A stretch of 64,000 nucleotides of DNA from Candidatus Latescibacterota bacterium (lineage in GTDB: Bacteria > Latescibacterota > UBA2968 > GCA-2709665), in contig OZ241917.1 in assembly GCA_965203805.1 (NCBI GenBank), positions 64,001 to 128,000 of the forward strand, given 5' to 3'. Shown here piece after piece: positions 1 through 64,000 of this stretch. Below the pieces are notes generated by a model. It had not been told where the DNA came from. It was given only the letters and a program-made list of their open reading frames with translations, and searched no databases. Position 1 is the first letter of the stretch. Each line of letters starts with the position of its first letter. Position numbers and translations under genes: made by a program.

Positions 1-629
1 ACGACGACGTGCGGATGGCGGCGAAGACGGGGCCCGACAGCATCTATATGGACGGGATGGAGGGCTCGACCGGGGCCGGGCCCCACCTGGCCACCGAGGA
101 GACGGGCGTTCCGGGAATCGCGGCCATACGGCAGGCCAGAAAGGCGCTGGACGACGTCGGCAAGACCGGAGCGATCACGCTCGTCTACGCGGGCGGGATT
201 CGCAATGGCGCCGACGTGGCCAAGGCGCTTGCGCTTGGCGCGGACGCGGTTGCCATCGGTACGGCGGCAATGGTGGCGCTGAATTGCAACAAGGATATCC
301 CCGAGGCGGATTACGAAGGCACGGTCGGCGTTCCGGCGGGGCAATGCTATCACTGCCATACAGGACTCTGTCCCGTGGGCGTGGCCACCCAGGATCCGGT
401 ACTGCGCGGCCGGCTGGACCCGGATGAGGCGGCCGGGCGTGTGTATAACTTCCTGCATACCCTGGCGATCGAATGCCAGATGTTCGCCAGGGCCTGCGGC
501 AAGACCGATGTTCACTCCCTGGAGCCGGAGGATCTCGCCGCGCTTACCATGGAAGCCTCCGCCATGGCGGAGGTGCCCCTGGCCGGAACCCGATATACCG
601 TCGGGCATCCCGAAATGAACAGGTATTGA
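1..629 (+). CDS. mgsC: FMN-binding glutamate synthase-like protein, likely N-methylglutamate synthase subunit C (5'-partial)
   Basis: DGMEGSTGA, GGIRNGADVAKALALGADAV and Cys motif C..CYHCHTGLCPVGVATQDP of the glutamate synthase FMN/3Fe-4S domain; frame is open to the window edge; context of gmaS, tdm and fhs. Confidence 0.8.
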   Translation, partial: DDVRMAAKTGPDSIYMDGMEGSTGAGPHLATEETGVPGIAAIRQARKALDDVGKTGAITLVYAGGIRNGADVAKALALGADAVAIGTAAMVALNCNKDIPEADYEGTVGVPAGQCYHCHTGLCPVGVATQDPVLRGRLDPDEAAGRVYNFLHTLAIECQMFARACGKTDVHSLEPEDLAALTMEASAMAEVPLAGTRYTVGHPEMNRY

Positions 630-659
630 ACGGCGGAAAGACGGGAACAGGAGACGCCG

Positions 660-1097
660 ATGGACGAAGCCAAAGACGTGAACTACTACCTGAAATCCAC
701 GGGGCTGGACTCGGACCGGGAGAAGGAAATCGGACAGCACATCGGATACCGGTACGATGTGAACCTGCCGCCGGACTACGGGCTTCTGACGCCGTTCCTG
801 GAGCGGTACACAGAGGTGATGGGGTGGAGGGACCTGAACTGGCTGGAAGACGTACATATGGGATACGAAGACGGAAAGCCGGCGGTATTCGACCGGAACA
901 TCAATGGCTGGGTGCTGGTGCCCGAAGATATGACGCTGCCCGACAACCAGCAGGAACGTGACATGATTGCGCGGGAACTGCTCGTCAAGTTTCAGATGTC
1001 CGATAGGCATCCGATGATTGAACTTGGAGATGCCTACGGCCTGAAGCTGGAAGACGAAGACGGCGCGCATGGAGCAGACTCAAACCCGGCAACCTGA
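660..1097 (+). CDS. hypothetical protein (145 aa, acidic, soluble)
   Basis: AGGAG RBS before the ATG, GC3-biased codons, fills the gap between co-oriented genes; no family recognised. Confidence 0.8.
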   Translation: MDEAKDVNYYLKSTGLDSDREKEIGQHIGYRYDVNLPPDYGLLTPFLERYTEVMGWRDLNWLEDVHMGYEDGKPAVFDRNINGWVLVPEDMTLPDNQQERDMIARELLVKFQMSDRHPMIELGDAYGLKLEDEDGAHGADSNPAT

Positions 1098-1113
1098 AAA
1101 CCCGGGAGGCGGT

Positions 1114-2508
1114 ATGAGCAATGCGAAGATGTGGGGCCCGGAGGCGTTCTGGGGTCTGGACTACGACTGGGATCCCCAATGGGTGTTGACGCCCGGACAA
1201 CAGGCGCTCCAGGAGAAACTGATCGACCTCTGCCGGACAACGCTGCGGGACAACGCCGTCGAGAGCGATCGCAACCTCGTGTTTCCACGGGAGAATTTCA
1301 GAGCGCTGGCTTCGCTGGGTCTGCTGGGACTGAACGTGCCACGGGAATGGGGAGGCCTGGGAGAAGACCACACGTGTACGGCGATGGTGGTGGAGACGAT
1401 CGCGCGTTACGGGTGCGCCAGTACCGCGATGTGTTATACCATGCACATCGGGGCCGTGGCCGCCGCGATGTTTCGGGCGCACGACAACGCGACGCTTCAA
1501 AGCCTTATGAAGCGCCTCGACAGCGACGTGCTGGTGGGCACGTTATCCTATTCGGATCCGGAGACGGGCTCTCATTTCTGGTACCCCATTTCTTCCGGAG
1601 CCGAGCGGGTGGAAGGCGGCTGGAAGGTGCGAAAAAAGGCGTCTTGGACGACGTCCGCGGGTTTCGCCGACTGGTACATCGTGCAGACGACGAGCCCCGA
1701 TTTCGCCGGCGATTATTCGAATCTTTCCTGCTTCCTCGTCATGGCGGACGAGGTGAAGGCGGAACCGTCGCTGTGGGACGGCCTGGGGCTGCGCGGGAAT
1801 CAGTCCGGCACGCTGGAGGTCGACAACGTCACGATGCCGGAGAACAGGCTGGTGGGGCCGGTGGGCGACGGGGCGAATTCGAATGACGAAACGGTGGATC
1901 CGTTCTTCCTGTTATGTTCATCGGCCTGCTGGAACGGCATTTCTCTGGGGATGATCGACATCGCCAGGCGGCACACAACCGCGCGGCGACACGCCGACGT
2001 GGGCATGCGGGTGGCGGACTATCCGACAATCCAGGACTACGTAGGCGAGGCCGTGATCGATACCAACGCCTCCCGGTCCTTTGTCTACCTGATGGCCCGC
2101 GCGATGGACGACGTCACGAATCAGTGCGACTGGTCCATCCACCGGGACCTCTCCCGCATGCCACGGGCGGACGTGCTGCACTGGATGTGGCAGGTAAAGT
2201 TCACCGCGGCGAAGAACGTGGCAAACGTCTCCGACAAGATGCTTCATGCCTGCGGCGGGACGGGGTACAAACCCGATCTGGGGATTGAACGATACCTGCG
2301 CGACGGCAAGGCCGGCTGGGTGATGGGCCCCACGAACGAGGTCCTCCGCCAGTTTGTAGGGAAGAGCGTACTGTTGGGATTCGACTCGCTGGACTACTGG
2401 AACCAGTCGGTGAACGAGCGCCTGTTGAGGAACGAACTCAAGAAAATGGACGGCGAGACCAAGAAGGAACTCGCGCGTCAGCTTCTGGCTGAAACCGAAG
2501 ACGGGTGA
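1114..2508 (+). CDS. acyl-CoA dehydrogenase-fold flavoprotein (probable two-component monooxygenase oxygenase)
   Basis: ACAD motifs TLSYSDPETGS, KASWTTSAG, GLRGNQSG, ADYPTIQ, CGGTGY..IERYLRD; GGAGG RBS before ATG 1114; VMGPTNE in place of the usual IYEGTSE. Confidence 0.85.
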   Translation: MSNAKMWGPEAFWGLDYDWDPQWVLTPGQQALQEKLIDLCRTTLRDNAVESDRNLVFPRENFRALASLGLLGLNVPREWGGLGEDHTCTAMVVETIARYGCASTAMCYTMHIGAVAAAMFRAHDNATLQSLMKRLDSDVLVGTLSYSDPETGSHFWYPISSGAERVEGGWKVRKKASWTTSAGFADWYIVQTTSPDFAGDYSNLSCFLVMADEVKAEPSLWDGLGLRGNQSGTLEVDNVTMPENRLVGPVGDGANSNDETVDPFFLLCSSACWNGISLGMIDIARRHTTARRHADVGMRVADYPTIQDYVGEAVIDTNASRSFVYLMARAMDDVTNQCDWSIHRDLSRMPRADVLHWMWQVKFTAAKNVANVSDKMLHACGGTGYKPDLGIERYLRDGKAGWVMGPTNEVLRQFVGKSVLLGFDSLDYWNQSVNERLLRNELKKMDGETKKELARQLLAETEDG

Positions 2509-4841
2509 TGCCTGCGGATGTCCAAATGACGGGGACGGGGCTGCTGAGGTGGACGCCGGGCAGGGAGCGCTATCGGGTGCCGGGCGGGGGGGCGATCGCC
2601 CTTGCGCTTTCGCCCGGCGACCGGCTGGCCGTTGTGGACGTGGAGGGGCGCCAGCGATGCGAACTGGGTGTGTTCGGCCCGGATGGCAATGCCGATCCGT
2701 CCAGGCTGGGCGTTCGGGCCGATGGCCCGATGGAGGGTTTCGCGTCCGCGCTCAGGCGGGGCGACGACAGCGCGCAGGCGGCCGACGCGGCGCTTCGGCG
2801 GCGCGGCGTTGACCTTGCCCGGGCCAGAGCGGTGCAGGTTTTCGGCGGAGAAACGGAAGCCGGCGCCGAAGCGTGCTTCGACGTCGCAGACGACGCCGTT
2901 TGCCTGATTGCGGCGCCTGGCGGACCGATGAGGGTGGATGCCCAGGACCCTCCCACGGAGCTCGACGTCGTGGTCAGGCGCTCGCGCGTTGAGGCGCCGG
3001 AACGCCACCCGCTGCCTTCGCCCCTGGGTGACATGCGCCTGGATCTGGAGGTGGAGAGGGCGTCGGCGATCGCATACGAGGTAAAGGCCGGAGAGTTCAT
3101 CCAGGTGATCGACGCCGCCGGCAGGCAGTGTTCCGATTTTCTGGCCTTCGACGCGAGGCAGTTGCAGCGGGGCATTGAGCGGGGGCTGGACGCGACCACG
3201 ACGCGTACGCTCATGGGCCGGGCCTATCCCGGTCCGGGACTTTTCTCGAAGTTTTGCGACCAGGATATGCAGCCGCTGGTGGAAGTCGTTCGGGATACGG
3301 TAGGTCGGCACGATACGTTTGCGCTTGCGTGCACCGCGAGATATTACGAGGATATGGGTTACCCGGGCCACGTCAACTGTACTGACAACTTCAACGCGGC
3401 ACTGGACCCGTATACGATTCAGCCCCGGCGCGGCTGGCCCGCGGTGAATTTTTTCTACAATACGAGAATAGACCTTAATAACGTCCTTTTCCTGGACGAA
3501 CCATGGTCTCGTCCGGGTGACTACGTGCTGCTGAAAGCCCTGACGGACCTGGTTTGCCTGTCGTCCGCGTGCCCGGACGATATCGATCCGGCCAACGGCT
3601 GGGAGCCAACAGAGATCCAGGTCCGCGTCTACCCCGAACGGTACCGGTTTTCCAGAGGAATTGCGCACCGGATGACGGCAGACGCCGAACCGAGGCTGAC
3701 GAGGGAGACGGCCTTTCACCGGCGAACCTCGGCCCTGACCCGACACTTCGAGGAATACCGCGGTTACTGGCTGCCGTCCTCCTTCACGGGGACCGGCGCC
3801 GTCGAGGAGTATTATGCCTGTCGCGAGGCGGCGGCGGTGATGGACCTGTCCGCGCTTCGCAAGTTCGAGGTCCTGGGGCCGGACGCGGAAGCGCTTCTGC
3901 AGCACACCCTCACGCGAGACGTTCGCAGGCTTTCAGCGGGCCAGGTGACGTATTCCGCCATGTGTTATGAAACCGGCGGCATGCTGGACGACGGCACCCT
4001 GTTCCGGTTGGGCCCGGAGAATTTTCGCTGGATTTGCGGCGAGGATTACGGCGGCGTGTGGTTACGCGAGCAGGCGAGTCGCCGCGGGATGCGGGTGTGG
4101 GTCAGAAACGCCACCGACCAACTCCACAATCTTGCCGTCCAGGGCCCGAGAAGCCGGGATATTCTCGACGAAATCATCTGGACGCCTCCGTCCCGCCCGT
4201 CCCTGGCCGAATTGGGCTGGTTCCGATTCACGGTGGGTCGAATCGACGACGGAAGCGGAGCGGCGGTCGTGGTATCCAGGACCGGCTATACGGGCGAACT
4301 GGGCTATGAGGTGTGGTGCCATCCCGACGATGCGCCCGCGGTCTGGGATGCCATATGGGAATCCGGGCAGCCGCATGGCCTGACCCCGCTGGGGCTGGAA
4401 GCCCTGGACATGCTTCGGATCGAGGCCGGTCTCGTTTTCGCCGGCTGCGAGTTCGACGATCAGACGGACCCGTTTGAGGCGGGCATCGGCTTCACCGTGC
4501 CGCTCAAGCGAAAGAAAGACGATTTCATCGGCAAAGAGGCGCTTATTCGAAGACGGTCCGATCCGCAACGCGTGCTCGTGGGGCTGGAGCTGTCCGGAAA
4601 CGAGCCCGCCGCCACCGGCGACGACGTCTATGACGGACGGGGCCGCGTGGGCGTGATTACCAGCGGCACCCGCTCACCCATTCTGGGCAGGAATATCGCG
4701 CTGTGCCGTCTGGCGACCGGGTACGCAGCCGTCGGCGTGGCCGTGGAGGTGGGAAGGCTGGACGGACATCAGAAGCGGATCCCCGCCCGCGTGGTGCGGT
4801 TTCCGTTCTACGATCCGGAGAAGACCCGGCCCCGGGCCTGA
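2508..4841 (+). CDS. tdm: trimethylamine N-oxide demethylase (DUF1989 + GCV_T aminomethyltransferase)
   Basis: QCSDF, RHDTFALAC-x12-GHVNC and SSACPDDID metal-ligand motifs followed by GCV_T motifs (DLSALRKFEVLGPDA, SRTGYTGELGYE, LRIEAGL, PFYDPEK); ATG overlaps the upstream TGA (TGATG). Confidence 0.88.
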   Translation: MPADVQMTGTGLLRWTPGRERYRVPGGGAIALALSPGDRLAVVDVEGRQRCELGVFGPDGNADPSRLGVRADGPMEGFASALRRGDDSAQAADAALRRRGVDLARARAVQVFGGETEAGAEACFDVADDAVCLIAAPGGPMRVDAQDPPTELDVVVRRSRVEAPERHPLPSPLGDMRLDLEVERASAIAYEVKAGEFIQVIDAAGRQCSDFLAFDARQLQRGIERGLDATTTRTLMGRAYPGPGLFSKFCDQDMQPLVEVVRDTVGRHDTFALACTARYYEDMGYPGHVNCTDNFNAALDPYTIQPRRGWPAVNFFYNTRIDLNNVLFLDEPWSRPGDYVLLKALTDLVCLSSACPDDIDPANGWEPTEIQVRVYPERYRFSRGIAHRMTADAEPRLTRETAFHRRTSALTRHFEEYRGYWLPSSFTGTGAVEEYYACREAAAVMDLSALRKFEVLGPDAEALLQHTLTRDVRRLSAGQVTYSAMCYETGGMLDDGTLFRLGPENFRWICGEDYGGVWLREQASRRGMRVWVRNATDQLHNLAVQGPRSRDILDEIIWTPPSRPSLAELGWFRFTVGRIDDGSGAAVVVSRTGYTGELGYEVWCHPDDAPAVWDAIWESGQPHGLTPLGLEALDMLRIEAGLVFAGCEFDDQTDPFEAGIGFTVPLKRKKDDFIGKEALIRRRSDPQRVLVGLELSGNEPAATGDDVYDGRGRVGVITSGTRSPILGRNIALCRLATGYAAVGVAVEVGRLDGHQKRIPARVVRFPFYDPEKTRPRA

Positions 4842-4960
4842 TCGATAAGCGAATTCCGCGACGCGTCACCGGGGGTTTCGGCGGCCCGGTTGACGGCGTC
4901 CGGACGGCCGGCGGCGGATGAGGCCGGATCCTGCGCCGCGTCCGTTGAGAGGGTATCGGA

Positions 4961-5449
4961 ATGGCGTTCGACCCGATGGAACAACGGCGGATAATGGGTT
5001 GTTTCGCGACCGGGGTAACCGTCGTGACGGCGGTTGCGGGAGGCGAGGCGAGAGGGATGACGGCCAATGCCGTGACCTCGCTGTCGCTGGACCCGCCCCT
5101 GGTCATGGTTGCCGTGGACAAAGGGGCGCAGATGCACGCCCATCTGACCGCCAGCCGCCAATTTGCATTGAATATCCTCAGCGAGGATCAGGAGGCGCTT
5201 TCCGTACAGTTCGCCAGGCCGGGCCCGAAGGACTTTTCGAACGTGGCTTCAACCGCTGGCCGGACGGGCTCGCCCGTCTTCGCGGACGCGCTGGGCCACG
5301 TGGAGTGTCTGCTGGTCGACGTACTGCGGACCGGCGACCACGACATTTTCGTTGGTGAGATTGTGGCGGGCGACGCCGGCGAGGGTCGTCCGCTGCTGTT
5401 TTACCGGGGGAAGTACAGCCGGATGGCGGAAGGGTCCGCGGAGGTCTGA
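4961..5449 (+). CDS. flavin reductase (HpaC/RutF-like)
   Basis: GCFATGVTVVT, GMTANAVTSLSLDPPLV, GDHDIFVGE, PLLFYRG. Confidence 0.93.
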   Translation: MAFDPMEQRRIMGCFATGVTVVTAVAGGEARGMTANAVTSLSLDPPLVMVAVDKGAQMHAHLTASRQFALNILSEDQEALSVQFARPGPKDFSNVASTAGRTGSPVFADALGHVECLLVDVLRTGDHDIFVGEIVAGDAGEGRPLLFYRGKYSRMAEGSAEV

Positions 5450-5503
5450 AGGGTTTCCGTCGCATGCCTGACGGCGTGTTCAAGTTCAATAGGGAGGAAT
5501 GGT

Positions 5504-6895
5504 ATGGATAACGAACTCAGCGCATTGACGGTCGTATTTACGGAATTCTATTACTGGATATGCATCGTTCTCATGTTCCTGATCCACGTCGGCTTCTGTC
5601 TGTATGAAGTCGGCGTCTCCAGGCGGAAGAATATGATGCACACCCTGATGAAGAACGCGATGTTGATTCCGCTGGTGACCATCACGTTCTATTTCTTCGG
5701 GTGGTGGATCTACTTTGCGGTGCAGAACGGGCCCGGGATCACGGGCGGACTCATACAAGCCGCCTGGGCGGAGCCGTGGAATGAACTGATGGGGACGCAT
5801 ATGGGAGGAAAGCCGCACGCCGGCGGGTTGACCGGGGATGATACGGCTCTCTGGGCGCGGTTGAACGGCGTGTTCTGGGCGGCGTTTCTTCTGTTTTCGT
5901 GGACGGCTGGATCGATTCTTTCCGGGGCGGTAATCGAACGCATCCGATCCGGCGCGTTCTGGATCTTTGCGATACTGGTGGGGTCGGTCACCTGGGTGAT
6001 CGATGCGGCGTGGGGATGGTCCGCGGACGGCTGGATGGTGCAGTTGCTGGGTTACCACGACGCGTACGCGTCCGGCGTGATCCACGGGATCAGCGGCGGT
6101 TCCGCGCTGGCGATACTCTATCACCTCGGGCCCCGCATCGGCAGGTTCAGGCCTGACGGCTCTCCCAGGATTTTCCCGCCGCAGAACACGTGGCTGGTCA
6201 TTATCGGACTGTTTTTGATCTATACCGGATTCTGGGGCTTCTATGCGGCCTGCAACGTTCCCATTATGGACATCGATGCCGCAGACGGCAGGTCGTTCTT
6301 CTCGGCCACCACGATTTACCTCACACCCACGACGCTCAGCGCCATCACCTTCAACTTTCTGATGTCTCTCGCCGGCGGATTGATCATGGGGTATTTCGTG
6401 TCCAAAGGCGATCCTTACTGGACCTTCTCGGGCGGACTTGCCGGCATCATCACGGCGTCGGCCGGCAACGACCTGTATCATCCGATGCAGGCGCTTCTCA
6501 TCGGCGCATTCGGCACGTTCTGCATGTACAGGTTGCACAATTGGGTCGAACGCCGCTTCAGGATCGACGATGCGGTGGGCGCCGTGGCGGTGCACGGATA
6601 TGCCGGGGTCATCGGCGTTATTGTCGCGGGATTCGTCCTGTGGGGGTATCCGGGCGCTAATCCCGATTACGCCCCGATAACGCCGTGGGGTCAGACGCTC
6701 GGCGCCGTCATCATGTTTTTCGTGCTGGGTTTTCTGCCATGTTACGTGGTGGGTGCGATTCTCAAGAAGCTGGGCGTTCTCCGCATTCCGGCGCAAATCG
6801 AACTGGCGGGTCTGGATCACACGACCATCGAGAACGAAACGGCCGACGCGAACGAACTCGTCCAGGCGGAAGTCGACGAAGCGCGGGGAAACTGA
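5504..6895 (+). CDS. amt: Amt-family (methyl)ammonium transporter
   Basis: Multiple TM segments, GFCLYEVG-SRRKN, SGAVIER, DAYASGVIH, LGPRIGRF, DDAVGAVAVHG; GGAGG RBS. Confidence 0.92.
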   Translation: MDNELSALTVVFTEFYYWICIVLMFLIHVGFCLYEVGVSRRKNMMHTLMKNAMLIPLVTITFYFFGWWIYFAVQNGPGITGGLIQAAWAEPWNELMGTHMGGKPHAGGLTGDDTALWARLNGVFWAAFLLFSWTAGSILSGAVIERIRSGAFWIFAILVGSVTWVIDAAWGWSADGWMVQLLGYHDAYASGVIHGISGGSALAILYHLGPRIGRFRPDGSPRIFPPQNTWLVIIGLFLIYTGFWGFYAACNVPIMDIDAADGRSFFSATTIYLTPTTLSAITFNFLMSLAGGLIMGYFVSKGDPYWTFSGGLAGIITASAGNDLYHPMQALLIGAFGTFCMYRLHNWVERRFRIDDAVGAVAVHGYAGVIGVIVAGFVLWGYPGANPDYAPITPWGQTLGAVIMFFVLGFLPCYVVGAILKKLGVLRIPAQIELAGLDHTTIENETADANELVQAEVDEARGN

Positions 6896-6904
6896 AGGGA
6901 ATCG

Positions 6905-8590
6905 ATGGGCGAGCAAGGGATATTGCCGGATATCGAAATCGCGAGGCAGGCCGATTTGCTTCACGTCGGCGATGTCGGGAGAAAGCTGGGCGTACCCGAA
7001 GATCAACTGGAGGTCTACGGCAGGTACAAGGCCAAGGTTTCGATGGGTTTTTGCGACAGCCTGGCCGGAAATCCCACCGGTAAACTCGTGCTGGTCTCGG
7101 CGATCAATCCGACGCCCTCCGGCGAGGGCAAGACCACGACAACCGTGGGTCTGGGCGACGCGCTGAACCGGCTGGGCAAGCGCGCGGCCGTGTGTCTCAG
7201 GGAGCCCTCTCTGGGTCCCTGTTTCGGCATGAAGGGAGGCGCTGCCGGCGGCGGGGCCGCGCAGGTCGCGCCAATGGAGGACATCAACCTGCACTTTACG
7301 GGCGATATCCATGCCATCGGCGTCGCCCACAATCTGCTGGCCGCGGCAGTCGACAACCACATTCATCACCGCAACAGGCTGGATATCGATCCCCGGCGCA
7401 TCCTGTGGAAGCGCGCCCTGGATATGAACGACCGGGCGTTGCGCGATATCGTCATCGGTCTCGGGGGCACGGGGAATTCCTATCCTCGAGAATCCGGGTT
7501 TGAAATCACGGTCGCGTCCGAAGTGATGGCGATCTTCTGCCTGTCCGAGTCGCTCGACGAGCTTCGTGAGCGTCTGGGTCGAATCATAGTGGCGCGTACA
7601 CGGGCCAACGAACCGGTTACGGCGGCGGACCTCAATGTGCACGGGGCGATGGCCGTGCTGTTGAAGGACGCGCTGAAACCGAATCTGGTCCAGACGATCG
7701 AGAATAACCCGGCGATCGTCCACGGGGGTCCGTTCGCCAATATCGCGCACGGATGCAACTCGGTGATCGCGACCAAGCTGGCGATGCGTCTGGCCGAATA
7801 CACTGTGACCGAAGCCGGATTCGGCGCGGACCTCGGCGCGGAGAAATTTCTGAACATCAAATGCCGGCAGGCCGGCATCCGCCCGGACGTGGTCGTGCTC
7901 GTGGCAACCGTCCGGGGGCTGAAATACCACGGGGGGACGTCGCTCAGGAGGCTGGCGGACCCCGATCCGGCCGCCGTGGAGAAAGGACTTGTAAATCTCA
8001 GGAAGCATATTGAAAATGTCCGGCGTTTCGGTCTGCCGGCGGTCGTCGCAGTGAACCGGTTTCTAACCGACACCGCCGATGAGGTCGCATTGATCGTGGA
8101 CAGGTGCGCCGACATGGACTTGCCGATCGTTCCTTCGGAACACTGGGCCGCAGGGGGGGCCGGCGCCGAAGCGCTTGCCCGAACGGTCGTCGAAGCCGCG
8201 GAAACGGGGCCTGCCGATTTCAACCTTCTGTATCCCGACAGTCTGCGGTTGTGGGACAAGGCCAGGATTGTGGCCCGGGAAATCTACGGCGCCGACGATA
8301 TCATGGGGGACAAACGCCTGAGAGCCCGGTTCGGAAAGCTCGAGGAAGCGGGGTACGGAAGGTTTCCGGTTTGTATGGCCAAGACCCAGTATTCGCTCTC
8401 GACCGATCCGGGACTGAAGGGCAGACCGAGAGGTTTCGACGTGCCCATCCGCGACGTGAGGGTGTCTGCCGGGGCCGGTTTCGTGGTGGTGTACACCGGC
8501 GATGTCATGACAATGCCGGGGCTGCCCCGCAAACCCTCTGCCGAGGCCATCGACTACGATGAAGCCGGACAGACCGTGGGTCTGTTCTGA
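6905..8590 (+). CDS. fhs: formate--tetrahydrofolate ligase
   Basis: [73 protein letters not shown]. Confidence 0.97.
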
Positions 8591-8728
8591 CGGCACGAGC
8601 CGCCACCGATGGTGTCCGCCGTCTCCGGGGAGCGCGACATCTTCGAAACCAGGCATCCGGACGCTTCGCTTCAGCTTCCGAATGAGACGAATGGTTTCAA
8701 CATACTCACCAGTGTAAGGAGGTGGCAG

Positions 8729-8959
8729 ATGAGAACGGGTCAGATAGACACGTGGACGGGAAATCCGGCTGACGTCGGTCCGATGTACCCCTTTGTCGGG
8801 TACGAGGTTCCTCTATTCGTGGTTTGTGTTGTCCTGTGGCTCGCGTACACGGTCTGGCAGATGAAACACGAGAACGCGGTTTACCGGGAGGAACTGGATC
8901 AGTGCGCCAGCGCCGGCTCTTCGGCATCGGCAACAGAAGGCGAGAGCAAGGATTCCTAA
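8729..8959 (+). CDS. small single-pass membrane protein
   Basis: Strong AAGGAGG RBS before ATG 8729; W-x-G..GPMYPFVG followed by one hydrophobic helix (LFVVCVVLWLAYTVWQ). Confidence 0.75.
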   Translation: MRTGQIDTWTGNPADVGPMYPFVGYEVPLFVVCVVLWLAYTVWQMKHENAVYREELDQCASAGSSASATEGESKDS

Positions 8960-8986
8960 CGTTGATTTTCCTGGGGAGATCTGACG

Positions 8987-10321
8987 ATGACGCTGGACCA
9001 GGTTAAAGATTTCGTAGAGAAAAATGGAATAGACTTCTTTCTGTGCTCGTTTGTGGAGATGAGCGGGATGCCCAAGGCCAAGGTGGTGCCGGTCACGCAC
9101 CTGGACGACATGGCCTCGGAAGGCGCGGGGTTCGCGGGGTTCGCGGCGGGCAATATGGGACAGGGGCCGCACGATTCCGATATGATGAACATACCGGATT
9201 TCAGTTCGATGACCGTGTTGCCATGGCGCAAGAACACGGCGTGGGTGGCGGGTAACATCCAGGTCGAAGGGGAACCGTTCGGCTACTGTCCCCGGACGAT
9301 TATGCAGCGCCAGCTCGAGAAGGCCGAGGCAAGGGGTTATCGGTTGAATCTGGGCGTGGAAGCGGAGTTCATCCTCCTGAAGAAGGACGATCAGGGCCAA
9401 TATACGCTGGCCGACCCGATGGACACGCTGGAAAAGCCCTGTTATGATCTCGTCACGCTGCATCGCAATCTGGATGTGATGACCACGCTCATCGGGTATA
9501 TGCAGGAGCTGGGATGGGAACCCTATGCCAACGACCACGAAGACGCCAATTGCCAGTTCGAGATAAACTGGACCTATTCCGACGCGCTCACGACCGCGGA
9601 CCGGCAGACCTTTTTCAGGTGGATGGTGAAAGTGAACGCGGAGCGTCACGGATACCACGCGACCTTCATGCCGAAACCGTTTTCTCATCTCACCGGCAGC
9701 GGGGCGCATTATCACATGAGCCTGTGGGACCCGGAGAACAGGATCAATCTATTCCTCGACGAGGCAGACGAAAACGGGCTGTCGAAGGAAGCTTACTGGT
9801 TCATGGCGGGCATCCTCAACCACGCCAAGGCGATTTCGGCCGTTTCCGCGCCGCTGGTGAACAGCTATAAGCGACTCACGAGGGGCGCGCCTCGCTCAGG
9901 GGCCTCCTGGGCGCCGATCTGTATCACGTACGGTGGATCGAACCGGACGCAGATGGTTCGCATCCCGGACGCGGGGCGTATCGAGAATCGGGCGATCGAC
10001 GGGGCGGCCAATCCCTATCTGACGACCGCGGCGATGCTGGCGGCGGGGCTCGACGGCATCGAAAACCGCATGGATCCGGGCGAACGCAACGAGGGCAACC
10101 TCTACGAGGTGTCCGAGAGCGAATTGAAAGCGCGGGGCGTCGACCTGCTGCCGGGGACCCTGGCCGAGGCGGCCGATCACCTGGCGTCCGACGACGTGAT
10201 CCGGGAAGCGCTCGGAACGGAATATGCCGACTACTACGTGCAGGTGAAACGCGAAGAGTGGGCGGAGTACCATCTGCACGTCGACCAGTGGGAGCGGGAA
10301 CGCTATCTGCCGGTGTATTAA
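8987..10321 (+). CDS. gmaS: gamma-glutamylmethylamide synthetase (GlnT-type glutamine synthetase family)
   Basis: GAGFAGFA, GVEAEF, KPCYD, PYANDHEDANCQFE, ATFMPKPF..TGSGAHYH, SGASWAP, DGAANPYL; context of mgsC and tdm. Confidence 0.85.
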   Translation: MTLDQVKDFVEKNGIDFFLCSFVEMSGMPKAKVVPVTHLDDMASEGAGFAGFAAGNMGQGPHDSDMMNIPDFSSMTVLPWRKNTAWVAGNIQVEGEPFGYCPRTIMQRQLEKAEARGYRLNLGVEAEFILLKKDDQGQYTLADPMDTLEKPCYDLVTLHRNLDVMTTLIGYMQELGWEPYANDHEDANCQFEINWTYSDALTTADRQTFFRWMVKVNAERHGYHATFMPKPFSHLTGSGAHYHMSLWDPENRINLFLDEADENGLSKEAYWFMAGILNHAKAISAVSAPLVNSYKRLTRGAPRSGASWAPICITYGGSNRTQMVRIPDAGRIENRAIDGAANPYLTTAAMLAAGLDGIENRMDPGERNEGNLYEVSESELKARGVDLLPGTLAEAADHLASDDVIREALGTEYADYYVQVKREEWAEYHLHVDQWERERYLPVY

Positions 10322-10348
10322 AGCTGGTTGACGTCGCGAGGTCTGCCT

Positions 10349-11692
10349 ATGGAGAGTGCAGTTGAACGGACGGTTCGGGAAGCGCCGCGGGGCATTGGAG
10401 GATTGCTCCGAAATATCGGTCCGGGCGTAGTTGTGTCCGGATCGGTGGTCGGGTCCGGCGAGTTGCTCGTTACGACGCGCATGGGCGCCGAGGTGGGCTT
10501 CGTGTTTCTCTGGGGGGTGATCCTGGCCTGTCTGGTCAAGTTCTTCATCCAGCTTGAACTCGGGCGCCAGTGCGTTCTGCACAACAGTACGACGATACAG
10601 GTACTGGATCGTGTGCCCGGAATGCGGCTGGCGAATACCTCGTGGGCGGCATGGTTGTGCGTGCTGGGATACTTCTCGGTAATGATCGCCGTGATCGGCA
10701 TCCTGGGGTCGGTGGCCGGACTGATGGTGACCCTCCTTCCCGGCGTCCCGTACAACGTCTGGGCCGTTCTGGTATTCGCGGCCATCTCGATTCTGCTGTA
10801 CCGGGGTCTGTACGCCGACCTGGAGCGCATGATCACCGTACTGGTTGCGGGCTTCAGTCTGGTTGTTATCGGGTCCGTCGTGGCGATGCAGGCAACGCCC
10901 TACGCCGTGGGCGGCGACGAGATATTGTCAGGGTTTCGCTTCGCCTTGCCGGCGGACGGGGCATTTGTGGCCATGGCTGTGATGGGGTCGGTGGGCGCGA
11001 CGGCGGTGGAGTTGTTTATGTATCCTTACTGGGTGAGGGAAAAAGGGTATGCGGATTTCGTCGGACCTCGTGAGGATACACCTGAATGGCGGGCGCGCTA
11101 TCGGGGCTGGATGCGGGTGCTGAAAACCGACGCGCTGGTCTGCACGGGAATCGCATTGGTGATTACCTGCGCCTACTATCTGCTGGGCGCTGCGATACTC
11201 AAGAAACTGAACGTGGTTCCCCAGGGCATGGAGGTCGTCGAGCAGGTATCGCTGATTTTTACACGAAGCATCGGACCGTGGACCAAGAACGTGTTCATGT
11301 TCGGCGCGTTCTGCACGCTGTTTTCCACGCTGCTCGTCTTTACCGCCAGTTCGGGACGCATCAGCGTGGACTTTCTGAGGCGGACGGGCGTCGCCAGTCT
11401 CGATCACGAGGACGGCCGGCTTCGGCTGCTGAGGGCGTTGCAGATCGCCTTTCCGTTTCTGTGGCTCTGTGTGACCATTGCAACCCCGAATACGCCCCTG
11501 GCCCTGGTGCTGATCGGGGCCAATGCCAATAACCTGCTGCTGATTCCGATGGCCTACGGCGTGGTGCACCTGGCGATGCGCGCCGCGGACCCGGAACGGA
11601 TGTCCGTCTGGACGGAACTTGGATTGCTGCTGACGATCTGGGCGATCATCAACTTTACCGCGATCAATCTGTATCTGAACTGGACGCGTTAG
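10349..11692 (+). CDS. Nramp/MntH-related membrane transporter
   Basis: IGPGVVVSGSVVGSGEL N-terminal motif, about 11 TM segments, YPYWVREKG; start uncertain (TTG 10328 or ATG 10349). Confidence 0.8.
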   Translation: MESAVERTVREAPRGIGGLLRNIGPGVVVSGSVVGSGELLVTTRMGAEVGFVFLWGVILACLVKFFIQLELGRQCVLHNSTTIQVLDRVPGMRLANTSWAAWLCVLGYFSVMIAVIGILGSVAGLMVTLLPGVPYNVWAVLVFAAISILLYRGLYADLERMITVLVAGFSLVVIGSVVAMQATPYAVGGDEILSGFRFALPADGAFVAMAVMGSVGATAVELFMYPYWVREKGYADFVGPREDTPEWRARYRGWMRVLKTDALVCTGIALVITCAYYLLGAAILKKLNVVPQGMEVVEQVSLIFTRSIGPWTKNVFMFGAFCTLFSTLLVFTASSGRISVDFLRRTGVASLDHEDGRLRLLRALQIAFPFLWLCVTIATPNTPLALVLIGANANNLLLIPMAYGVVHLAMRAADPERMSVWTELGLLLTIWAIINFTAINLYLNWTR

Positions 11693-11715
11693 GCATCTGG
11701 AAAGACGCGGAATCC

Positions 11716-11747
11716 AGAAGGGCGGCCGGTAGCGGCCGCCCTTTTTC
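11716..11747 (+). terminator. intrinsic terminator
   Basis: GGGCGGCCG-gtag-CGGCCGCCC followed by TTTTT, between convergent genes. Confidence 0.85.
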
Positions 11748-11791
11748 TGATCGACACGTGCAGAGTCCCGGCGTGGGAGCCGTGGCAACGG

Positions 11792-14143
11792 TCAATCCGA
11801 CGTCTCCACCCAGATGGGTGTGCTCCATCCCTTCGCGCCCATGGCGTGCGCGACGTTGCCGGGGTATTGGGGGACGGGTTCGGGCGACATGACTTCGAGG
11901 TGGTAGTAGTGCCTTCCGGGACGGTACCGGCGCAACTGGAATTCCTTTCGCTCCCCCTGGGTATGGCCGATGAACCTGTCGTCGTGCATCAGACGTCCGT
12001 CCCGGTGGATGCGCAGGATGTATTCACATCCGGCCTCTCCCACGACGCGCCATTTCAGCACCGGATCGTCCCTCACGAGCAGCGAACTGCCCATCATCCG
12101 GTCGTTGATCGTGAATTCGATCAGGATCTGCTGGCCGGCCGTCGCGTAACAACGCCTGGCCCTGATCGCGTCGAGGAAGGCGGCCCGGTCCAGCCGATCG
12201 GCCCAGATGCCGGTGAGCGCGCCGCTCAGGCCCGGGTTGCGGTGGTGGCTGTCGCCGCTGCCGGTGAAGGCGAATTTTCGGCCCGCGTCAAGGTATTTGA
12301 AATAGACGTCGTACAGGTCGATGTTGATCATCCAGCCGGCGCATACGTCGACGCCCCATTCCACGTCCGTGTCGTAAAGATTCCATTTCCCGTTGTGGGG
12401 ATGGGGGAGCGGCAGGTAGCCCTTTTCCTTGAACCAGGCGAGGCACTCCCGGGTGTCCTTGTGGGTATGCCGCTCGCCCTTCGTGTGAGCGTCCTTGTAC
12501 TTGAAGTGCAGCAGGTCCATCTCCATGTCGTCGTCGTCCGACATCACCGACCGGTGGTCCCGCCCGGAGTCCACCCGGTCGGTGATGGTCATTTCGTAGC
12601 CCGGAAACATGGCGAATTGCCCTAGATCATTCAGGACCATGGCGTTGCCCTTCACGTAGTCCCACTCATAGTCCTTCAGGTGCCGCACGTTCCGGCGCGT
12701 GGGCAGATTCCAGAAGCTGTCGTTGTCGGAGACGGTCAGCCCGTCGATCTGCGCCTTGTCGCGGGCGTAGTGACCCAATTCATCCGGCTCGCCCTCTACT
12801 TCGATGGATGCCGCCGAGTGGCAGTGCAGGTCCACCCAGAAGAGGTGGTACTTGCCGCGTTCCGCGCCGGGCAGTTGGTTGCCGGGCCGTTCCGTGCGCC
12901 GCCGCCTTTCGAACGGAAGCCGGACTTCCTTCCATTCGGTCAGGTCGATACGGCGGTTTTCAACGGGTACCACGGGGAGATCGACTGTCAGGCGCGCGTT
13001 TTCCAGATATCGCTCGTCGGTAACCATGTCTTGAGACATCAGGTGAACCCCGGTACCGACCGTGCCGTTGTGGGGAAGCTCATAGAAGACGTTTCCTTCG
13101 GCGACAGTGCGAGGATCCGACCAGACGCCGTCGACGCAGGGTTGGCCGAAGAGGCGGCCCGTGGAATTGAGCGTGCCCTGCTCGCTGTCGGCCTTGACTT
13201 CGTAGAACAGCCACACGCCGCCGGATTCCGCGCCCTTGAGGATGGGGAAAAGCCGCCTGCCCATGTGCCCCAGGTTGGGCGGTTTCGGAAACTCGGTCAG
13301 CAGCCCGTAGTGCAGCGGGGCGATCTCCGTCCCTCCTTCGGCACCGGAAACCGGCTCCCAGGACAGGCCGTCCAGCCGGGCGCACCGCAGGGAATACTTC
13401 TGCTGGAGGGTGCTGTCCCTGTACATGACGTCCACGCCGCGCACCCACGCCGCCCAGAGTGAACCTCCTGTGTCCCTGCAGAGCGTCGACCTGTTCTCCC
13501 ACCCCTCGTCGGTGCTGATCCGGACCACTTTCCGCGGGCCAGAGGGATCGACAGCGCAGCCGAATATGTCGTAGGTGCGTTCCATATAGCTGTCCCAGAC
13601 GATATAGATGCCTTCCGACCCCCATTCGACTATCCTGGGCCGGTAGTTGTAGCGTCCTCCGTTTCGAATCGTCCAGGTCGCGGTCTTGCCATCCGGTAGT
13701 GTCCTGAGGACCCGGATGCTGCCGTTTCGACTGACGGATTCCGCCCAGCTGATCCACAGAGCGCCGGTTTCGTCGAGGACGGCCTGAGGCTCCCAGACTT
13801 TCGCCGACGCAGGCAGGGTCAGGCATGTCCGGCAGGGACTGAACGAATTCCCGTCCCGCCTGCGGGTCCTGAACGCGTACTGGCGGCCGGTCTTTTCCAG
13901 CCAGACGAATACCACTTCATTCCCGTCGGGTATGCAGATGGGACGGGTCTGCATGGCGTCGTTCGTGGATATCGGCTCAATCGGACCCGCGGTCTCTCCG
14001 GCGAACTGTCGAACGAAAACCCTCGACCCCTCGGCCGCGTAAGCCGCCCAGGCCGCCCAGCAGGTGTTGCCGTCCGGCAGGGTGCACAGATTGGGTTCGT
14101 AACTGTCGTTCGAATAAACGCCCTCGGTGATCGCGATTTTCAC
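11792..14143 (-). CDS. PHP/CehA-McbA (DUF3604-like) metallohydrolase with an N-terminal beta-propeller-like region
   Basis: VDLHCHS, SDND, PGYE, PHPH, GSGDSH..PG, RARRCYATAG, WSTPIWV; GTG 14143 preceded by AAGGAA; the longer ORF call runs through a MITE. Confidence 0.75.
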   Translation of the reverse strand: MKIAITEGVYSNDSYEPNLCTLPDGNTCWAAWAAYAAEGSRVFVRQFAGETAGPIEPISTNDAMQTRPICIPDGNEVVFVWLEKTGRQYAFRTRRRDGNSFSPCRTCLTLPASAKVWEPQAVLDETGALWISWAESVSRNGSIRVLRTLPDGKTATWTIRNGGRYNYRPRIVEWGSEGIYIVWDSYMERTYDIFGCAVDPSGPRKVVRISTDEGWENRSTLCRDTGGSLWAAWVRGVDVMYRDSTLQQKYSLRCARLDGLSWEPVSGAEGGTEIAPLHYGLLTEFPKPPNLGHMGRRLFPILKGAESGGVWLFYEVKADSEQGTLNSTGRLFGQPCVDGVWSDPRTVAEGNVFYELPHNGTVGTGVHLMSQDMVTDERYLENARLTVDLPVVPVENRRIDLTEWKEVRLPFERRRRTERPGNQLPGAERGKYHLFWVDLHCHSAASIEVEGEPDELGHYARDKAQIDGLTVSDNDSFWNLPTRRNVRHLKDYEWDYVKGNAMVLNDLGQFAMFPGYEMTITDRVDSGRDHRSVMSDDDDMEMDLLHFKYKDAHTKGERHTHKDTRECLAWFKEKGYLPLPHPHNGKWNLYDTDVEWGVDVCAGWMINIDLYDVYFKYLDAGRKFAFTGSGDSHHRNPGLSGALTGIWADRLDRAAFLDAIRARRCYATAGQQILIEFTINDRMMGSSLLVRDDPVLKWRVVGEAGCEYILRIHRDGRLMHDDRFIGHTQGERKEFQLRRYRPGRHYYHLEVMSPEPVPQYPGNVAHAMGAKGWSTPIWVETSD

Positions 14144-14276
14144 GGTTACGGTTCCTTGTGCAGAGATGTTTTCGGGAAGAGTCAGGTGTGGGGGGAAGGG
14201 CCGGGGCCCGCGGTTCGGATGCCCGCCATGGAACGATATAGTAAGGTCCTGGCCGTCCGGGATCGAATTCGAGCTG

Positions 14277-14488
14277 CTAGTGTTCTGTCCCGGAAATAAG
14301 TTTCCTGAATTCGGCCGTCGAGTCGCCCGGCTCGCATCCTTCGACAGGCTCTGGACCCAGCGCCGGAGCGCGGGCGACCTGGCCAGGTCGGCGAGCGATG
14401 GCACTTCGACAAGCTCAGCGCAAGCAACGTCGGCAGACGGGATGAATCGGCGGAAGAATGGTGAGGTGTTTTTGGGACAGGACACTAG
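14277..14488. mobile_element. MITE-like element (about 210 bp) bounded by CTAG
   Basis: Terminal inverted repeats CTAGTGTTCTGTCCC / GGGACAGGACACTAG (14/15 match); internal CTTCGACAGGCTC and CTTCGACAAGCTCAG REP-like motifs; no transposase. Confidence 0.75.
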
Positions 14489-16113
14489 GTTCGTTTCCAG
14501 GGTTCTCCGGCTGCAGTCACTTCCTCCCGGATCGTGGCATCGGGTCCAAAGCGGATGTGTCGGAAGGCGAAGGGGATATGGCGTCGGCCGAACAGGGCGT
14601 GGGTAAGTCCCCATTCGAACAACGTAAAGGCGACAACTGCCGCCAGACCGACGCAGCTTGTATAACCGATCCACGCGGCGAAGCTGCCCGCGGACGGAAA
14701 AAGGGGTTGATGAAACGCGTCGGTCTGGACGACAAGCGCCGCGAAAATGGTGCAGATGACGGCGTTGAATGTAATCATGCCCTCGGTGACCAGACGCCGC
14801 GGTGTGAACTCGACGATCTTCAGGGCGAAGTTGAAGTTGACGACCCACCAAAGGAAGACCAGATAGAGGAGCTGGCCAGTTCCCGTCCAGGTGTCCGGAA
14901 TGAATGAAATCGGCTTGGAGCGGTGTGCGTGCATCAGCCAGAACAGGGCGATACCGATGGCAATGTATACCAGTTCAAGCCAGCCGATCCACCCCTTCGA
15001 CCGCACGAACCAGCCTGCAACCGGCAGGCCGTAGGGCCTCTTCGGCAGCGACGCCACCTTGTCCACCCAGTTCAACGGCGCCTTTCTGTGATTGAGATAG
15101 GTGAGTCCCACCAGGACGAATCCCGTCGCGAACATCCCGGTCCACGCGGGCGGCGGGCCGGCATTCGAGCCGGCGGGCGCGACGGTCGATAACAGCCCCA
15201 TGCAGACGGCGATGGCAATGCCGAACAAAAGCCCTTGGGTCTGCTCCATGACACTGTGCCAGTTGGTCTGTAAACCGGTGCGGATGTTCAGCAGTTTCAG
15301 GAACTGGCCCAGCCCGAAGCCGATGCCGCCGATGAATCCCGTGATCAGTCCTGCAAACGCCAGTCCGTAGAGGTCGTACCGCCAGCAGTAGATCAGCAGA
15401 CCGGCGGCAAGGCCGACACACCCGGCCCAGTTGTCGCCCCGGGGCGGGGTCATCCGGAGCTTGAGGACGACGACAAGCACCAGGAAGGACACGAACCACC
15501 CGATGGTCAGGTGGAGCACAAGCGACGTCGCGATATCGAAGCCGCCGCGGAAGAGAGACACGATGATGCCGGCGGCCATCGCCACCAGGTTCGCAAGCCA
15601 GTCGGTATCGTACCAGGAAAGAGCGGCTCTGCCTGATTTGCCGGCACCCGAAAAAAGCAGGTCGACCAGGACCGACTGAAGCGCCCACCCCGCAAAAATC
15701 GCGGCCAGTGGGGCAAAGAAGAGGGCAAGTCGGTCTCCGGTGAAGAATACGGGAAGCGCGGTTCCCGCCCCGCCCAAAAACGCCCACAGGAAGCCGATGA
15801 CGAAGAGGTTGGCGAATCCGTACAGGACGGAAGGCGGGTGGCCCGAGTGCGTGTATCCAACCACGCCCATATACGACATGCTTCCACCGAAAGACCAGCC
15901 GAGCGCGCCGAACATGGCGAAGTAGTGAACGTGCGCAAGCCAGTCGGAACGGCCGGATACCAGAACGGCCGCCATGGCTGCAAGCGCACCCGGTATGGCC
16001 GCTCCGTATTCGTGGCCGAAGTTACCGCGAATGCCCCATCCCACGGATAGGGAAAGGCCGCAGAAGGCCATGAGTTGCCAGGTGATGCCGCTCGCCGCCA
16101 GATACAGGTCCAT
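14485..16113 (-). CDS. polytopic membrane protein of unknown function
   Basis: 542 aa with many TM helices; motifs GWGIRGNFGHEYGA, GGSMSY, PPRGDNWAG, NWHSVMEQ. Confidence 0.8.
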   Translation of the reverse strand: MDLYLAASGITWQLMAFCGLSLSVGWGIRGNFGHEYGAAIPGALAAMAAVLVSGRSDWLAHVHYFAMFGALGWSFGGSMSYMGVVGYTHSGHPPSVLYGFANLFVIGFLWAFLGGAGTALPVFFTGDRLALFFAPLAAIFAGWALQSVLVDLLFSGAGKSGRAALSWYDTDWLANLVAMAAGIIVSLFRGGFDIATSLVLHLTIGWFVSFLVLVVVLKLRMTPPRGDNWAGCVGLAAGLLIYCWRYDLYGLAFAGLITGFIGGIGFGLGQFLKLLNIRTGLQTNWHSVMEQTQGLLFGIAIAVCMGLLSTVAPAGSNAGPPPAWTGMFATGFVLVGLTYLNHRKAPLNWVDKVASLPKRPYGLPVAGWFVRSKGWIGWLELVYIAIGIALFWLMHAHRSKPISFIPDTWTGTGQLLYLVFLWWVVNFNFALKIVEFTPRRLVTEGMITFNAVICTIFAALVVQTDAFHQPLFPSAGSFAAWIGYTSCVGLAAVVAFTLFEWGLTHALFGRRHIPFAFRHIRFGPDATIREEVTAAGEPWKRT

Positions 16114-16123
16114 TACGTTGATC

Positions 16124-18217
16124 TCAGCCGACGTCGATCACGAGATTGCCGTAGTCGTCCACGGTTACGGTACAATCGGGCGGAACAAGGGTTGTAGAGT
16201 CGATTTCCTCCACGATGGCGGGACCCGTGAAGCGGTTGTTCGCCTGAAGGCGGTACCGGTCGTAGATCGACGCGGGCGCCGGTTCGGTGGAACCCGGCAT
16301 GCGGACGTCGCGTTTCGCCTTCAGGGCCGTGCGCGAGGAAGGTCCGCCCTTGGGAACCTGCCGCCGGCTGGGGCGCGGCACGGCGCCCACGGCTGAGAGA
16401 CGCACGTTGACGATTTCCGTGGGTTCCTCCCGGGTTGCGAATCCGTACTGGCGCCGGTGGGCGGTGACAAAGGCGTCGTTCATCTTCCGGGGAAGGCTTT
16501 CCGACAGACGGCCGACGGGTACCCGAAGTTCGTAGGACTGGCCCAGATACCGCATATCGGCCTCGCGGACGAAGCGGATGTTGTCGCGGGAGACGCCTTC
16601 GCTCAAAAGCAGGCCGGTCGCGTGGTCTTCAAACTCGCGGTAGATGTCCGAAAGTCGGGTCACGTCCAGATCATCCGTCCTCTCGATATACGTGCGAACG
16701 TAGTCATGACGCAGGTCGGTAACAAGCAGTCCGAGCGCCGTGGTCACGCCGGGACTGGGCGGTACGAGGACGGTGCGGATGTGCAGCGCCCTGGCCAGCG
16801 CCACGGCATGGAGCGGGCCGGCGCCGCCGAAAGCCACCAGGACGAACGCGCGGGGGTCCACGCCTTTCTGGACCGACACGAGTTGGAGGATGCCCGTCAT
16901 ATTGGCATTGGCGATTTCAATCAGCCCGGCGGCTGCTTCCTCGACGGACAGATTCAGGGGACCGGCGATGCGCCGGCTGAGCGCCTCTTTGGCGAGCGAC
17001 TTGTCAAGGCGGAGTTCACCTCCCAGAAAGTAACCGGGATCGAGGCGGTCGAGAACGAGGTTTGCGTCCGTCAGCGTGGGTTCCGACCCCCCCTTTCCAT
17101 AACAGGCGGGTCCCGGCGCCGCGCCCGCGGATTGCGGGCCTACGGCAAGCGCCCCGCCCGGATCGACGTGGCCGATGCTCCCGCCGCCGGACCCGATTTC
17201 GACCAGATCGATCACGGGCGTTTTTACCGGATAACCCTGACCCTTGTCCCGGGTGGTGGTTGCAACCGCGGCATCGCCGACCTCGAATTCGGCGGCCAGG
17301 CGCGGCTGTCCGTTTTCGATAAGCGCCGCCTTCGCGGTTGTGCCCCCGATGTCCAGCGCAATCAGATCTTCGTACCCGGCCAGCCGGCCCACGTACGAAG
17401 CCGCGATGACGCCCGCTGCCGGACCGGATTCGATGAGCTGTACGGGCTGCTGCCTGGCGGTCCCGGAGGCGATGATGCCGCCGCCGGAAGTCATCAGGAA
17501 CAGGCCGGAGCCGGGGTTCACCGCTCCGAGCCGGTCCTCCAGGCGTTCCACGTAGGCGCCCACCGCCGGAAGCAGCGCGGCATTGACCGCCGTTGTGCTG
17601 GCGCGGGTATATTCGCGGTATTCGGGACAGATGTCGGAGGAGATGCAGACGGGCAGACGGGGACATGCTTCCCGGATGATCCCGGCGGCCCGCCGTTCGT
17701 GCGCCGGGTCCAGATAGGCGTGCAGGAAGCAGACGAGAATCGCTTCCACCCCGTCCTCGGCCAGTCTACCTGCGGCACGGTACACGGCGGCCTCGTCCAG
17801 GGGGACGAGAACCTCGCCATGGGCATCGATGCGTTCGGGTACGCCAACGCACAGGTGGCGCGGTACGAGCGGAGGGGGTTTGTCGTAGTCGAGGTCGTAG
17901 AGGTTGGGCCGGATCTGCCACGCGATCTCGAAAAGATCGCTGAAGCCCTCCGAGGCGATGAGCCCGATCCGGGCGCCTTTCTGCTGGATGATCGTGTTGG
18001 TCGCCACGGTCGTGCCGTGTACCACGAAGCCCACTTGCCGGGCCGTGAGCCCCTGGTTGTCGAGGCCGCGGGTATACGCTTCCATGAAAGCCCGTGAGGG
18101 ATCGTCAGGAGTGGAGGAAACCTTGACGGGGCGGAAGTCGCCCGTGTTTTCGTCCATCACCACGGCATCGGTGAACGTGCCGCCGATGTCGATGCCGATG
18201 CGGTAAGAGGCACTCAT
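16124..18217 (-). CDS. hydantoinase/5-oxoprolinase subunit A (HyuA-like)
   Basis: IGIDIGGTFTD, HGTTVATN, ESGPAAG, DIGGTTA, GSGGGSI, AGAAPGPACYG, FGGAGPLH, RYLGQSYEL. Confidence 0.93.
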   Translation of the reverse strand: MSASYRIGIDIGGTFTDAVVMDENTGDFRPVKVSSTPDDPSRAFMEAYTRGLDNQGLTARQVGFVVHGTTVATNTIIQQKGARIGLIASEGFSDLFEIAWQIRPNLYDLDYDKPPPLVPRHLCVGVPERIDAHGEVLVPLDEAAVYRAAGRLAEDGVEAILVCFLHAYLDPAHERRAAGIIREACPRLPVCISSDICPEYREYTRASTTAVNAALLPAVGAYVERLEDRLGAVNPGSGLFLMTSGGGIIASGTARQQPVQLIESGPAAGVIAASYVGRLAGYEDLIALDIGGTTAKAALIENGQPRLAAEFEVGDAAVATTTRDKGQGYPVKTPVIDLVEIGSGGGSIGHVDPGGALAVGPQSAGAAPGPACYGKGGSEPTLTDANLVLDRLDPGYFLGGELRLDKSLAKEALSRRIAGPLNLSVEEAAAGLIEIANANMTGILQLVSVQKGVDPRAFVLVAFGGAGPLHAVALARALHIRTVLVPPSPGVTTALGLLVTDLRHDYVRTYIERTDDLDVTRLSDIYREFEDHATGLLLSEGVSRDNIRFVREADMRYLGQSYELRVPVGRLSESLPRKMNDAFVTAHRRQYGFATREEPTEIVNVRLSAVGAVPRPSRRQVPKGGPSSRTALKAKRDVRMPGSTEPAPASIYDRYRLQANNRFTGPAIVEEIDSTTLVPPDCTVTVDDYGNLVIDVG

Positions 18218-19968
18218 CGAATTGCGCTCCGTTCGAGGCGTTTGCGTTGTGCCCGCGTCGCCTCGAAGTCGACGGTCCAGGTCGCCGCGTTGTAGATGAC
18301 TCCGTAGGTTTCGCTCGCGGTCCTGGGCGATACCTTTCCGTCTCTCACGTCTCTGACGACGGCATCCGGTTCCCGTTCGTGCGGGCGGCCGAAGCCCCCG
18401 CCGCCCGGGGTCTGAACGCTGACGCGGCCGCCCTTCGGAACCGTGATGCTGACTTTGGAGGGAAGGCTTTCCGCCCTGCCGTCCGGATCCAGAATGAACC
18501 GTGCGGTGCGTCCGTCCCCACCGCCCCCGAGTCCCCATGGTGGAAAACGCGTGCCGTCTGAGAGGACCGTAAAGGTGGTGTCGCAGTCCGGAAACTCAAA
18601 ATCTCTCCTGATGCCGAGGCCGCCTCGAAACCGGCCGCCGCCGCCGCTGTCGGGTATCAGGCCGTAACGGGCGAAACGGATGGGATAGTTGATTTCCACC
18701 TCCTCGACCGGGGCGTTTTCCGTATTGTGGATGGTGGTCTGGATGGCATCCGGGCCGTCTTTGGCGGGTCGGGCGCCGTTGCCGCCGCCAACGGTCTCCA
18801 TGTAGCAGTAATACGCTTTTTTTCGCGGGTCGTTACCCGCGAAACCCAGGTTGCAGATAATGGCTTTGCCGCAGGCGGGAATCCGGTCCGGCAACGCGTC
18901 GCGCAGGGAGGTGAGGGTCAGCTCCGCCGTGAGTTGCGCCAGTTCCCACGCGCCGACAACGGCTGCGGGCCACGTTGCGGTGAGCACGGTTTTGTCCGGT
19001 CCTGTCACGTCCAGGCATCGGTAGAGTCCGTCGTTGACCAGGATGCGGGGATCGATCAGGCTCTTGATGACCACCGCGATGGCCGCCAGTGTGTTTGAGC
19101 GCGTGGCGTTCAGCGGGCCTGTCTGCTGCGGCGCGGACCCGGTGACGTCCAGTCTGGCGCTTCCGTCGCGGAGTTGGACGGCAACGGCGATTTTGACCGG
19201 TTCGTCATCGAATCCGTTGTTGTCGCGATAACCCTCAGCCTTGTATACACCGGCCGGCAATGCGGCGATCTCACGCCGCGCCCAGCGCTCCGTATAATCG
19301 AGCAGTTCGTCGAAGAAGGCCTCCACCCGGCCAATGTCGTAACGGTCCATGAGTTCGGTGATGCGCCGCGCGCCCACGAGGTTTGCGCCCATCTGCGCGC
19401 GCAGGTCGCCTCCGGTTTCGTGGGGCGCGCGCACGTTTTGCAGAATGAGGCCCAGTACGTTCTCGTCGATTTTCCCCCGGCGCATAATCTTCGTGGGAGG
19501 GATGATGATGCCTTCCTGGTAGATCTCGCGGTTTACGCCCAGGCTGCAGGGCGTGCTTCCCCCCACGTCAACGTGGTGGGCCATGTTGGCCAGGTACCCG
19601 AGCCGGGACTCTCCGGCAAAGACCGGCGCGATCAGGGCGATGTCGTTCAGATGGCTGCTTCCACGGTGAGGATCGTTCAGGATCAGGCCGTCGCCGGGAT
19701 CGAGGTTCTCCGCGCCGTATTCCCGGAGCGCGTTCGGGATCGCGGTCTTCATGGATGAGAGGTGCGGCGGCTGCGAGAAGGATTGTGCGACCACCCTGAA
19801 TGAAGCATCGAAGAAGGCACACGAAAAGTCGGCCCGGGTCTTGATATTCGTGGAATACGCGGTTCGGCGAATCGTGTATGCCATCTCTTCGGTTGCGTTC
19901 AGCAGTGCGTTTTTCATCACTTCGAACGTGATGGGGTCCATGGTCAGTTGAGATGATCGATCGGACAT
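18214..19968 (-). CDS. hydantoinase/5-oxoprolinase subunit B (HyuB-like)
   Basis: DPITFEV, RTAYSTNI..ADFSCA, NDPHRGSSHLND, HHVDVGG, DSGGGGRFRGGLG, TPGGGGFG; 4-nt overlap with subunit A. Confidence 0.93.
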   Translation of the reverse strand: MSDRSSQLTMDPITFEVMKNALLNATEEMAYTIRRTAYSTNIKTRADFSCAFFDASFRVVAQSFSQPPHLSSMKTAIPNALREYGAENLDPGDGLILNDPHRGSSHLNDIALIAPVFAGESRLGYLANMAHHVDVGGSTPCSLGVNREIYQEGIIIPPTKIMRRGKIDENVLGLILQNVRAPHETGGDLRAQMGANLVGARRITELMDRYDIGRVEAFFDELLDYTERWARREIAALPAGVYKAEGYRDNNGFDDEPVKIAVAVQLRDGSARLDVTGSAPQQTGPLNATRSNTLAAIAVVIKSLIDPRILVNDGLYRCLDVTGPDKTVLTATWPAAVVGAWELAQLTAELTLTSLRDALPDRIPACGKAIICNLGFAGNDPRKKAYYCYMETVGGGNGARPAKDGPDAIQTTIHNTENAPVEEVEINYPIRFARYGLIPDSGGGGRFRGGLGIRRDFEFPDCDTTFTVLSDGTRFPPWGLGGGGDGRTARFILDPDGRAESLPSKVSITVPKGGRVSVQTPGGGGFGRPHEREPDAVVRDVRDGKVSPRTASETYGVIYNAATWTVDFEATRAQRKRLERSAIR

Positions 19969-20095
19969 GCCCGGTCTCCCTGAACGGCTTCCCCGGGAAG
20001 TAAGCGGGGGGTGAACGAAACGTGGTATGATCGGCTGCAGCGCGCTGGCGGAACCGGAAGTCAATTCGCACTTTCGCTCCGCAGGAGGTTGTTTT

Positions 20096-23000
20096 CTACG
20101 ATGCGGCGCTCTCGCCGGCTTCCCGCCCGCTGTCCGGGGCGTAAGTCTGCCTCTGCCAGTGACCCGAACCGAAGATCCGGAATCGATCCACCCCCGGATG
20201 CAGAGCTGAAAATGCGATCTCATCGCCGGCGGACAGGAGATGGGCGGCCTCGAGGCGCAGGGCGAACCGGGTGCTGATACGGGTTCCATGTTCGTCCAGA
20301 ATGTCCGCCGCAACCGGGTCGTTCAGAGGTTGGAGGAAGGCCAGGTTTCGGCCCGGTCTCACTTTGTAGACGTTCAGGTTGTCTTCCCTGCCCTGGATCA
20401 CCGGGGGCGGCTCCACCCACGCGCGGTCTGTTTCGACCGCGGTGACAAGCAGATAGCCGACGGCAAGGTGGGGAAAGCCCGTCAGGCGCAAGGTATAGGT
20501 GCCTTCAGGATTGCGCACGCAGGATTGGATGGTGTAGGCGGAGGCACGAGCGCGGTGGCGGATGGTGATGGTATTGTTCGCAAAGACACTGGGGTCCGCG
20601 ATTGCTGAGTCCGGCCGGATCGTCAGAGACTTCCCGACGTCGTCGAATCCGGTGAGCATACCTTCGAGCGTAAGGCCGGATTCGACTCGGCGGCCACCGG
20701 ATTCCGCGAATGTCCCGCCGACCAGAGCCAGCGTCCGGAGACCCTCGGCATCGAACGACGCAATGGTGAGTTCGCCGTCGCTGCGCAGTGCCCGCCCGTT
20801 ACCGGAGATTTTACAGGGTGCGCCGGAGGGGTTGCTCAGAATCAGATCCGTACCCCGGTTGTGCGTCACCTGCAGTCCGGCCGCCTCGCCGCTTTCACAT
20901 GCCAGGCGGCTGGCCCGTTCGATGAACGGGGTCTTACGGTAGGGTTCGTGGACGGCCAGAAAGGCGTTCGGGTGGCGACGGTTGCGTCGGCGGACGGTGA
21001 CCAGCTTCATCTGTTCGCCGAGGTCGCGGTTGTCCAGCCAGCGCTGCGCGGGACCGGTGCCAACGATGATCTCGGATCCGGGCGAGTCGAGCATGTGTAA
21101 TCTGAGAAAGGCTTCCGTGTCGGTTACCGGTGCGCCGTCCGGGTCCGGGTATTCGGTCACGTCGCCCCAGGTTGCCGTCCACGGCCCGTCGCTTTGACCC
21201 GTACTGAGTTGCGCAACGCGCTGTGAACCCCACATGGCGCCCGCCCGTGGGGTGCGGCGGGACGGCGTGAACGTAAAGCCGCTGTAATCGTAGAGGGATT
21301 CCGCCGGGTCGGGCCGGTCCTTGAGATCGACGCCTTCGGTCGAAAAGCGATGCCCGTTGACGTGGAATGTCCAGTCGTGCAAGTGGCCGCCGCTGACGCG
21401 GAAGAGGTCTACGACGTAGGCGTTTTCGGCGTCGCAGTCGATCAGGGCGACGGTGCGCTGGAACCGGTCGGCCCCGGGCACTGTCGCGAGCTCGTCGGCG
21501 TCCTCCTCGGCGGCGTCGATTGCCTTGAATCCGGGCAGATCCACAAAAAATCGAAGGTCTCCACGGAGGTTGTCCGTACCCATCGGGTCGCCGTCCCGCG
21601 TACGGATGGCGACGGTATTGTGGGCAGGAAAGGTCTTTATCCAGTCCACCGTCATAAAGTGGGTGGATCCCATGTAGCCGAGGTCGGTTGCCAGTTCGTG
21701 GCCTGCCGCGTAGAGCGTGAGGTTGAGAGGCGCCATGTGGTAGTGCCCGACTCGCTCCGTGTAGTCGAGTGAGAGTGTGCGGGTACGGTCTCCCTCGCCG
21801 CTGCGCAGGATGGCTTTGCGGTTCTGGCCTAACAGGTGTGAAGGAAGGGGCATTGGAAGTTTCAGCGAGACGACGGGATCGCCCTCCGGATCGATGTTCA
21901 GGTAGTCCCGGTAACCATCCGGGATGCCGCCGCCATGGATTTCTGCCAAGGCGAGCTGTTCCAGCGGCATGGCGGCTCTGATGACACAGTCTTCCCAGGA
22001 AATGGGGCGACCGTCGGGGAAGCCGGTCTTGAGATACTGACCCAGGCCGTGCTTGAAGACGGGCAGGGATAACATGTTGATCCCGTTGAGTCTCCCGTCG
22101 TAATAGGGGGCGGTCCTGTCAAATGCGCCCCGCTGGCCGTGGATGGCCACCATCACCTCTGAAATTCCCCAGCTGGTGTACGAGGGGGAGCCCTCCTTGC
22201 CCAGACCGTCCCCGGTAAAGAAATTATGCAGAAAGTAGAGGATGTCTCTGGCCACGTTTTCGATAATCCGGTCGTCGCCGACGACGCGCCCGAGTTGCAG
22301 TCTGGGCATCTGGGTAGAGGAGGAAAGGTTGTCGGCGCCTGTGACAAGCGAATAGGGATGGAGGGTGTATTCCAGAATGCCGCGTTTGAGTTTTCGGCCG
22401 CGGGCCGCCAGTTTCAATGAATCGCCTTCGACGGACGTGAGGATGCGCAGCGCCGCGGCTTTCAGGTCGGACTCGGAGTCTTCGAAGGTCCCGGCAATCA
22501 GGCTGTAACCGACCAGGAGATCCTCGGCGAGGCTGGCTTTCCAGTTCCACACACCGGGGTATATGGAAGCGCCTTTGGTGCCGTAGCGGTCTCCCGGCGC
22601 GTTCAACGGGCGTTCCGGGTCCCCCTCGATATGATCGAACGGAGCGTAAAGGCGATACCCGGGATAGGATTTCGCGGGTGTATCCTCCTCGTAGAATCCG
22701 GTCAGGCGGTCCCGCAGATTCGCTTCGGATGTTTCCAGGAGTGCGGCAAGATAGGCGTCGCCGAGGAAAGCCCTGGCAAGCGTTACGAGGACGACGCGGG
22801 CCTTGCGGGCGTGTTTGCCTGCCGTGTCGGGATCGGATCTGAGCCTTGCAGCGTGGCTGGCTTCGCCCAGGCGATGGAGTACGCGGCCGGACAACGCCCG
22901 CAGGGAATTCATCCAGCAGAGGGCCTTGAAATAAAAGGCGTTGGTCGGTTCGACGTAGCCGTGGGCCTCGCCGTCCCAATGGTCCCAGGGGATTCCATCG

Positions 23001-23488
23001 TGCGCCCGGCTCCAGTCCTCGTCGTGGTCCTCGCGCCACACCTGGTCCGTGGGAAAGCAGCCGTCTCCGTCGTCGGGGTACCGGGGGTTGGGATAGAACG
23101 CATATTCGCGGCCCTCTTCCCTGCAATACGGACAGTAGAGGCGCCGGGGATCTTCGAGGGACCAGTCGAAATAGCTGTAATACCGTACACGAAACGGGTG
23201 GATGGGGCAGGCGCAGGTATAGATGCCGCGCGGCTCCCGGTGCCAGATGGTATCCAGGTACCATGCATCGGACCTGGCGGACCACTTTTCGGCGACAGCG
23301 AGAGACTCGTTTACCCACGAACAGGCGTCCTCGTCTCCGTCTGCGTACCTTCGGCGGAATTCCTCAATGGAATGAGCGCCGATCCAGACGTTGGGCCGGT
23401 CGGGGAATTCGACCACGCGGTGACCCATGTCTTCGGGCGGGGTCCAGGACGGTTTCACGAATCGTCGATCTCCGATTGGATCCGGCAC
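20096..23488 (-). CDS. large heparinase II/III-like protein
   Basis: EGSPSY, GHYHMAPLNLTL, DLGY, AHNTVAI, YVVDLFRVSGG..HDW; N-terminal CACPIH..CPYC; start uncertain (23488 or 23428). Confidence 0.72.
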   Translation of the reverse strand: MPDPIGDRRFVKPSWTPPEDMGHRVVEFPDRPNVWIGAHSIEEFRRRYADGDEDACSWVNESLAVAEKWSARSDAWYLDTIWHREPRGIYTCACPIHPFRVRYYSYFDWSLEDPRRLYCPYCREEGREYAFYPNPRYPDDGDGCFPTDQVWREDHDEDWSRAHDGIPWDHWDGEAHGYVEPTNAFYFKALCWMNSLRALSGRVLHRLGEASHAARLRSDPDTAGKHARKARVVLVTLARAFLGDAYLAALLETSEANLRDRLTGFYEEDTPAKSYPGYRLYAPFDHIEGDPERPLNAPGDRYGTKGASIYPGVWNWKASLAEDLLVGYSLIAGTFEDSESDLKAAALRILTSVEGDSLKLAARGRKLKRGILEYTLHPYSLVTGADNLSSSTQMPRLQLGRVVGDDRIIENVARDILYFLHNFFTGDGLGKEGSPSYTSWGISEVMVAIHGQRGAFDRTAPYYDGRLNGINMLSLPVFKHGLGQYLKTGFPDGRPISWEDCVIRAAMPLEQLALAEIHGGGIPDGYRDYLNIDPEGDPVVSLKLPMPLPSHLLGQNRKAILRSGEGDRTRTLSLDYTERVGHYHMAPLNLTLYAAGHELATDLGYMGSTHFMTVDWIKTFPAHNTVAIRTRDGDPMGTDNLRGDLRFFVDLPGFKAIDAAEEDADELATVPGADRFQRTVALIDCDAENAYVVDLFRVSGGHLHDWTFHVNGHRFSTEGVDLKDRPDPAESLYDYSGFTFTPSRRTPRAGAMWGSQRVAQLSTGQSDGPWTATWGDVTEYPDPDGAPVTDTEAFLRLHMLDSPGSEIIVGTGPAQRWLDNRDLGEQMKLVTVRRRNRRHPNAFLAVHEPYRKTPFIERASRLACESGEAAGLQVTHNRGTDLILSNPSGAPCKISGNGRALRSDGELTIASFDAEGLRTLALVGGTFAESGGRRVESGLTLEGMLTGFDDVGKSLTIRPDSAIADPSVFANNTITIRHRARASAYTIQSCVRNPEGTYTLRLTGFPHLAVGYLLVTAVETDRAWVEPPPVIQGREDNLNVYKVRPGRNLAFLQPLNDPVAADILDEHGTRISTRFALRLEAAHLLSAGDEIAFSALHPGVDRFRIFGSGHWQRQTYAPDSGREAGESAAS

Positions 23489-23549
23489 AGCGCCATCGTG
23501 GGATTACGCGGAGCGAGCGGTCGCCATGCGCCGGCCGGACACGTCCGGA

Positions 23550-24839
23550 TCAATCTGCGTGACCCTCGGCGATTTGCGCGAGGCGTTGGCCGTGACCGGC
23601 AACTTTCGAAAAGGCCCCGGCAACCTGGTCCACCCACGCGGGGCTGGGGTCAACCGGCGTTGACAGCCAGAAGCCGCAATCGTGGATGCGTTCGCTGATC
23701 GGCAGGTCTCCGCGGCTGTACGGAATCCTGGCGTCGGGAGGCAGGTCGCCCCAGGGTCCGCCGAGGTCGTCGAACGGGAAATCGTTGAAGAGCGGTTCCA
23801 GGTGCATCGCACCGTAGCCGAATGGCGTGATGGCCGGGGTTGTCGCCACGCCCTCCGCCACGAGTGCCTTCAGAACGGCGGAAACCGGCGCGCCGATTTC
23901 CGCCGGATCGATAAGCCCGGTATACAGCAGGAGTCCGCCCCGTACCGCCTGCGTGTAGGGTTTCTGGGGTTGGAAGCCCCGTACGGTTTCCAGTTGGCTG
24001 TCCAGCCGACCGAACCAGGCTCGCCTTTTTTCGTTCAGTCCCGGCAGCCGTTCGAGCTGAGCGCGGGCCAGGGCGATCCCCAACGGGTTCGCCCGGTATT
24101 TGACGCCCAGGCCCATGTTGCGGAGGTCCCTGAATCTGTCGGTGACAAACGCGTTCTCGCACCGTCCGTAGTGGCCCAGGGCCAGCATCCGGTCGTAGAG
24201 GTCGCCGTCGTTGGTGACGACCACGCCCGCTTCGATCCCGGTGACCGGCTTGCTTCCCTGCAGACTGAAGCAGCCGATGTGACCGAGCGAGCCGACAGGC
24301 GCGCCGTTCCAGAGGGCGCCGTGGGCGTGCGATGCGTCTTCGATCAGCGTGATGCCGGTTCCGTCGACGAGGTCCCGGAAAGCGTCCATATGGGCGGGAT
24401 TGCCGTAGACGTGGGTCACGATGATCGCGCACGTGTTTTCCGTGATTCGACGTTTGGCGTCTCCGGGGTCCGCGCAGAAGGTATCCGGGTCCGCGTCGCA
24501 GAAGACCGGTGTCGCGCCGCAGTGCAGGATAGGCGTAATGCTGGCGTGCCACGTGACAGAAGGCACGATGACCTCTTTGCCGGTCCGGGCGCCGGAGGCG
24601 AACACCGCCGAATGCAGGGCCGCCGTGCCGTTACAGGTGGCAATGGCGAATCTTGAGCCGGTGAAGGCGCGGAATTCCTCCTGGAAGAGGTCTATCTGCG
24701 AATAGGATTCACCCATGCCGCCTTCGATTACACTCAGGACGGATTGTTTCTCCAGGCCCGTTACGGTCATCCAGCCGTCATCCTGAGACTCTGTAACCGC
24801 CCGAGGCCCGCCATCGAGCGCCAGTTTCGATTGAGACAT
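23550..24839 (-). CDS. DegT/DnrJ/EryC1/StrS PLP-dependent aminotransferase
   Basis: NGTAALH, EVIVPSVTW, THVYGNPA, IEDASHAHGA, FSLQGSKP (PLP Lys); AGGAG RBS. Confidence 0.93.
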   Translation of the reverse strand: MSQSKLALDGGPRAVTESQDDGWMTVTGLEKQSVLSVIEGGMGESYSQIDLFQEEFRAFTGSRFAIATCNGTAALHSAVFASGARTGKEVIVPSVTWHASITPILHCGATPVFCDADPDTFCADPGDAKRRITENTCAIIVTHVYGNPAHMDAFRDLVDGTGITLIEDASHAHGALWNGAPVGSLGHIGCFSLQGSKPVTGIEAGVVVTNDGDLYDRMLALGHYGRCENAFVTDRFRDLRNMGLGVKYRANPLGIALARAQLERLPGLNEKRRAWFGRLDSQLETVRGFQPQKPYTQAVRGGLLLYTGLIDPAEIGAPVSAVLKALVAEGVATTPAITPFGYGAMHLEPLFNDFPFDDLGGPWGDLPPDARIPYSRGDLPISERIHDCGFWLSTPVDPSPAWVDQVAGAFSKVAGHGQRLAQIAEGHAD

Positions 24840-24927
24840 TTCCCTTGTTCTCCTGGAATTTGATCCGTATGAAACGCCGGCGTTCCGTGATGCGGGTGCC
24901 CTGACATGGGCACGGCATTCCGCGCAG

Positions 24928-24965
24928 AAAAAAGGCCGCCTTCGCCGGATTCCCGGGAGGGCGGC
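24928..24965 (-). terminator. terminator-like hairpin in the 5' leader of the DegT operon
   Basis: On the - strand, GCCGCC..CCGG-gaat-CCGG..GGCGGC followed by CTTTTTT. Confidence 0.5.
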
Positions 24966-24986
24966 GGCAGCCGGCAGAGGTGTTCC

Positions 24987-25015
24987 ATAATAGCATGGGC
25001 GGTGGAAATTGTCAA
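24987..25015 (-). promoter_or_regulatory. sigma70-type promoter
   Basis: TTGACA-17 bp-TATTAT with an extended -10 TG, on the - strand. Confidence 0.7.
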
Positions 25016-25038
25016 AGCGGAAGGCGACCCGTCGAAGC

Positions 25039-25071
25039 TTGACAGTCCCGCCCGCGTGTGTTATATATAAT
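25039..25071 (+). promoter_or_regulatory. divergent sigma70-type promoter
   Basis: TTGACA at 25039 followed by TG-TTATATATAAT; -10 register ambiguous. Confidence 0.55.
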
Positions 25072-25104
25072 AAATCGAAGCATTCTTCCACGGGGGCCTA
25101 TCGG

Positions 25105-25605
25105 ATGATGCGATTCAGGGTGGTATTGAAGGCGATCACAATCCTGCTGGTGGGGTCGGGCGCGGGCCTCGCTTACAACGCCCTGTCCGACTCGGGCATT
25201 CCGCTTCGTACGCCCAGAAACGTGACGGCATTGGAACATGTGAACTGGAGCCTCTACCTCGAGGGCGTCCGTGCGAGTCTTGCCGACGCGAAAGCTGCGT
25301 ACGATTCCGGGACCGTTATCTTTCTGGATGCGCGCATCTCGCGGTCCTATGCAGCCGGACACATTCCGGGTGCGTTGAATCTGACGCCTCACGACGTCAA
25401 CACGGACGGCAGGGAAAAGCTAATGGGTATTCGCAGGGATGCGCAAATCATCACGTACTGCGGGGGCGCCAGATGTCAGGCCAGCGTCAAGCTGGCCCAT
25501 CTTCTGAAGCAGGGCCTGGGGTTTACGCGCGTACGGGCGTTTTTCGATGGATGGGGCGCCTGGGTGGACGCCGGTTATCCGGTAAGAAAAGGGAATGACC
25601 CATGA
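25105..25605 (+). CDS. membrane-anchored rhodanese-like protein
   Basis: N-terminal TM helix; FLDAR..YAAGHIPGALN, YCGGARC, GWGAWVDAGYPV. Confidence 0.88.
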   Translation: MMRFRVVLKAITILLVGSGAGLAYNALSDSGIPLRTPRNVTALEHVNWSLYLEGVRASLADAKAAYDSGTVIFLDARISRSYAAGHIPGALNLTPHDVNTDGREKLMGIRRDAQIITYCGGARCQASVKLAHLLKQGLGFTRVRAFFDGWGAWVDAGYPVRKGNDP

Positions 25606-26060
25606 GGTGGGCCCGGAACGGAATCCCGGTCGTTCTGCGCCTCGTGCTGGGCGGTGTGCTGGTCTGGGCCGGACTGGCCAAGGTGTCGGAACCGGCGTTG
25701 TTCGCCCTGACCGTGCGGGCGTACAACGTGCTTCCTCATGTTTTCATCAATGGTTTCGCGGTGGTCGTCCCGTGGATGGAAATCGCCGTCGGCGCGTGCC
25801 TGCTTTCGGGATTCTGGTCCCGGAGCGGCGCGCTGGCCGGGCTCGCCTTGCTCGTGTCTTTTGGTATTGCCATCACCATTAACATCTACCGTGGCGCAAA
25901 TCTGGACTGCGGCTGCTTCGGGTTGGACGGCACGCGCGGCTCACTCAATGAGGCGCTCGTGCAGGATCTCCTGCTGATCGGATGTTCGCTGGTATTGTTG
26001 TTCGTGAGACGCATGCCGTTTTCGCTGGATCGGTGGCTTTTCGAAGACGGCGATCCGTAG
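25602..26060 (+). CDS. MauE/DoxX family redox-associated membrane protein
   Basis: RLVLGGVLVWAGLAK, PWMEIAVG, DCGCFG; ATGA overlap with the rhodanese gene. Confidence 0.88.
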   Translation: MRWARNGIPVVLRLVLGGVLVWAGLAKVSEPALFALTVRAYNVLPHVFINGFAVVVPWMEIAVGACLLSGFWSRSGALAGLALLVSFGIAITINIYRGANLDCGCFGLDGTRGSLNEALVQDLLLIGCSLVLLFVRRMPFSLDRWLFEDGDP

Positions 26061-26185
26061 ACGCGGCGGCGTGTAACAAAGAACGTGTTGTCTGTTTTGG
26101 CGTTATCAGGAGCGGCGCCGTTTTGCGACGGTTCCGCCTTTCTGATTTAAGACGAAAAAAAAGACCCGTTCCAGGGTGATGACGC

Positions 26186-29100
26186 ATGAGATACGTGACC
26201 ATCGGGTTTGTCCTTATCGGATTGGCCGCAGGGTGTGAAACCCGCGTGCCTGGCCCCGGGAGCAAGGCCTATCGCAGTGCGGTCGCCGACTTCTATACCG
26301 GCCTTGCCGCCCTCGACGTGGGCGCCCGGGACCGGGCGGCCGCAGCGCTGGCACGGATGACCGAAAGCGTGCCGGGTGAACCCGCGGGTTGGGCGAACCT
26401 GGCCCTGCTGCAGTTTTCCATGGGCCGGGAGGAACAGGCGCTCAGGTCGATAGAACGCGCGCAGGGGCTTGCACCGGAAAACGGGCGTATCGCGCTACTG
26501 ATGGGGGCATTCGAGAGCCGTCGCGGCCGGACGGACGAGGCGGTCTTTCACCTTCGGCGGGCAACGACCCTGGCCGGCCCGTCCCACCTCAAAGCGGGCT
26601 ATGCGCTGGCGCGTGAGCTGGAACGGAAAGGAGACGCGCAAGAGGCGCTCGCCGTGGTGGAAGGGATGCAAGGCAAGGCGCCGCGGAATCTCGCGCTCCT
26701 GCTGGAGCGAATCAGGCTGGCGGCGAAGGCGCAGGATGCGCATGGCCTGCGGGTTTCGATTGCGCGGATCGCCGGGCGCGCCGGCGCGTGGCCGGAAACG
26801 GCGAGGGATCAGGCGCGTGCGCTCGCGAATGCGAAATCGGACTTCCGGCTTGCGGCGCGGCACGCGGCATTCCTGCACAATTCGCTGCTGCGGACGCCTT
26901 CCTTCCGCAGCGACCTGAGTCGGCTGCGTATTCCGTCACAGGCGGTGGGCGAGCCACTGCGACGGTTCCTGAAGATGCAGAGTCCGACGGCCGATTCCGC
27001 GCCCGCGGATACGGCGCTTGCGTTTGTTCCGGAAACACCCGGTAAAGCGACCGGTCTCAAAATGCTCGGCCTCGCCCCGGGGGATCCTCCGGTGGTGTTG
27101 TCCGCATCAGCGGAAACCATCCGCTGGCTGGATTCGTCCGCCCGGGCCGTCCCGTCGCCCGCATCCATGCCGTTGGGCGCCAACGGGTTGCTTTCGGTCG
27201 ACTGGAACAACGACTTCAGGCTGGATCTGGTGGCGGCGGGGGAAGGCGGCGTTCGCCTGTTTCGCCAGGAAGAGGACGGATCGCCTGCCGATGTCACGGA
27301 TCAGACCGGTCTGGACCGGAGTGTGACCGATCGGGCGTATGGAGGCGTCTGGGCCGCGGACGTCGAGATGGACGGGGACCTGGACCTGGTCCTCGGCGGA
27401 CGGCACGCATGCCGCGTATTGCGAAACAACGGGGACGGTACGTTCGGCGTTGCGCAGCCCTTTGCGGGCGTGGCGGGCGCGCGGGCCTTCGAATGGACGG
27501 ATCTCGATGGCGACGGCGTTCCCGATGCGGCCCTGGTGGACAATCGGGGTCGGCTGGTTGTGTTTATCAACGAGCGAAGCGGGTCGTTCGCGCGTACGTA
27601 TGAGAGTGATGGCGAAGTCCGCGCGCTCGCGTCCGGCGACGTGGACGGCGATGGAAGTCTGAACCTGGTGGTCCTGTACCCGGATGGACGCATCGGCGCG
27701 ATTTCGTACGAGAGCGGGCGCTGGGAAATCAGTGAACTGGTCAACACGAAGGGATACGAAAACCCGGCGCGCCTGCGTCTGGCCGATATCGACAATAACG
27801 GGCAGCTCGACCTCGTTGTCGGCGGCGTCCGCGGCGGCGGGTACTGGCTGGGCGACGCCGAAGGATCCTGGCGTCACAACGTCCTGCCGGACGGGTTTCG
27901 GCTCTTCGAGATTTCGGACATGACCCGGGACGGACGCCTGGATCTGCTCGGACTCTCTGAAGCCGGTCGAACGCAGATGCTCGTGAACCGTGGAAAACGC
28001 GACTACCACTGGCAGGTCGTCCGGCCACGGGTGCGGGCGGTCCGGGGGGACGGGAGGATCAATTCATTCGCGCTGGGCGGCGAGGTGCTGGTGCGGTCCG
28101 GGCTCCTTGCGCAGCGCCGGGCGATCAGGACGCCTGCGGTGCATTTCGGTCTGGGCGAATACGACGTGGCGAACGTGGTGCGGGTGCAGTGGCCGAACGG
28201 GACGATACAGGCGGAGTTCGACGTGGCGGCCGATCAGACGATTCTGGCTCGGCAGCGCCTGAAAGGGTCCTGTCCCTGGGTGTTCGCGTTCAATGGCGAA
28301 GAAATGGCCTTCATCAAGGACTTTCTGTGGCGTTCCCCGCTGGGGATGCGGATCAACGCTCAGGTGACGGCCGGCGTGTCTCAAACGGAGGACTGGATCC
28401 TGATCCGGGGCGATGAGCTCGCATCCCGGGACGGACACTACGACATTCGCGTTACCTCCGAACTGTGGGAGACCCAGTTCGTGGACTGGGTGGAGCTGAT
28501 GGTTGTGGACCACCCCGCGGACGTGGCCGTATTCGTGGATGAACGATTCGCAATGCGACAGCCGGAACTCAGAGTGATTCCAACGGGAATGCCCGTCGCG
28601 GTCCGTGCGGCACGGGACGAAACGGGGCGGGACGTGACGGATCGGGTTACGGCGAGAGACGGCCGTTATCTCGATACGTTCGATGTCGGGCGATACCAGG
28701 GCGTGGCCGGGGACCACTGGGTTGAAGTCGATCTGCCGCGGGCGGCCGGGAACGGCGGCGCATGGTTGATCGGGTACGGATGGATCTATCCCACCGACAG
28801 TTCGATCAACGTCGCGATGGGTCATGGCGCGCACGCGAGACCCCGGGGGCTCCGTCTGGATGCGCAGCGGGACGATGGAACCTGGGAAACCGCGGTCCCG
28901 GATCTGGGGTTCCCCGCCGGCAAGTTCAAGACGATTGCGATCGATCTGTCCGGTGTGACGTCTCCCCGGTTGCGCCTCCGGACAAATCTGGAGATCTATT
29001 GGGACTGGCTGGCGTGGGCGGAAACCGCAACCGACGCGCAGTTGCGGACCCGCCGGGTGACGTCTGAGACAGCGGTATTGAGAGGCCGCGGGTTTTCGGA

Positions 29101-29542
29101 GGTCTCGCAACCGGATCGGCGGTCGCCGGACGTTCCTCTGTACTCGTCTCCCGTAAACCCCGCGCCCATGTGGTGGGACCTGAAGGGATATCACACCCGT
29201 TTCGGAGACGTGCGTCCACTGCTGGCTGAGGTAGACGATCGTTATGTGATCATGAACGCCGGAGACGAGCTTGTCTTCCGCTTCCCCGATCCGGGTCCGC
29301 CGCCCTCCGGGTGGGTGAGGGACTTTGTGCTGATGGGCGACGGCTGGGTTAAGGACGGGGACTACAACACGGCATTTTCCAAGACCGTACTGCCGCTGCC
29401 TTCTCATGCCTGGTCTACGTACGAGACCCCGCCGGGTCGGCTGGAAGATGACCCGGTCTACCGCCGCAATCCCGCAGATTGGCAGGAATTCCACACCCGG
29501 TACGTCGCGCCGGAGATTTCCCGGATGCACGCCGGAAGATAG
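26186..29542 (+). CDS. TPR + FG-GAP + ASPIC/UnbV lipoprotein
   Basis: Lipobox LAAGC, TPR-like N-terminus, repeated DxDxDGxxD motifs, VHFGLG..VQWPNG, KGSCPWVF, GWVKDGD. Confidence 0.85.
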   Translation: MRYVTIGFVLIGLAAGCETRVPGPGSKAYRSAVADFYTGLAALDVGARDRAAAALARMTESVPGEPAGWANLALLQFSMGREEQALRSIERAQGLAPENGRIALLMGAFESRRGRTDEAVFHLRRATTLAGPSHLKAGYALARELERKGDAQEALAVVEGMQGKAPRNLALLLERIRLAAKAQDAHGLRVSIARIAGRAGAWPETARDQARALANAKSDFRLAARHAAFLHNSLLRTPSFRSDLSRLRIPSQAVGEPLRRFLKMQSPTADSAPADTALAFVPETPGKATGLKMLGLAPGDPPVVLSASAETIRWLDSSARAVPSPASMPLGANGLLSVDWNNDFRLDLVAAGEGGVRLFRQEEDGSPADVTDQTGLDRSVTDRAYGGVWAADVEMDGDLDLVLGGRHACRVLRNNGDGTFGVAQPFAGVAGARAFEWTDLDGDGVPDAALVDNRGRLVVFINERSGSFARTYESDGEVRALASGDVDGDGSLNLVVLYPDGRIGAISYESGRWEISELVNTKGYENPARLRLADIDNNGQLDLVVGGVRGGGYWLGDAEGSWRHNVLPDGFRLFEISDMTRDGRLDLLGLSEAGRTQMLVNRGKRDYHWQVVRPRVRAVRGDGRINSFALGGEVLVRSGLLAQRRAIRTPAVHFGLGEYDVANVVRVQWPNGTIQAEFDVAADQTILARQRLKGSCPWVFAFNGEEMAFIKDFLWRSPLGMRINAQVTAGVSQTEDWILIRGDELASRDGHYDIRVTSELWETQFVDWVELMVVDHPADVAVFVDERFAMRQPELRVIPTGMPVAVRAARDETGRDVTDRVTARDGRYLDTFDVGRYQGVAGDHWVEVDLPRAAGNGGAWLIGYGWIYPTDSSINVAMGHGAHARPRGLRLDAQRDDGTWETAVPDLGFPAGKFKTIAIDLSGVTSPRLRLRTNLEIYWDWLAWAETATDAQLRTRRVTSETAVLRGRGFSEVSQPDRRSPDVPLYSSPVNPAPMWWDLKGYHTRFGDVRPLLAEVDDRYVIMNAGDELVFRFPDPGPPPSGWVRDFVLMGDGWVKDGDYNTAFSKTVLPLPSHAWSTYETPPGRLEDDPVYRRNPADWQEFHTRYVAPEISRMHAGR

Positions 29543-29556
29543 ACAGTGAGTGTCCC

Positions 29557-31317
29557 ATGTCACGCCGAACGGTCCACGGCATCCCGATCGCGATCTTTGT
29601 GCTGCTGCTGGCGGTGCCCGTCTTCATGAAATCCGGTCTGTGGCCGCGGAATGAAAGGAACGTGGCCCAGTTCGGATTTGCGTTCGAGGAAGTCGCCGGA
29701 AAGAGCGGCATCGACTTCGTGCACCGCGGGCCCACGTTCGACGCGAAGCTGACCCATATCATGCCGCACGTCGCCGCAATGGGCGCCGCGGTGTCGGTCG
29801 CGGACTTCAACAGGGACGGTTGGCAGGACCTTTACGTGACCAACAGCGCGGAAGGCGCGGCGAACCGGCTTTATCGGAATCTCGGGAACGGGCAATTCGA
29901 AGACGTGGCCGGCCGGATGGGGGTGGCCGAACTGAATCCCGCGGGAACCGGGATTTCGGTGGGCGCTGTCTGGGGGGACTATGACAACGACGGCTTCGAA
30001 GACCTTTTCGTGTACAAATGGGGCCGGCCGGAGCTGTTTCGGAACGAGTCCGGACAGAGGTTCACGCGTGTGAGCGAGGACGCCGGGCTGCCCGGCTGGC
30101 TTAACGCGGGAAGCGCCGTCTGGCTGGATTACGATTGCGACGGGCGTCTGGATCTGTTTGTTGCCGGATACTGGCCGGATGGGCTTGACCTGTGGAACCT
30201 CGAATCCACCCGGATGATGCCCGAGAGTTTCGAATACGCAGAGAACGGCGGTCGGAAGTATCTCTTTCGCAATCTGGGAGACGGGCGGTTCGAGGACGTT
30301 GCCCGGCGGCTGGGCATTCGAAGCCGGAGGTGGACGCTTGCCGTGGCGGCGGCGGATCTGAACCGGTCGGGTTATCCTGATATCTTCCTGGCCAACGACT
30401 ATGGCGTCTCGGAACTCTACCGGAACCACGGCGGAACGACGTTTGAGGAGATCGGTCGCCGCGCGGGGGTCGGATACCAGCCGAAGAGCGGAATGAACGC
30501 GGTATTCGGCGACGTGCTGAACCAGGGGCGCCTGGCGATCTACGAGACCAATATCTCGGAGGCCGGGATTCTGCTGCAGGGCAACAACCTCTGGGTCGCC
30601 CGCCAGGACGAAGAGCTGGCGTTCGAAAACCTGGCGCAGGTGATGGGCGTGGAGCTGGGCGACTGGAGCTTCGGCGCGCAGTTCGGTGATTTGAACAACG
30701 ACGGGCGTCTTGACCTGTACCTGACCAACGGCTATGTGTCGGCTTCCGAGTCCGAGAGTTATTGGTACGACTTTTCACAGGTTGCCGGCGGACACAGGGC
30801 AATCATTTCAGATGCGAAGCACTGGCCCGCGATGAAGGGACGCAGTCTCGCCGGTTTTCAGCAATCCCGCGTGTGGGTGAACGACGGGATGGGACGGTTC
30901 GTGGACGTGGCTCGCGAGGTCGGCGTCCGCGACCGCTTTGACGGGCGTGCGGTCGCGCTCGTGGATCTCTGGAACCGAGGGGTGCTGGACGTTGTGGTGG
31001 CCAACCAGCGCGGCCCGCTGCTGGTATACAGGAACACCGTGGATCCCGCCCGCCGGTGGATCGGTTTCGATCTGTCGGGCGTAAGGAGCAACCGAAGCGC
31101 GATCGGGGCGCAGGTGAGGGTTTTCTGGAACGGACAGGAACAGATGCAGGAGGTGTCGGGCGGCAGCGGTTTCTCGTCGCAGAATCAACGGCGACTGCAT
31201 TTCGGACTGGGGGTCGGTCAGGAACTGGAAAAGGTGGTTGTAACCTGGCCTTCCGGACGCAGCCTCACCATGGAAACCCCGGCACTGAACGTGTACCACC
31301 GCGTTGAAGAACCCTAG
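29557..31317 (+). CDS. CRTAC1-family FG-GAP/ASPIC-UnbV protein
   Basis: N-terminal TM; DFNRDGWQDLYVTN, DYDNDG, SNRSAIGA, GSGFSSQ..LHFGLG. Confidence 0.88.
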   Translation: MSRRTVHGIPIAIFVLLLAVPVFMKSGLWPRNERNVAQFGFAFEEVAGKSGIDFVHRGPTFDAKLTHIMPHVAAMGAAVSVADFNRDGWQDLYVTNSAEGAANRLYRNLGNGQFEDVAGRMGVAELNPAGTGISVGAVWGDYDNDGFEDLFVYKWGRPELFRNESGQRFTRVSEDAGLPGWLNAGSAVWLDYDCDGRLDLFVAGYWPDGLDLWNLESTRMMPESFEYAENGGRKYLFRNLGDGRFEDVARRLGIRSRRWTLAVAAADLNRSGYPDIFLANDYGVSELYRNHGGTTFEEIGRRAGVGYQPKSGMNAVFGDVLNQGRLAIYETNISEAGILLQGNNLWVARQDEELAFENLAQVMGVELGDWSFGAQFGDLNNDGRLDLYLTNGYVSASESESYWYDFSQVAGGHRAIISDAKHWPAMKGRSLAGFQQSRVWVNDGMGRFVDVAREVGVRDRFDGRAVALVDLWNRGVLDVVVANQRGPLLVYRNTVDPARRWIGFDLSGVRSNRSAIGAQVRVFWNGQEQMQEVSGGSGFSSQNQRRLHFGLGVGQELEKVVVTWPSGRSLTMETPALNVYHRVEEP

Positions 31318-31479
31318 AAGCTGTCTTAAAATCCCCAGTGGTCTTCGCGCGGCTGCAAAAGCGCCGGTCGGCGTTGGTCAAATCCACCCGTATCTGTAGA
31401 TATGGGCGGATTCTCCCGCCTTGACCGCCACTTTTTCGCTCGCGCTCGGGAACTCACCGGGAATTTTAAAACAACTTCT
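31316..31479. mobile_element. palindromic MITE-like element (about 165 bp)
   Basis: TIRs AGAAGCTGTCTTAAAAT / ATTTTAAAACAACTTCT (15/17); central hairpin AATCCACCCGTATC-tgta-GATATGGGCGGATT; TA-containing flanks. Confidence 0.72.
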
Positions 31480-33461
31480 TAGCGGTACGGCGACCCGCCG
31501 GCAGGCATGTCCGGATTCCTGCCGAACAGGAGCAGGATCGCCGGAATCGCACAAAGGCCGATGACAAGCCCGATCCATCCCGGGTAGAAAAAGGCGGTGC
31601 CGACGTACCCCGCGAGCGCGGCCACGGCCATGGTGGTCAGTGCGTAGGGAAGTTGCGTTCTCACGTGATCCAGGTGGTCGCACGACGTGGCGATGCTCGA
31701 CATGACGGTCGTGTCGCTGATGGGTGAGCAGTGATCCCCGAAGATGGCGCCGTCCAGTACGGCGGCGGCCGCGAGAATCGTGAGCGGGAGTCCGCCCAGG
31801 CTGTGCGCGAGCGGGACCGCTGTGGGTATCAGGATTGCCATGGTTGCCCATGATGTGCCGATAGCGAACGCGATCGCAGCCGCCAGAAGGAAGATCAGCA
31901 GGGGCAGCAGGCCGGGAACCATAAGGGGCGAGAGCGCCGCCGCGAGATACACGGACGTGCCAATGTCCTTGCATATGGCCTGAATTGCCCAGGCCATGAT
32001 GAGGATGGCGATCGCATGTTGGATTCCCATGATTCCCAGGGCCCACGTTCTGATCGCGGTAAGTGGTGAGATCAGGGCGGCCCCGCCGTTGGCCCGGCGC
32101 CGCGTGACCGCGATGAGCAGCGCAACGACGGAACCGAGGATGGCGGACAGGAACAGCACCCGCGGGTTGTCCGCGTTGGAGAAACATTCGGTCCAATAGG
32201 AGAAACTGACGAGGGAATTCTTGAGTCGGACCGGCCGGACGCCGGCGTGGTTCCAGGTGTCCACGGCCATACCGAAGACGACGGCGAACACAACGACCAG
32301 AACGGGCACGGCGGCGGCCCACCAGGCGGGTTGAACGCCGCCCGCCGCTTTCACGTCCGCGCCTCGGCGCCCCGTCAGGGGAACGGCGCCGGGCCGAAGC
32401 ACCCGGCCGGTCGACCGCGCGCGGCGTTCGGCCCTGTACATGGTCCCGTAGTCCCGTTGGAACCACGACGACGTGGCGACGAACAATAGCGTAAACAGGC
32501 AGTAGAATCGGACGGGAAGCGCATGGAAGAAGAGCTGATATCCGGAGACACCCGTCCCGAGATCTTGCATGAGGTCTCCGAACAGTCCGACTTCGAAGCC
32601 GATCCAGGTGCTGATCACCGCCACGCCCGCAACCGGCGCCGCGGTGGAATCGACGATGTACGCAAGCTTTTCGCGGGAGATCCGGAACCGGTCCGTCGTG
32701 GGCCGCAGCGTCGTGCCGACCACGATCGTGTTGGCGTAGTCATCGAAGAATATCGCCAGGCCCATGAGAAACGCGGCAAACCGCGTGGACCTGGCGCTTT
32801 CGGCTCTGGCGGCCAGGACCGCGGCGATGCCGGCGTTTCCCCCGGCGAGCGTGGTTACTCGTACCATGCCGATCAGCGCCGCCGTAAAGCCGAGAATGTA
32901 AAGCTGGAAGGACGATCTCAGCGGGGTCCAGACGTAATCTACGGCCGCCTTTTCAAGGGCGGCGAAGGGGAGTCCGTACAGTGGAGCGTCAACGGCGGTA
33001 AGCAGGCCGCCTGAGAATACGGCAAGCGCGAGCCCCAAGAGCACGCGACCGCTGATCACAGCCACAAGAATGGCCGCGATCGGTGGAAACAGACTCCAGC
33101 CGTCGACGGGCTTCAGGCGGACCTGCCGATGCACTGCTGCGGTCGCGGCGGTCAGGATCAAACCGTCGCGTTCTTCCCGGCAGGTCACTGTGATTGGGAG
33201 TGAATCGGTCTCGGGGGTTGTTCTCCGCCGGTCCACCTGGTCGAAAGCGGCGCGACAGCGCGTGTCCTGGTTTTCCGCAAGGCGCCACGGGCCGTCGCCC
33301 ACGGCTTTCGCCAGTTCGGGCAGTTCGGTCACGATCTGCTGACGAATGACGCGGTCCCGGTTTTTCGGCAGCACAGCTGCGAAAACGGCCGAAAGCGTCA
33401 GTGCGGCAAGAATCCGCGCTACTGTATAAGTCCTTTTTCCTGCTGCCGTTTTCGGATTCAT
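31479..33461 (-). CDS. NhaC-family Na+/H+ antiporter or amino-acid transporter
   Basis: FFDDYAN, SREKLAYIVDSTAAP, GTSWAT, GAIFGDHCSPISDTT, HVRTQLPYA; extra N-terminal extracytoplasmic segment. Confidence 0.9.
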   Translation of the reverse strand: MNPKTAAGKRTYTVARILAALTLSAVFAAVLPKNRDRVIRQQIVTELPELAKAVGDGPWRLAENQDTRCRAAFDQVDRRRTTPETDSLPITVTCREERDGLILTAATAAVHRQVRLKPVDGWSLFPPIAAILVAVISGRVLLGLALAVFSGGLLTAVDAPLYGLPFAALEKAAVDYVWTPLRSSFQLYILGFTAALIGMVRVTTLAGGNAGIAAVLAARAESARSTRFAAFLMGLAIFFDDYANTIVVGTTLRPTTDRFRISREKLAYIVDSTAAPVAGVAVISTWIGFEVGLFGDLMQDLGTGVSGYQLFFHALPVRFYCLFTLLFVATSSWFQRDYGTMYRAERRARSTGRVLRPGAVPLTGRRGADVKAAGGVQPAWWAAAVPVLVVVFAVVFGMAVDTWNHAGVRPVRLKNSLVSFSYWTECFSNADNPRVLFLSAILGSVVALLIAVTRRRANGGAALISPLTAIRTWALGIMGIQHAIAILIMAWAIQAICKDIGTSVYLAAALSPLMVPGLLPLLIFLLAAAIAFAIGTSWATMAILIPTAVPLAHSLGGLPLTILAAAAVLDGAIFGDHCSPISDTTVMSSIATSCDHLDHVRTQLPYALTTMAVAALAGYVGTAFFYPGWIGLVIGLCAIPAILLLFGRNPDMPAGGSPYR

Positions 33462-33659
33462 CAGTCGCCTGTCGTTTCTGAGGGTTCGCGAAAAGAGATT
33501 GCGGCGGAGATTCCGGCCCCGGGGATGCACTCATTGGAAAAAGACGTTTCCAATCGGACGATAGCGTCCTATCTTTAAGGTTATCCGCGCCGACGCCCGG
33601 GGTTGGCCGGCGGCGGATACGGCGGGCCGACGCCAATTATGCGATCGAGGAAGGGCGCC

Positions 33660-34454
33660 GTGGTGCATCGAATTAAAGAACGAACCAACGAAATCCTGGA
33701 TAAGGCGCAGGCGGGCGACCGGACGAGCCGACTGATCGACCTGTTCATCATGGGGCTGATCGTCCTGAACGTCGTGGCGGTCATCCTCGAGACGGTCGAG
33801 GCCGTCCTCGTGTCGTACGGGTGGCTGTTCGAAGTGTTCGACGCCTTTTCGGTGGGTGTGTTTACCATCGAATACCTGATGCGGTTGTGGTCATGTACCG
33901 CCGATGATCGATTTGCCAGGCCCGTACGGGGTCGATTGCGTTATTTCTTTACGCCGCTGGCGCTGGTGGACCTGATCGCGATCCTGCCGTTCTACCTGCC
34001 TCTGGTAACCACCGTCGACCTCCGTGTATTGAGGGCCATGCGGCTGTTGCGGTTGTTCAAGCTCGGACGGTATTCCACCTCGTTGCAGACCCTCGCCAAC
34101 GTGTTGCGGAAGCATAGCGGCGAACTGCTGGTCACCCTGTTCGTTCTGCTGATCATGTTGGTGATCGCGTCTACGCTGATGTACTTTGCGGAAAACAGCG
34201 CCCAGCCCCACGCTTTCTCCAGCATTCCGTCGTCAATGTGGTGGGGCATCGTGACGCTTACGACGGTGGGATACGGAGACACGTACCCTGTGACGGGCGT
34301 GGGAAAGGTGCTCGGCGCGGTAATCGCGCTTCTGGGTATCGGGATGTTCGCCCTCCCGGCCGGCATCCTGGGTTCGGGTTTCGCGGAAGAGATCGACCGG
34401 CGCAAGAAGGAAGGCGGCATCTGTCCGCACTGTGGGCGTGAAATGGAAGAGTGA
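33660..34454 (+). CDS. voltage-gated-type potassium channel
   Basis: S4-like LRVLRAMRLLRLFK, pore WWGIVTLTTVGYGD, C-terminal CPHCG; start approximate. Confidence 0.93.
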   Translation: MVHRIKERTNEILDKAQAGDRTSRLIDLFIMGLIVLNVVAVILETVEAVLVSYGWLFEVFDAFSVGVFTIEYLMRLWSCTADDRFARPVRGRLRYFFTPLALVDLIAILPFYLPLVTTVDLRVLRAMRLLRLFKLGRYSTSLQTLANVLRKHSGELLVTLFVLLIMLVIASTLMYFAENSAQPHAFSSIPSSMWWGIVTLTTVGYGDTYPVTGVGKVLGAVIALLGIGMFALPAGILGSGFAEEIDRRKKEGGICPHCGREMEE

Positions 34455-34495
34455 TCCGGCGTTTGTCCGGACGAACCAGCAAAGGAGCGACACGG

Positions 34496-35293
34496 ATGGA
34501 ATTGACGGTTGGATGTACGACGCGGCCTTACGGCCAACTGAGTTACAGCGAAGCGTACAGCCGGATTGCCGAGGCCGGTTATTCGGACGTGGCTGTATTT
34601 GCCAATGACGGGCAGGTTCCGGTGGGACCGGACAGCTCTCCCGCAGAGGTTACGGGCGTGCGCGACGCGGCGGAAGCCGCCGGCGTCGTTCCGTCGATGC
34701 TCATCGGCGGCACCCGGCTGGGCGAGGGCCTCCACGCGGCGGTGGACGACTACAAGCGACTGATCGACAACGCGGCCGCGCTGGGCGCGACCTGGCTGCT
34801 GGATTGCGGTACGAGCAACGAAGCCCACTTCGACGACTATTTCGAGCTGATGCGGCAGGCCGCGCCCCACGCTCACGAGGTCGGTGTGAACATAACCATG
34901 AAACCCCACGGGGGGATCAGCCTCACGGTATCGCACCTGCTTGCGGCCAACCGGGACGTGAACCACGCGGCGTTCGGTATCTGTTTCGATCCGGGAAATA
35001 TCATCTACTATACAAAGGGTGACCTGCGGCCCGAGACGGACGTGTCGGAAGTGGCGCCGGTGGTGACGACGGGGATCATCAAGGACTGTTCGGTGATCGA
35101 CGGGGCGCCGGACGTGATGGTGACGCCGGGCGACGGACTCGTGGATTTCCATTCGGTGCTGTCCGGACTGGTCGGCGGCGGATTCGGCGGGCCGCTCTAC
35201 GTGGAATGCGTGGGAGGCAAGGAGCCGGACGAGGTGGACAGGGACGTGGCGTTTACACGAGGTTACGTGGAGGGGATCCTGTCCGGGCTGTAG
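34496..35293 (+). CDS. sugar phosphate isomerase/epimerase (xylose-isomerase-like TIM barrel)
   Basis: KPHGG, CFDPGN, IKD, PGDGLVDF, GPLYVE; AAGGAG RBS. Confidence 0.82.
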   Translation: MELTVGCTTRPYGQLSYSEAYSRIAEAGYSDVAVFANDGQVPVGPDSSPAEVTGVRDAAEAAGVVPSMLIGGTRLGEGLHAAVDDYKRLIDNAAALGATWLLDCGTSNEAHFDDYFELMRQAAPHAHEVGVNITMKPHGGISLTVSHLLAANRDVNHAAFGICFDPGNIIYYTKGDLRPETDVSEVAPVVTTGIIKDCSVIDGAPDVMVTPGDGLVDFHSVLSGLVGGGFGGPLYVECVGGKEPDEVDRDVAFTRGYVEGILSGL

Positions 35294-35309
35294 CGCTGCC
35301 TCGGACGGT

Positions 35310-35693
35310 TCAGGCCAGCACCGCGGTGACTTCGATTTCAACCTGCGCCCCGGCAGGGAGGGCAACCACCTGTACACAGCTCCGTCCGGGCGGGTCGGTC
35401 GGGAAGTATCCCGCGTATACGGCGTTCATTTCGGCGAATTCCGAAATATCCGTCATGTAGACAACCGTCCGCACCACGTGCTCCATCGTCGCGCCGGCCG
35501 CGTCCAGGATCGCCACGACGTTGTCGAGCGTCTGCCGGGTTTCCGCAGCAATGCCGCCGCCGACGATTTCGCCGGTTGCGGGGTCGATGCCCTTTTCGCC
35601 GGCCACAAAGATCAACTCGCCGGTTTTGATGGCCTGCGAATAGGGACCCACGGGAAGCGCTGCCTTATCGGTGGTGATCACCTCTTTTTTCAT
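35310..35693 (-). CDS. RidA family reactive-intermediate deaminase
   Basis: GPYSQA, FAEMNAVYA.YF..PPGRSCV, VEIEVTA. Confidence 0.93.
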   Translation of the reverse strand: MKKEVITTDKAALPVGPYSQAIKTGELIFVAGEKGIDPATGEIVGGGIAAETRQTLDNVVAILDAAGATMEHVVRTVVYMTDISEFAEMNAVYAGYFPTDPPGRSCVQVVALPAGAQVEIEVTAVLA

Positions 35694-35713
35694 GACGCGA
35701 TATCTCCATTTAA

Positions 35714-35885
35714 TCTCGATCCGTCATTTTTCGGGGACGTTAGTTCGAGAATATACAAGTGGATAAAGGCGATTTGACATTGGATTTCCAGGAACCTTCA
35801 GGTCACTGGACGCGAACGGAAAAAATGCGCTTCCGGACGACGTTTTCGGCGCGGTGAGCAAATAACTGCAGGGTCACCGCGTTAC
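35714..35885 (-). mobile_element. diverged inverted copy of the 190-bp MITE family (see 40206 and 50338)
   Basis: The reverse complement aligns by eye with the other two copies, e.g. CCTTCAGGTCACTGGACGCGAACGGAAAAAATG; far end degenerate. Confidence 0.75.
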
Positions 35886-36085
35886 GACACACGCCGCTTT
35901 GTACGGATGCTTTTTGTGCCCAATTTTTCGGGTTCCTTTTTTCGAATTGAGGTTATTACGGGGAGCACCGTATTGTTTACATCCTCCCACTCTTCTTTGG
36001 TTGGATCTGGATGTCGACTATTTGCTGCTCCTGAAAATAAATGGAAGCTGACAACTGCTCTTCCTGACCACTGACCACTGTCCAC
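35882..36085 (-). CDS. small low-GC hypothetical ORF (doubtful)
   Basis: 67 aa with AGGAG before the GTG, but it overlaps a non-triplet direct repeat. Confidence 0.3.
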   Translation of the reverse strand: MDSGQWSGRAVVSFHLFSGAANSRHPDPTKEEWEDVNNTVLPVITSIRKKEPEKLGTKSIRTKRRVS

Positions 36086-36107
36086 TATTTACTGCTCCTG
36101 GTAATAA
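36012..36107. repeat. pair of 29-bp imperfect direct repeats with a 38-bp spacer
   Basis: TGTCGACTATTTGCTGCTCCTGAAAATAA (36012-36040) vs TGTCCACTATTTACTGCTCCTGGTAATAA (36079-36107), 25/29 identical. Confidence 0.75.
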
Positions 36108-36266
36108 TTATTCGGGACGTACAGTGTAAGTGGTGAGAAGGTGGTAGACACTTTCACGGTCGTGGTCGTTCTTGATAACGTCTGGAACCCGGATTGTCAA
36201 GGAGAACCCCCACTCGGCCGGCGGAGACATTTGTCGCGCCGGTGAGCGGAACGAGGGAATGCGCGT

Positions 36267-36692
36267 ATGGGTATCGAATCTCGTGACGTCAGACGACTGG
36301 AGTTGCCAAGTTGCGTAGAGTCGCTTCATGAGGTGGTCGACGCCGCGGCACAGGTCACGGCCGATCTGGCGATGAGCGAGGATGCCTGCGACGAGGTGGC
36401 GATCGCGCTGACGGAGGCCGTCAACAACGCTATTTTCCACGGCAACGGGGGGGTGCGGGAGCGTTCGTTCACCGTCGAATTCGCAGTTTCAGACGGGATG
36501 TTGCGCATCGCGGTCCGGGACCAGGGGCCCGGATTCGACCCGGCCGGCGTTCCGGACCCGCTTGCAGAGGAGAACCTGTTGAATCCGTCCGGACGCGGCC
36601 TGCTGATGATGCGCGCCATGGTGGACGACGTCGCACACCAGTTTTTCGAGACCGGGACCCAGGTGGTTCTTTGTAAACGCATCGCATCCTGA
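36267..36692 (+). CDS. anti-sigma factor / Ser kinase (RsbW-like)
   Basis: ALTEAVNNAIFHGN, VRDQGPGFDP, SGRGLLMM. Confidence 0.92.
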   Translation: MGIESRDVRRLELPSCVESLHEVVDAAAQVTADLAMSEDACDEVAIALTEAVNNAIFHGNGGVRERSFTVEFAVSDGMLRIAVRDQGPGFDPAGVPDPLAEENLLNPSGRGLLMMRAMVDDVAHQFFETGTQVVLCKRIAS

Positions 36693-36709
36693 CCGCCGGA
36701 GAGAGCGCT

Positions 36710-37783
36710 ATGCGAATCGAAAGGATCGAGACCGTATTGCTTGCGTGTCCATGGGGGCCGGCCGAGCGTGGAGTGACGCGGACGTGGCCCCTTCATTATG
36801 TCAGGGCCGACAACGGGCTCGTAGGTATCGGGAGAGGTGGCAACGCGGAATTGATCGAACGTGAATTCGCGCCGCTGCTCGTTGGCGAAGACCCGCGCCG
36901 CCCGGCGCTGCTCTGGCAGCGGATGTACGATCACGCGTGGCGCTTTCGCGGGCCCGGCCGGGCCGCGATGGGGACGATCGGCGCCCTGGACGTGGCGATC
37001 TGGGACCTGTACGGCAGGGCCTGCGGCGAGCCGGTCTGGCGGTTGCTGGGCGGGTTCCGGAACCGGGTGACCGCGTACGCGGACGGAATCGGCTACGAGC
37101 ATCAGAACGCGGAAGAGGTTGCCGCCCTGGTCAGGAAACACGCGGACCTCGGATTCAAGGCCGTGAAGTTCCATCTGTCGGATGACGATCGCGAACTCGC
37201 GTTCGATAAGGTCCGGCTGTCGCGCGAGGCACTGGGCGGTGGTCCGAGGCTGATGATCGACATCCACCGGATGTGGGAGGGGAAGACGGCCGCGGAAATG
37301 GCGCGCCGGTTCGAACCCTACAACCTGTATTGGATCGAGGAGCCCGTACGGGGCGACGACGAAGCGGCGCATATGCGAATGGTCCGCGAGGCGACGAGCG
37401 CGCTGGTCGCCGGCGGCGAGAGCGAAGGAACACTCTACGGGACCCGCCACCTGATCGAAGAGGGCGGGCTCCAGGTGGTGCAGTCGGATATCATCGGCGG
37501 CGGCGGGTTTACGGGACTGACGCGGATGGCTGCGCTGGCCGAGGCGCACCACGTGTACGTGGCGCCGCACGGAGCGTCGTTTCCGGAGATCAACTGCCAC
37601 CTGGTCGCCGCGGTCCCCAACGGGCTGATGGTCTCCGCCTGCCCGCCCACCGAGCCGTACCAGATCTGGTCGAAACTCTACGATCCTCCCTTCCCAATCA
37701 TCGATGGGGAGATCCATATGGGAGACGAACCCGGCCTCGGCCTCACCGTCGATGAGGATTTCGTGGAAGCACATCGGGTGTGA
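36710..37783 (+). CDS. mandelate racemase/muconate lactonizing enzyme family protein
   Basis: ALDVAIWDL, AVKFH, LMIDIH, WIEEP, GGESE, VAPHG, PGLG. Confidence 0.9.
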   Translation: MRIERIETVLLACPWGPAERGVTRTWPLHYVRADNGLVGIGRGGNAELIEREFAPLLVGEDPRRPALLWQRMYDHAWRFRGPGRAAMGTIGALDVAIWDLYGRACGEPVWRLLGGFRNRVTAYADGIGYEHQNAEEVAALVRKHADLGFKAVKFHLSDDDRELAFDKVRLSREALGGGPRLMIDIHRMWEGKTAAEMARRFEPYNLYWIEEPVRGDDEAAHMRMVREATSALVAGGESEGTLYGTRHLIEEGGLQVVQSDIIGGGGFTGLTRMAALAEAHHVYVAPHGASFPEINCHLVAAVPNGLMVSACPPTEPYQIWSKLYDPPFPIIDGEIHMGDEPGLGLTVDEDFVEAHRV

Positions 37784-37821
37784 CAATGCTCCCGCTTTGG
37801 GAAGACCCTGGTGGAAAATGG

Positions 37822-38061
37822 ATGAAGCGAAAGGTGACACCAAAACTCCAGACGGCTCATGATGTTTGGCCCAGACTGACGCCTGTCGTCTTCGTCCCTC
37901 ACGCGGAGACCGAATATCAACGGCTTGTAACTGTTTTGGACGAATTGATCGACGTGGTCGGCGAGGATGACGGCCATCCCCTGGCGTCACTCATGGAAGT
38001 CATCGGCGTGCTGATCGAAAAGTATGAAGACGAAAACGTCCCGGAGTTGATGGAAATTTAG
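37822..38061 (+). CDS. HigA-like antitoxin N-terminal domain (no HTH, no toxin)
   Basis: EYQRLVTVLDELID.VGED..HPLASLMEVIGVLIEKYE resembles the HigA N-terminus; start uncertain. Confidence 0.65.
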   Translation: MKRKVTPKLQTAHDVWPRLTPVVFVPHAETEYQRLVTVLDELIDVVGEDDGHPLASLMEVIGVLIEKYEDENVPELMEI

Positions 38062-38225
38062 CCGTTGGTTGGCGGCAAGATCGGAAGTGGCGAATTCTCG
38101 ACGTTGAAATTTCGGAGTGAGTTTGCCGATACATTCTGCGGCGTCCATCGCCGTGGACGAGTATCCGTTCAGATCGTGTCGTCTCTGGAGGTCGGGGCGT
38201 CGCAGCAATAATCGTGAGTAAGGAC

Positions 38226-38441
38226 ATGAGCCGGTATCTGATCGTCATCGAAGTCTCGGAAACCGGGTTTTCGGCATATTCTCCCGATCTACCAGGATGC
38301 GTGTCCACCGGCGCCACGAGGCAGGAAGTGGAAGCGAACATGAAGGAGGCAATGGAATTCCACCTCGATGGAATGAAACAGGAACGCTTTCCGATTCCCG
38401 AACCAACCTCGGATTCGATGTACGTTGAGATTGCATCATAG
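38226..38441 (+). CDS. hicB: HicB-family antitoxin (orphan)
   Basis: YLIVIE..GFSAYSPDLPGCVSTGAT..E..NMKEAMEFHLDG..IPEP; AAGGA RBS. Confidence 0.88.
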   Translation: MSRYLIVIEVSETGFSAYSPDLPGCVSTGATRQEVEANMKEAMEFHLDGMKQERFPIPEPTSDSMYVEIAS

Positions 38442-38493
38442 GTTCATTTTGCTGTGTACTCCACCTGGCGTTCATTACAATCGGGTCTGCGAA

Positions 38494-38694
38494 ATGTCGA
38501 GAATAACGGAGATACAGCGAGCAATCATGGATCTTCCAGAATCTGATTATCTTGAATTAAGACAATGGTTTAATGAATTGGACTGGACGAAATGGGACCG
38601 ACAGATTGAAGCAGATTCAAGAGCAGGCAAGTTGGACTTCTTGATTTCAGAAGCCCTCGATGAGAAGGAAAAGGGTCGACTCAAGAAAATCTAG
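38494..38694 (+). CDS. small putative antitoxin (type usually upstream of a ParE/RelE-like toxin)
   Basis: EIQRAIMDLP..LRQWF.ELDW.KWDRQIEAD..AGKLDFL..EAL. Confidence 0.7.
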   Translation: MSRITEIQRAIMDLPESDYLELRQWFNELDWTKWDRQIEADSRAGKLDFLISEALDEKEKGRLKKI

Positions 38695-38719
38695 ATGCAT
38701 CGGACAGACACCACGCTTC
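38695..38719 (+). pseudogene. frameshifted 5' stub of a ParE/RelE-like toxin
   Basis: ATGCATCGGACA-g-ACACCACGCTTC reads MHRT/TPRF after removing one base, directly after the antitoxin stop. Confidence 0.4.
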
Positions 38720-38743
38720 AAACGCTGATAGAAGGAGCGCGGT

Positions 38744-39028
38744 ATGCTGCGCGACTTGGTTTATGCGACCTACCAGGGTGGCTGTCGAATAAAACTGGAG
38801 TTCGATGACGGCCGGCGGGGTACCGTCGACTTCTCGAAATACCTGGAGAGGCGAGGTGTATTCGAGCAATTCCGGAATCTCGAGTTCTTTCGGAATTTCA
38901 CCGTTAACGAAGAGCTTGGAGTACTTACGTGGGGAAACGAAATTGACATCGCACCGGAGACTCTGTATGCAGTGGCGACGGGTACCCGGCTTCCTCGTTG
39001 GATGAATCCTGACCGAGGTAAACAATAG
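38744..39028 (+). CDS. DUF2442 family protein (putative antitoxin, orphan)
   Basis: LEFDDGRRGTVDF..GVFE..FF..GVLTWGNEIDIAPETLY; AAGGAG RBS. Confidence 0.85.
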   Translation: MLRDLVYATYQGGCRIKLEFDDGRRGTVDFSKYLERRGVFEQFRNLEFFRNFTVNEELGVLTWGNEIDIAPETLYAVATGTRLPRWMNPDRGKQ

Positions 39029-39134
39029 GCCTACGCTCCGACCACAAAACGCTCATCTTTCGGTGAATGGACGCAAAACCGCCTGACAACGTGGACAACG
39101 ATCGAGACATTCATCTAAGTTGGAAGGGATCCTG

Positions 39135-39332
39135 GTGCCGCCGAAGGTGAGGGAATTGGTCGCAGAACTCGTGCGGGCTGGATTTGTGGATAGGGGCGGC
39201 AAGGGTAACCACAGGAACTTTGTACACCCGAACCTTAATAGACCGGTAACTATCTCGGGTAATTCGGGTGACGACGCCAGGCATTACCAGATTCGTGCCG
39301 TACGATTGGCAATCGAGGAGTCAGACAAATGA
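39135..39332 (+). CDS. hicA: HicA-family toxin
   Basis: KVRELVAEL..AGF..GKGNHRNFVHP..VTISG; ATGA overlap with the next gene. Confidence 0.88.
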   Translation: MPPKVRELVAELVRAGFVDRGGKGNHRNFVHPNLNRPVTISGNSGDDARHYQIRAVRLAIEESDK

Positions 39333-39553
39333 AAGCCAGCGCCAGGTACGCAAAGATTGTCGAATGGTCGGAGGAGGACGGATGTTATGTCGGAAGCGCG
39401 CCCGGTCTGATCTACGGTGGCTGCCACGGAGACGATGAACGGGCTGTCTTCGATCACCTTTGCCAGATTGTCGAGGAGGCGATCGCAATATACCGGAAGG
39501 ACGGGAAGCCTCTGCCCCCCGCGACGTCGACCGTCGAATTGGCAGGCCGTTGA
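39329..39553 (+). CDS. hicB: HicB-family antitoxin
   Basis: VEWSEEDGCYVGSAPGL..CHGDD..DGKPLPP; coupled to hicA. Confidence 0.85.
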   Translation: MKASARYAKIVEWSEEDGCYVGSAPGLIYGGCHGDDERAVFDHLCQIVEEAIAIYRKDGKPLPPATSTVELAGR

Positions 39554-39638
39554 GACACGAATATGCGCTCCGTGAAAGAGATTTTCCCCAACATCCTTTT
39601 GAAATCGACCTGAGATCAACGATGCGGAGTCTTCGCAA

Positions 39639-40199
39639 ATGAGGCGACCCGGCCAGTTGGAGCGCGCTGAATTGAGCGAGGAGCAGGCGCGCATTTACGA
39701 TGCGATCCTTGAGTCGCGGGGCAGTATCGCGGGGCCGTTCGGCGTCTGGCTGCACAGCCCCGAATTGGCTGACCGCGCCCAGAGCCTGGGCGAATTCGTA
39801 CGCTACCGGACGAGCATGGCGCCGAGACTCAGCGAACTGGCCATCCTCGTAACGGCGCGATTCTGGGACTGCCAGGTGGAGTGGTCCCTGCACGAACCGT
39901 TCGCCGTCGATAGCGGATTGAGTCAGGATATCATCGACGCGGTCCGGCACGGACGGGCGCCCGATTTCGGCCGCGACGATGAACGCGCCGTTTTCGACTA
40001 CGTCAGCGAATTGCTTGGGAAGCACGTTGTTCTGGATGGCGTATTCAACGCGGCGCAGAAAGCGCTCGGTAAGACCGGCGTTGTAGAACTCACGGGGATC
40101 GTCGGCTATTACAGCTTGGTGGCGCAGACCCTGAATGCGTTTCAGGTCCCGGTTCCGAAGGGTTGCACGCCAACGCTTGTTGACTGCACCACATTCTGA
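39639..40199 (+). CDS. carboxymuconolactone decarboxylase/AhpD-like protein
   Basis: GPFGVWLHSPELA, RLSELAILVTAR, EWSLH, VELTGIVGYY. Confidence 0.88.
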   Translation: MRRPGQLERAELSEEQARIYDAILESRGSIAGPFGVWLHSPELADRAQSLGEFVRYRTSMAPRLSELAILVTARFWDCQVEWSLHEPFAVDSGLSQDIIDAVRHGRAPDFGRDDERAVFDYVSELLGKHVVLDGVFNAAQKALGKTGVVELTGIVGYYSLVAQTLNAFQVPVPKGCTPTLVDCTTF

Positions 40200-40205
40200 C
40201 GTTAG

Positions 40206-40398
40206 CCTTAATGCGACAAAATCAGCAACGCGGCGTCACGACAAGACGTTTCGAATTGAGCCGAAAAAGGTCGTTCCGGAAGGACATTTTTTCCGTTCAC
40301 GTCCAGTGACCTGAAGGATCATAGAAATCAGCAGTTAAATCACCTTTATTCACTTGCACATATTCGAATTAATGTCCCCGAATAATGACGAATCAAGG
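40206..40398 (+). mobile_element. MITE-like dispersed repeat (193 bp)
   Basis: Near-identical to 50338-50528; imperfect TIRs CCTTAATGCGACA / TGACGAATCAAGG; flanks TTAG and TTAA. Confidence 0.82.
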
Positions 40399-40402
40399 TT
40401 AA

Positions 40403-40579
40403 ATGCCGGAGAAGCAGATATCAGATTGTAATTTCGACCGCGCCTCCCGCCGGAACGAAGCAGACGCCACTGGAAGGATCGAACTTTCTGATACTGCATT
40501 GTTGAGTGAACCCTCACTCGCTGACGACTGGAATCGTCCGGAAGAGGATGCCGCATGGGCACACCTGCAAGGGGGGTAG
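40403..40579 (+). CDS. small putative antitoxin (58 aa, not in the ORF track; possibly 5'-disrupted)
   Basis: Translated by hand: ..ELSDTALLSEPSLADDWNRPEEDAAWAHLQGG, a C-terminal motif typical of antitoxins that precede MazF/PemK toxins. Confidence 0.6.
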   Translation: MPEKQISDCNFDRASRRNEADATGRIELSDTALLSEPSLADDWNRPEEDAAWAHLQGG

Positions 40580-40627
40580 TCGGCTTCGTGTCGATTCACC
40601 GCTGTCCAGGGCAGAAACAGAATTCCC

Positions 40628-40870
40628 TTTGTGTTTTTGTGCCTTTTGTGGCAAATGCCTTTGTCGCGCTTTTTGGTTTTTCCTCGTTCTCTCGTGCTAA
40701 TATCGTGCCTTTCGTGTGTTTCGTAGTTTCTGATGTTGGTTTTCTCGCGCCTTTGTCGTGTTTTTCGGTTTCGTGCTTTTTTCGCGTTTTTTCGTGTATT
40801 TCGTAGTTTTCGATGTTCGTTTTCTCGCGCTTTTTGGTTTTCATCCTGTCCCATCCTGTCTATCCATGTA
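40628..40870. repeat. T-rich mosaic of short periodic repeats
   Basis: TTGTG, TTCGTG and ATCCTGT units at about 9-10 nt spacing, plus a 41-bp duplication (40710-40750 / 40790-40830). Confidence 0.8.
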
Positions 40871-40902
40871 AGTTTCTTTTTTTTCTCAATTAATAAGGCC
40901 TG

Positions 40903-42138
40903 TTGGAGATTCATATCTTTCGCATCGCGTCAATCCGGAATATCAAGAACCCGAACCTCCGCCCGCGGTTACGCGCCGCGGGGCTGGTGTTGCCGCTGAT
41001 GGCCTTTGTCGGTTTCACCTTTGTCGCGCCGCTTGCGACGATGCTCGTTCGGAGCGTGTACGATCCCGTAGTCGCCGATGCCCTGCCGCAAACGCTTCGC
41101 CTGTTGAACGAATGGGACCGTAGGGGCCCTCCCGCTGAGGCCGTCTATGAGTCGGCTGCGCGTGAACTGGTCAAGGCGCGCGAAAACCGCACCCTCGGTA
41201 AGATCGCCAGCCGCGTCAACAGGGTCAGGAGCGGGCTGCGCAGCGTGTTGACAAAGAGCGCGCGCCGCCTCCGCCGCGTTGACAGCGGGCCGTGGCGCGA
41301 CGCCATGATCGGCATCGACTCCGCCTGGGCGGAAACGGGGACCTGGCATGCCATCCGGAGCGCCGGGGAGCGATACACCGCACGACACTATCTGAATGCC
41401 CTCGACCTTCAAAGCCTGCCCGACGGCGCCGTCGGACGTCAGCCGGAGGAACGCCGCATCTATCTCCCGCTGCTGTGGCGGACCCTCTGGGTGAGCCTCA
41501 GTATCACGGCGCTGTGCCTGCTGCTCGGCTACCCGATCGCGCACCTGATCGCCCACGCGCCCCCGCGGGTTGGCAATTTGCTTCTGATTCTTGTGCTGGT
41601 CCCCTTCTGGACGTCGCTGCTTGTGCGGACCACGTCCTGGATTGTGCTGTTGCAGACGCAGGGCGTACTCAACGACCTGCTCGTGGCGCTGGGTCTGATC
41701 GGCGACGACGGCCGGCTGGCCATGATATACAACATGACCGGCACGCTGGTGGCAATGACCCACGTGCTGCTTCCCTTTATGATTCTCCCGCTCTATTCGA
41801 TCATGCGCGCCATCCCGCCAATCCAGATGAGCGCGGCGGCCTCGCTTGGCGCAAACCCCTTCCAGGCATTCCGGCGCGTGTACTGGCCGCAGACCCTGCC
41901 GGGCGTGAGCGCGGGATCGCTCCTGGTGTTCATTCTGGCCATCGGTTACTATATCACCCCCGCGCTGGTGGGCGGGAGCAGCGGGCAGCTCATTTCCAAC
42001 ATGATCGCGTTCCACATGCAGACCTCGCTCAACTGGGGTCTCGCAGCGGCGCTCGGCGGCATCCTTCTGGCATGTGTGGGCGCACTTTATCTGCTCTACG
42101 ACCGCATGGTGGGTATCGAGCGAATGAGGCTGGGCTGA
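40903..42138 (+). CDS. polyamine-type ABC transporter permease (PotB-like)
   Basis: LLLGYPIA, PFWTSLLVRT, HVLLPFMILPLYS, AAASLGA, GYYITPALVGG; start uncertain. Confidence 0.9.
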   Translation: MEIHIFRIASIRNIKNPNLRPRLRAAGLVLPLMAFVGFTFVAPLATMLVRSVYDPVVADALPQTLRLLNEWDRRGPPAEAVYESAARELVKARENRTLGKIASRVNRVRSGLRSVLTKSARRLRRVDSGPWRDAMIGIDSAWAETGTWHAIRSAGERYTARHYLNALDLQSLPDGAVGRQPEERRIYLPLLWRTLWVSLSITALCLLLGYPIAHLIAHAPPRVGNLLLILVLVPFWTSLLVRTTSWIVLLQTQGVLNDLLVALGLIGDDGRLAMIYNMTGTLVAMTHVLLPFMILPLYSIMRAIPPIQMSAAASLGANPFQAFRRVYWPQTLPGVSAGSLLVFILAIGYYITPALVGGSSGQLISNMIAFHMQTSLNWGLAAALGGILLACVGALYLLYDRMVGIERMRLG

Positions 42139-42139
42139 G

Positions 42140-42964
42140 GTGGCGGCTTCGGGAACACAGGAACGTACGGGACGTTTCATCTACGTTGGCTTCTGCGCGT
42201 TCGTGTTTCTCTTCCTCGTCGCGCCGATTCTGGTGATTGTGCCGTTGAGCTTCAACGCGCAGCCCTACTTCACCTTTACCGAGGGCATGCTGCGCCTGGA
42301 CGCGGACGCGTATTCGTTGCGCTGGTATCGGCAGATCGTCGAGAACGAGGTATGGACGCGCGCGCTCATCAACAGCCTGGTTGTCGGCATCGCTTCCACG
42401 GTGCTGGCGACCGGATTCGGAACGCTCGCGGCGATGGGGCTGTCCAGCCCGGCCATGCCCGGCCGGCGCTGGGCGATGGGCCTGCTCATCTCGCCCATGG
42501 TGACCCCGGTGATTATCGCGGCGGCGGGGATGTTCTTCTTCTATTCGAACCTTGGCCTCGCCCAGACCCACGTCGGTCTGATTCTGGCCCACGCCGCGCT
42601 TGGAACGCCGTTCGTGGTGATTACGGTGACCGCCACGCTGTCCGCTTTCGACACCAATCTGACCCGCGCCGCAGCCAGTCTTGGCGCGGGACCCGTGCGT
42701 GTCTTTCGTCGCGTCCAGCTGCCGCTGATCGCGCCCGGCGTGATTTCGGGGGCGCTCTTCGCCTTCGCCACGTCCTTCGATGAAGTGGTCGTGGTGTTGT
42801 TCATGGCCGCCATCGAGCAACGTACGATTCCACGCCAGATGTGGGCCGGTATCCGCGAGCAGATCAGCCCCACCATCCTGGCGGTGGCGACGTTTCTGAT
42901 TGTCTTTGCCGTCCTGCTGCTGTTTACGGTTGAATGGATGCGAAGGCGTACCGCTGCGAGATAA
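42140..42964 (+). CDS. polyamine-type ABC transporter permease (PotC-like)
   Basis: YSLRWY, SPMVTPVI, AAASLGA, FATSFDEVV. Confidence 0.92.
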   Translation: MAASGTQERTGRFIYVGFCAFVFLFLVAPILVIVPLSFNAQPYFTFTEGMLRLDADAYSLRWYRQIVENEVWTRALINSLVVGIASTVLATGFGTLAAMGLSSPAMPGRRWAMGLLISPMVTPVIIAAAGMFFFYSNLGLAQTHVGLILAHAALGTPFVVITVTATLSAFDTNLTRAAASLGAGPVRVFRRVQLPLIAPGVISGALFAFATSFDEVVVVLFMAAIEQRTIPRQMWAGIREQISPTILAVATFLIVFAVLLLFTVEWMRRRTAAR

Positions 42965-43052
42965 GCTGCCGGCGAAACGCATCCGCCCCAATATCGACGC
43001 AATTGGAAAACAATCAGCCAATCAACCGAATCCGGGATCCATAGGCGCTTCG

Positions 43053-44162
43053 ATGCAAGAAAACAAAAATGTGCACGTCGAGTTCGAGGGCGTCAGCAAG
43101 AGCTTCGACGGACGCACCCTGGTCGTCGACAATCTCGATCTGAGCGTCCGAAAGGGCGAATTCCTGACCATGCTCGGGCCGTCCGGGTCGGGCAAGACCA
43201 CGTGCCTGATGATGCTGGCCGGTTTCGAAACGCCGACGTCAGGCGCCATCCGCATCAACGGGCGTTCCGTGCATGAAATGCCCCCGCGCAAACGCGGGAT
43301 CGGCATGGTCTTTCAGAATTACGCGCTTTTTCCACACATGACGGTCGGCCGCAACCTCGCCTTTCCGCTGGAGGTGCGGGGACTGGACGCAGCGCAATGC
43401 AGGGAACGTGTGGCGCGCGCCCTGCATCTGGTACGCCTGGACGGACTCGAGGACCGGCGACCCGGCCAGCTTTCCGGCGGCCAGCAGCAACGCGTGGCCA
43501 TCGCGCGCGCGCTGGTCTTCGAGCCCGATCTGGTTCTGATGGACGAACCCCTGGGCGCGCTCGACCGGCGCCTTCGAGAGGAAATGCAGTACGAAATCCG
43601 GCGCATCCACAAGAGCCTCGGCGTCACCGTGGTGTACGTGACGCACGATCAGGAAGAAGCCATGGTCATGTCGGACCGGATTGCCGTACTGCGGGGCGGA
43701 GACATCGAGCAGGTGGCCGAGCCGGAGGTTCTCTACGAGGAGCCGGAACGCTCTTTTGTCGCCCGCTTTATCGGGGAAAACAACCGACTCCATGGCCGCG
43801 TGCGGAGCGTCGACGGGGACATCTGCGAAGTCGAGACGGGCGGTCAGGTCGTCAGCGCGCTTCGCGTTGCGCCGTGCCGTTCGGGCGACGCCACCACGCT
43901 TTCGATCCGGCCGGAACGGGTCGCCATCTCGCCCGAACCCGGCCTGTACACGAACGAACTCGACGCGAGAATCGAGGATATCACGTTTCTGGGCGACCAC
44001 CTGCGGGTTCGCGTGAGCGTTTGCGGGCGCACTGATTTTATCGCGAAAATTCCAAATATCGTCGGACACGGCGCCATGCTGGTGGGTGACGAGATCCGGA
44101 TCGGCTGGACACCGACGGATTGCCGGGTATTGGACCCGGATGACGAGGAGAATACAACATGA
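43053..44162 (+). CDS. polyamine-type ABC transporter ATPase (PotA-like)
   Basis: [41 protein letters not shown]-like tail. Confidence 0.95.
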
Positions 44163-45259
44163 AGGACGTTCGGAGGAAGATCGCGCGTATCACGTCGTTG
44201 ATGGGATTGTCGATGCTGACAGCGACCGCCGCCGTCGCCGCAGACCGCCCGCTGACGGTGGTGTCGTGGGGCGGTTCGTACGCGCGCGCCTGCGTCAAGG
44301 GCTACCACGAACAGTTTACCGCCGACACGGGCATCAAAATCAACCTCGAAGACTACAACGGCGGTCTGGCGCAGATCCGCGCGCAGGTGGACGTGGGCAA
44401 CGTCTTCTGGGACGTGGTCGACCTGGAGATTCCCGACCTCGTGCGGGGCTGCGACGAGGGTCTGCTTGAACCCGTCGCCGTGGGTACGCTTGCCCCAGGG
44501 GCCGACGGCACGCCCGCGGCGGAGGACTTTGTTCAGGGAACGGTGACGGACTGCGGACCGGCCACGATCTTCTACTCGACAGTCTACGCTTACAACAAGG
44601 AAAACATAAAGGGTGACAAACCGGCCGCGATCGCCGACTTCTTCGATCTGGAGAAATTTCCCGGGCGCCGGGGCATGCGCCGTTCTCCATTGGTGAACCT
44701 GGAATTCGCGCTGATGGCGGACGGCGTATCGGTCGACTCCGTCTACGCGATCCTGGATACGCCGGCCGGCGTGGACCGCGCCTTCCGAAAGCTGGACACG
44801 ATCAAGGAGCACATCGTATGGTGGGAAGCCGGGGCGCAGCCGCCGCAGATGCTGGCCGATGGGGAGGTGACGATGAGCACCGCCTACAACGGGCGCATCT
44901 TCAACGCGCAGGTACTGGAGGACCAGCCCTTCGTGGTGGTGTGGGACGGTCAGGTCCTGGACACCGGCGGGCTGGGCATTGTCGCGGGAACACCCAACCT
45001 CGAAACGGCGCGGAAGTTTGTCAAATTCGCCACGAGCGCGCAGGCCATCGCCGGCGTGGGCCGCTATATTTCCTACGGCCCGACGCGACGCTCCGCGATG
45101 CCGCTGATCTCGACGCACGCCGAAAAAGGCGTGGATATGAATCCGCACATGCCCACCAGCCCTCAGAACGTGAAGCGCGCCCTGCACAACGACTGGGAGT
45201 GGTGGAGCGATCACCTGGATGAAATGAACGAGCGCTTCAGCGCCTGGCTGGCGCGGTAG
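44159..45259 (+). CDS. ABC transporter substrate-binding protein (PotD/PotF-like)
   Basis: Signal peptide, LTVVSWGG, DFFDLEKFPGRRG, LEFALMADG, AYNGRI. Confidence 0.9.
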   Translation: MKDVRRKIARITSLMGLSMLTATAAVAADRPLTVVSWGGSYARACVKGYHEQFTADTGIKINLEDYNGGLAQIRAQVDVGNVFWDVVDLEIPDLVRGCDEGLLEPVAVGTLAPGADGTPAAEDFVQGTVTDCGPATIFYSTVYAYNKENIKGDKPAAIADFFDLEKFPGRRGMRRSPLVNLEFALMADGVSVDSVYAILDTPAGVDRAFRKLDTIKEHIVWWEAGAQPPQMLADGEVTMSTAYNGRIFNAQVLEDQPFVVVWDGQVLDTGGLGIVAGTPNLETARKFVKFATSAQAIAGVGRYISYGPTRRSAMPLISTHAEKGVDMNPHMPTSPQNVKRALHNDWEWWSDHLDEMNERFSAWLAR

Positions 45260-45390
45260 CGGCGGGGAAGTCCACGGAGTGGTTTGGAAAGAGGTGGCAG
45301 GCGATCGACTAACCTTACTCACTGGTCTTGCATAGACGACAACGTAGACCATTCGATCCATCGGGCAGAATCAGAGACGATAATTGAGGA

Positions 45391-45419
45391 TTGCGATAAT
45401 ATAGCTATTTAGTTATATT
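45391..45419 (+). promoter_or_regulatory. TA promoter with an overlapping palindromic operator
   Basis: TTGCGA-17-TATATT; inverted repeat AATATAGCTA-tt-TAGTTATATT (45398-45419); ATG only 7 nt downstream. Confidence 0.65.
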
Positions 45420-45425
45420 CAAGAT

Positions 45426-45806
45426 ATGGATCCGGAGAACAAGGTCCTGAGAAAAATCCGATGGGTAGGAGATTCCCGAGCGCGTGTCCAACAGTTTCCT
45501 CGCCAGGCCCGCAAAGATATCGGACATGCGTTATACCTTGTGCAAACCGGCAAATCGCCAAAGTCTGCACGGCGAATGAAGGGCCTGGAGTCCGGGGTGT
45601 TTGAGGTTGTCAGTGATCATGCGACAAATGCGTACCGGGCCGTGTACGCGGTCAAGATCGGCGAATTCATCTATCTGCTGCACGCATTCCAGAAGAAATC
45701 TAAAAGAGGGATTGCAACTCCCAAATACGAAGTCGAGTTGATCAGAAGACGGTTGCGGCGGGCTAGAGAATTCGCGAAACAGGAGGCTGAAGACGATGGG
45801 CGATGA
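45426..45806 (+). CDS. RelE/ParE (Gp49/HigB-like) toxin
   Basis: WVGDS..FP, GVFEV, YRAVY, YLLHAFQKKSKRGIATP. Confidence 0.9.
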   Translation: MDPENKVLRKIRWVGDSRARVQQFPRQARKDIGHALYLVQTGKSPKSARRMKGLESGVFEVVSDHATNAYRAVYAVKIGEFIYLLHAFQKKSKRGIATPKYEVELIRRRLRRAREFAKQEAEDDGR

Positions 45807-46122
45807 CATTGAGGTTGAAGAGGGCAGCGGCAACGTCTTTACAGACCTCGGCTTTGGTGATGAGGAAGCCAGAGAGGAACTGCTCAAAGCAGAACTCGGC
45901 GCGGAAATATTCCGGATTCTGGAACATCGCAGGCTGACTCAGACGAAAGCAGCGAGAATCATGGGGGTCAAACAACCGGAGATCTCCCGGCTTAAGAGCG
46001 GAAAGTTTTCCTATTACAGCGTCGAACGGCTGATGCGGTTCCTCGAGCGTCTCAATTGCGAGGTGCGCATTCATATCGATTGGCCGGAGCGCGAGGGCGT
46101 CACGAAGGTCATTGCAATTTAG
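45796..46122 (+). CDS. XRE-HTH antitoxin (HigA-like)
   Basis: GSGNVFTDLGF, LTQTKAARIMGVKQPEISRL, SVERLMRFL; overlaps the toxin gene. Confidence 0.9.
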   Translation: MGDDIEVEEGSGNVFTDLGFGDEEAREELLKAELGAEIFRILEHRRLTQTKAARIMGVKQPEISRLKSGKFSYYSVERLMRFLERLNCEVRIHIDWPEREGVTKVIAI

Positions 46123-46249
46123 GGGAAGTGCTATAATGCCAATGCTGCGATGTGGCAGGTGTTTGTCCTGCCCATCCATGTATGTTCCGGTTTCTGAATA
46201 AAAAAACGGCGAAATGTGCTATGCATTTCGACTGCAATAATCAGGTGAA

Positions 46250-47839
46250 GTGATGAATAACGCGAGTTCGGACGTACTCGGGGAGCGGGCGGGCCGACGC
46301 AAGCTGCCCATCGGTATTCAGACCTTTCGCAGAATTCGGGAGGAGAACTTCTATTACGTCGACAAAACAGCATACATTCGACGAATGGTGGACGAAGGCA
46401 CGCACTATTTCCTGTCACGGCCACGTCGTTTTGGCAAAAGCCTCTTTCTGGATACGTTGAAGGAACTGTTTGAAGGTAACGAGGCGCTGTTCGAAGGACT
46501 CGACGTCCACGATTATTGGGATTGGTCCGTTACCTATCCCGTGATAAGGCTGAGCTTTGGCAGCGGCAACTTCAAAGAGCCGGGCTACCTGCATACGAAC
46601 CTCATGGCGCAGCTGGACGCTGTCGAACGCCGGGCCGGTCTCGCACGGGAGTACGCGACCGGCCCGGAACGGTTCAGCCGTCTCGCCGAAGCGCTGCACG
46701 ATCGTGCCGGACAGCCCGTGGCCATATTGGTCGATGAATACGACAAGCCGATTCTGGACGCGCTTGAGGCGCCGGAGGTCGCGCGCGCCAACCGAGACTA
46801 CCTGCGTGGCCTGTACACGTCGATCAAGGACAGCGACGCTTACGTCAAGTTCACCTTCCTCGCCGGCGTCAGCAAGTTCACAAAGGTAAGCCTGTTCTCC
46901 GGCCTGAATAATCTCAGGGACATTACCCTGGATGCCCGCTATTCGGCCGTATGCGGCTATTCGGAGGCAGATCTGGACTCCGTGTTTGCGCCGGAACTGC
47001 CGGGGCTGGAACGGGAAACGGTGCGCGACTGGTACAACGGTTACAGCTGGCTGGGTGACGAAAGAGTCTATAACCCTTTCGATATTCTCATGCTCTTCGA
47101 CAAGCGCCGATACGACGCGTATTGGTTCGAGACGGGGACGCCGACGTTCCTGGTCGAGACCTTGTTCAATCGCCGCGTCAGCTCGCTGGAACTCGACGAG
47201 ATGGTGGGCAGCAGCGACCTGCTTTCGACCTTCGACGTGGACGAAATGGCAACCGAGGCCCTGCTGTTCCAGACCGGCTACCTGACCGTTACGGACGAAG
47301 AGAACCTGGGTGGTGAACCGCTTTACCTGCTGGGTTATCCCAACCGGGAGGTGCGCCAGAGTCTCAACCGAAGTCTCCTTCGGTACCTGGTCAAGAACCC
47401 GTCCCGCCAGATGGCAAACAGCGTCCAACTGTACCGGCTGCTTGAGGCGAATGACTTCGAGGGGCTGAAGACGTTGTTCCACGCTTTCTTCGCCAGTATT
47501 CCCTACGAGTGGTACACCAAAAACGACGTTGCTGATTACGAGGGTTACTACGCGAGCGTTTTCTATTCCTATTTCGCGGCATCGGGCCTTGACGTCAAGG
47601 TAGAGGACAGCAGCAGCCACGGCCGTCTCGACATGGCGGTATTATTCAACGGCAACGTGTACCTGTTCGAATTCAAAGTCGTGGAGATGGCGCCCGAAGG
47701 CGCGGCGATGGCGCAATTGGAGGCGCGGCGTTACGCCGACAAGTACCGCTCCCGATCCGAGCCCATTCACCTGATTGCGGTTGAGTTCAGCCGGGAGACC
47801 CGAAACATCGCGGCGTTCGACGTGGCGAGCGTGCCGTAG
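46250..47839 (+). CDS. AAA-ATPase-like protein with C-terminal PD-(D/E)XK nuclease domain
   Basis: LPIGIQTF, YVDKT, SRPRRFGKS, LVDEYDKP, YNPF, YWFETGTP, GRLDM..FEFK. Confidence 0.92.
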   Translation: MMNNASSDVLGERAGRRKLPIGIQTFRRIREENFYYVDKTAYIRRMVDEGTHYFLSRPRRFGKSLFLDTLKELFEGNEALFEGLDVHDYWDWSVTYPVIRLSFGSGNFKEPGYLHTNLMAQLDAVERRAGLAREYATGPERFSRLAEALHDRAGQPVAILVDEYDKPILDALEAPEVARANRDYLRGLYTSIKDSDAYVKFTFLAGVSKFTKVSLFSGLNNLRDITLDARYSAVCGYSEADLDSVFAPELPGLERETVRDWYNGYSWLGDERVYNPFDILMLFDKRRYDAYWFETGTPTFLVETLFNRRVSSLELDEMVGSSDLLSTFDVDEMATEALLFQTGYLTVTDEENLGGEPLYLLGYPNREVRQSLNRSLLRYLVKNPSRQMANSVQLYRLLEANDFEGLKTLFHAFFASIPYEWYTKNDVADYEGYYASVFYSYFAASGLDVKVEDSSSHGRLDMAVLFNGNVYLFEFKVVEMAPEGAAMAQLEARRYADKYRSRSEPIHLIAVEFSRETRNIAAFDVASVP

Positions 47840-48035
47840 CAGCCCGTTGTTGGAGTTGCTCTGCATGCGAGGCCGAGCCATTGTGACCGAAGACAAGGTG
47901 CGCGCCCGAGCCGCTGGCGGAGCCTGCTGGGGAGACAGGGGTGAATTGTGTGTCGAAGGGCCCCGGCGCATGCGGTATCTCGAGAATCAAGCACGTGAAG
48001 AGACTCGTATCACGAGTCGATGAGGCGGATACGCT

Positions 48036-49235
48036 ATGCCGAGTGACCGAAAACTGAGAATCGCCCAGGTGGGTTGCGGCAGCCGGGGCCGGGCCGTACG
48101 GCTTCGCGCGATCCTAATGATGTCGGACGTGTTCGAGCTGGCCGCGGTATGTGACGTGGATGCGGACAAGGCGAAGGCGGTCGGCGCCGAATACGGTGTC
48201 CCAGGCTATTCCCGGGTCCAGGACCTGGCGGCGAATGAGGCGCTGGACATCGCGGCGGTTAGCACACCCGGCGATTCGCACCACGCGATCGGCGCGTATC
48301 TGGCCGAGCGGGGCGTGAATCTCATCGTGGAGACGCCGATTTCACCCGCGCTGCAGACTGCGGACGTGCTCATACGGGCGGTCGAAAGCGGCGGGGTGAA
48401 GCTGGAGGTGGCCGAGCAGTTCTGCCGCGAACCCATGCATCTGATGAAACGCATGGCGATCGAGGCCGGGTTCATTGGGGATGTACTGAGGGTATTCTCC
48501 CTGTTTCAGACGGGAGGCTATCATATCGTGAGCAATGTACGCTCGATGGTGTGCGATTCGGAGGCCGTGCGGGTCACCGGCCTTACGATGGATTCGCCGA
48601 TTCCCAGGGTAAATATCAGCGAGATCCGGCAGTATGAATCGGAAGCCTGGACGATGGACCTGATCGAGTTCGCGAACGGGGCGTTGGCCGTCATGTCCTA
48701 TTCATCCATGTATCACGGCCGGGCGCTCGGACGAAAGAGCAAGACGTTGTTCCAGGTGGACGGTACCACAGGGACCATTGTGGAAGACGACCTGCATTGG
48801 ACCACCGAAGCTCAGCGCCTGAGCGGCGGGCGAGCCACCGTCTGTCCGGTCAGGACGGAAACACGGGAAATGGACGGGATGCAGGTGCTGGACCGGATGG
48901 TGGTCGATACCGACCCTCCTCTGGTCTGGGAGAATCCCTGGCCCCAATACAGGACGTCTCCGCGCGGGCTGGCGATCGTGGAAGAGATGGACAGTATCGC
49001 AAGGGCGGTGCTGGACGACGTGCCAACGCGATACGACGGGCGCCGCGCCCGGAAGGACATCGAGATCGAACTGGCGGTGGCGGAGTCCGGCCGACTTGGG
49101 CGCAGACCGGTGGACCTCCCGCTCCGGCAAACCACGGCGCGGGAGACGAGGTTTCTGGAGAATTTCGCGCGGGAATACGCCTGCGATCCCTTCGACGTGG
49201 AAGCGTGCGTCGACATATTCTTTCCGAAGAGGTAA
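48036..49235 (+). CDS. Gfo/Idh/MocA family oxidoreductase
   Basis: QVGCGSRG Rossmann motif, AVCDVD, STPGDSH, VETPI. Confidence 0.85.
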   Translation: MPSDRKLRIAQVGCGSRGRAVRLRAILMMSDVFELAAVCDVDADKAKAVGAEYGVPGYSRVQDLAANEALDIAAVSTPGDSHHAIGAYLAERGVNLIVETPISPALQTADVLIRAVESGGVKLEVAEQFCREPMHLMKRMAIEAGFIGDVLRVFSLFQTGGYHIVSNVRSMVCDSEAVRVTGLTMDSPIPRVNISEIRQYESEAWTMDLIEFANGALAVMSYSSMYHGRALGRKSKTLFQVDGTTGTIVEDDLHWTTEAQRLSGGRATVCPVRTETREMDGMQVLDRMVVDTDPPLVWENPWPQYRTSPRGLAIVEEMDSIARAVLDDVPTRYDGRRARKDIEIELAVAESGRLGRRPVDLPLRQTTARETRFLENFAREYACDPFDVEACVDIFFPKR

Positions 49236-49275
49236 TGGAATTCGGCCGGATACGCGAGACCGGGAGAAATCGGAC

Positions 49276-50337
49276 ATGGGGAAGGGTCGCACGTTCGAAT
49301 CCGAGGTAAGCGCGCTGCGTGACAGCAGGACCGGCGCGACCATCCGTCAGATGACGGATCATCCCTCCATCAATCACAATCTGTACTTTTCGAACCCGTC
49401 GTGGACGCCGGACGGAAACACCATCGTGTTTACCTCGTACCGCTCGGGGAAGCCCGATCTCTTCAAGATGGACGAGGCCAGCGGTTCGATGACGCAGCTG
49501 ACCGATACTGAAGGGTTCGGGGGATTCGCCGCCTGCCCGTCGAGAGACGGAAGCAGGGTGTTCTACAATGCACGCGGACAGGTACGCGCGGTGGACCTCG
49601 CCTCACTGAAGGAATCGGTCCTCGCCGACTTCGGAAGCGGCAGCGCGGGTGGGTGCAGTCTTTCGTCGGACGGCGCGCGCCTGGTCACCTCCCTGCAGCG
49701 GGACGGAGCATCCGCGGTGGTCTCCGTGGAAACCGACGGGTCCGGATTCCGCGTCGTTCGTGAACCGCCACGAGCCGTCGGCCATGTTCAGGTCTGCCCG
49801 GCAGACCCGGACCTTATACTGTATTCCAGCGACGTGAATCAGCGCATGTGGGAGGTCAGGATCGACGGCAGCGGCGAACGGGCGCTTTTCGTGCACGACA
49901 AATCGGTGTGGATTACGCACGAGACGTTTCTCGGACACTCCGATAGCGTCATGTTCGTACATTGGCCCTTCGCGCTGAGGGCGATCAGGGTGGGTGCGCA
50001 CGAAGACCGGACCATCGCTTCATTCAATGTCTGGCATCCTTCGCCGCGCCAGGATGGATCCCTCATTGTGTGCGACACCACCTGTCCGGATATCGGACTG
50101 CAACTGATCGATCCGGATACCGGGGCCCACGACACGCTCTGCTATCCGGCCAGCTCCAACGGAGGCGCCCAGTGGGCGGAGACGATCCCCGCGGATGATG
50201 ACAAAACGACGCCTGAAACGTACGGTCCGCAGTGGTCTCATCCTCACCCGTCGTTCAGTCCGGACGGAAAACGGGTGATCTATACCTCTGATCGAACCGG
50301 CACGAGCCAGATTTACGTGGCGGATGTTCCGGATTAG
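49276..50337 (+). CDS. oligogalacturonate lyase-like beta-propeller protein
   Basis: D..TGATIRQMT, HNLYF, GHVQ, QRMW, THE, HPHPSFSPDGK..YTSDRTG; GGAG RBS. Confidence 0.8.
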   Translation: MGKGRTFESEVSALRDSRTGATIRQMTDHPSINHNLYFSNPSWTPDGNTIVFTSYRSGKPDLFKMDEASGSMTQLTDTEGFGGFAACPSRDGSRVFYNARGQVRAVDLASLKESVLADFGSGSAGGCSLSSDGARLVTSLQRDGASAVVSVETDGSGFRVVREPPRAVGHVQVCPADPDLILYSSDVNQRMWEVRIDGSGERALFVHDKSVWITHETFLGHSDSVMFVHWPFALRAIRVGAHEDRTIASFNVWHPSPRQDGSLIVCDTTCPDIGLQLIDPDTGAHDTLCYPASSNGGAQWAETIPADDDKTTPETYGPQWSHPHPSFSPDGKRVIYTSDRTGTSQIYVADVPD

Positions 50338-50528
50338 CCTTAACGCGACAAAATCAGCAGCGCGGCGTCGCGACGAAACCTTTCGAATTGGGCCGAAAAG
50401 GTCGTCCGGAGGGACATTTTTTCCGTTCACGTCCAGTGACCTGAAGGATCATGGAAATCAGCAGTTAAATCGCCTTTATTCACTTGCACATTTTCGAATT
50501 AACGTCCCCGAATAATGACGAATCAAGG
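50338..50528 (+). mobile_element. MITE-like dispersed repeat (191 bp)
   Basis: Near-identical to 40206-40398; begins right after the TAG stop of the ogl-like gene; flanks TTAG and TTAA. Confidence 0.82.
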
Positions 50529-50571
50529 TTAATGCTCACCGTACGGCGTAGCCAAATATCGGAGTGACACC

Positions 50572-50946
50572 ATGCCGGCGCCCGGCGAGTGGGCAATTAC
50601 GGCAACCCGTCCTGTATTGATCGTGTCGGACGTCGACCGCGCACTGGCGTTCTACGGGCGGATCGGCTTCGAACAGGAATTCCGCAACGACGTTGTATAC
50701 GCCGTGGTTCGCATGGGCGCGTTCTCCGTCCATCTCGGTACCAGAATGGATCCGGTCGGCCAGGGGGTGTCGCAGGCGGTGATCGAAATGCGTGGCGTCG
50801 ACGCCTATTATGCTTTCTGTATCGAGCAGGGGGTGAGGATTCATCGTGAAATACAGGACCGCTTCTACGGCTTGCGGGATTTTCAGTTGACCGACCCGGA
50901 CGGCAACGTCATTACCTTCGGAGAGCGCGTGCCTTCGGGGGGATGA
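50572..50946 (+). CDS. VOC/glyoxalase/bleomycin-resistance family protein
   Basis: PVLIVSDVDRALAFY, YGLRDFQLTDPDGNVITF. Confidence 0.9.
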   Translation: MPAPGEWAITATRPVLIVSDVDRALAFYGRIGFEQEFRNDVVYAVVRMGAFSVHLGTRMDPVGQGVSQAVIEMRGVDAYYAFCIEQGVRIHREIQDRFYGLRDFQLTDPDGNVITFGERVPSGG

Positions 50947-51021
50947 GGCCGGTGGGTGTGAACTGCATGAGAGCGCCTGCGGCGCCGGTGTCGCGTTAGT
51001 GCCGTTTGAACCAGAAAATGC

Positions 51022-51050
51022 TTGACTCCGTGTGTGCAAACCGTTAGATT
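51022..51050 (+). promoter_or_regulatory. sigma70-type promoter
   Basis: TTGACT-17 bp-TAGATT upstream of the TPR/MoxR operon. Confidence 0.5.
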
Positions 51051-51262
51051 TTCGTGCCGCCTTGCGTCGGATTATCCTCAATAAAATAAAGAAGATATAG
51101 ATTTCCGTACCATCTGGTGACCAGGATTCGCGCGGCGCGTTCGAGCGCTTCCGAAGGACGCCGTCCCGAAACCCGGTCACTGAATCTGAACCGGGCATTG
51201 AAAATCACGGAACCGGGACTCGGTTGAAGTGTATTTCTATTAATAAGGAGAGGACATCCAGA

Positions 51263-51748
51263 ATGATCCGGTGGACATGGGTTCTGGGCATCGCGCTTCT
51301 CGTCGGATGCGGCCGCGAATCCGCGGATGAGCTTTTCGCAAAAGGGGAAGCGGCAACTCACAAAGAGGCGACCTATCCGGAGGCAGAGGCGTATCTCAAG
51401 AAATTCCTGGACTACTATCCTGACGATCCGAGGGCGGACCTGGTCCTGCACGCGCTGGCTCGCGTGCTGCTGAATCGACACAAATTCGACGAGGCAATCG
51501 GATCCTACGAGACGCTGGTATCGCGATTCCCGGAGAGCCGATACGCTGACCAGGCGCAGTTCATGATCGGGTACGCCTACGATCTCCAGGGGAAATATCA
51601 ACAAGCCCGAGAGGCTTATCAGAAAGTTATCGAGTTGTTCCCGAAGTCGGAATTGTTCGACGATGCCGCTGTTTCCATCAGGAATCTGGGGAAGCCGCCC
51701 GAAGAGTGGTTTCCCGTCGATTCGACCTCCGCCACAAGCGTAAACTGA
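51263..51748 (+). CDS. TPR lipoprotein (BamD/CpoB-like repeats)
   Basis: Lipobox LVGC; TPR repeats YP.DPRAD, FPESRYADQAQFMIG; AAGGAGAGG RBS. Confidence 0.85.
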   Translation: MIRWTWVLGIALLVGCGRESADELFAKGEAATHKEATYPEAEAYLKKFLDYYPDDPRADLVLHALARVLLNRHKFDEAIGSYETLVSRFPESRYADQAQFMIGYAYDLQGKYQQAREAYQKVIELFPKSELFDDAAVSIRNLGKPPEEWFPVDSTSATSVN

Positions 51749-51944
51749 ACCGGGAACGGGTATGTGTTTCGACAGAGGCCGGTACAAGATCCCTGTCGAC
51801 GCGTCCCGATCCGACGCGTATCTCCGTTTCAGGCTGTCACCCCGTTCTTGAAGCCATGATTTGTCGACCTTCCACCAGCACAGCGCAGCCGGACGGTATC
51901 GGTGCACAAGGAAACCGTCCGGTGTTCTTTTTTGGGACGCATCG

Positions 51945-52940
51945 ATGATGATCGCCGCCGAAATCCAGCAGCTGAACGATGAAGTGGAACGGGAGAGCGC
52001 TTTCGTCCGGCGCCTCACGGGCGAAATGGGCCGTGTGATCGTGGGCCAGGAGCCCATGGTGGAACGCCTGCTGATCGGGTTGCTGTGCAACGGCCACGTG
52101 TTGCTCGAAGGCGTGCCCGGCCTGGCGAAGACATTAACCGTCACCACGCTTGCAAGCGCTATCCAGGCGTCGTTCAGCCGAATTCAGTTCACTCCCGATC
52201 TGTTGCCCGCGGACCTGATCGGTACGATGATCTACAACCAGGCCACCGGCGAATTTGCACCGAAGAAAGGTCCGGTCTTCGCGCAACTCGTTCTCGCCGA
52301 CGAAGTGAACCGGGCGCCGGCCAAGGTGCAGAGCGCCATGCTCGAGGCGATGCAGGAGCGGCAGGTCACCATCGGCGACCAGACCTTCCGCATGGACGAT
52401 CCGTTTCTGGTGCTGGCCACACAGAATCCAATCGAACAGGAGGGAACCTATCCGCTGCCGGAGGCACAGGTGGACCGGTTCATGATGAAAGTTCGCGTCA
52501 CCTACCCGCGGAGGGAAGAGGAGCGGGCGATTATCGACCGGATGGAGGGCGGGGAAGCCCCGGCCGCAAACCCCGTGGTCCGGCCCGAAGATATCATTCG
52601 CGCGCGAGGGGTGGTAAACCGTGTGTACGTCGACGACAAGATCAAGGACTACATCGTGAACCTTATGCTGGCAACCCGCGATCCGGCGGCATTCGGGATT
52701 CAGGATCTCAATGCGCTGATCGAATACGGGTGTTCGCCGCGGGGCTCTATTTTCCTGACGCGCGCGGCCAAGGCCCACGCCTTTCTGCGGCGGAGGGGCT
52801 ACGTGACGCCGGAAGACGTAAAGGCCGTGGGCGTGGACGTTCTTCGTCACCGGGTGATCGTAACCTACGAAGCGGAAGCCGAAGAGGTCGATTCGGAGGA
52901 AATCGTCCGTCGGATTTTCGATCATGTCGAGGTACCCTGA
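51945..52940 (+). CDS. moxR: MoxR family AAA+ ATPase
   Basis: HVLLEGVPGLAKT, RIQFTPDLLPAD, DEVNRAPAKVQSA, ATQNPIEQEGTYPLPEAQVDRF. Confidence 0.96.
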   Translation: MMIAAEIQQLNDEVERESAFVRRLTGEMGRVIVGQEPMVERLLIGLLCNGHVLLEGVPGLAKTLTVTTLASAIQASFSRIQFTPDLLPADLIGTMIYNQATGEFAPKKGPVFAQLVLADEVNRAPAKVQSAMLEAMQERQVTIGDQTFRMDDPFLVLATQNPIEQEGTYPLPEAQVDRFMMKVRVTYPRREEERAIIDRMEGGEAPAANPVVRPEDIIRARGVVNRVYVDDKIKDYIVNLMLATRDPAAFGIQDLNALIEYGCSPRGSIFLTRAAKAHAFLRRRGYVTPEDVKAVGVDVLRHRVIVTYEAEAEEVDSEEIVRRIFDHVEVP

Positions 52941-52944
52941 CACG

Positions 52945-53826
52945 ATGATTCCCGCCGAGATACTCAGGAAGGTGAGGCGCATCGAACTGCGCACGAGGCA
53001 TCTGGTCGACACGGTGTTCTCGGGAGAATACCATTCCGTCTTCAAAGGGCAGGGCATGGCGTTTGCCGAAGTGCGTGAATACCAGGTGGGAGACGATATC
53101 CGATCGATAGACTGGAACGTCACCGCCCGGATGGGACATCCCTTCGTCAAGGTGTACGATGAAGAACGCGAACTGACGGTGATGTTGATGGTAGACGCCA
53201 GCGCGTCCGGTGATTTCGGGACGGTCTCGCAGATGAAGGGCGAAATCGGCGTCGAGATCTGCGCCTTGCTGGCGTTTTCGGCAATACAGAACAACGATCG
53301 GGTGGGGCTGATTATCTTCACGGACGACGTAGAGGCGTTTATACCGCCCAAAAAGGGCAGAAAGCACGTGTTGCGGGTAATTCGGGAACTGCTGTACTTC
53401 CGGCCCAGCCGGCGGGGAACGGACATCGGTGCGGCCCTGGACACCCTCAACCGGATCAACAAACGGAAGAGCGTGGTGTTTCTTGTGTCCGATTTTCTGG
53501 CTTCCGGTTACGAAGCGGCGCTCCGGGTGTCGTGCAGACGGCATGATCTGATCGCGGTCGTGCTTCAGGATCCGCGGGAACGTGAATTGCCCGACGTCGG
53601 CCTCGTCGAAGTGGAGGACGCGGAAACCGGCAGGGAGATGCTGGTGGATACCTCCGACCGGGAGTTTCGGTATCTTTTCAGGCAGCTGAACGACAAGGCG
53701 GAGGAGCGGCGGGATCAGCTGTTCCGTTCCGTTGGTCTCGACCGCGTGGACATTCATACGGAAGCGTCCTACGCGGATGCGTTGATGCGGTTCTTCCGGA
53801 AACGGGCGCAGCAGATCGCGGCATAG
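52945..53826 (+). CDS. DUF58 (VWA-like) protein
   Basis: GEYHSVFKGQG, EVREYQVGDDIRSIDWNVTAR, EERE, DASAS, VSDF. Confidence 0.95.
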   Translation: MIPAEILRKVRRIELRTRHLVDTVFSGEYHSVFKGQGMAFAEVREYQVGDDIRSIDWNVTARMGHPFVKVYDEERELTVMLMVDASASGDFGTVSQMKGEIGVEICALLAFSAIQNNDRVGLIIFTDDVEAFIPPKKGRKHVLRVIRELLYFRPSRRGTDIGAALDTLNRINKRKSVVFLVSDFLASGYEAALRVSCRRHDLIAVVLQDPRERELPDVGLVEVEDAETGREMLVDTSDREFRYLFRQLNDKAEERRDQLFRSVGLDRVDIHTEASYADALMRFFRKRAQQIAA

Positions 53827-53869
53827 CTGTCCGGATGGGCTATTTCAGCGGGCTGATCGGGAGGCGCGT

Positions 53870-54805
53870 GTGATCGAGGTTGATCATCTGACCAAACAAT
53901 ATGGATCGCTGGTAGCGGTCAAGGACCTCACCTTCAGCGTGGAAAAGGGAGAGGTCGTCGGATTTCTCGGACCGAACGGCGCGGGCAAGACCACCACCAT
54001 GCGCATCCTGACGTGTTTTCAGCCGGCCACGCTGGGCACCGCCCGGGTGGCCGGCTTCGACGTATTCCACGAACCGATGGAGGTCAAGAGGCGAATCGGG
54101 TACCTGCCGGAACACCCGCCGCTATACAGGGACATGTACGTGAGGTCGTACCTGGATTTCGTGGCGCAGATCAAGCGGGTGCCGTCGCGGCATCGCGGGT
54201 CCCGGGTGGACGACGCGATGGAACGATGCGGGATCACGGACCGGGCGAAGCAACTCATCGGCCAACTCTCCAAGGGATATCGTCAGCGGGTCGGCATCGC
54301 TCAGGCCATCCTGCACGATCCGGACGTCATTATCCTGGATGAACCCACCATCGGGCTGGATCCCAACCAGATCCAGGAGATTCGCCGGGTGATCCGCGGC
54401 CTGGGACGGGAACACACGGTGATTCTGAGCACGCACATTCTGCCCGAGGTCGAAAAGACCTGCGATCGCGTGATCATCATCAACAGGGGTCGGATCGCGG
54501 CCGTGGATACGCCGGAAAACCTGACCGCGGGCGCGTCGGGCAACCGGCGGTATTACGTGGCGGTATCGGGCGACCTGGAAGCTGCCGCCGGCGCCATCCG
54601 GGAGGTTGCGGGCGTGGTGGACGTCAGGAGGGCAGACGACAACCAGGCGTTGGAGATCGAAGCGTCCGGTGAAGCCGACATGCGCCCGTCGATTGCAGCG
54701 ATGCTCGTAGAACGCGGCCTGGGGCTGGTGGAGTTGAGATCGATAACGGCCGGATTGGAGGACATCTTCCGCGAATTGACAAGACACGAGGAGGCAGGCT
54801 CCTGA
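53870..54805 (+). CDS. ABC transporter ATPase (GldA-like)
   Basis: GPNGAGKTT, IGYLPE, LSKGYRQRVG, LDEPTIGLDP, STHIL. Confidence 0.93.
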   Translation: MIEVDHLTKQYGSLVAVKDLTFSVEKGEVVGFLGPNGAGKTTTMRILTCFQPATLGTARVAGFDVFHEPMEVKRRIGYLPEHPPLYRDMYVRSYLDFVAQIKRVPSRHRGSRVDDAMERCGITDRAKQLIGQLSKGYRQRVGIAQAILHDPDVIILDEPTIGLDPNQIQEIRRVIRGLGREHTVILSTHILPEVEKTCDRVIIINRGRIAAVDTPENLTAGASGNRRYYVAVSGDLEAAAGAIREVAGVVDVRRADDNQALEIEASGEADMRPSIAAMLVERGLGLVELRSITAGLEDIFRELTRHEEAGS

Positions 54806-55581
54806 TGGGAAATATCGCCGCGATTTTCTGGAAAGAGATGCGTTCCTATTTCGGCTCGCCGATCGCCTACGTGGTGGCGACCGGTTTCCTGTTGATGATG
54901 GGATATCTCTTCCAGAACGAAGTCGTCGAATTTCGCGCAAAATGCCTGAATTACTCATTTCAGCATCAGGAGCACGGCGTGGATGCGCCAAACGTGAACG
55001 AGGACGTTGTGTTCCACTTCTTCCTCAGCCAGTGCCTCGTCTGGCTGGTGGTGACGCCGATGCTGACGATGCGGCTGTTCGCGGAGGAGAGGGGCTCCGG
55101 GACGATCGAACTTCTGATGACATCGCCCCTGACCACGTGGCAGGTCATTCTCGGTAAATTCGCCGCCTGTCTCGGTCTGTACGTCATTATTGAACTGCTG
55201 CTGCTTTCGCTGATCTTCGTCGTGTCGTTCTACGGCGATCTGAATTGGGGCCGGGTGCTGTCCGCCTGTGTCGCGATACTGCTGCTGGGAGGTTCGTTCA
55301 TCAGTGTGGGCATACTGGCCTCCTCGCTGACCGACAAACAGATTGTCGCGGTCGTCATCGCATTTGTCCTCCTGCTTCTCCTCTTCGTGGTGCGGTATTC
55401 GCCCGAGCTTATTGGACGCGAATGGGCAACCGTTCTCTTCTACCTCTCGTTGATCGATCACACGAGGGATATGGCGCGGGGCGTAATCGACAGCAGCGAC
55501 GTGGTCTTTTTCCTCACCTTTACGTTTTTTTTCCTGTTCCTGACGCACACCGCGCTTGAGTCGCGCCGCTGGAGGCGATAG
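54805..55581 (+). CDS. ABC-2 permease (GldF-like)
   Basis: KEMRSYFGSPIAY, LTMRLFAEERGSGTIELL, LGKF, SSLTDKQ, RGVID. Confidence 0.9.
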   Translation: MGNIAAIFWKEMRSYFGSPIAYVVATGFLLMMGYLFQNEVVEFRAKCLNYSFQHQEHGVDAPNVNEDVVFHFFLSQCLVWLVVTPMLTMRLFAEERGSGTIELLMTSPLTTWQVILGKFAACLGLYVIIELLLLSLIFVVSFYGDLNWGRVLSACVAILLLGGSFISVGILASSLTDKQIVAVVIAFVLLLLLFVVRYSPELIGREWATVLFYLSLIDHTRDMARGVIDSSDVVFFLTFTFFFLFLTHTALESRRWRR

Positions 55582-55584
55582 ACA

Positions 55585-56955
55585 ATGATCGGTTTTTTCG
55601 GTACCCGCCTGGTCAGATACGGTACGAGTACCCTGGTTGCCGTCCTCGCCGTGCTTGCGATTCTGGTTGCGGTCAATTTCCTCGCCACGCGCTATCACCA
55701 CCGGATCGACGTTACGGAGGGCGGAATGCACAGCCTCTCCGACCAGACCGCCACATTGCTGGATTCCCTGTCGACGGATGTGCACGTGCTGGCGTTTTTT
55801 CACGAAACCGACCCCGAAGCGGCCGAATTCAATGAGAGGCTTGAAACCTATGCCTATCATTCAGAACGATTTACCTTTGCCATGGTCGATCCCGCGGTCC
55901 ATCCCGGCGAAGCACGGCGATACAGGGTGGTCAAGCCGCGAATTTCGGTGGTGACGTCGGAAGGGCGGGAAGAGCGGATTTCGGGAGCCGAGGAGAATCA
56001 CCTGACCAATGCGGTGGCCAAGGTCGTCCGGGAACGCGGGAAAACCGTCTATTTCTCGGCCGGACACGGAGAACGGACGCTGAAGGCCCCGGAAGGCGAT
56101 TTCATTCGCGTCGGGCAGTCATTGCGGGAGGCCGGGTACGGGGTTCGGGATACGCTGGTTCTGGATGCCGGCAAGGGCGTCCCGGCGGATTGCGATCTGT
56201 TGATCGTGGCCGGGCCGACGGCCGCATTTTCCAGTATCGAAACCGATTCTATTCGCAACTTTCTTGCCGGAGGGGGATCCGCGTTGTTTTTGCTCGACCC
56301 GGGCGGCGAGACAGGTCTGGAGTCGCTGCTGGCGGGATGGGGCATCCAGGTCAACAACGACTACGTCCTGGGTTGGGGCCCGGGCGATCCCTCCATGCCG
56401 GGATCGGTCTGGTACGCACGACATCCGGTATCGGAAAAACACCGCAACCGCAATTTGAGGACATTTTACAGGCTTGCGCGTTCCGTATCCAGCATCGAAA
56501 ACGCAACCGGAATGCAGGTCCACGAGCTGGTAACAACCCATCCGCGAGACAGCTGGCGGGAAGAGAAACTGCCCGATGTGTCGCCGGTCTTCGATCCGGG
56601 AGTGGACCTGCCGGGTCCGGCGACGGTTGCCGTCGCCGTGCTCGACAGGCCGAAGTACCGACGGCATGCGTCTTCCGACGTCGGGTTGCGCCACACCCGG
56701 ATCGTCGTTTTTGGGGACTCCGATTTCGCTGGCAACGAGTTCTTCGACACCGTGGGCAACGGCGACCTGTTCATGAATGCGGTGAGCTGGCTGATGGAGG
56801 AGGGGGACCTGATCTCGATCCGACCCAAAATGTGGGCATTCAGGGGCGTCGTGATGACGGCCGAAGACCTCATGTGGCTTTCATGGCTTTCCGTTGTGAT
56901 CCTACCGGCGATACCGGTCGTCGTCGGGATCGGCGTCTGGCGCAGGCGGCGTTGA
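55585..56955 (+). CDS. GldG-like ABC auxiliary component
   Basis: RIDVT..SLSDQT, VYFSAGHGE, LLIVAGP, VVFGDSDF, GNGDLFMNAVSWL, C-terminal TM. Confidence 0.88.
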   Translation: MIGFFGTRLVRYGTSTLVAVLAVLAILVAVNFLATRYHHRIDVTEGGMHSLSDQTATLLDSLSTDVHVLAFFHETDPEAAEFNERLETYAYHSERFTFAMVDPAVHPGEARRYRVVKPRISVVTSEGREERISGAEENHLTNAVAKVVRERGKTVYFSAGHGERTLKAPEGDFIRVGQSLREAGYGVRDTLVLDAGKGVPADCDLLIVAGPTAAFSSIETDSIRNFLAGGGSALFLLDPGGETGLESLLAGWGIQVNNDYVLGWGPGDPSMPGSVWYARHPVSEKHRNRNLRTFYRLARSVSSIENATGMQVHELVTTHPRDSWREEKLPDVSPVFDPGVDLPGPATVAVAVLDRPKYRRHASSDVGLRHTRIVVFGDSDFAGNEFFDTVGNGDLFMNAVSWLMEEGDLISIRPKMWAFRGVVMTAEDLMWLSWLSVVILPAIPVVVGIGVWRRRR

Positions 56956-57004
56956 CGGCCGGCGGCGACTCACCCGGAACGGAGAAGCCGGGCAGGCATT
57001 TTTC

Positions 57005-58435
57005 ATGAGTCTAAGGACAACAGGTGTTCTGGTGCTGCTTCTGGCTGCGCTCGTCGGTTTTGTCTATTTCTACGAAATCCGGGGCGCGGACGAACGTTAT
57101 ATGGCACGGACCATGGCAGGGCGTCTGCTGCGTCTGGAAGCAGACGCGGTCAACGGGCTGACGGTTCAACGGGGCGACACGACCATCGTCATTGAAAGAT
57201 CGGAAGACGGGTGGAGGATCCTGCGGCCGGTCGCCACCGGCGGCGACGACGGCGAGATCACGGGATTGATCCGTACGTTACAGACGATGGATCTTGAGCG
57301 CGTGGTCGCGGACAGCCTCCGAATCGCGCGAGGGCAAGCCCGTCTTTCGGATTTCGGCCTCGACAGGCCGAATCTGGTACTCGTTATAGAGCAGGTGGAC
57401 CGGGTAGATTCCCTCTTCTGGGGAGACCGGAGTCCGACCGGCCGTTATGGCTACGTCAGATGGTCGGTACATCCGGGCATTCTCGCGGTCGCCGCCCCGT
57501 TCCGGATGAGATTGGAGAAAGGGCTGTTGCGACTGCGTGACAGGCGCGTTGCGGATTTCGACCCGGAAACCGTGCGCAAAATCGAGATTGCCAGGGGGGA
57601 TGCCAGAGTCATCGTAGAGAAGCTTGCGGAAGCATGGCGCATGACGTATCCGGTAGACGACCGCACCGACAGCGACGAGGTCCAAAAGCTGATTCAACGG
57701 CTGTACACCGCCGAATTCACGCGTGTGATCGCTGAAGGGCCCGGGGAAGCCGGCGATTACGGCCTGGAAAATCCAACGCTGACGGTTGCGGTTTTCGATG
57801 GCCGCGACGAGCGGAAGAAGACCGTAAGGATCGGACGCCGAATGGACGCGAGCCGGTTTCCTCCGTTTTTCGCGGCTTTTTCCGCCCGCCCGATGGTATT
57901 TCTGGTCGATTCGACCCTGGTCGCCGATCTGAGTAAGACGGCTTCTGATCTGAGATTCAAGCGTATCTTTGCGTTCGACACCGCCGGAGTCGACCGGTTG
58001 AAGCTGGCGTATCGGGACCGGGCGGTGGAATGTGTCAGAGATCAACGCGGCGAAGGCTGGCAGGTGCTGCAGCCGAAGCTGCATATCGTCCTGGAACACC
58101 GCGTTCGACATCTCTTTCGCACCATCGAACTGCTCGAAGCCGAAGAATTCGTCGCGGAAGCGCTGACAACACCGGAGGCATTCGGTTTCGACCGCCCGGC
58201 ACTGGAGATCACCGCCTGGCGCGGTGACGCGGTGGCGCAGAAATTAAGTGTCGGCGAAAGGAATGGCAACGTTTACGCCCGGGGACATCAGCGTCCCCAG
58301 ATCGTCAGGATCGATCCCAAGACTCTGACGAGACTTAAGCTCGAACTCATCCCGGTGAAACCTGACGTGGTTCAACCCGATACCGTACGGCTGGGCGTAC
58401 GGAAGGCAATCAACGGAATATGGCCCGCGTCCTGA
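57005..58435 (+). CDS. DUF4340 domain protein (three repeats)
   Basis: N-terminal TM; repeated W..P and D[FY]GL..P motifs; follows the GldG-like gene. Confidence 0.8.
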   Translation: MSLRTTGVLVLLLAALVGFVYFYEIRGADERYMARTMAGRLLRLEADAVNGLTVQRGDTTIVIERSEDGWRILRPVATGGDDGEITGLIRTLQTMDLERVVADSLRIARGQARLSDFGLDRPNLVLVIEQVDRVDSLFWGDRSPTGRYGYVRWSVHPGILAVAAPFRMRLEKGLLRLRDRRVADFDPETVRKIEIARGDARVIVEKLAEAWRMTYPVDDRTDSDEVQKLIQRLYTAEFTRVIAEGPGEAGDYGLENPTLTVAVFDGRDERKKTVRIGRRMDASRFPPFFAAFSARPMVFLVDSTLVADLSKTASDLRFKRIFAFDTAGVDRLKLAYRDRAVECVRDQRGEGWQVLQPKLHIVLEHRVRHLFRTIELLEAEEFVAEALTTPEAFGFDRPALEITAWRGDAVAQKLSVGERNGNVYARGHQRPQIVRIDPKTLTRLKLELIPVKPDVVQPDTVRLGVRKAINGIWPAS

Positions 58436-59376
58436 TATCGGTGTGGATTGCTGCCTGCGGCCTCTCGATCTCATCTCCCGGCGCCCGCGCCGAAGTTCTG
58501 TTCGATGCGGCCGTCAACCGGGACACGCTTACGGTCGGCGATCCCGTACTTCTGAATGTGCGGATTCTTCGTGAATCGGGAGATGCCGTCGCATTGATGC
58601 AGAACGAGGGATTCCTCGCGCCGTTCGAGGTGCGCCGCCGGGTGCCGCCCGCGGTTCGGGAGATTCCCGACGGACGGGTGGAGGAGACACTCGCCTTCGA
58701 ACTTGCCGTGTATCGGCCGGGTGCGGTCGAAGTGCCCTCACTGGTGCTTCAGGTACGGACGGCCGAAGGCGACTCCGGCCTGATTACCACGGGGCCGATA
58801 CCGGTTGTGGTACGTAGCGTCAGACCGCTGGGAATGACGGATATCCGGGATGTGAAGCCTCCGGTCGACATCGATGCCAGCATACCGGCGTGGTTCTGGA
58901 TCGCCCTGGCCGTACTGATTGGCCTTGTGGCCGCTGTCCTGTGGTACTGGAATCGGCGTCGCCGGAAATCGGAGGTTGATCCGCCGCGGCCGCCGGTTGT
59001 CTGGCCCGATGAAATCGCAAAGATCCTTCGTATGCAACTCGTGGAAAACGGGTCGCTGAAGCGGTATTACAGTCTGCTTTCAGAGGTGATGCGCCGCTAC
59101 CTTGAGGATCGGGTCCGGGTGGATGCCATGGAGTGTACCACGCACGAACTTGTGCGGGACCTCAGACGTGTACGGGTCGGGGAAGCGGAGGTATCCGCGC
59201 TCGAGCGGCTGTTGTCGGAGGCGGACCTGGTCAAGTTTGCAAAGTTCAGGCCTCGCGATGACGTCGCGTTGAAGGCCGCCGATTCGGTGTTGGATCTGAT
59301 GCGGCGGATGGACGAGCAGGTCCAGGCGGTTGAAGACGATTCAGTGGTCGCGGCGCCCGCGGAAGCCACGGCATGA
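58420..59376 (+). CDS. BatD-like/DUF4381 membrane protein
   Basis: Signal peptide, TVGDPV, DIRDVKPP, TM, RRYLEDR..AMECTT.E, ADLVKFAK. Confidence 0.8.
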   Translation: MARVLISVWIAACGLSISSPGARAEVLFDAAVNRDTLTVGDPVLLNVRILRESGDAVALMQNEGFLAPFEVRRRVPPAVREIPDGRVEETLAFELAVYRPGAVEVPSLVLQVRTAEGDSGLITTGPIPVVVRSVRPLGMTDIRDVKPPVDIDASIPAWFWIALAVLIGLVAAVLWYWNRRRRKSEVDPPRPPVVWPDEIAKILRMQLVENGSLKRYYSLLSEVMRRYLEDRVRVDAMECTTHELVRDLRRVRVGEAEVSALERLLSEADLVKFAKFRPRDDVALKAADSVLDLMRRMDEQVQAVEDDSVVAAPAEATA

Positions 59377-60359
59377 TTGAATTCAAGAATCCGGAATGGC
59401 TGATCGCGCTTGTTTTCGTGCCGTTGCTGATCTACCGGTACGTACGCCGGCAGCGGCAGAAGCAGGGCAGCATCCGTTTTCCGGACCTGGGTGTCATCGG
59501 ACAGATTCCGCCTTCGGTCGTGCTGAAGTTTCGACACGGTCTCATTGCGCTTCGCTGTCTGGCGCTGATCCTGCTGATTGTGGCGCTGGCGCGTCCGCGT
59601 TCCGGGCGCGAGGGAAGAGAAATCCTGACCCGTGGGATCGATATCGTACTCGCCCTGGACGTGTCGGGCAGCATGGCGCACAAGGACCTGGACCAGCAGC
59701 GAAAGTCCCGGCTGCAGGTCAGCAAGGAAGTCGTGACCCAGTTCGTGCGGGGGCGGGTCAACGACCGGCTGGGACTCGTCGTCTTTGCGGGCGAGAGCTA
59801 CACGCAGTGTCCGCTCACCCTCGACTACGGCATATTCCTGAGTTTTCTGAATGAGGTGCGGCTCGCGGAAGATTCCTGGGACGGCACGGCAATCGGGACC
59901 GGCATCGTTACGGCGGTAAACCGTTTGCGCCGGTCGGAAGCGAAGAGCCGCGTCATTATCCTGTTGACGGATGGTGTGAACAACAAGGGGGAAGTGGACC
60001 CCGTTACGGCCGCCCGCGCCGCCAGGGCGGTAGGCATACGAATTTACACCATCGGAGCGGGAAGCGACGGGGTGATCGTGACGGGCCAGGGCCTGCTCCG
60101 GCAGCGGGTTCGGGTGGAGATCGACGAAGAGACCCTCCGGAAAGTCGCCGATATCACGGGCGGCCGGTACTTCCGGGCGACCAGCGAAGAGAAGCTTGAG
60201 GAGATCTATCGCGCCATCGGTGAGATGGAGAAAACGGAAATCAAGACACGCGACTACGTGGATTACTCCGAATTGTTCACGTATTTCCTCTGGCCGGGTC
60301 TGGTTCTGCTCGGCGTCGAACTGATGCTTGCCAACACGCGGTTTCGGAGGATACCCTGA
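59373..60359 (+). CDS. batA: BatA VWA-domain protein
   Basis: F.NPEWL, ALARP, LDVSGSM (MIDAS), PLTLD, GTAIG, LLTDG.NN, TGGRYFRA. Confidence 0.92.
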   Translation: MIEFKNPEWLIALVFVPLLIYRYVRRQRQKQGSIRFPDLGVIGQIPPSVVLKFRHGLIALRCLALILLIVALARPRSGREGREILTRGIDIVLALDVSGSMAHKDLDQQRKSRLQVSKEVVTQFVRGRVNDRLGLVVFAGESYTQCPLTLDYGIFLSFLNEVRLAEDSWDGTAIGTGIVTAVNRLRRSEAKSRVIILLTDGVNNKGEVDPVTAARAARAVGIRIYTIGAGSDGVIVTGQGLLRQRVRVEIDEETLRKVADITGGRYFRATSEEKLEEIYRAIGEMEKTEIKTRDYVDYSELFTYFLWPGLVLLGVELMLANTRFRRIP

Positions 60360-60360
60360 A

Positions 60361-61383
60361 ATGCGTTTTGGCGACGTTCAGGCGTTCTGGTTCCTGTTCT
60401 TCGTGCCGGCGGCCGTCCTGTTTTTCGTGATCGCCTACCGAGAGAAAAGGCGGGCCCTCGCGCGATTCGGGAGTCCGGAACTGATGCGCAAACTGACCGC
60501 TGCCACGAGCTGGAAGCGGCAGTGGTTGAAGGCGGCGTTGACGGTTGTCGGGCTCTTCTTTGTGGTCATTGCGCTGGCGCAGCCCAGGTACGGGATGCGG
60601 CTGGAACTCCTGCATCGCAAGGGCGTCGACGTCATGGTTGCCCTGGACACGTCGCTGAGCATGCTCGCGGAAGACATCCGGCCCAATCGGCTGACGCGCG
60701 CGCTGTTTGAGATCGAGTCCTTTATCGACCGGCTCGAAGGCGACAGGATCGGCCTGGTCGCGTTCGCGGGCCGCAGCTTTACCCTCTGCCCGCTCACCCT
60801 GGACTATGGCGCAGCGAAGCTGTTTCTGGATTCGATCGACACGGATATCATTCCGGTGAAGGGTACGGCCATTGCCGAGGCCGTTCGCGCAGCGACCCGG
60901 GCATTCGGAAGCGAAGAACGCAAGTACAAGGTCCTCGTGCTGATTACGGATGGAGAGGACCACGCCGAGGATCCGGTGGAGGCCGCTGAGGCCGCGGCGG
61001 AAGCCGGGGTGCGTATATTTGCGGTGGGCGTCGGGACGCCGGGCGGCGAGTTGATTCCGGTAAAGCGGAACGGACGGACCGAGTATCTGAAAGACGGCCG
61101 GGGCAACTACGTCAAGTCGCGCCTGGACGAGGCAAGCCTGCAACAGGTGGCGGGGGTGACGGACGGGGTTTACATACGGTCGCAGGCGGGAGGCGTCGGT
61201 ATGGACAGGGTAACCCACGAAATCTCGCAGATGGAGAAGAAGGAACTGGGTTCCCGGAAATTCACGCAATACAAACACCGGTACCAGTGGCCGCTGGCCG
61301 TCGCGGTCGTCTGCTTTGTCAGCGAAGCGTGGTTGTCGGATCGCAGACGGGTGCGAACACAGTGGCGCGGGCGGTTCCAGTAA
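60361..61383 (+). CDS. batB: BatB VWA-domain protein
   Basis: ALAQPRYG, LDTSLSMLAEDIRPNRL, DRIGLVAFAG, ITDGEDH, GVGTPGG. Confidence 0.92.
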   Translation: MRFGDVQAFWFLFFVPAAVLFFVIAYREKRRALARFGSPELMRKLTAATSWKRQWLKAALTVVGLFFVVIALAQPRYGMRLELLHRKGVDVMVALDTSLSMLAEDIRPNRLTRALFEIESFIDRLEGDRIGLVAFAGRSFTLCPLTLDYGAAKLFLDSIDTDIIPVKGTAIAEAVRAATRAFGSEERKYKVLVLITDGEDHAEDPVEAAEAAAEAGVRIFAVGVGTPGGELIPVKRNGRTEYLKDGRGNYVKSRLDEASLQQVAGVTDGVYIRSQAGGVGMDRVTHEISQMEKKELGSRKFTQYKHRYQWPLAVAVVCFVSEAWLSDRRRVRTQWRGRFQ

Positions 61384-61419
61384 ATGCCACGACACAGAAA
61401 ATCCCGGGGAGTCTGCGCC

Positions 61420-62229
61420 ATGCGCCGATATCTGGTCGGCCTCGCCGTCATACCGCTTCTGGGATTCACGTTTCTGGATCCTGCTGCGGACAGGAACCGG
61501 CAGGGCAACCGACTGTTTCACGAAGGCAAGTTCGACGAAGCGCTTGAGTACTACCGTAAGGCCCAGGTGGAAAAACCCGAAGCGCCCGAGCTCAGGTTCA
61601 ATGCCGGTGACGCCTATTTCAAGAAGAACGCCTTTCAGGATGCACTTCAGGAGTTCGGGCACGCGCTGAAGAGCCGCGACCCCTCCCTTCTCTCTCGCGC
61701 CTATTACAATCTGGGCAATGTCCATGTACGCCAGCAGAACCTGCAGCAGGCGGTCGAGGCCTACAAGCGCTCATTGTCGATAACGCCGGACGATCTGGAT
61801 GCGAAGGTGAATCTGGAATGGGTTCTGGAGAAAGTCAGGGAGCAGGAGAAGAATCAGAACCAGGAGCAACAGAAGAACCGGGAGGACGGTCAGGAGCAGA
61901 AAGAGGAGGAGAAGGAACAGAATAACGAGGACCCGAACGTCGAAGCGAACCGGGAACAGCCCCCGGAACGGCCGAACCCGGAACAGGATGGGAATCGCGA
62001 TCGGCAGGAGGGGGAAAGACAGAACGATCCGCAGGAGGACCTGGGCCCGCAGAACGACCCCTCAGGGGGGCAGACCGGGAATCGCCAGGAACGCCAGTCG
62101 GCGTCCGGGGAGCTTGGCCGGGAAGAGGCCGAACGCCTGCTGGATGCGATGAAAGACAGGGAGACGAAATCCCAGAAGTACCGCCGGCTGCGTGTATACG
62201 GAAAAAAATACAAGGGAAACGAGTGGTAG
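61420..62229 (+). CDS. batC: BatC TPR protein
   Basis: TPRs (GNRLF, YYNLGN, YKRSL), Q/E/N-rich linker, EAERLLDAM, terminal W. Confidence 0.88.
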   Translation: MRRYLVGLAVIPLLGFTFLDPAADRNRQGNRLFHEGKFDEALEYYRKAQVEKPEAPELRFNAGDAYFKKNAFQDALQEFGHALKSRDPSLLSRAYYNLGNVHVRQQNLQQAVEAYKRSLSITPDDLDAKVNLEWVLEKVREQEKNQNQEQQKNREDGQEQKEEEKEQNNEDPNVEANREQPPERPNPEQDGNRDRQEGERQNDPQEDLGPQNDPSGGQTGNRQERQSASGELGREEAERLLDAMKDRETKSQKYRRLRVYGKKYKGNEW

Positions 62230-62231
62230 GT

Positions 62232-64000
62232 ATGACACGAAAGCCCGTGTGTGTTGTTGTGTTCGCTCTTCTGGTCTCGTGGAGTGCGGCGCATGGCGAA
62301 ACGCCGCGTCTCGAAGTGTCGGTGGACCGGACACGCGTGGAAGTGGGGGATCAGGTCAGGCTTACGGTGACGTTGACGGCCAACGGCGACGTCCCCGCGC
62401 CGGAACTGCCGGTTCCTGACGGACTCGACGTGATCGGGCGTTCGTCGTATGCGACCCAGGAGCTCAATATTACGAACGGCCGCGTCGTAACGACGCGCAA
62501 CAACTCGTACGAATATTCCCTTCGGGCGACGCGCGACGGCAGCTTCCTGATCGGGCCGGCGTACGTGATGTACGAGGGCAGGCGACACGAGTCCTCAACG
62601 GTTCGGATAGACGTCGTGAAGCGCGGCAGCCGGCCGCGAACCCGTCCTGGGCCGGGACAGTCCCGCGGCGGTCCCGATGCGGGGGAATTATCGGAGGAGG
62701 ACCTGTTCGTTACCGCGGCGGTGGACAAGGAAAGGGTGTACGTGGGAGAGCAGGTAACCGTTACTTATATGCTTTATACACGCCGGACACTGCGGAATAT
62801 CGGCTACGGCCGCCTGCCTGCCTATACCGGCTTCTGGTCGGAGACCCTGTTCGACGCGCAGCGCGCCAGTTTTGACCGGGAGGTCTACAACGGCCGCGAG
62901 TACCACGTCATGCGGTTGAAGACGATGGCATTGTTTCCCACCGCGTCCGGAGAACCGGCCCTTGACGAACTTGAAGTCGTCTGCCAGGTACAGGACCGCA
63001 CGCGGCGCAGGAATCTGCTCGATATGGACGATTTCTTCGGTTTCGGCAACAGCCGTGAAGTTCGCGCACGAACCGCGCGGGTGAAGATTGACGTCTCCCC
63101 GCTGCCCGGTGGCGCTCCACCCGGGTTTCTCGGCGCGGTGGGCAGGTTCGACATGTCGATTGAGGCAAGTCCCTTGTCCGTGGAGGCCGGTGATCCCATC
63201 GCGGTGAAGGTGAACGTGCGCGGTACCGGTAATATGAACGGCGTGGGCGAGCCCGTTCGTCCGTCCGGAAACGCATTCAAGTTCTACGACCCGAAGGCAA
63301 CGATAAACGCGGGAAACACGAACGGTCGCATCGGGGGCGAAAAGACGTTCGAATACGTCGCGATTCCCGACCGCGCGGGCAACGCGAGAATCGGCCCGTT
63401 CGTATTGCCCTATTTCGACCCGGAGACAAATCGTTACCATACCGCACGAACACGGGAGGTTTCGGTAACCGTGAAGCCAGGCAGGCAGCAGGCCGCTCCG
63501 GGACCCGTGTTGAGCCGGAAAGAGATCGAGAGGATCGGACAGGATATCCGGCACCTGAAACCGGACCTGGAGTATCTGGAAGAACACGGCATGCAGCTGT
63601 ACAGGAATACCTGGTTCTGGGCGATTCAATCCGTGCCCGTTCTCGGTTTGCTCGGGATCGTCGCATTTAAACGCCAGCGGGACCGGCTCATGGGCGATGA
63701 AGCCTACGCCCGAAGGCGCCGCTCCGGTTCGGAGGCCAGGAGGCGCCTGATGCGGGCCCGGGCGCGGCTCGACGAAGAGGACGACGTGGCGTTTTTTGTT
63801 GAAATCGATCGGGCGCTGGCCCAATTCCTTGCGGATCGGCTGAATCTGCCGGTCGCGGGCATGACCCGCGAGTCCGCCGCGCAGGCGCTTCGCGAGAAGG
63901 AGGTGCCGGATTCCATTGTGTCCGAAGCGCGGGATGTCTTCCTGCGTTGCGACTACGCACGATTCGCCTCGGTCCGGATTCCCGAGCAGGAACGGAAGGA
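62232..64000 (+). CDS. batD: BatD family protein (3'-partial; absent from the ORF track)
   Basis: Hand translation MTRKPVCVVVFALLVSWSAAHGETPRLEVSVDRTRVEVGDQ..; later VYVGEQV, GAVGRF, RGTGN, PYFDP; open to the window end. Confidence 0.88.
   Translation, partial: MTRKPVCVVVFALLVSWSAAHGETPRLEVSVDRTRVEVGDQVRLTVTLTANGDVPAPELPVPDGLDVIGRSSYATQELNITNGRVVTTRNNSYEYSLRATRDGSFLIGPAYVMYEGRRHESSTVRIDVVKRGSRPRTRPGPGQSRGGPDAGELSEEDLFVTAAVDKERVYVGEQVTVTYMLYTRRTLRNIGYGRLPAYTGFWSETLFDAQRASFDREVYNGREYHVMRLKTMALFPTASGEPALDELEVVCQVQDRTRRRNLLDMDDFFGFGNSREVRARTARVKIDVSPLPGGAPPGFLGAVGRFDMSIEASPLSVEAGDPIAVKVNVRGTGNMNGVGEPVRPSGNAFKFYDPKATINAGNTNGRIGGEKTFEYVAIPDRAGNARIGPFVLPYFDPETNRYHTARTREVSVTVKPGRQQAAPGPVLSRKEIERIGQDIRHLKPDLEYLEEHGMQLYRNTWFWAIQSVPVLGLLGIVAFKRQRDRLMGDEAYARRRRSGSEARRRLMRARARLDEEDDVAFFVEIDRALAQFLADRLNLPVAGMTRESAAQALREKEVPDSIVSEARDVFLRCDYARFASVRIPEQERK

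What the first reader, a model, noticed from the sequence alone, without database searches (positions are those of the whole stretch)
660..5449. Candidate new methylamine-oxidising enzyme: ACAD-fold oxygenase + flavin reductase bracketing TMAO demethylase
Seen: an acyl-CoA-dehydrogenase-fold gene is translationally coupled to tdm (TGATG overlap), a HpaC-type flavin reductase follows tdm, and a 145-aa unknown precedes the ACAD gene. By eye the ACAD has no Glu at the MCAD-type catalytic position (WVMGPTNE vs IYEGTSE) or at the IVD/LCAD-type position (VDPFFLL). Known: ACAD-fold proteins paired with such reductases form group D two-component flavin monooxygenases (DszC, HpaB/C). Tdm makes dimethylamine, and GmaS/Mgs use monomethylamine. 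TMA->TMAO normally needs Tmm, and DMA->MMA needs DmmABC(D) or a dehydrogenase; none of these is in this window. Inference: this module is a non-homologous replacement for one of those steps, either N-oxygenation or oxidative N-demethylation.
Basis: partly seen in the sequence, partly recalled or inferred. Interest (0 to 1): 0.85.

Follow-up and report, generated by a model that had tools for sequence, protein, structure and literature searches.

The report
Candidate flavin enzyme replacing trimethylamine monooxygenase
Next to the gene that breaks down trimethylamine N-oxide sits an unstudied flavin enzyme and its helper reductase, which probably make that N-oxide from trimethylamine in the many bacteria that lack the usual enzyme for this step.

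Summary
An ACAD-fold gene (likely start 1114, end 2508) overlaps tdm by TGATG. A Flavin_Reduct gene follows tdm, and a 145-aa unknown precedes the ACAD gene. The ACAD-fold protein has Gly and Phe where MCAD-type and IVD-type enzymes carry the catalytic Glu.

The complete 5.87-Mb genome has no Tmm, DmmA or DmmC. Orthologues (71-97% identical) occur in at least six phyla. Tdm lies downstream in 51 of 80 loci and is present in 50 of 51 genomes. Tmm is present in only 5 of 51 and DmmA in 2 of 51.

Among 30 Tdm-positive Alphaproteobacteria, 9 carry the ACAD gene and 18 carry Tmm. Only 1 has both and 4 have neither (Fisher p = 0.0006). DmmA shows no such pattern. All 8 Tdm-positive Acidobacteriota sampled carry the ACAD gene and none has Tmm.

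Crustacean homologues (52% identical) are fused to an NADH-reductase module.

Best reading (about 0.5): a two-component flavin N-oxygenase that converts TMA to TMAO, a non-homologous stand-in for Tmm. The 145-aa protein belongs to the neighbouring GltB-FMN-like gene, not to this module. Nothing is shown biochemically.

The parts
1..629 (+). 3' part of a 456-aa GltB-FMN-domain (MgsC-like) gene that starts upstream of the window at genome position 63259
   Evidence: PF01645 Glu_synthase, 132 bits. It is 84-97% identical across phyla and present in 28 of 80 ACAD loci.
660..1097 (+). 145-aa conserved protein of unknown family; partner of the GltB-FMN-like gene by synteny, not of the ACAD gene
   Evidence: No Pfam or NCBIfam hit. 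64 invariant columns among 17 homologues. Within 700 nt of the GltB-FMN gene in 26 of 28 loci. AF2 pLDDT 62 and no fold match.
1114..2508 (+). ACAD-fold protein (464 aa; the ORF is open from 1069); candidate oxygenase component of a two-component methylated-amine (TMA) N-oxygenase
   Evidence: ACAD Pfam domains. Best NCBIfam hit is Rv1679/FadE16 at 218 bits, cut-off 600. AF2 pLDDT 94.2 with ACAD fold, Z 44-49. No catalytic Glu. Linkage and phyletic data.
2508..4841 (+). Trimethylamine N-oxide demethylase Tdm (DUF1989 + GcvT folate-binding domains), translationally coupled to the ACAD gene
   Evidence: NF053776, 1244 bits, cut-off 1100. PF09347, PF01571 and PF08669. TGATG overlap.
4961..5449 (+). 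NAD(P)H:flavin reductase (Flavin_Reduct family, HpaC/HsaB/StyB-like); candidate reductase component
   Evidence: PF01613, 146.6 bits. Sub-threshold equivalog hits. A homologue lies in 48 of 80 ACAD loci, 23 of them within 400 nt of the ACAD gene.
5504..6895 (+). Amt-family transporter (possible ammonium or methylated-amine carrier)
   Evidence: PF00909, 190 bits. In 20 of 80 loci.
6905..8590 (+). Formate-tetrahydrofolate ligase (C1-folate branch that takes up the methylene-THF made by Tdm)
   Evidence: PF01268, 858 bits; NF010030, 858 bits, cut-off 652.
8609..8959 (+). 116-aa small protein of unknown function, conserved in relatives' clusters
   Evidence: tblastn hits of 44-87% identity in related loci. 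Only a sub-threshold DUF4381 hit.
8987..10321 (+). Type III glutamine-synthetase-like ligase (GmaS-type, gamma-glutamylmethylamide synthetase candidate)
   Evidence: TIGR03105, 598 bits, cut-off 470.

Best explanation
The ACAD-fold protein (1114-2508) and the flavin reductase (4961-5449) form a two-component flavin-dependent N-oxygenase of methylated amines. Its main job is most likely TMA + O2 + reduced flavin -> TMAO + H2O.

Proposed mechanism:

1. The reductase uses NAD(P)H to reduce FMN or FAD.
2. The ACAD-fold protein binds the reduced flavin and forms a C4a-hydroperoxyflavin with O2.
3. That intermediate passes one oxygen atom to the amine nitrogen.
4. The translationally coupled Tdm splits TMAO into dimethylamine and formaldehyde, which its GcvT domain captures as methylene-THF.
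5. The methylene-THF enters the folate C1 branch, where FTHFS is encoded in the cluster.

The module is thus a non-homologous substitute for the class-B flavoprotein Tmm.

Shown here: the gene order, the coupling, the fold, the missing catalytic Glu, the reductase partner and fusions, and the phyletic pattern. Inferred: the substrate, the product and the flavin chemistry.
For: 1. Physical linkage. Tdm lies on the 3' side of the ACAD gene in 51 of 80 loci. In 20 it is on the same strand within 300 nt. Of the 29 loci without it, 18 are cut contigs.
2. Co-occurrence. Tdm is present in 50 of 51 ACAD-bearing genomes. In 401 Alphaproteobacteria, all 9 genomes with an orthologue of 67% identity or more are among the 37 Tdm-positive ones.
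3. Complementarity with Tmm. Tmm is over its cut-off in 5 of 51 ACAD genomes. Among 30 Alphaproteobacteria with Tdm over its cut-off, the counts are ACAD only 8, Tmm only 17, both 1, neither 4 (Fisher p = 0.0006). In 401 Acidobacteriota, 8 are Tdm-positive; all 8 carry the ACAD gene and none has Tmm.
4. No such pattern for DmmA (p = 1.0).
5. Reductase coupling. A Flavin_Reduct gene lies in 48 of 80 loci. Animal homologues (52% identical over residues 20-476) are fused to FAD_binding_6 + NAD_binding_1 domains. They form one clade inside the family.
6. No catalytic Glu at either ACAD position.
7. In 12 loci an aromatic-lyase homologue without the Ala-Ser-Gly MIO triad sits upstream of reductase-ACAD. 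Passages of bioRxiv 10.1101/2025.08.13.670108 describe such lyases as releasing TMA.
8. ACAD-fold two-component enzymes oxidising the Tmm co-substrate DMS are described in passages of PMC13352529.
9. RNA-library contigs at least 99% alike cover the cluster and bridge the ACAD/tdm joint. This is a weak hint only, because DNA carry-over is not excluded.
Against: - No biochemical or genetic data exist for any member.
- Five ACAD genomes also carry Tmm. In L047, L050 and L073 it lies between the ACAD gene and tdm, which would be redundant.
- 32 of 80 loci have no reductase gene nearby.
- The predicted fold and the sequence are nearest to true acyl-CoA dehydrogenases (Z 44-49; 111 bits). No classical group D monooxygenase is among the 50 best structural rows.
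- Lack of the Glu does not exclude a CoA-bound substrate. The 3-sulfinopropanoyl-CoA desulfinase family is the second-best NCBIfam hit at 103 bits.
- The phyletic contrast is partly lineage-bound, so the Fisher p overstates independence.
- Many Tdm organisms could simply import TMAO.
- The CoA pocket and the flavin site were not examined at residue level, because no model coordinates were available in the script box.
Confidence: 0.5

Rival explanations
1. The module acts on dimethylamine. It either N-hydroxylates or oxidatively demethylates DMA to give monomethylamine, replacing DmmABC and linking Tdm to GmaS.
For: DmmA is absent from 49 of 51 ACAD genomes and from this genome. The cluster holds Tdm, which makes DMA, and a GmaS-type ligase, which uses MMA, with no known enzyme between them. 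Four genomes have Tmm + Tdm + ACAD but no DmmA.
Against: There is no complementary pattern with DmmA among Tdm-positive Alphaproteobacteria: DmmA is in 1 of 9 ACAD-positive and 4 of 21 ACAD-negative genomes, p = 1.0. In Labrys and Xanthobacter the ACAD gene sits in the same cluster as dmmDABC. Another conserved candidate for this step exists: a DAO-family flavoprotein found in 43 of 51 ACAD genomes and missing from both DmmA-positive ones. Hydroxylating a methyl C-H bond is not typical flavin-hydroperoxide chemistry (established knowledge).
Confidence: 0.15
2. The enzyme is a broad N-oxygenase that oxidises both TMA and DMA, the latter to N,N-dimethylhydroxylamine. Tdm then removes a methyl group from each N-oxide in turn, so two enzymes carry TMA down to MMA.
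For: 45 of 51 ACAD genomes lack both Tmm and DmmA, yet most carry MMA-pathway genes next to the module. This reading reconciles the genomes that have Tmm but not Dmm with those that have Dmm but not Tmm.
Against: It is purely inferential. No tool result bears on Tdm accepting dimethylhydroxylamine. The DAO-family candidate offers a simpler route for DMA.
Confidence: 0.12
3. The protein has a role unrelated to amine oxygenation. It could be a real acyl-CoA or acyl-carrier dehydrogenase or desulfinase-like enzyme, or an accessory to Tdm such as a supplier of reducing power for its iron.
For: The closest solved and curated relatives are acyl-CoA dehydrogenases and the uncharacterised Rv1679/FadE16 group. 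The neighbouring FadE16-like families share the 'MAPT' motif.
Against: Both positions that carry the catalytic Glu in MCAD-type and IVD-type enzymes are non-acidic. No ETF, CoA-ligase or CoA-transferase family is among the neighbour clusters found in at least 3 of 80 loci. The tight, cross-phylum tie to Tdm and the NADH-reductase fusions are not expected of a fatty-acid enzyme.
Confidence: 0.15

Closest known systems
Bacterial trimethylamine monooxygenase Tmm (class B flavin-containing monooxygenase; NCBIfam NF058570, Pfam PF00743)
   Same: The proposed reaction (TMA to TMAO). The position beside tdm: Tmm lies within 6 kb of Tdm in 12 of the 20 Tmm-positive genomes. The two are found in Tdm genomes in a complementary way.
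   Different: There is no homology. Tmm is a single-component NADPH/FAD enzyme with a Rossmann fold. This protein has the ACAD fold and needs a separate, or fused, flavin reductase.
ACAD-fold (group D) N-oxygenases: nitrososynthases KijD3/DnmZ (PDB 3m9v, 4kcf; names recalled) and isobutylamine N-hydroxylase with its reductase (recalled)
   Same: ACAD fold, reduced flavin supplied by a separate reductase, and oxygen transfer to an amine nitrogen.
   Different: Only 48 bits to 3m9v and 4kcf. Their substrates are amino sugars or a primary amine in antibiotic synthesis, not C1 catabolism. They are not linked to tdm.
Group D sulfur oxygenases DszC, SfnB and the DMS/DMSO-oxidising ACAD-fold enzymes of Acinetobacter baylyi (PMC13352529, passages read)
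   Same: Two-component ACAD-fold monooxygenases that oxygenate a small methylated heteroatom compound and are fed by one flavin reductase.
   Different: The hits are far below threshold: DszC 62.7 bits against a cut-off of 850, SfnB 69.1 against 430.9. They target sulfur, not nitrogen.
Rv1679/FadE16 family of acyl-CoA-dehydrogenase-like proteins (NCBIfam NF049984)
   Same: The nearest curated sequence family (218 bits). Its relatives also carry 'MAPT' in place of 'YEGT'.
   Different: The score is far below the family cut-off of 600. The family sits on a long, fully supported branch apart from it. It has about 80 extra residues. FadE16 has no known function; searching its names found only omics listings.
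Dimethylamine monooxygenase DmmDABC (haem/PAS, FNR-like and GcvT-like subunits; PMC5520151, passages read)
   Same: It belongs to the same pathway and occurs in the same clusters in Labrys and Xanthobacter.
   Different: It is not homologous and is not distributed in a complementary way.

Membership tests
Group D two-component flavin-dependent monooxygenase (oxygenase component) | Acyl-CoA-dehydrogenase fold | tested here: met
   Pfam PF02771, PF02770 and PF00441. AF2 model pLDDT 94.2. Foldseek TM 0.85-0.93 and VIA Z 44-49 to ACAD-fold chains.
Group D two-component flavin-dependent monooxygenase (oxygenase component) | Dedicated NAD(P)H:flavin reductase partner | tested here: met
   A PF01613 gene lies 120 nt after tdm. 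A homologue is in 48 of 80 loci, 23 of them adjacent. Animal homologues are fused to an FNR-type NADH reductase module.
Group D two-component flavin-dependent monooxygenase (oxygenase component) | Sequence membership in a characterised group D family (DszC, SfnB, HsaA, HpaH-C2) | tested here: not met
   Scores against cut-offs: 62.7/850, 69.1/430.9, 63.1/450 and 52.7/650 bits.
Group D two-component flavin-dependent monooxygenase (oxygenase component) | Predicted fold closest to solved group D monooxygenases | tested here: inconclusive
   In the VIA second look, the 50 best rows were all ACAD-type chains. In Foldseek, 5z8t ('flavin-containing monooxygenase') ranks 23 with TMt 0.87. A family that is not listed is not excluded.
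Group D two-component flavin-dependent monooxygenase (oxygenase component) | O2- and reduced-flavin-dependent oxygen insertion | not testable with these tools
   Needs an enzyme assay.
Acyl-CoA dehydrogenase (EC 1.3.8.-) | Catalytic glutamate at the MCAD-type or IVD/LCAD-type position | tested here: not met
   Gly in 'VMGPT' aligns with the Glu of 'YEGT' in 8i4p. Phe in 'VDPFF' sits at the other position; placing the IVD base there is recalled. Both positions are non-acidic in all family rows of A1.
Acyl-CoA dehydrogenase (EC 1.3.8.-) | Equivalog-level match to a named ACAD family | tested here: not met
   The best hit is NF049984 at 218 bits against a cut-off of 600. All others are at or below 103.5 bits.
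Acyl-CoA dehydrogenase (EC 1.3.8.-) | CoA-binding pocket and ETF as electron acceptor | tested here: inconclusive
   No ETF or CoA-activating family is among the recurrent neighbour clusters. The pocket itself was not examined.
Tmm, class B flavin-containing monooxygenase | FMO-like domain (PF00743 / NF058570) | tested here: not met
   The ACAD-fold protein has only ACAD domains. The genome has no PF00743 hit and no tblastn hit to a Tmm.
Tdm (for the neighbouring gene 2508-4841) | DUF1989 + GcvT architecture and NF053776 over its cut-off | tested here: met
   1244 bits against a cut-off of 1100. PF09347 + PF01571 + PF08669.
Flavin_Reduct (HpaC/HsaB/StyB-type) NAD(P)H:flavin oxidoreductase (gene 4961-5449) | PF01613 domain over the gathering score | tested here: met
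   146.6 bits against a cut-off of 27. No equivalog cut-off is reached.

The most novel reading that the evidence does not exclude
This ACAD-fold family is the unrecognised TMA monooxygenase of Tmm-less bacteria in soils, freshwater, sponges and corals. It is the first step of an alternative TMA oxidation route: the ACAD-fold enzyme with its reductase, then Tdm, then a conserved DAO-family flavoprotein acting on DMA. An old transfer carried the family into crustaceans and a chiton. There, fused to a cytochrome-b5-reductase-type module, it is a self-sufficient enzyme that makes the osmolyte and piezolyte TMAO.
Probability: 0.25. Interest if true: 0.9.

Novelty: new variant of a known kind. Interest (0 to 1): 0.8.

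Why it matters
Methylated amines are a large pool of organic nitrogen and carbon, and they are precursors of aerosols. Gene surveys count TMA oxidisers by tmm.

If this family does the same step, such surveys miss a whole set of oxidisers. At least 1492 protein clusters with E <= 1e-10 were found, though relatives from other ACAD families are probably included in that count. In the samples searched here, 9 of 30 Tdm-positive Alphaproteobacteria and 8 of 8 Tdm-positive Acidobacteriota carry it. Symbionts of sponges and corals are among the carriers.

It would also add a new lineage of ACAD-fold oxygenases that arose from the dehydrogenase branch. The crustacean fusions offer a testable candidate for animal TMAO synthesis outside the FMO family.

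Cultured carriers exist (Xanthobacter flavus, Labrys okinawensis, Dongia deserti, Virgifigura deserti, Zavarzinia), so the question is directly testable.

Tried and rejected
- Fold comparison could not tell an oxygenase from a dehydrogenase. All top rows are ACAD-fold chains.
- The 145-aa protein gave nothing: the ESM Atlas returned no usable hit, the AF2 model reached only pLDDT 62, and Foldseek found nothing at E <= 0.001.
- Complex prediction of the GltB-FMN-like protein with the 145-aa protein returned 'no answer' (score 0.00, mark 0.32). This is not evidence either way.
- The divergent paralogues fetched as L082 and L083 gave no interpretable context.
- The PDB sequence search with the lyase homologue listed histidine ammonia-lyases and tyrosine aminomutases but no ergothionase. 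Its assignment as a TMA-releasing lyase therefore rests on the missing MIO triad alone.
- The FA_desaturase-like neighbour has no solved relative.
- The promoter and terminator scan of 1-12000 found nothing that defines operon limits.
- In read laying, parts of the stretch had no RNA-library contig. This is not interpreted.
- Literature searches found no paper in the held library that links an ACAD-fold protein to TMA or DMA oxidation or describes the crustacean fusions. Subscription journals and supplements were not visible.
Full report
**What is in the sequence**

All genes lie on the + strand, in this order:

- The 3' end of a GltB-FMN-domain gene, to 629 (PF01645; it starts upstream at genome position 63259).
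- A 145-aa ORF, 660-1097.
- An ACAD-fold ORF, 1069-2508.
- tdm, ORF 2505-4841.
- A Flavin_Reduct gene, 4961-5449.
- An Amt transporter, 5504-6895.
- Formate-THF ligase, 6905-8590.
- A 116-aa ORF, 8609-8959.
- A type III glutamine-synthetase-like (GmaS-type) gene, 8987-10321.
- An Nramp-like transporter, 10328-11692.

Tdm scores 1244 bits against NF053776 (cut-off 1100).

The ACAD gene most likely starts at ATG 1114. GGAGG lies 6 nt upstream, and homologues are 462-469 aa. Its TGA (2506-2508) overlaps the tdm ATG (2508-2510) as TGATG.

**The ACAD-fold protein**

- It carries the three ACAD Pfam domains.
- Its best curated family is Rv1679/FadE16 at 218 bits (cut-off 600). DszC, SfnB, HsaA and HpaH-C2 score 53-69 bits.
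- Against solved structures, ordinary ACADs score best (8i4p and 7w0j, 111 bits). The entries 3m9v and 4kcf, which I recall as the nitrososynthases KijD3 and DnmZ, score 48 bits.
- In that alignment the catalytic Glu of 'YEGT' falls on Gly of 'VMGPT'. The helix segment 'LDHTR' falls on 'VDPFF'. That the IVD/LCAD base sits in this segment is recalled.
- Both positions are non-acidic in all family rows of a 68-sequence alignment.
- The AF2 model is confident (pLDDT 94.2). It superposes best on true ACADs (Foldseek TMt about 0.9; VIA Z 44-49). No classical group D monooxygenase is among the top 50 VIA rows.

In shape, then, this is an ACAD-lineage protein that has lost the dehydrogenase base. It is not a member of a known oxygenase family.

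**Family limits**

A search of 1.84 billion representatives shows an isolated family:

- one main 50%-identity cluster (P0121);
- a few full-length outliers (P0123 at 50%, P0127 at 46%);
- then FadE16-like proteins at 39% or less.

A tree of 41 rows puts the family on a fully supported long branch apart from these neighbours. The tree used a quick IQ-TREE search, and the animal sequences were cut to their first 500 residues.

**Linkage**

A scan of one genome per species returned 254 relatives. The best 80 loci carry orthologues of 71-97% identity. They come from Latescibacterota, Gemmatimonadota, Acidobacteriota, Alphaproteobacteria, Verrucomicrobiota (Udaeobacter) and Cyanobacteria. The Alphaproteobacteria include Xanthobacter flavus, Labrys okinawensis, Dongia deserti, Virgifigura deserti and Zavarzinia.

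Tdm lies on the 3' side of the ACAD gene in 51 of 80 loci:

- 25 on the same strand: 20 within 300 nt, 9 of those with a gap of 0 between the aligned regions, as in the window's TGATG overlap;
- 26 convergent;
- of the 29 without Tdm, 18 are truncated contigs and 11 have full 8-kb flanks.

A Flavin_Reduct homologue lies in 48 of 80 loci, 23 of them within 400 nt of the ACAD gene. It is absent from 32.

**Whole-genome patterns**

I searched 50 of the 80 source genomes, chosen mostly for longer contigs, plus the window's own genome.

| Gene | Genomes with a hit |
|---|---|
| Tdm (E <= 1e-100; 46 over the family cut-off) | 50 of 51 |
| Tmm (over cut-off) | 5 of 51 |
| DmmA (over cut-off) | 2 of 51 (X. 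flavus, Labrys) |

The window's genome is a single contig rated 99.81% complete with 9.32% contamination. It has no PF00743, PF11927, Tmm, DmmA or DmmC match. PF11927 was validated as a DmmC marker on the Labrys and Xanthobacter proteins.

**An unbiased sample of Alphaproteobacteria**

Of 401 genomes, 37 have Tdm at E <= 1e-150, and 30 of these are over the cut-off. Among the 37, 9 carry the ACAD gene, 20 carry Tmm and 6 carry DmmA.

Counts among the 30 genomes with Tdm over the cut-off:

| | Tmm present | Tmm absent |
|---|---|---|
| ACAD present | 1 | 8 |
| ACAD absent | 17 | 4 |

- Fisher p = 0.0006 for these 30, and p = 0.0055 for all 37.
- DmmA shows no association: 1 of 9 against 4 of 21, p = 1.0.
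- Over all 401 genomes, ACAD-family hits at E <= 1e-100 occur in 11. The 9 with 67% identity or more are all Tdm-positive. Two with 59% identity are Tdm-negative paralogues.

**A second sample: Acidobacteriota**

Of 401 genomes, 8 have Tdm. All 8 carry the ACAD gene (six, two, both right upstream of tdm). None has Tmm.

These p-values ignore shared ancestry. The direction is nevertheless the same in two phyla.

**Results against the reading**

- The exceptions matter. In Virgifigura (L047) and in L050 and L073, Tmm lies between the ACAD gene and tdm.
- Labrys has the ACAD gene, Tmm and DmmDABC together.
- The phyletic contrast is partly lineage-bound.
- 32 of 80 loci have no reductase gene nearby.
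- The nearest relatives by sequence and fold are true acyl-CoA dehydrogenases.

A strict one-for-one replacement therefore does not hold everywhere. A wider substrate range, or a role on DMA, stays possible.

**Reductase coupling beyond gene order**

The outliers P0122, P0129 and P0134 are fusions of the ACAD-like domain with FAD_binding_6 + NAD_binding_1. They come from Homarus americanus and the ostracod Notodromas.

A search with the C-terminal part of P0122 found 59 proteins at E <= 1e-20. Most have the same architecture. They come from decapods, a stomatopod, an isopod, amphipods (including the hadal Hirondellea gigas), krill, barnacles and a chiton. Many lie on chromosome-scale contigs, and all are unnamed or misnamed.

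P0122 is 52% identical to the window protein over residues 20-476. The animal sequences form one clade inside the family (SH-aLRT support 98). A built-in NADH reductase is what a self-sufficient monooxygenase needs and what a dehydrogenase does not.

Crustaceans are known TMAO accumulators (recalled). Passages of PMC5893861 state that TMAO rises with depth in fish and invertebrates. This fits TMAO as the product, but it is only a lead.

**Other context**

- In 12 alphaproteobacterial and Udaeobacter loci, an aromatic-lyase homologue lies upstream of a CSD gene, the reductase and the ACAD gene. With one partial exception (a TSG at position 112 in one member, judged to be an upstream conserved motif), none has an Ala-Ser-Gly-type triad near the position where I recall the MIO triad lies. 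MIO-less members of this family are trimethylammonia-lyases that release TMA (passages of bioRxiv 10.1101/2025.08.13.670108).
- In other loci a Liv-type ABC transporter diverges from the ACAD gene.
- In Labrys and Xanthobacter a TMAO permease and dmmDABC flank the module.
- The stretch is held in sponge, coral and marine metagenomes of 7 studies.
- In one RNA library of a sample that also holds the strain as DNA, contigs at least 99% alike cover the cluster. They bridge ACAD/tdm (2297-2948) and reductase/Amt (5308-5615). This is a weak hint of expression only.

**The 145-aa protein**

- It is very conserved: 64 invariant columns among 17 homologues.
- It has at least 7994 homologous clusters, all unnamed.
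- It follows the GltB-FMN-like gene (within 700 nt in 26 of 28 loci), even where that pair lies away from the ACAD gene (8 loci).

It therefore belongs to the N-methylglutamate-synthase-like set (GS-like, GATase, GXGXG, GltB-FMN), not to the oxygenase module. In this genome the other three genes of that set lie at about 1.40 Mb.

**The DMA step**

A 450-aa DAO-family flavoprotein (PF01266) follows tdm in 13 loci.

- Orthologues of 63-100% identity are in 43 of 51 ACAD genomes. Both DmmA-positive genomes lack it.
- It is in 24 of 37 Tdm-positive Alphaproteobacteria, including Tmm-positive and very small genomes, often within about 15 kb of tdm.
- In this genome it lies at 801999-803354, near a DMFase-beta-like gene.

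It is a candidate for DMA oxidation in Dmm-less bacteria. PMC5520151 calls this step a bottleneck (passages). If it does that job, TMA is the step left for the ACAD module.

**Verdict**

- Most likely (about 0.5): a two-component flavin N-oxygenase that makes TMAO from TMA and stands in for Tmm.
- Rivals: a DMA-acting enzyme (0.15), a broad TMA + DMA N-oxygenase working iteratively with Tdm (0.12), and an unrelated ACAD-type or accessory role (0.15).
- No paper in the held library describes this. Supplements and subscription journals were not visible.

Noticed in passing
Proteins P0122, P0129, P0134, P0296-P0349: Crustaceans (decapods, stomatopod, isopod, amphipods including hadal Hirondellea gigas, krill, barnacles, ostracod) and a chiton encode homologues of this bacterial family. 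P0122 is 52% identical. They are fused to a cytochrome-b5-reductase-type FAD/NAD module, often as several paralogues on chromosome-scale contigs, and all are uncharacterised. They form one clade inside the family. This may be an animal TMAO-forming enzyme acquired from bacteria.
   Followed up: partly
L029:11737-13089; own genome G000:C1:801999-803354 (L085:5999-7354): A 450-aa DAO-family FAD oxidoreductase follows tdm in 13 loci. It is in 43 of 51 ACAD genomes but missing from both DmmA-positive ones, and it is in 24 of 37 Tdm-positive Alphaproteobacteria, often near tdm. It is distinct from the SoxB-like MgdA: 29% identity to the copy in the NMG cluster. It is a candidate for the missing DMA-oxidising step.
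   Followed up: partly
G000:C1:796550-798985 (L085:550-2985): An 811-aa protein with an N,N-dimethylformamidase beta-subunit-like C-terminal domain (PF20254, 231 bits) lies 3 kb upstream of the DAO-family gene, with a TPP enzyme between them. DMFase yields dimethylamine (recalled).
   Followed up: no
window 1-1097 and G000:C1:~1,399,500-1,411,200: The GltB-FMN-like gene (84-97% identical across phyla) and the 145-aa gene are split from their usual partners. The GS-like, GATase and GXGXG genes lie at 1.40 Mb beside a second, more divergent mgsABC-like set and mgd-like genes. In Acidobacteriota all of these sit in one row upstream of the ACAD gene.
   Followed up: partly
L047:3973-6317 and 11 further loci (clusters c11, c12, c17): A FA_desaturase-family membrane protein, an aromatic-lyase homologue with no MIO triad (possible trimethylammonia-lyase) and a cold-shock-domain protein recur just upstream of reductase-ACAD in Dongiaceae-type loci and Udaeobacter.
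   Followed up: partly
L021, L026, L032, L037, L079 and others (clusters c20, c23, c24, c35): A Liv-type ABC transporter (Peripla_BP_6 binding protein, two BPD_transp_2 permeases, ATPases) is divergently adjacent to the ACAD gene in 8 alphaproteobacterial loci. It may be an uptake system for a small amine or amide.
   Followed up: no
G000:C1:61425-63073 (L001:15425-17073): A 290-aa protein with no family and a SAM-dependent methyltransferase precede the GltB-FMN-like gene. They are conserved (73-97% identity) only in the Latescibacterota and Gemmatimonadota loci.
   Followed up: no
P0123 cluster; L082:9155-10564; L083:8913-10346; G090 and G439: A paralogue clade of the family (50-62% identical) occurs without tdm nearby and in Tdm-negative genomes. 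Its contexts were not interpretable.
   Followed up: partly
window 16124-20313 (- strand) and L001:1396-5282: There are two separate hydantoinase A/B (oxoprolinase/caprolactamase-like) gene pairs near the cluster. A MauE-family gene with a rhodanese gene lies at 25009-26060.
   Followed up: no
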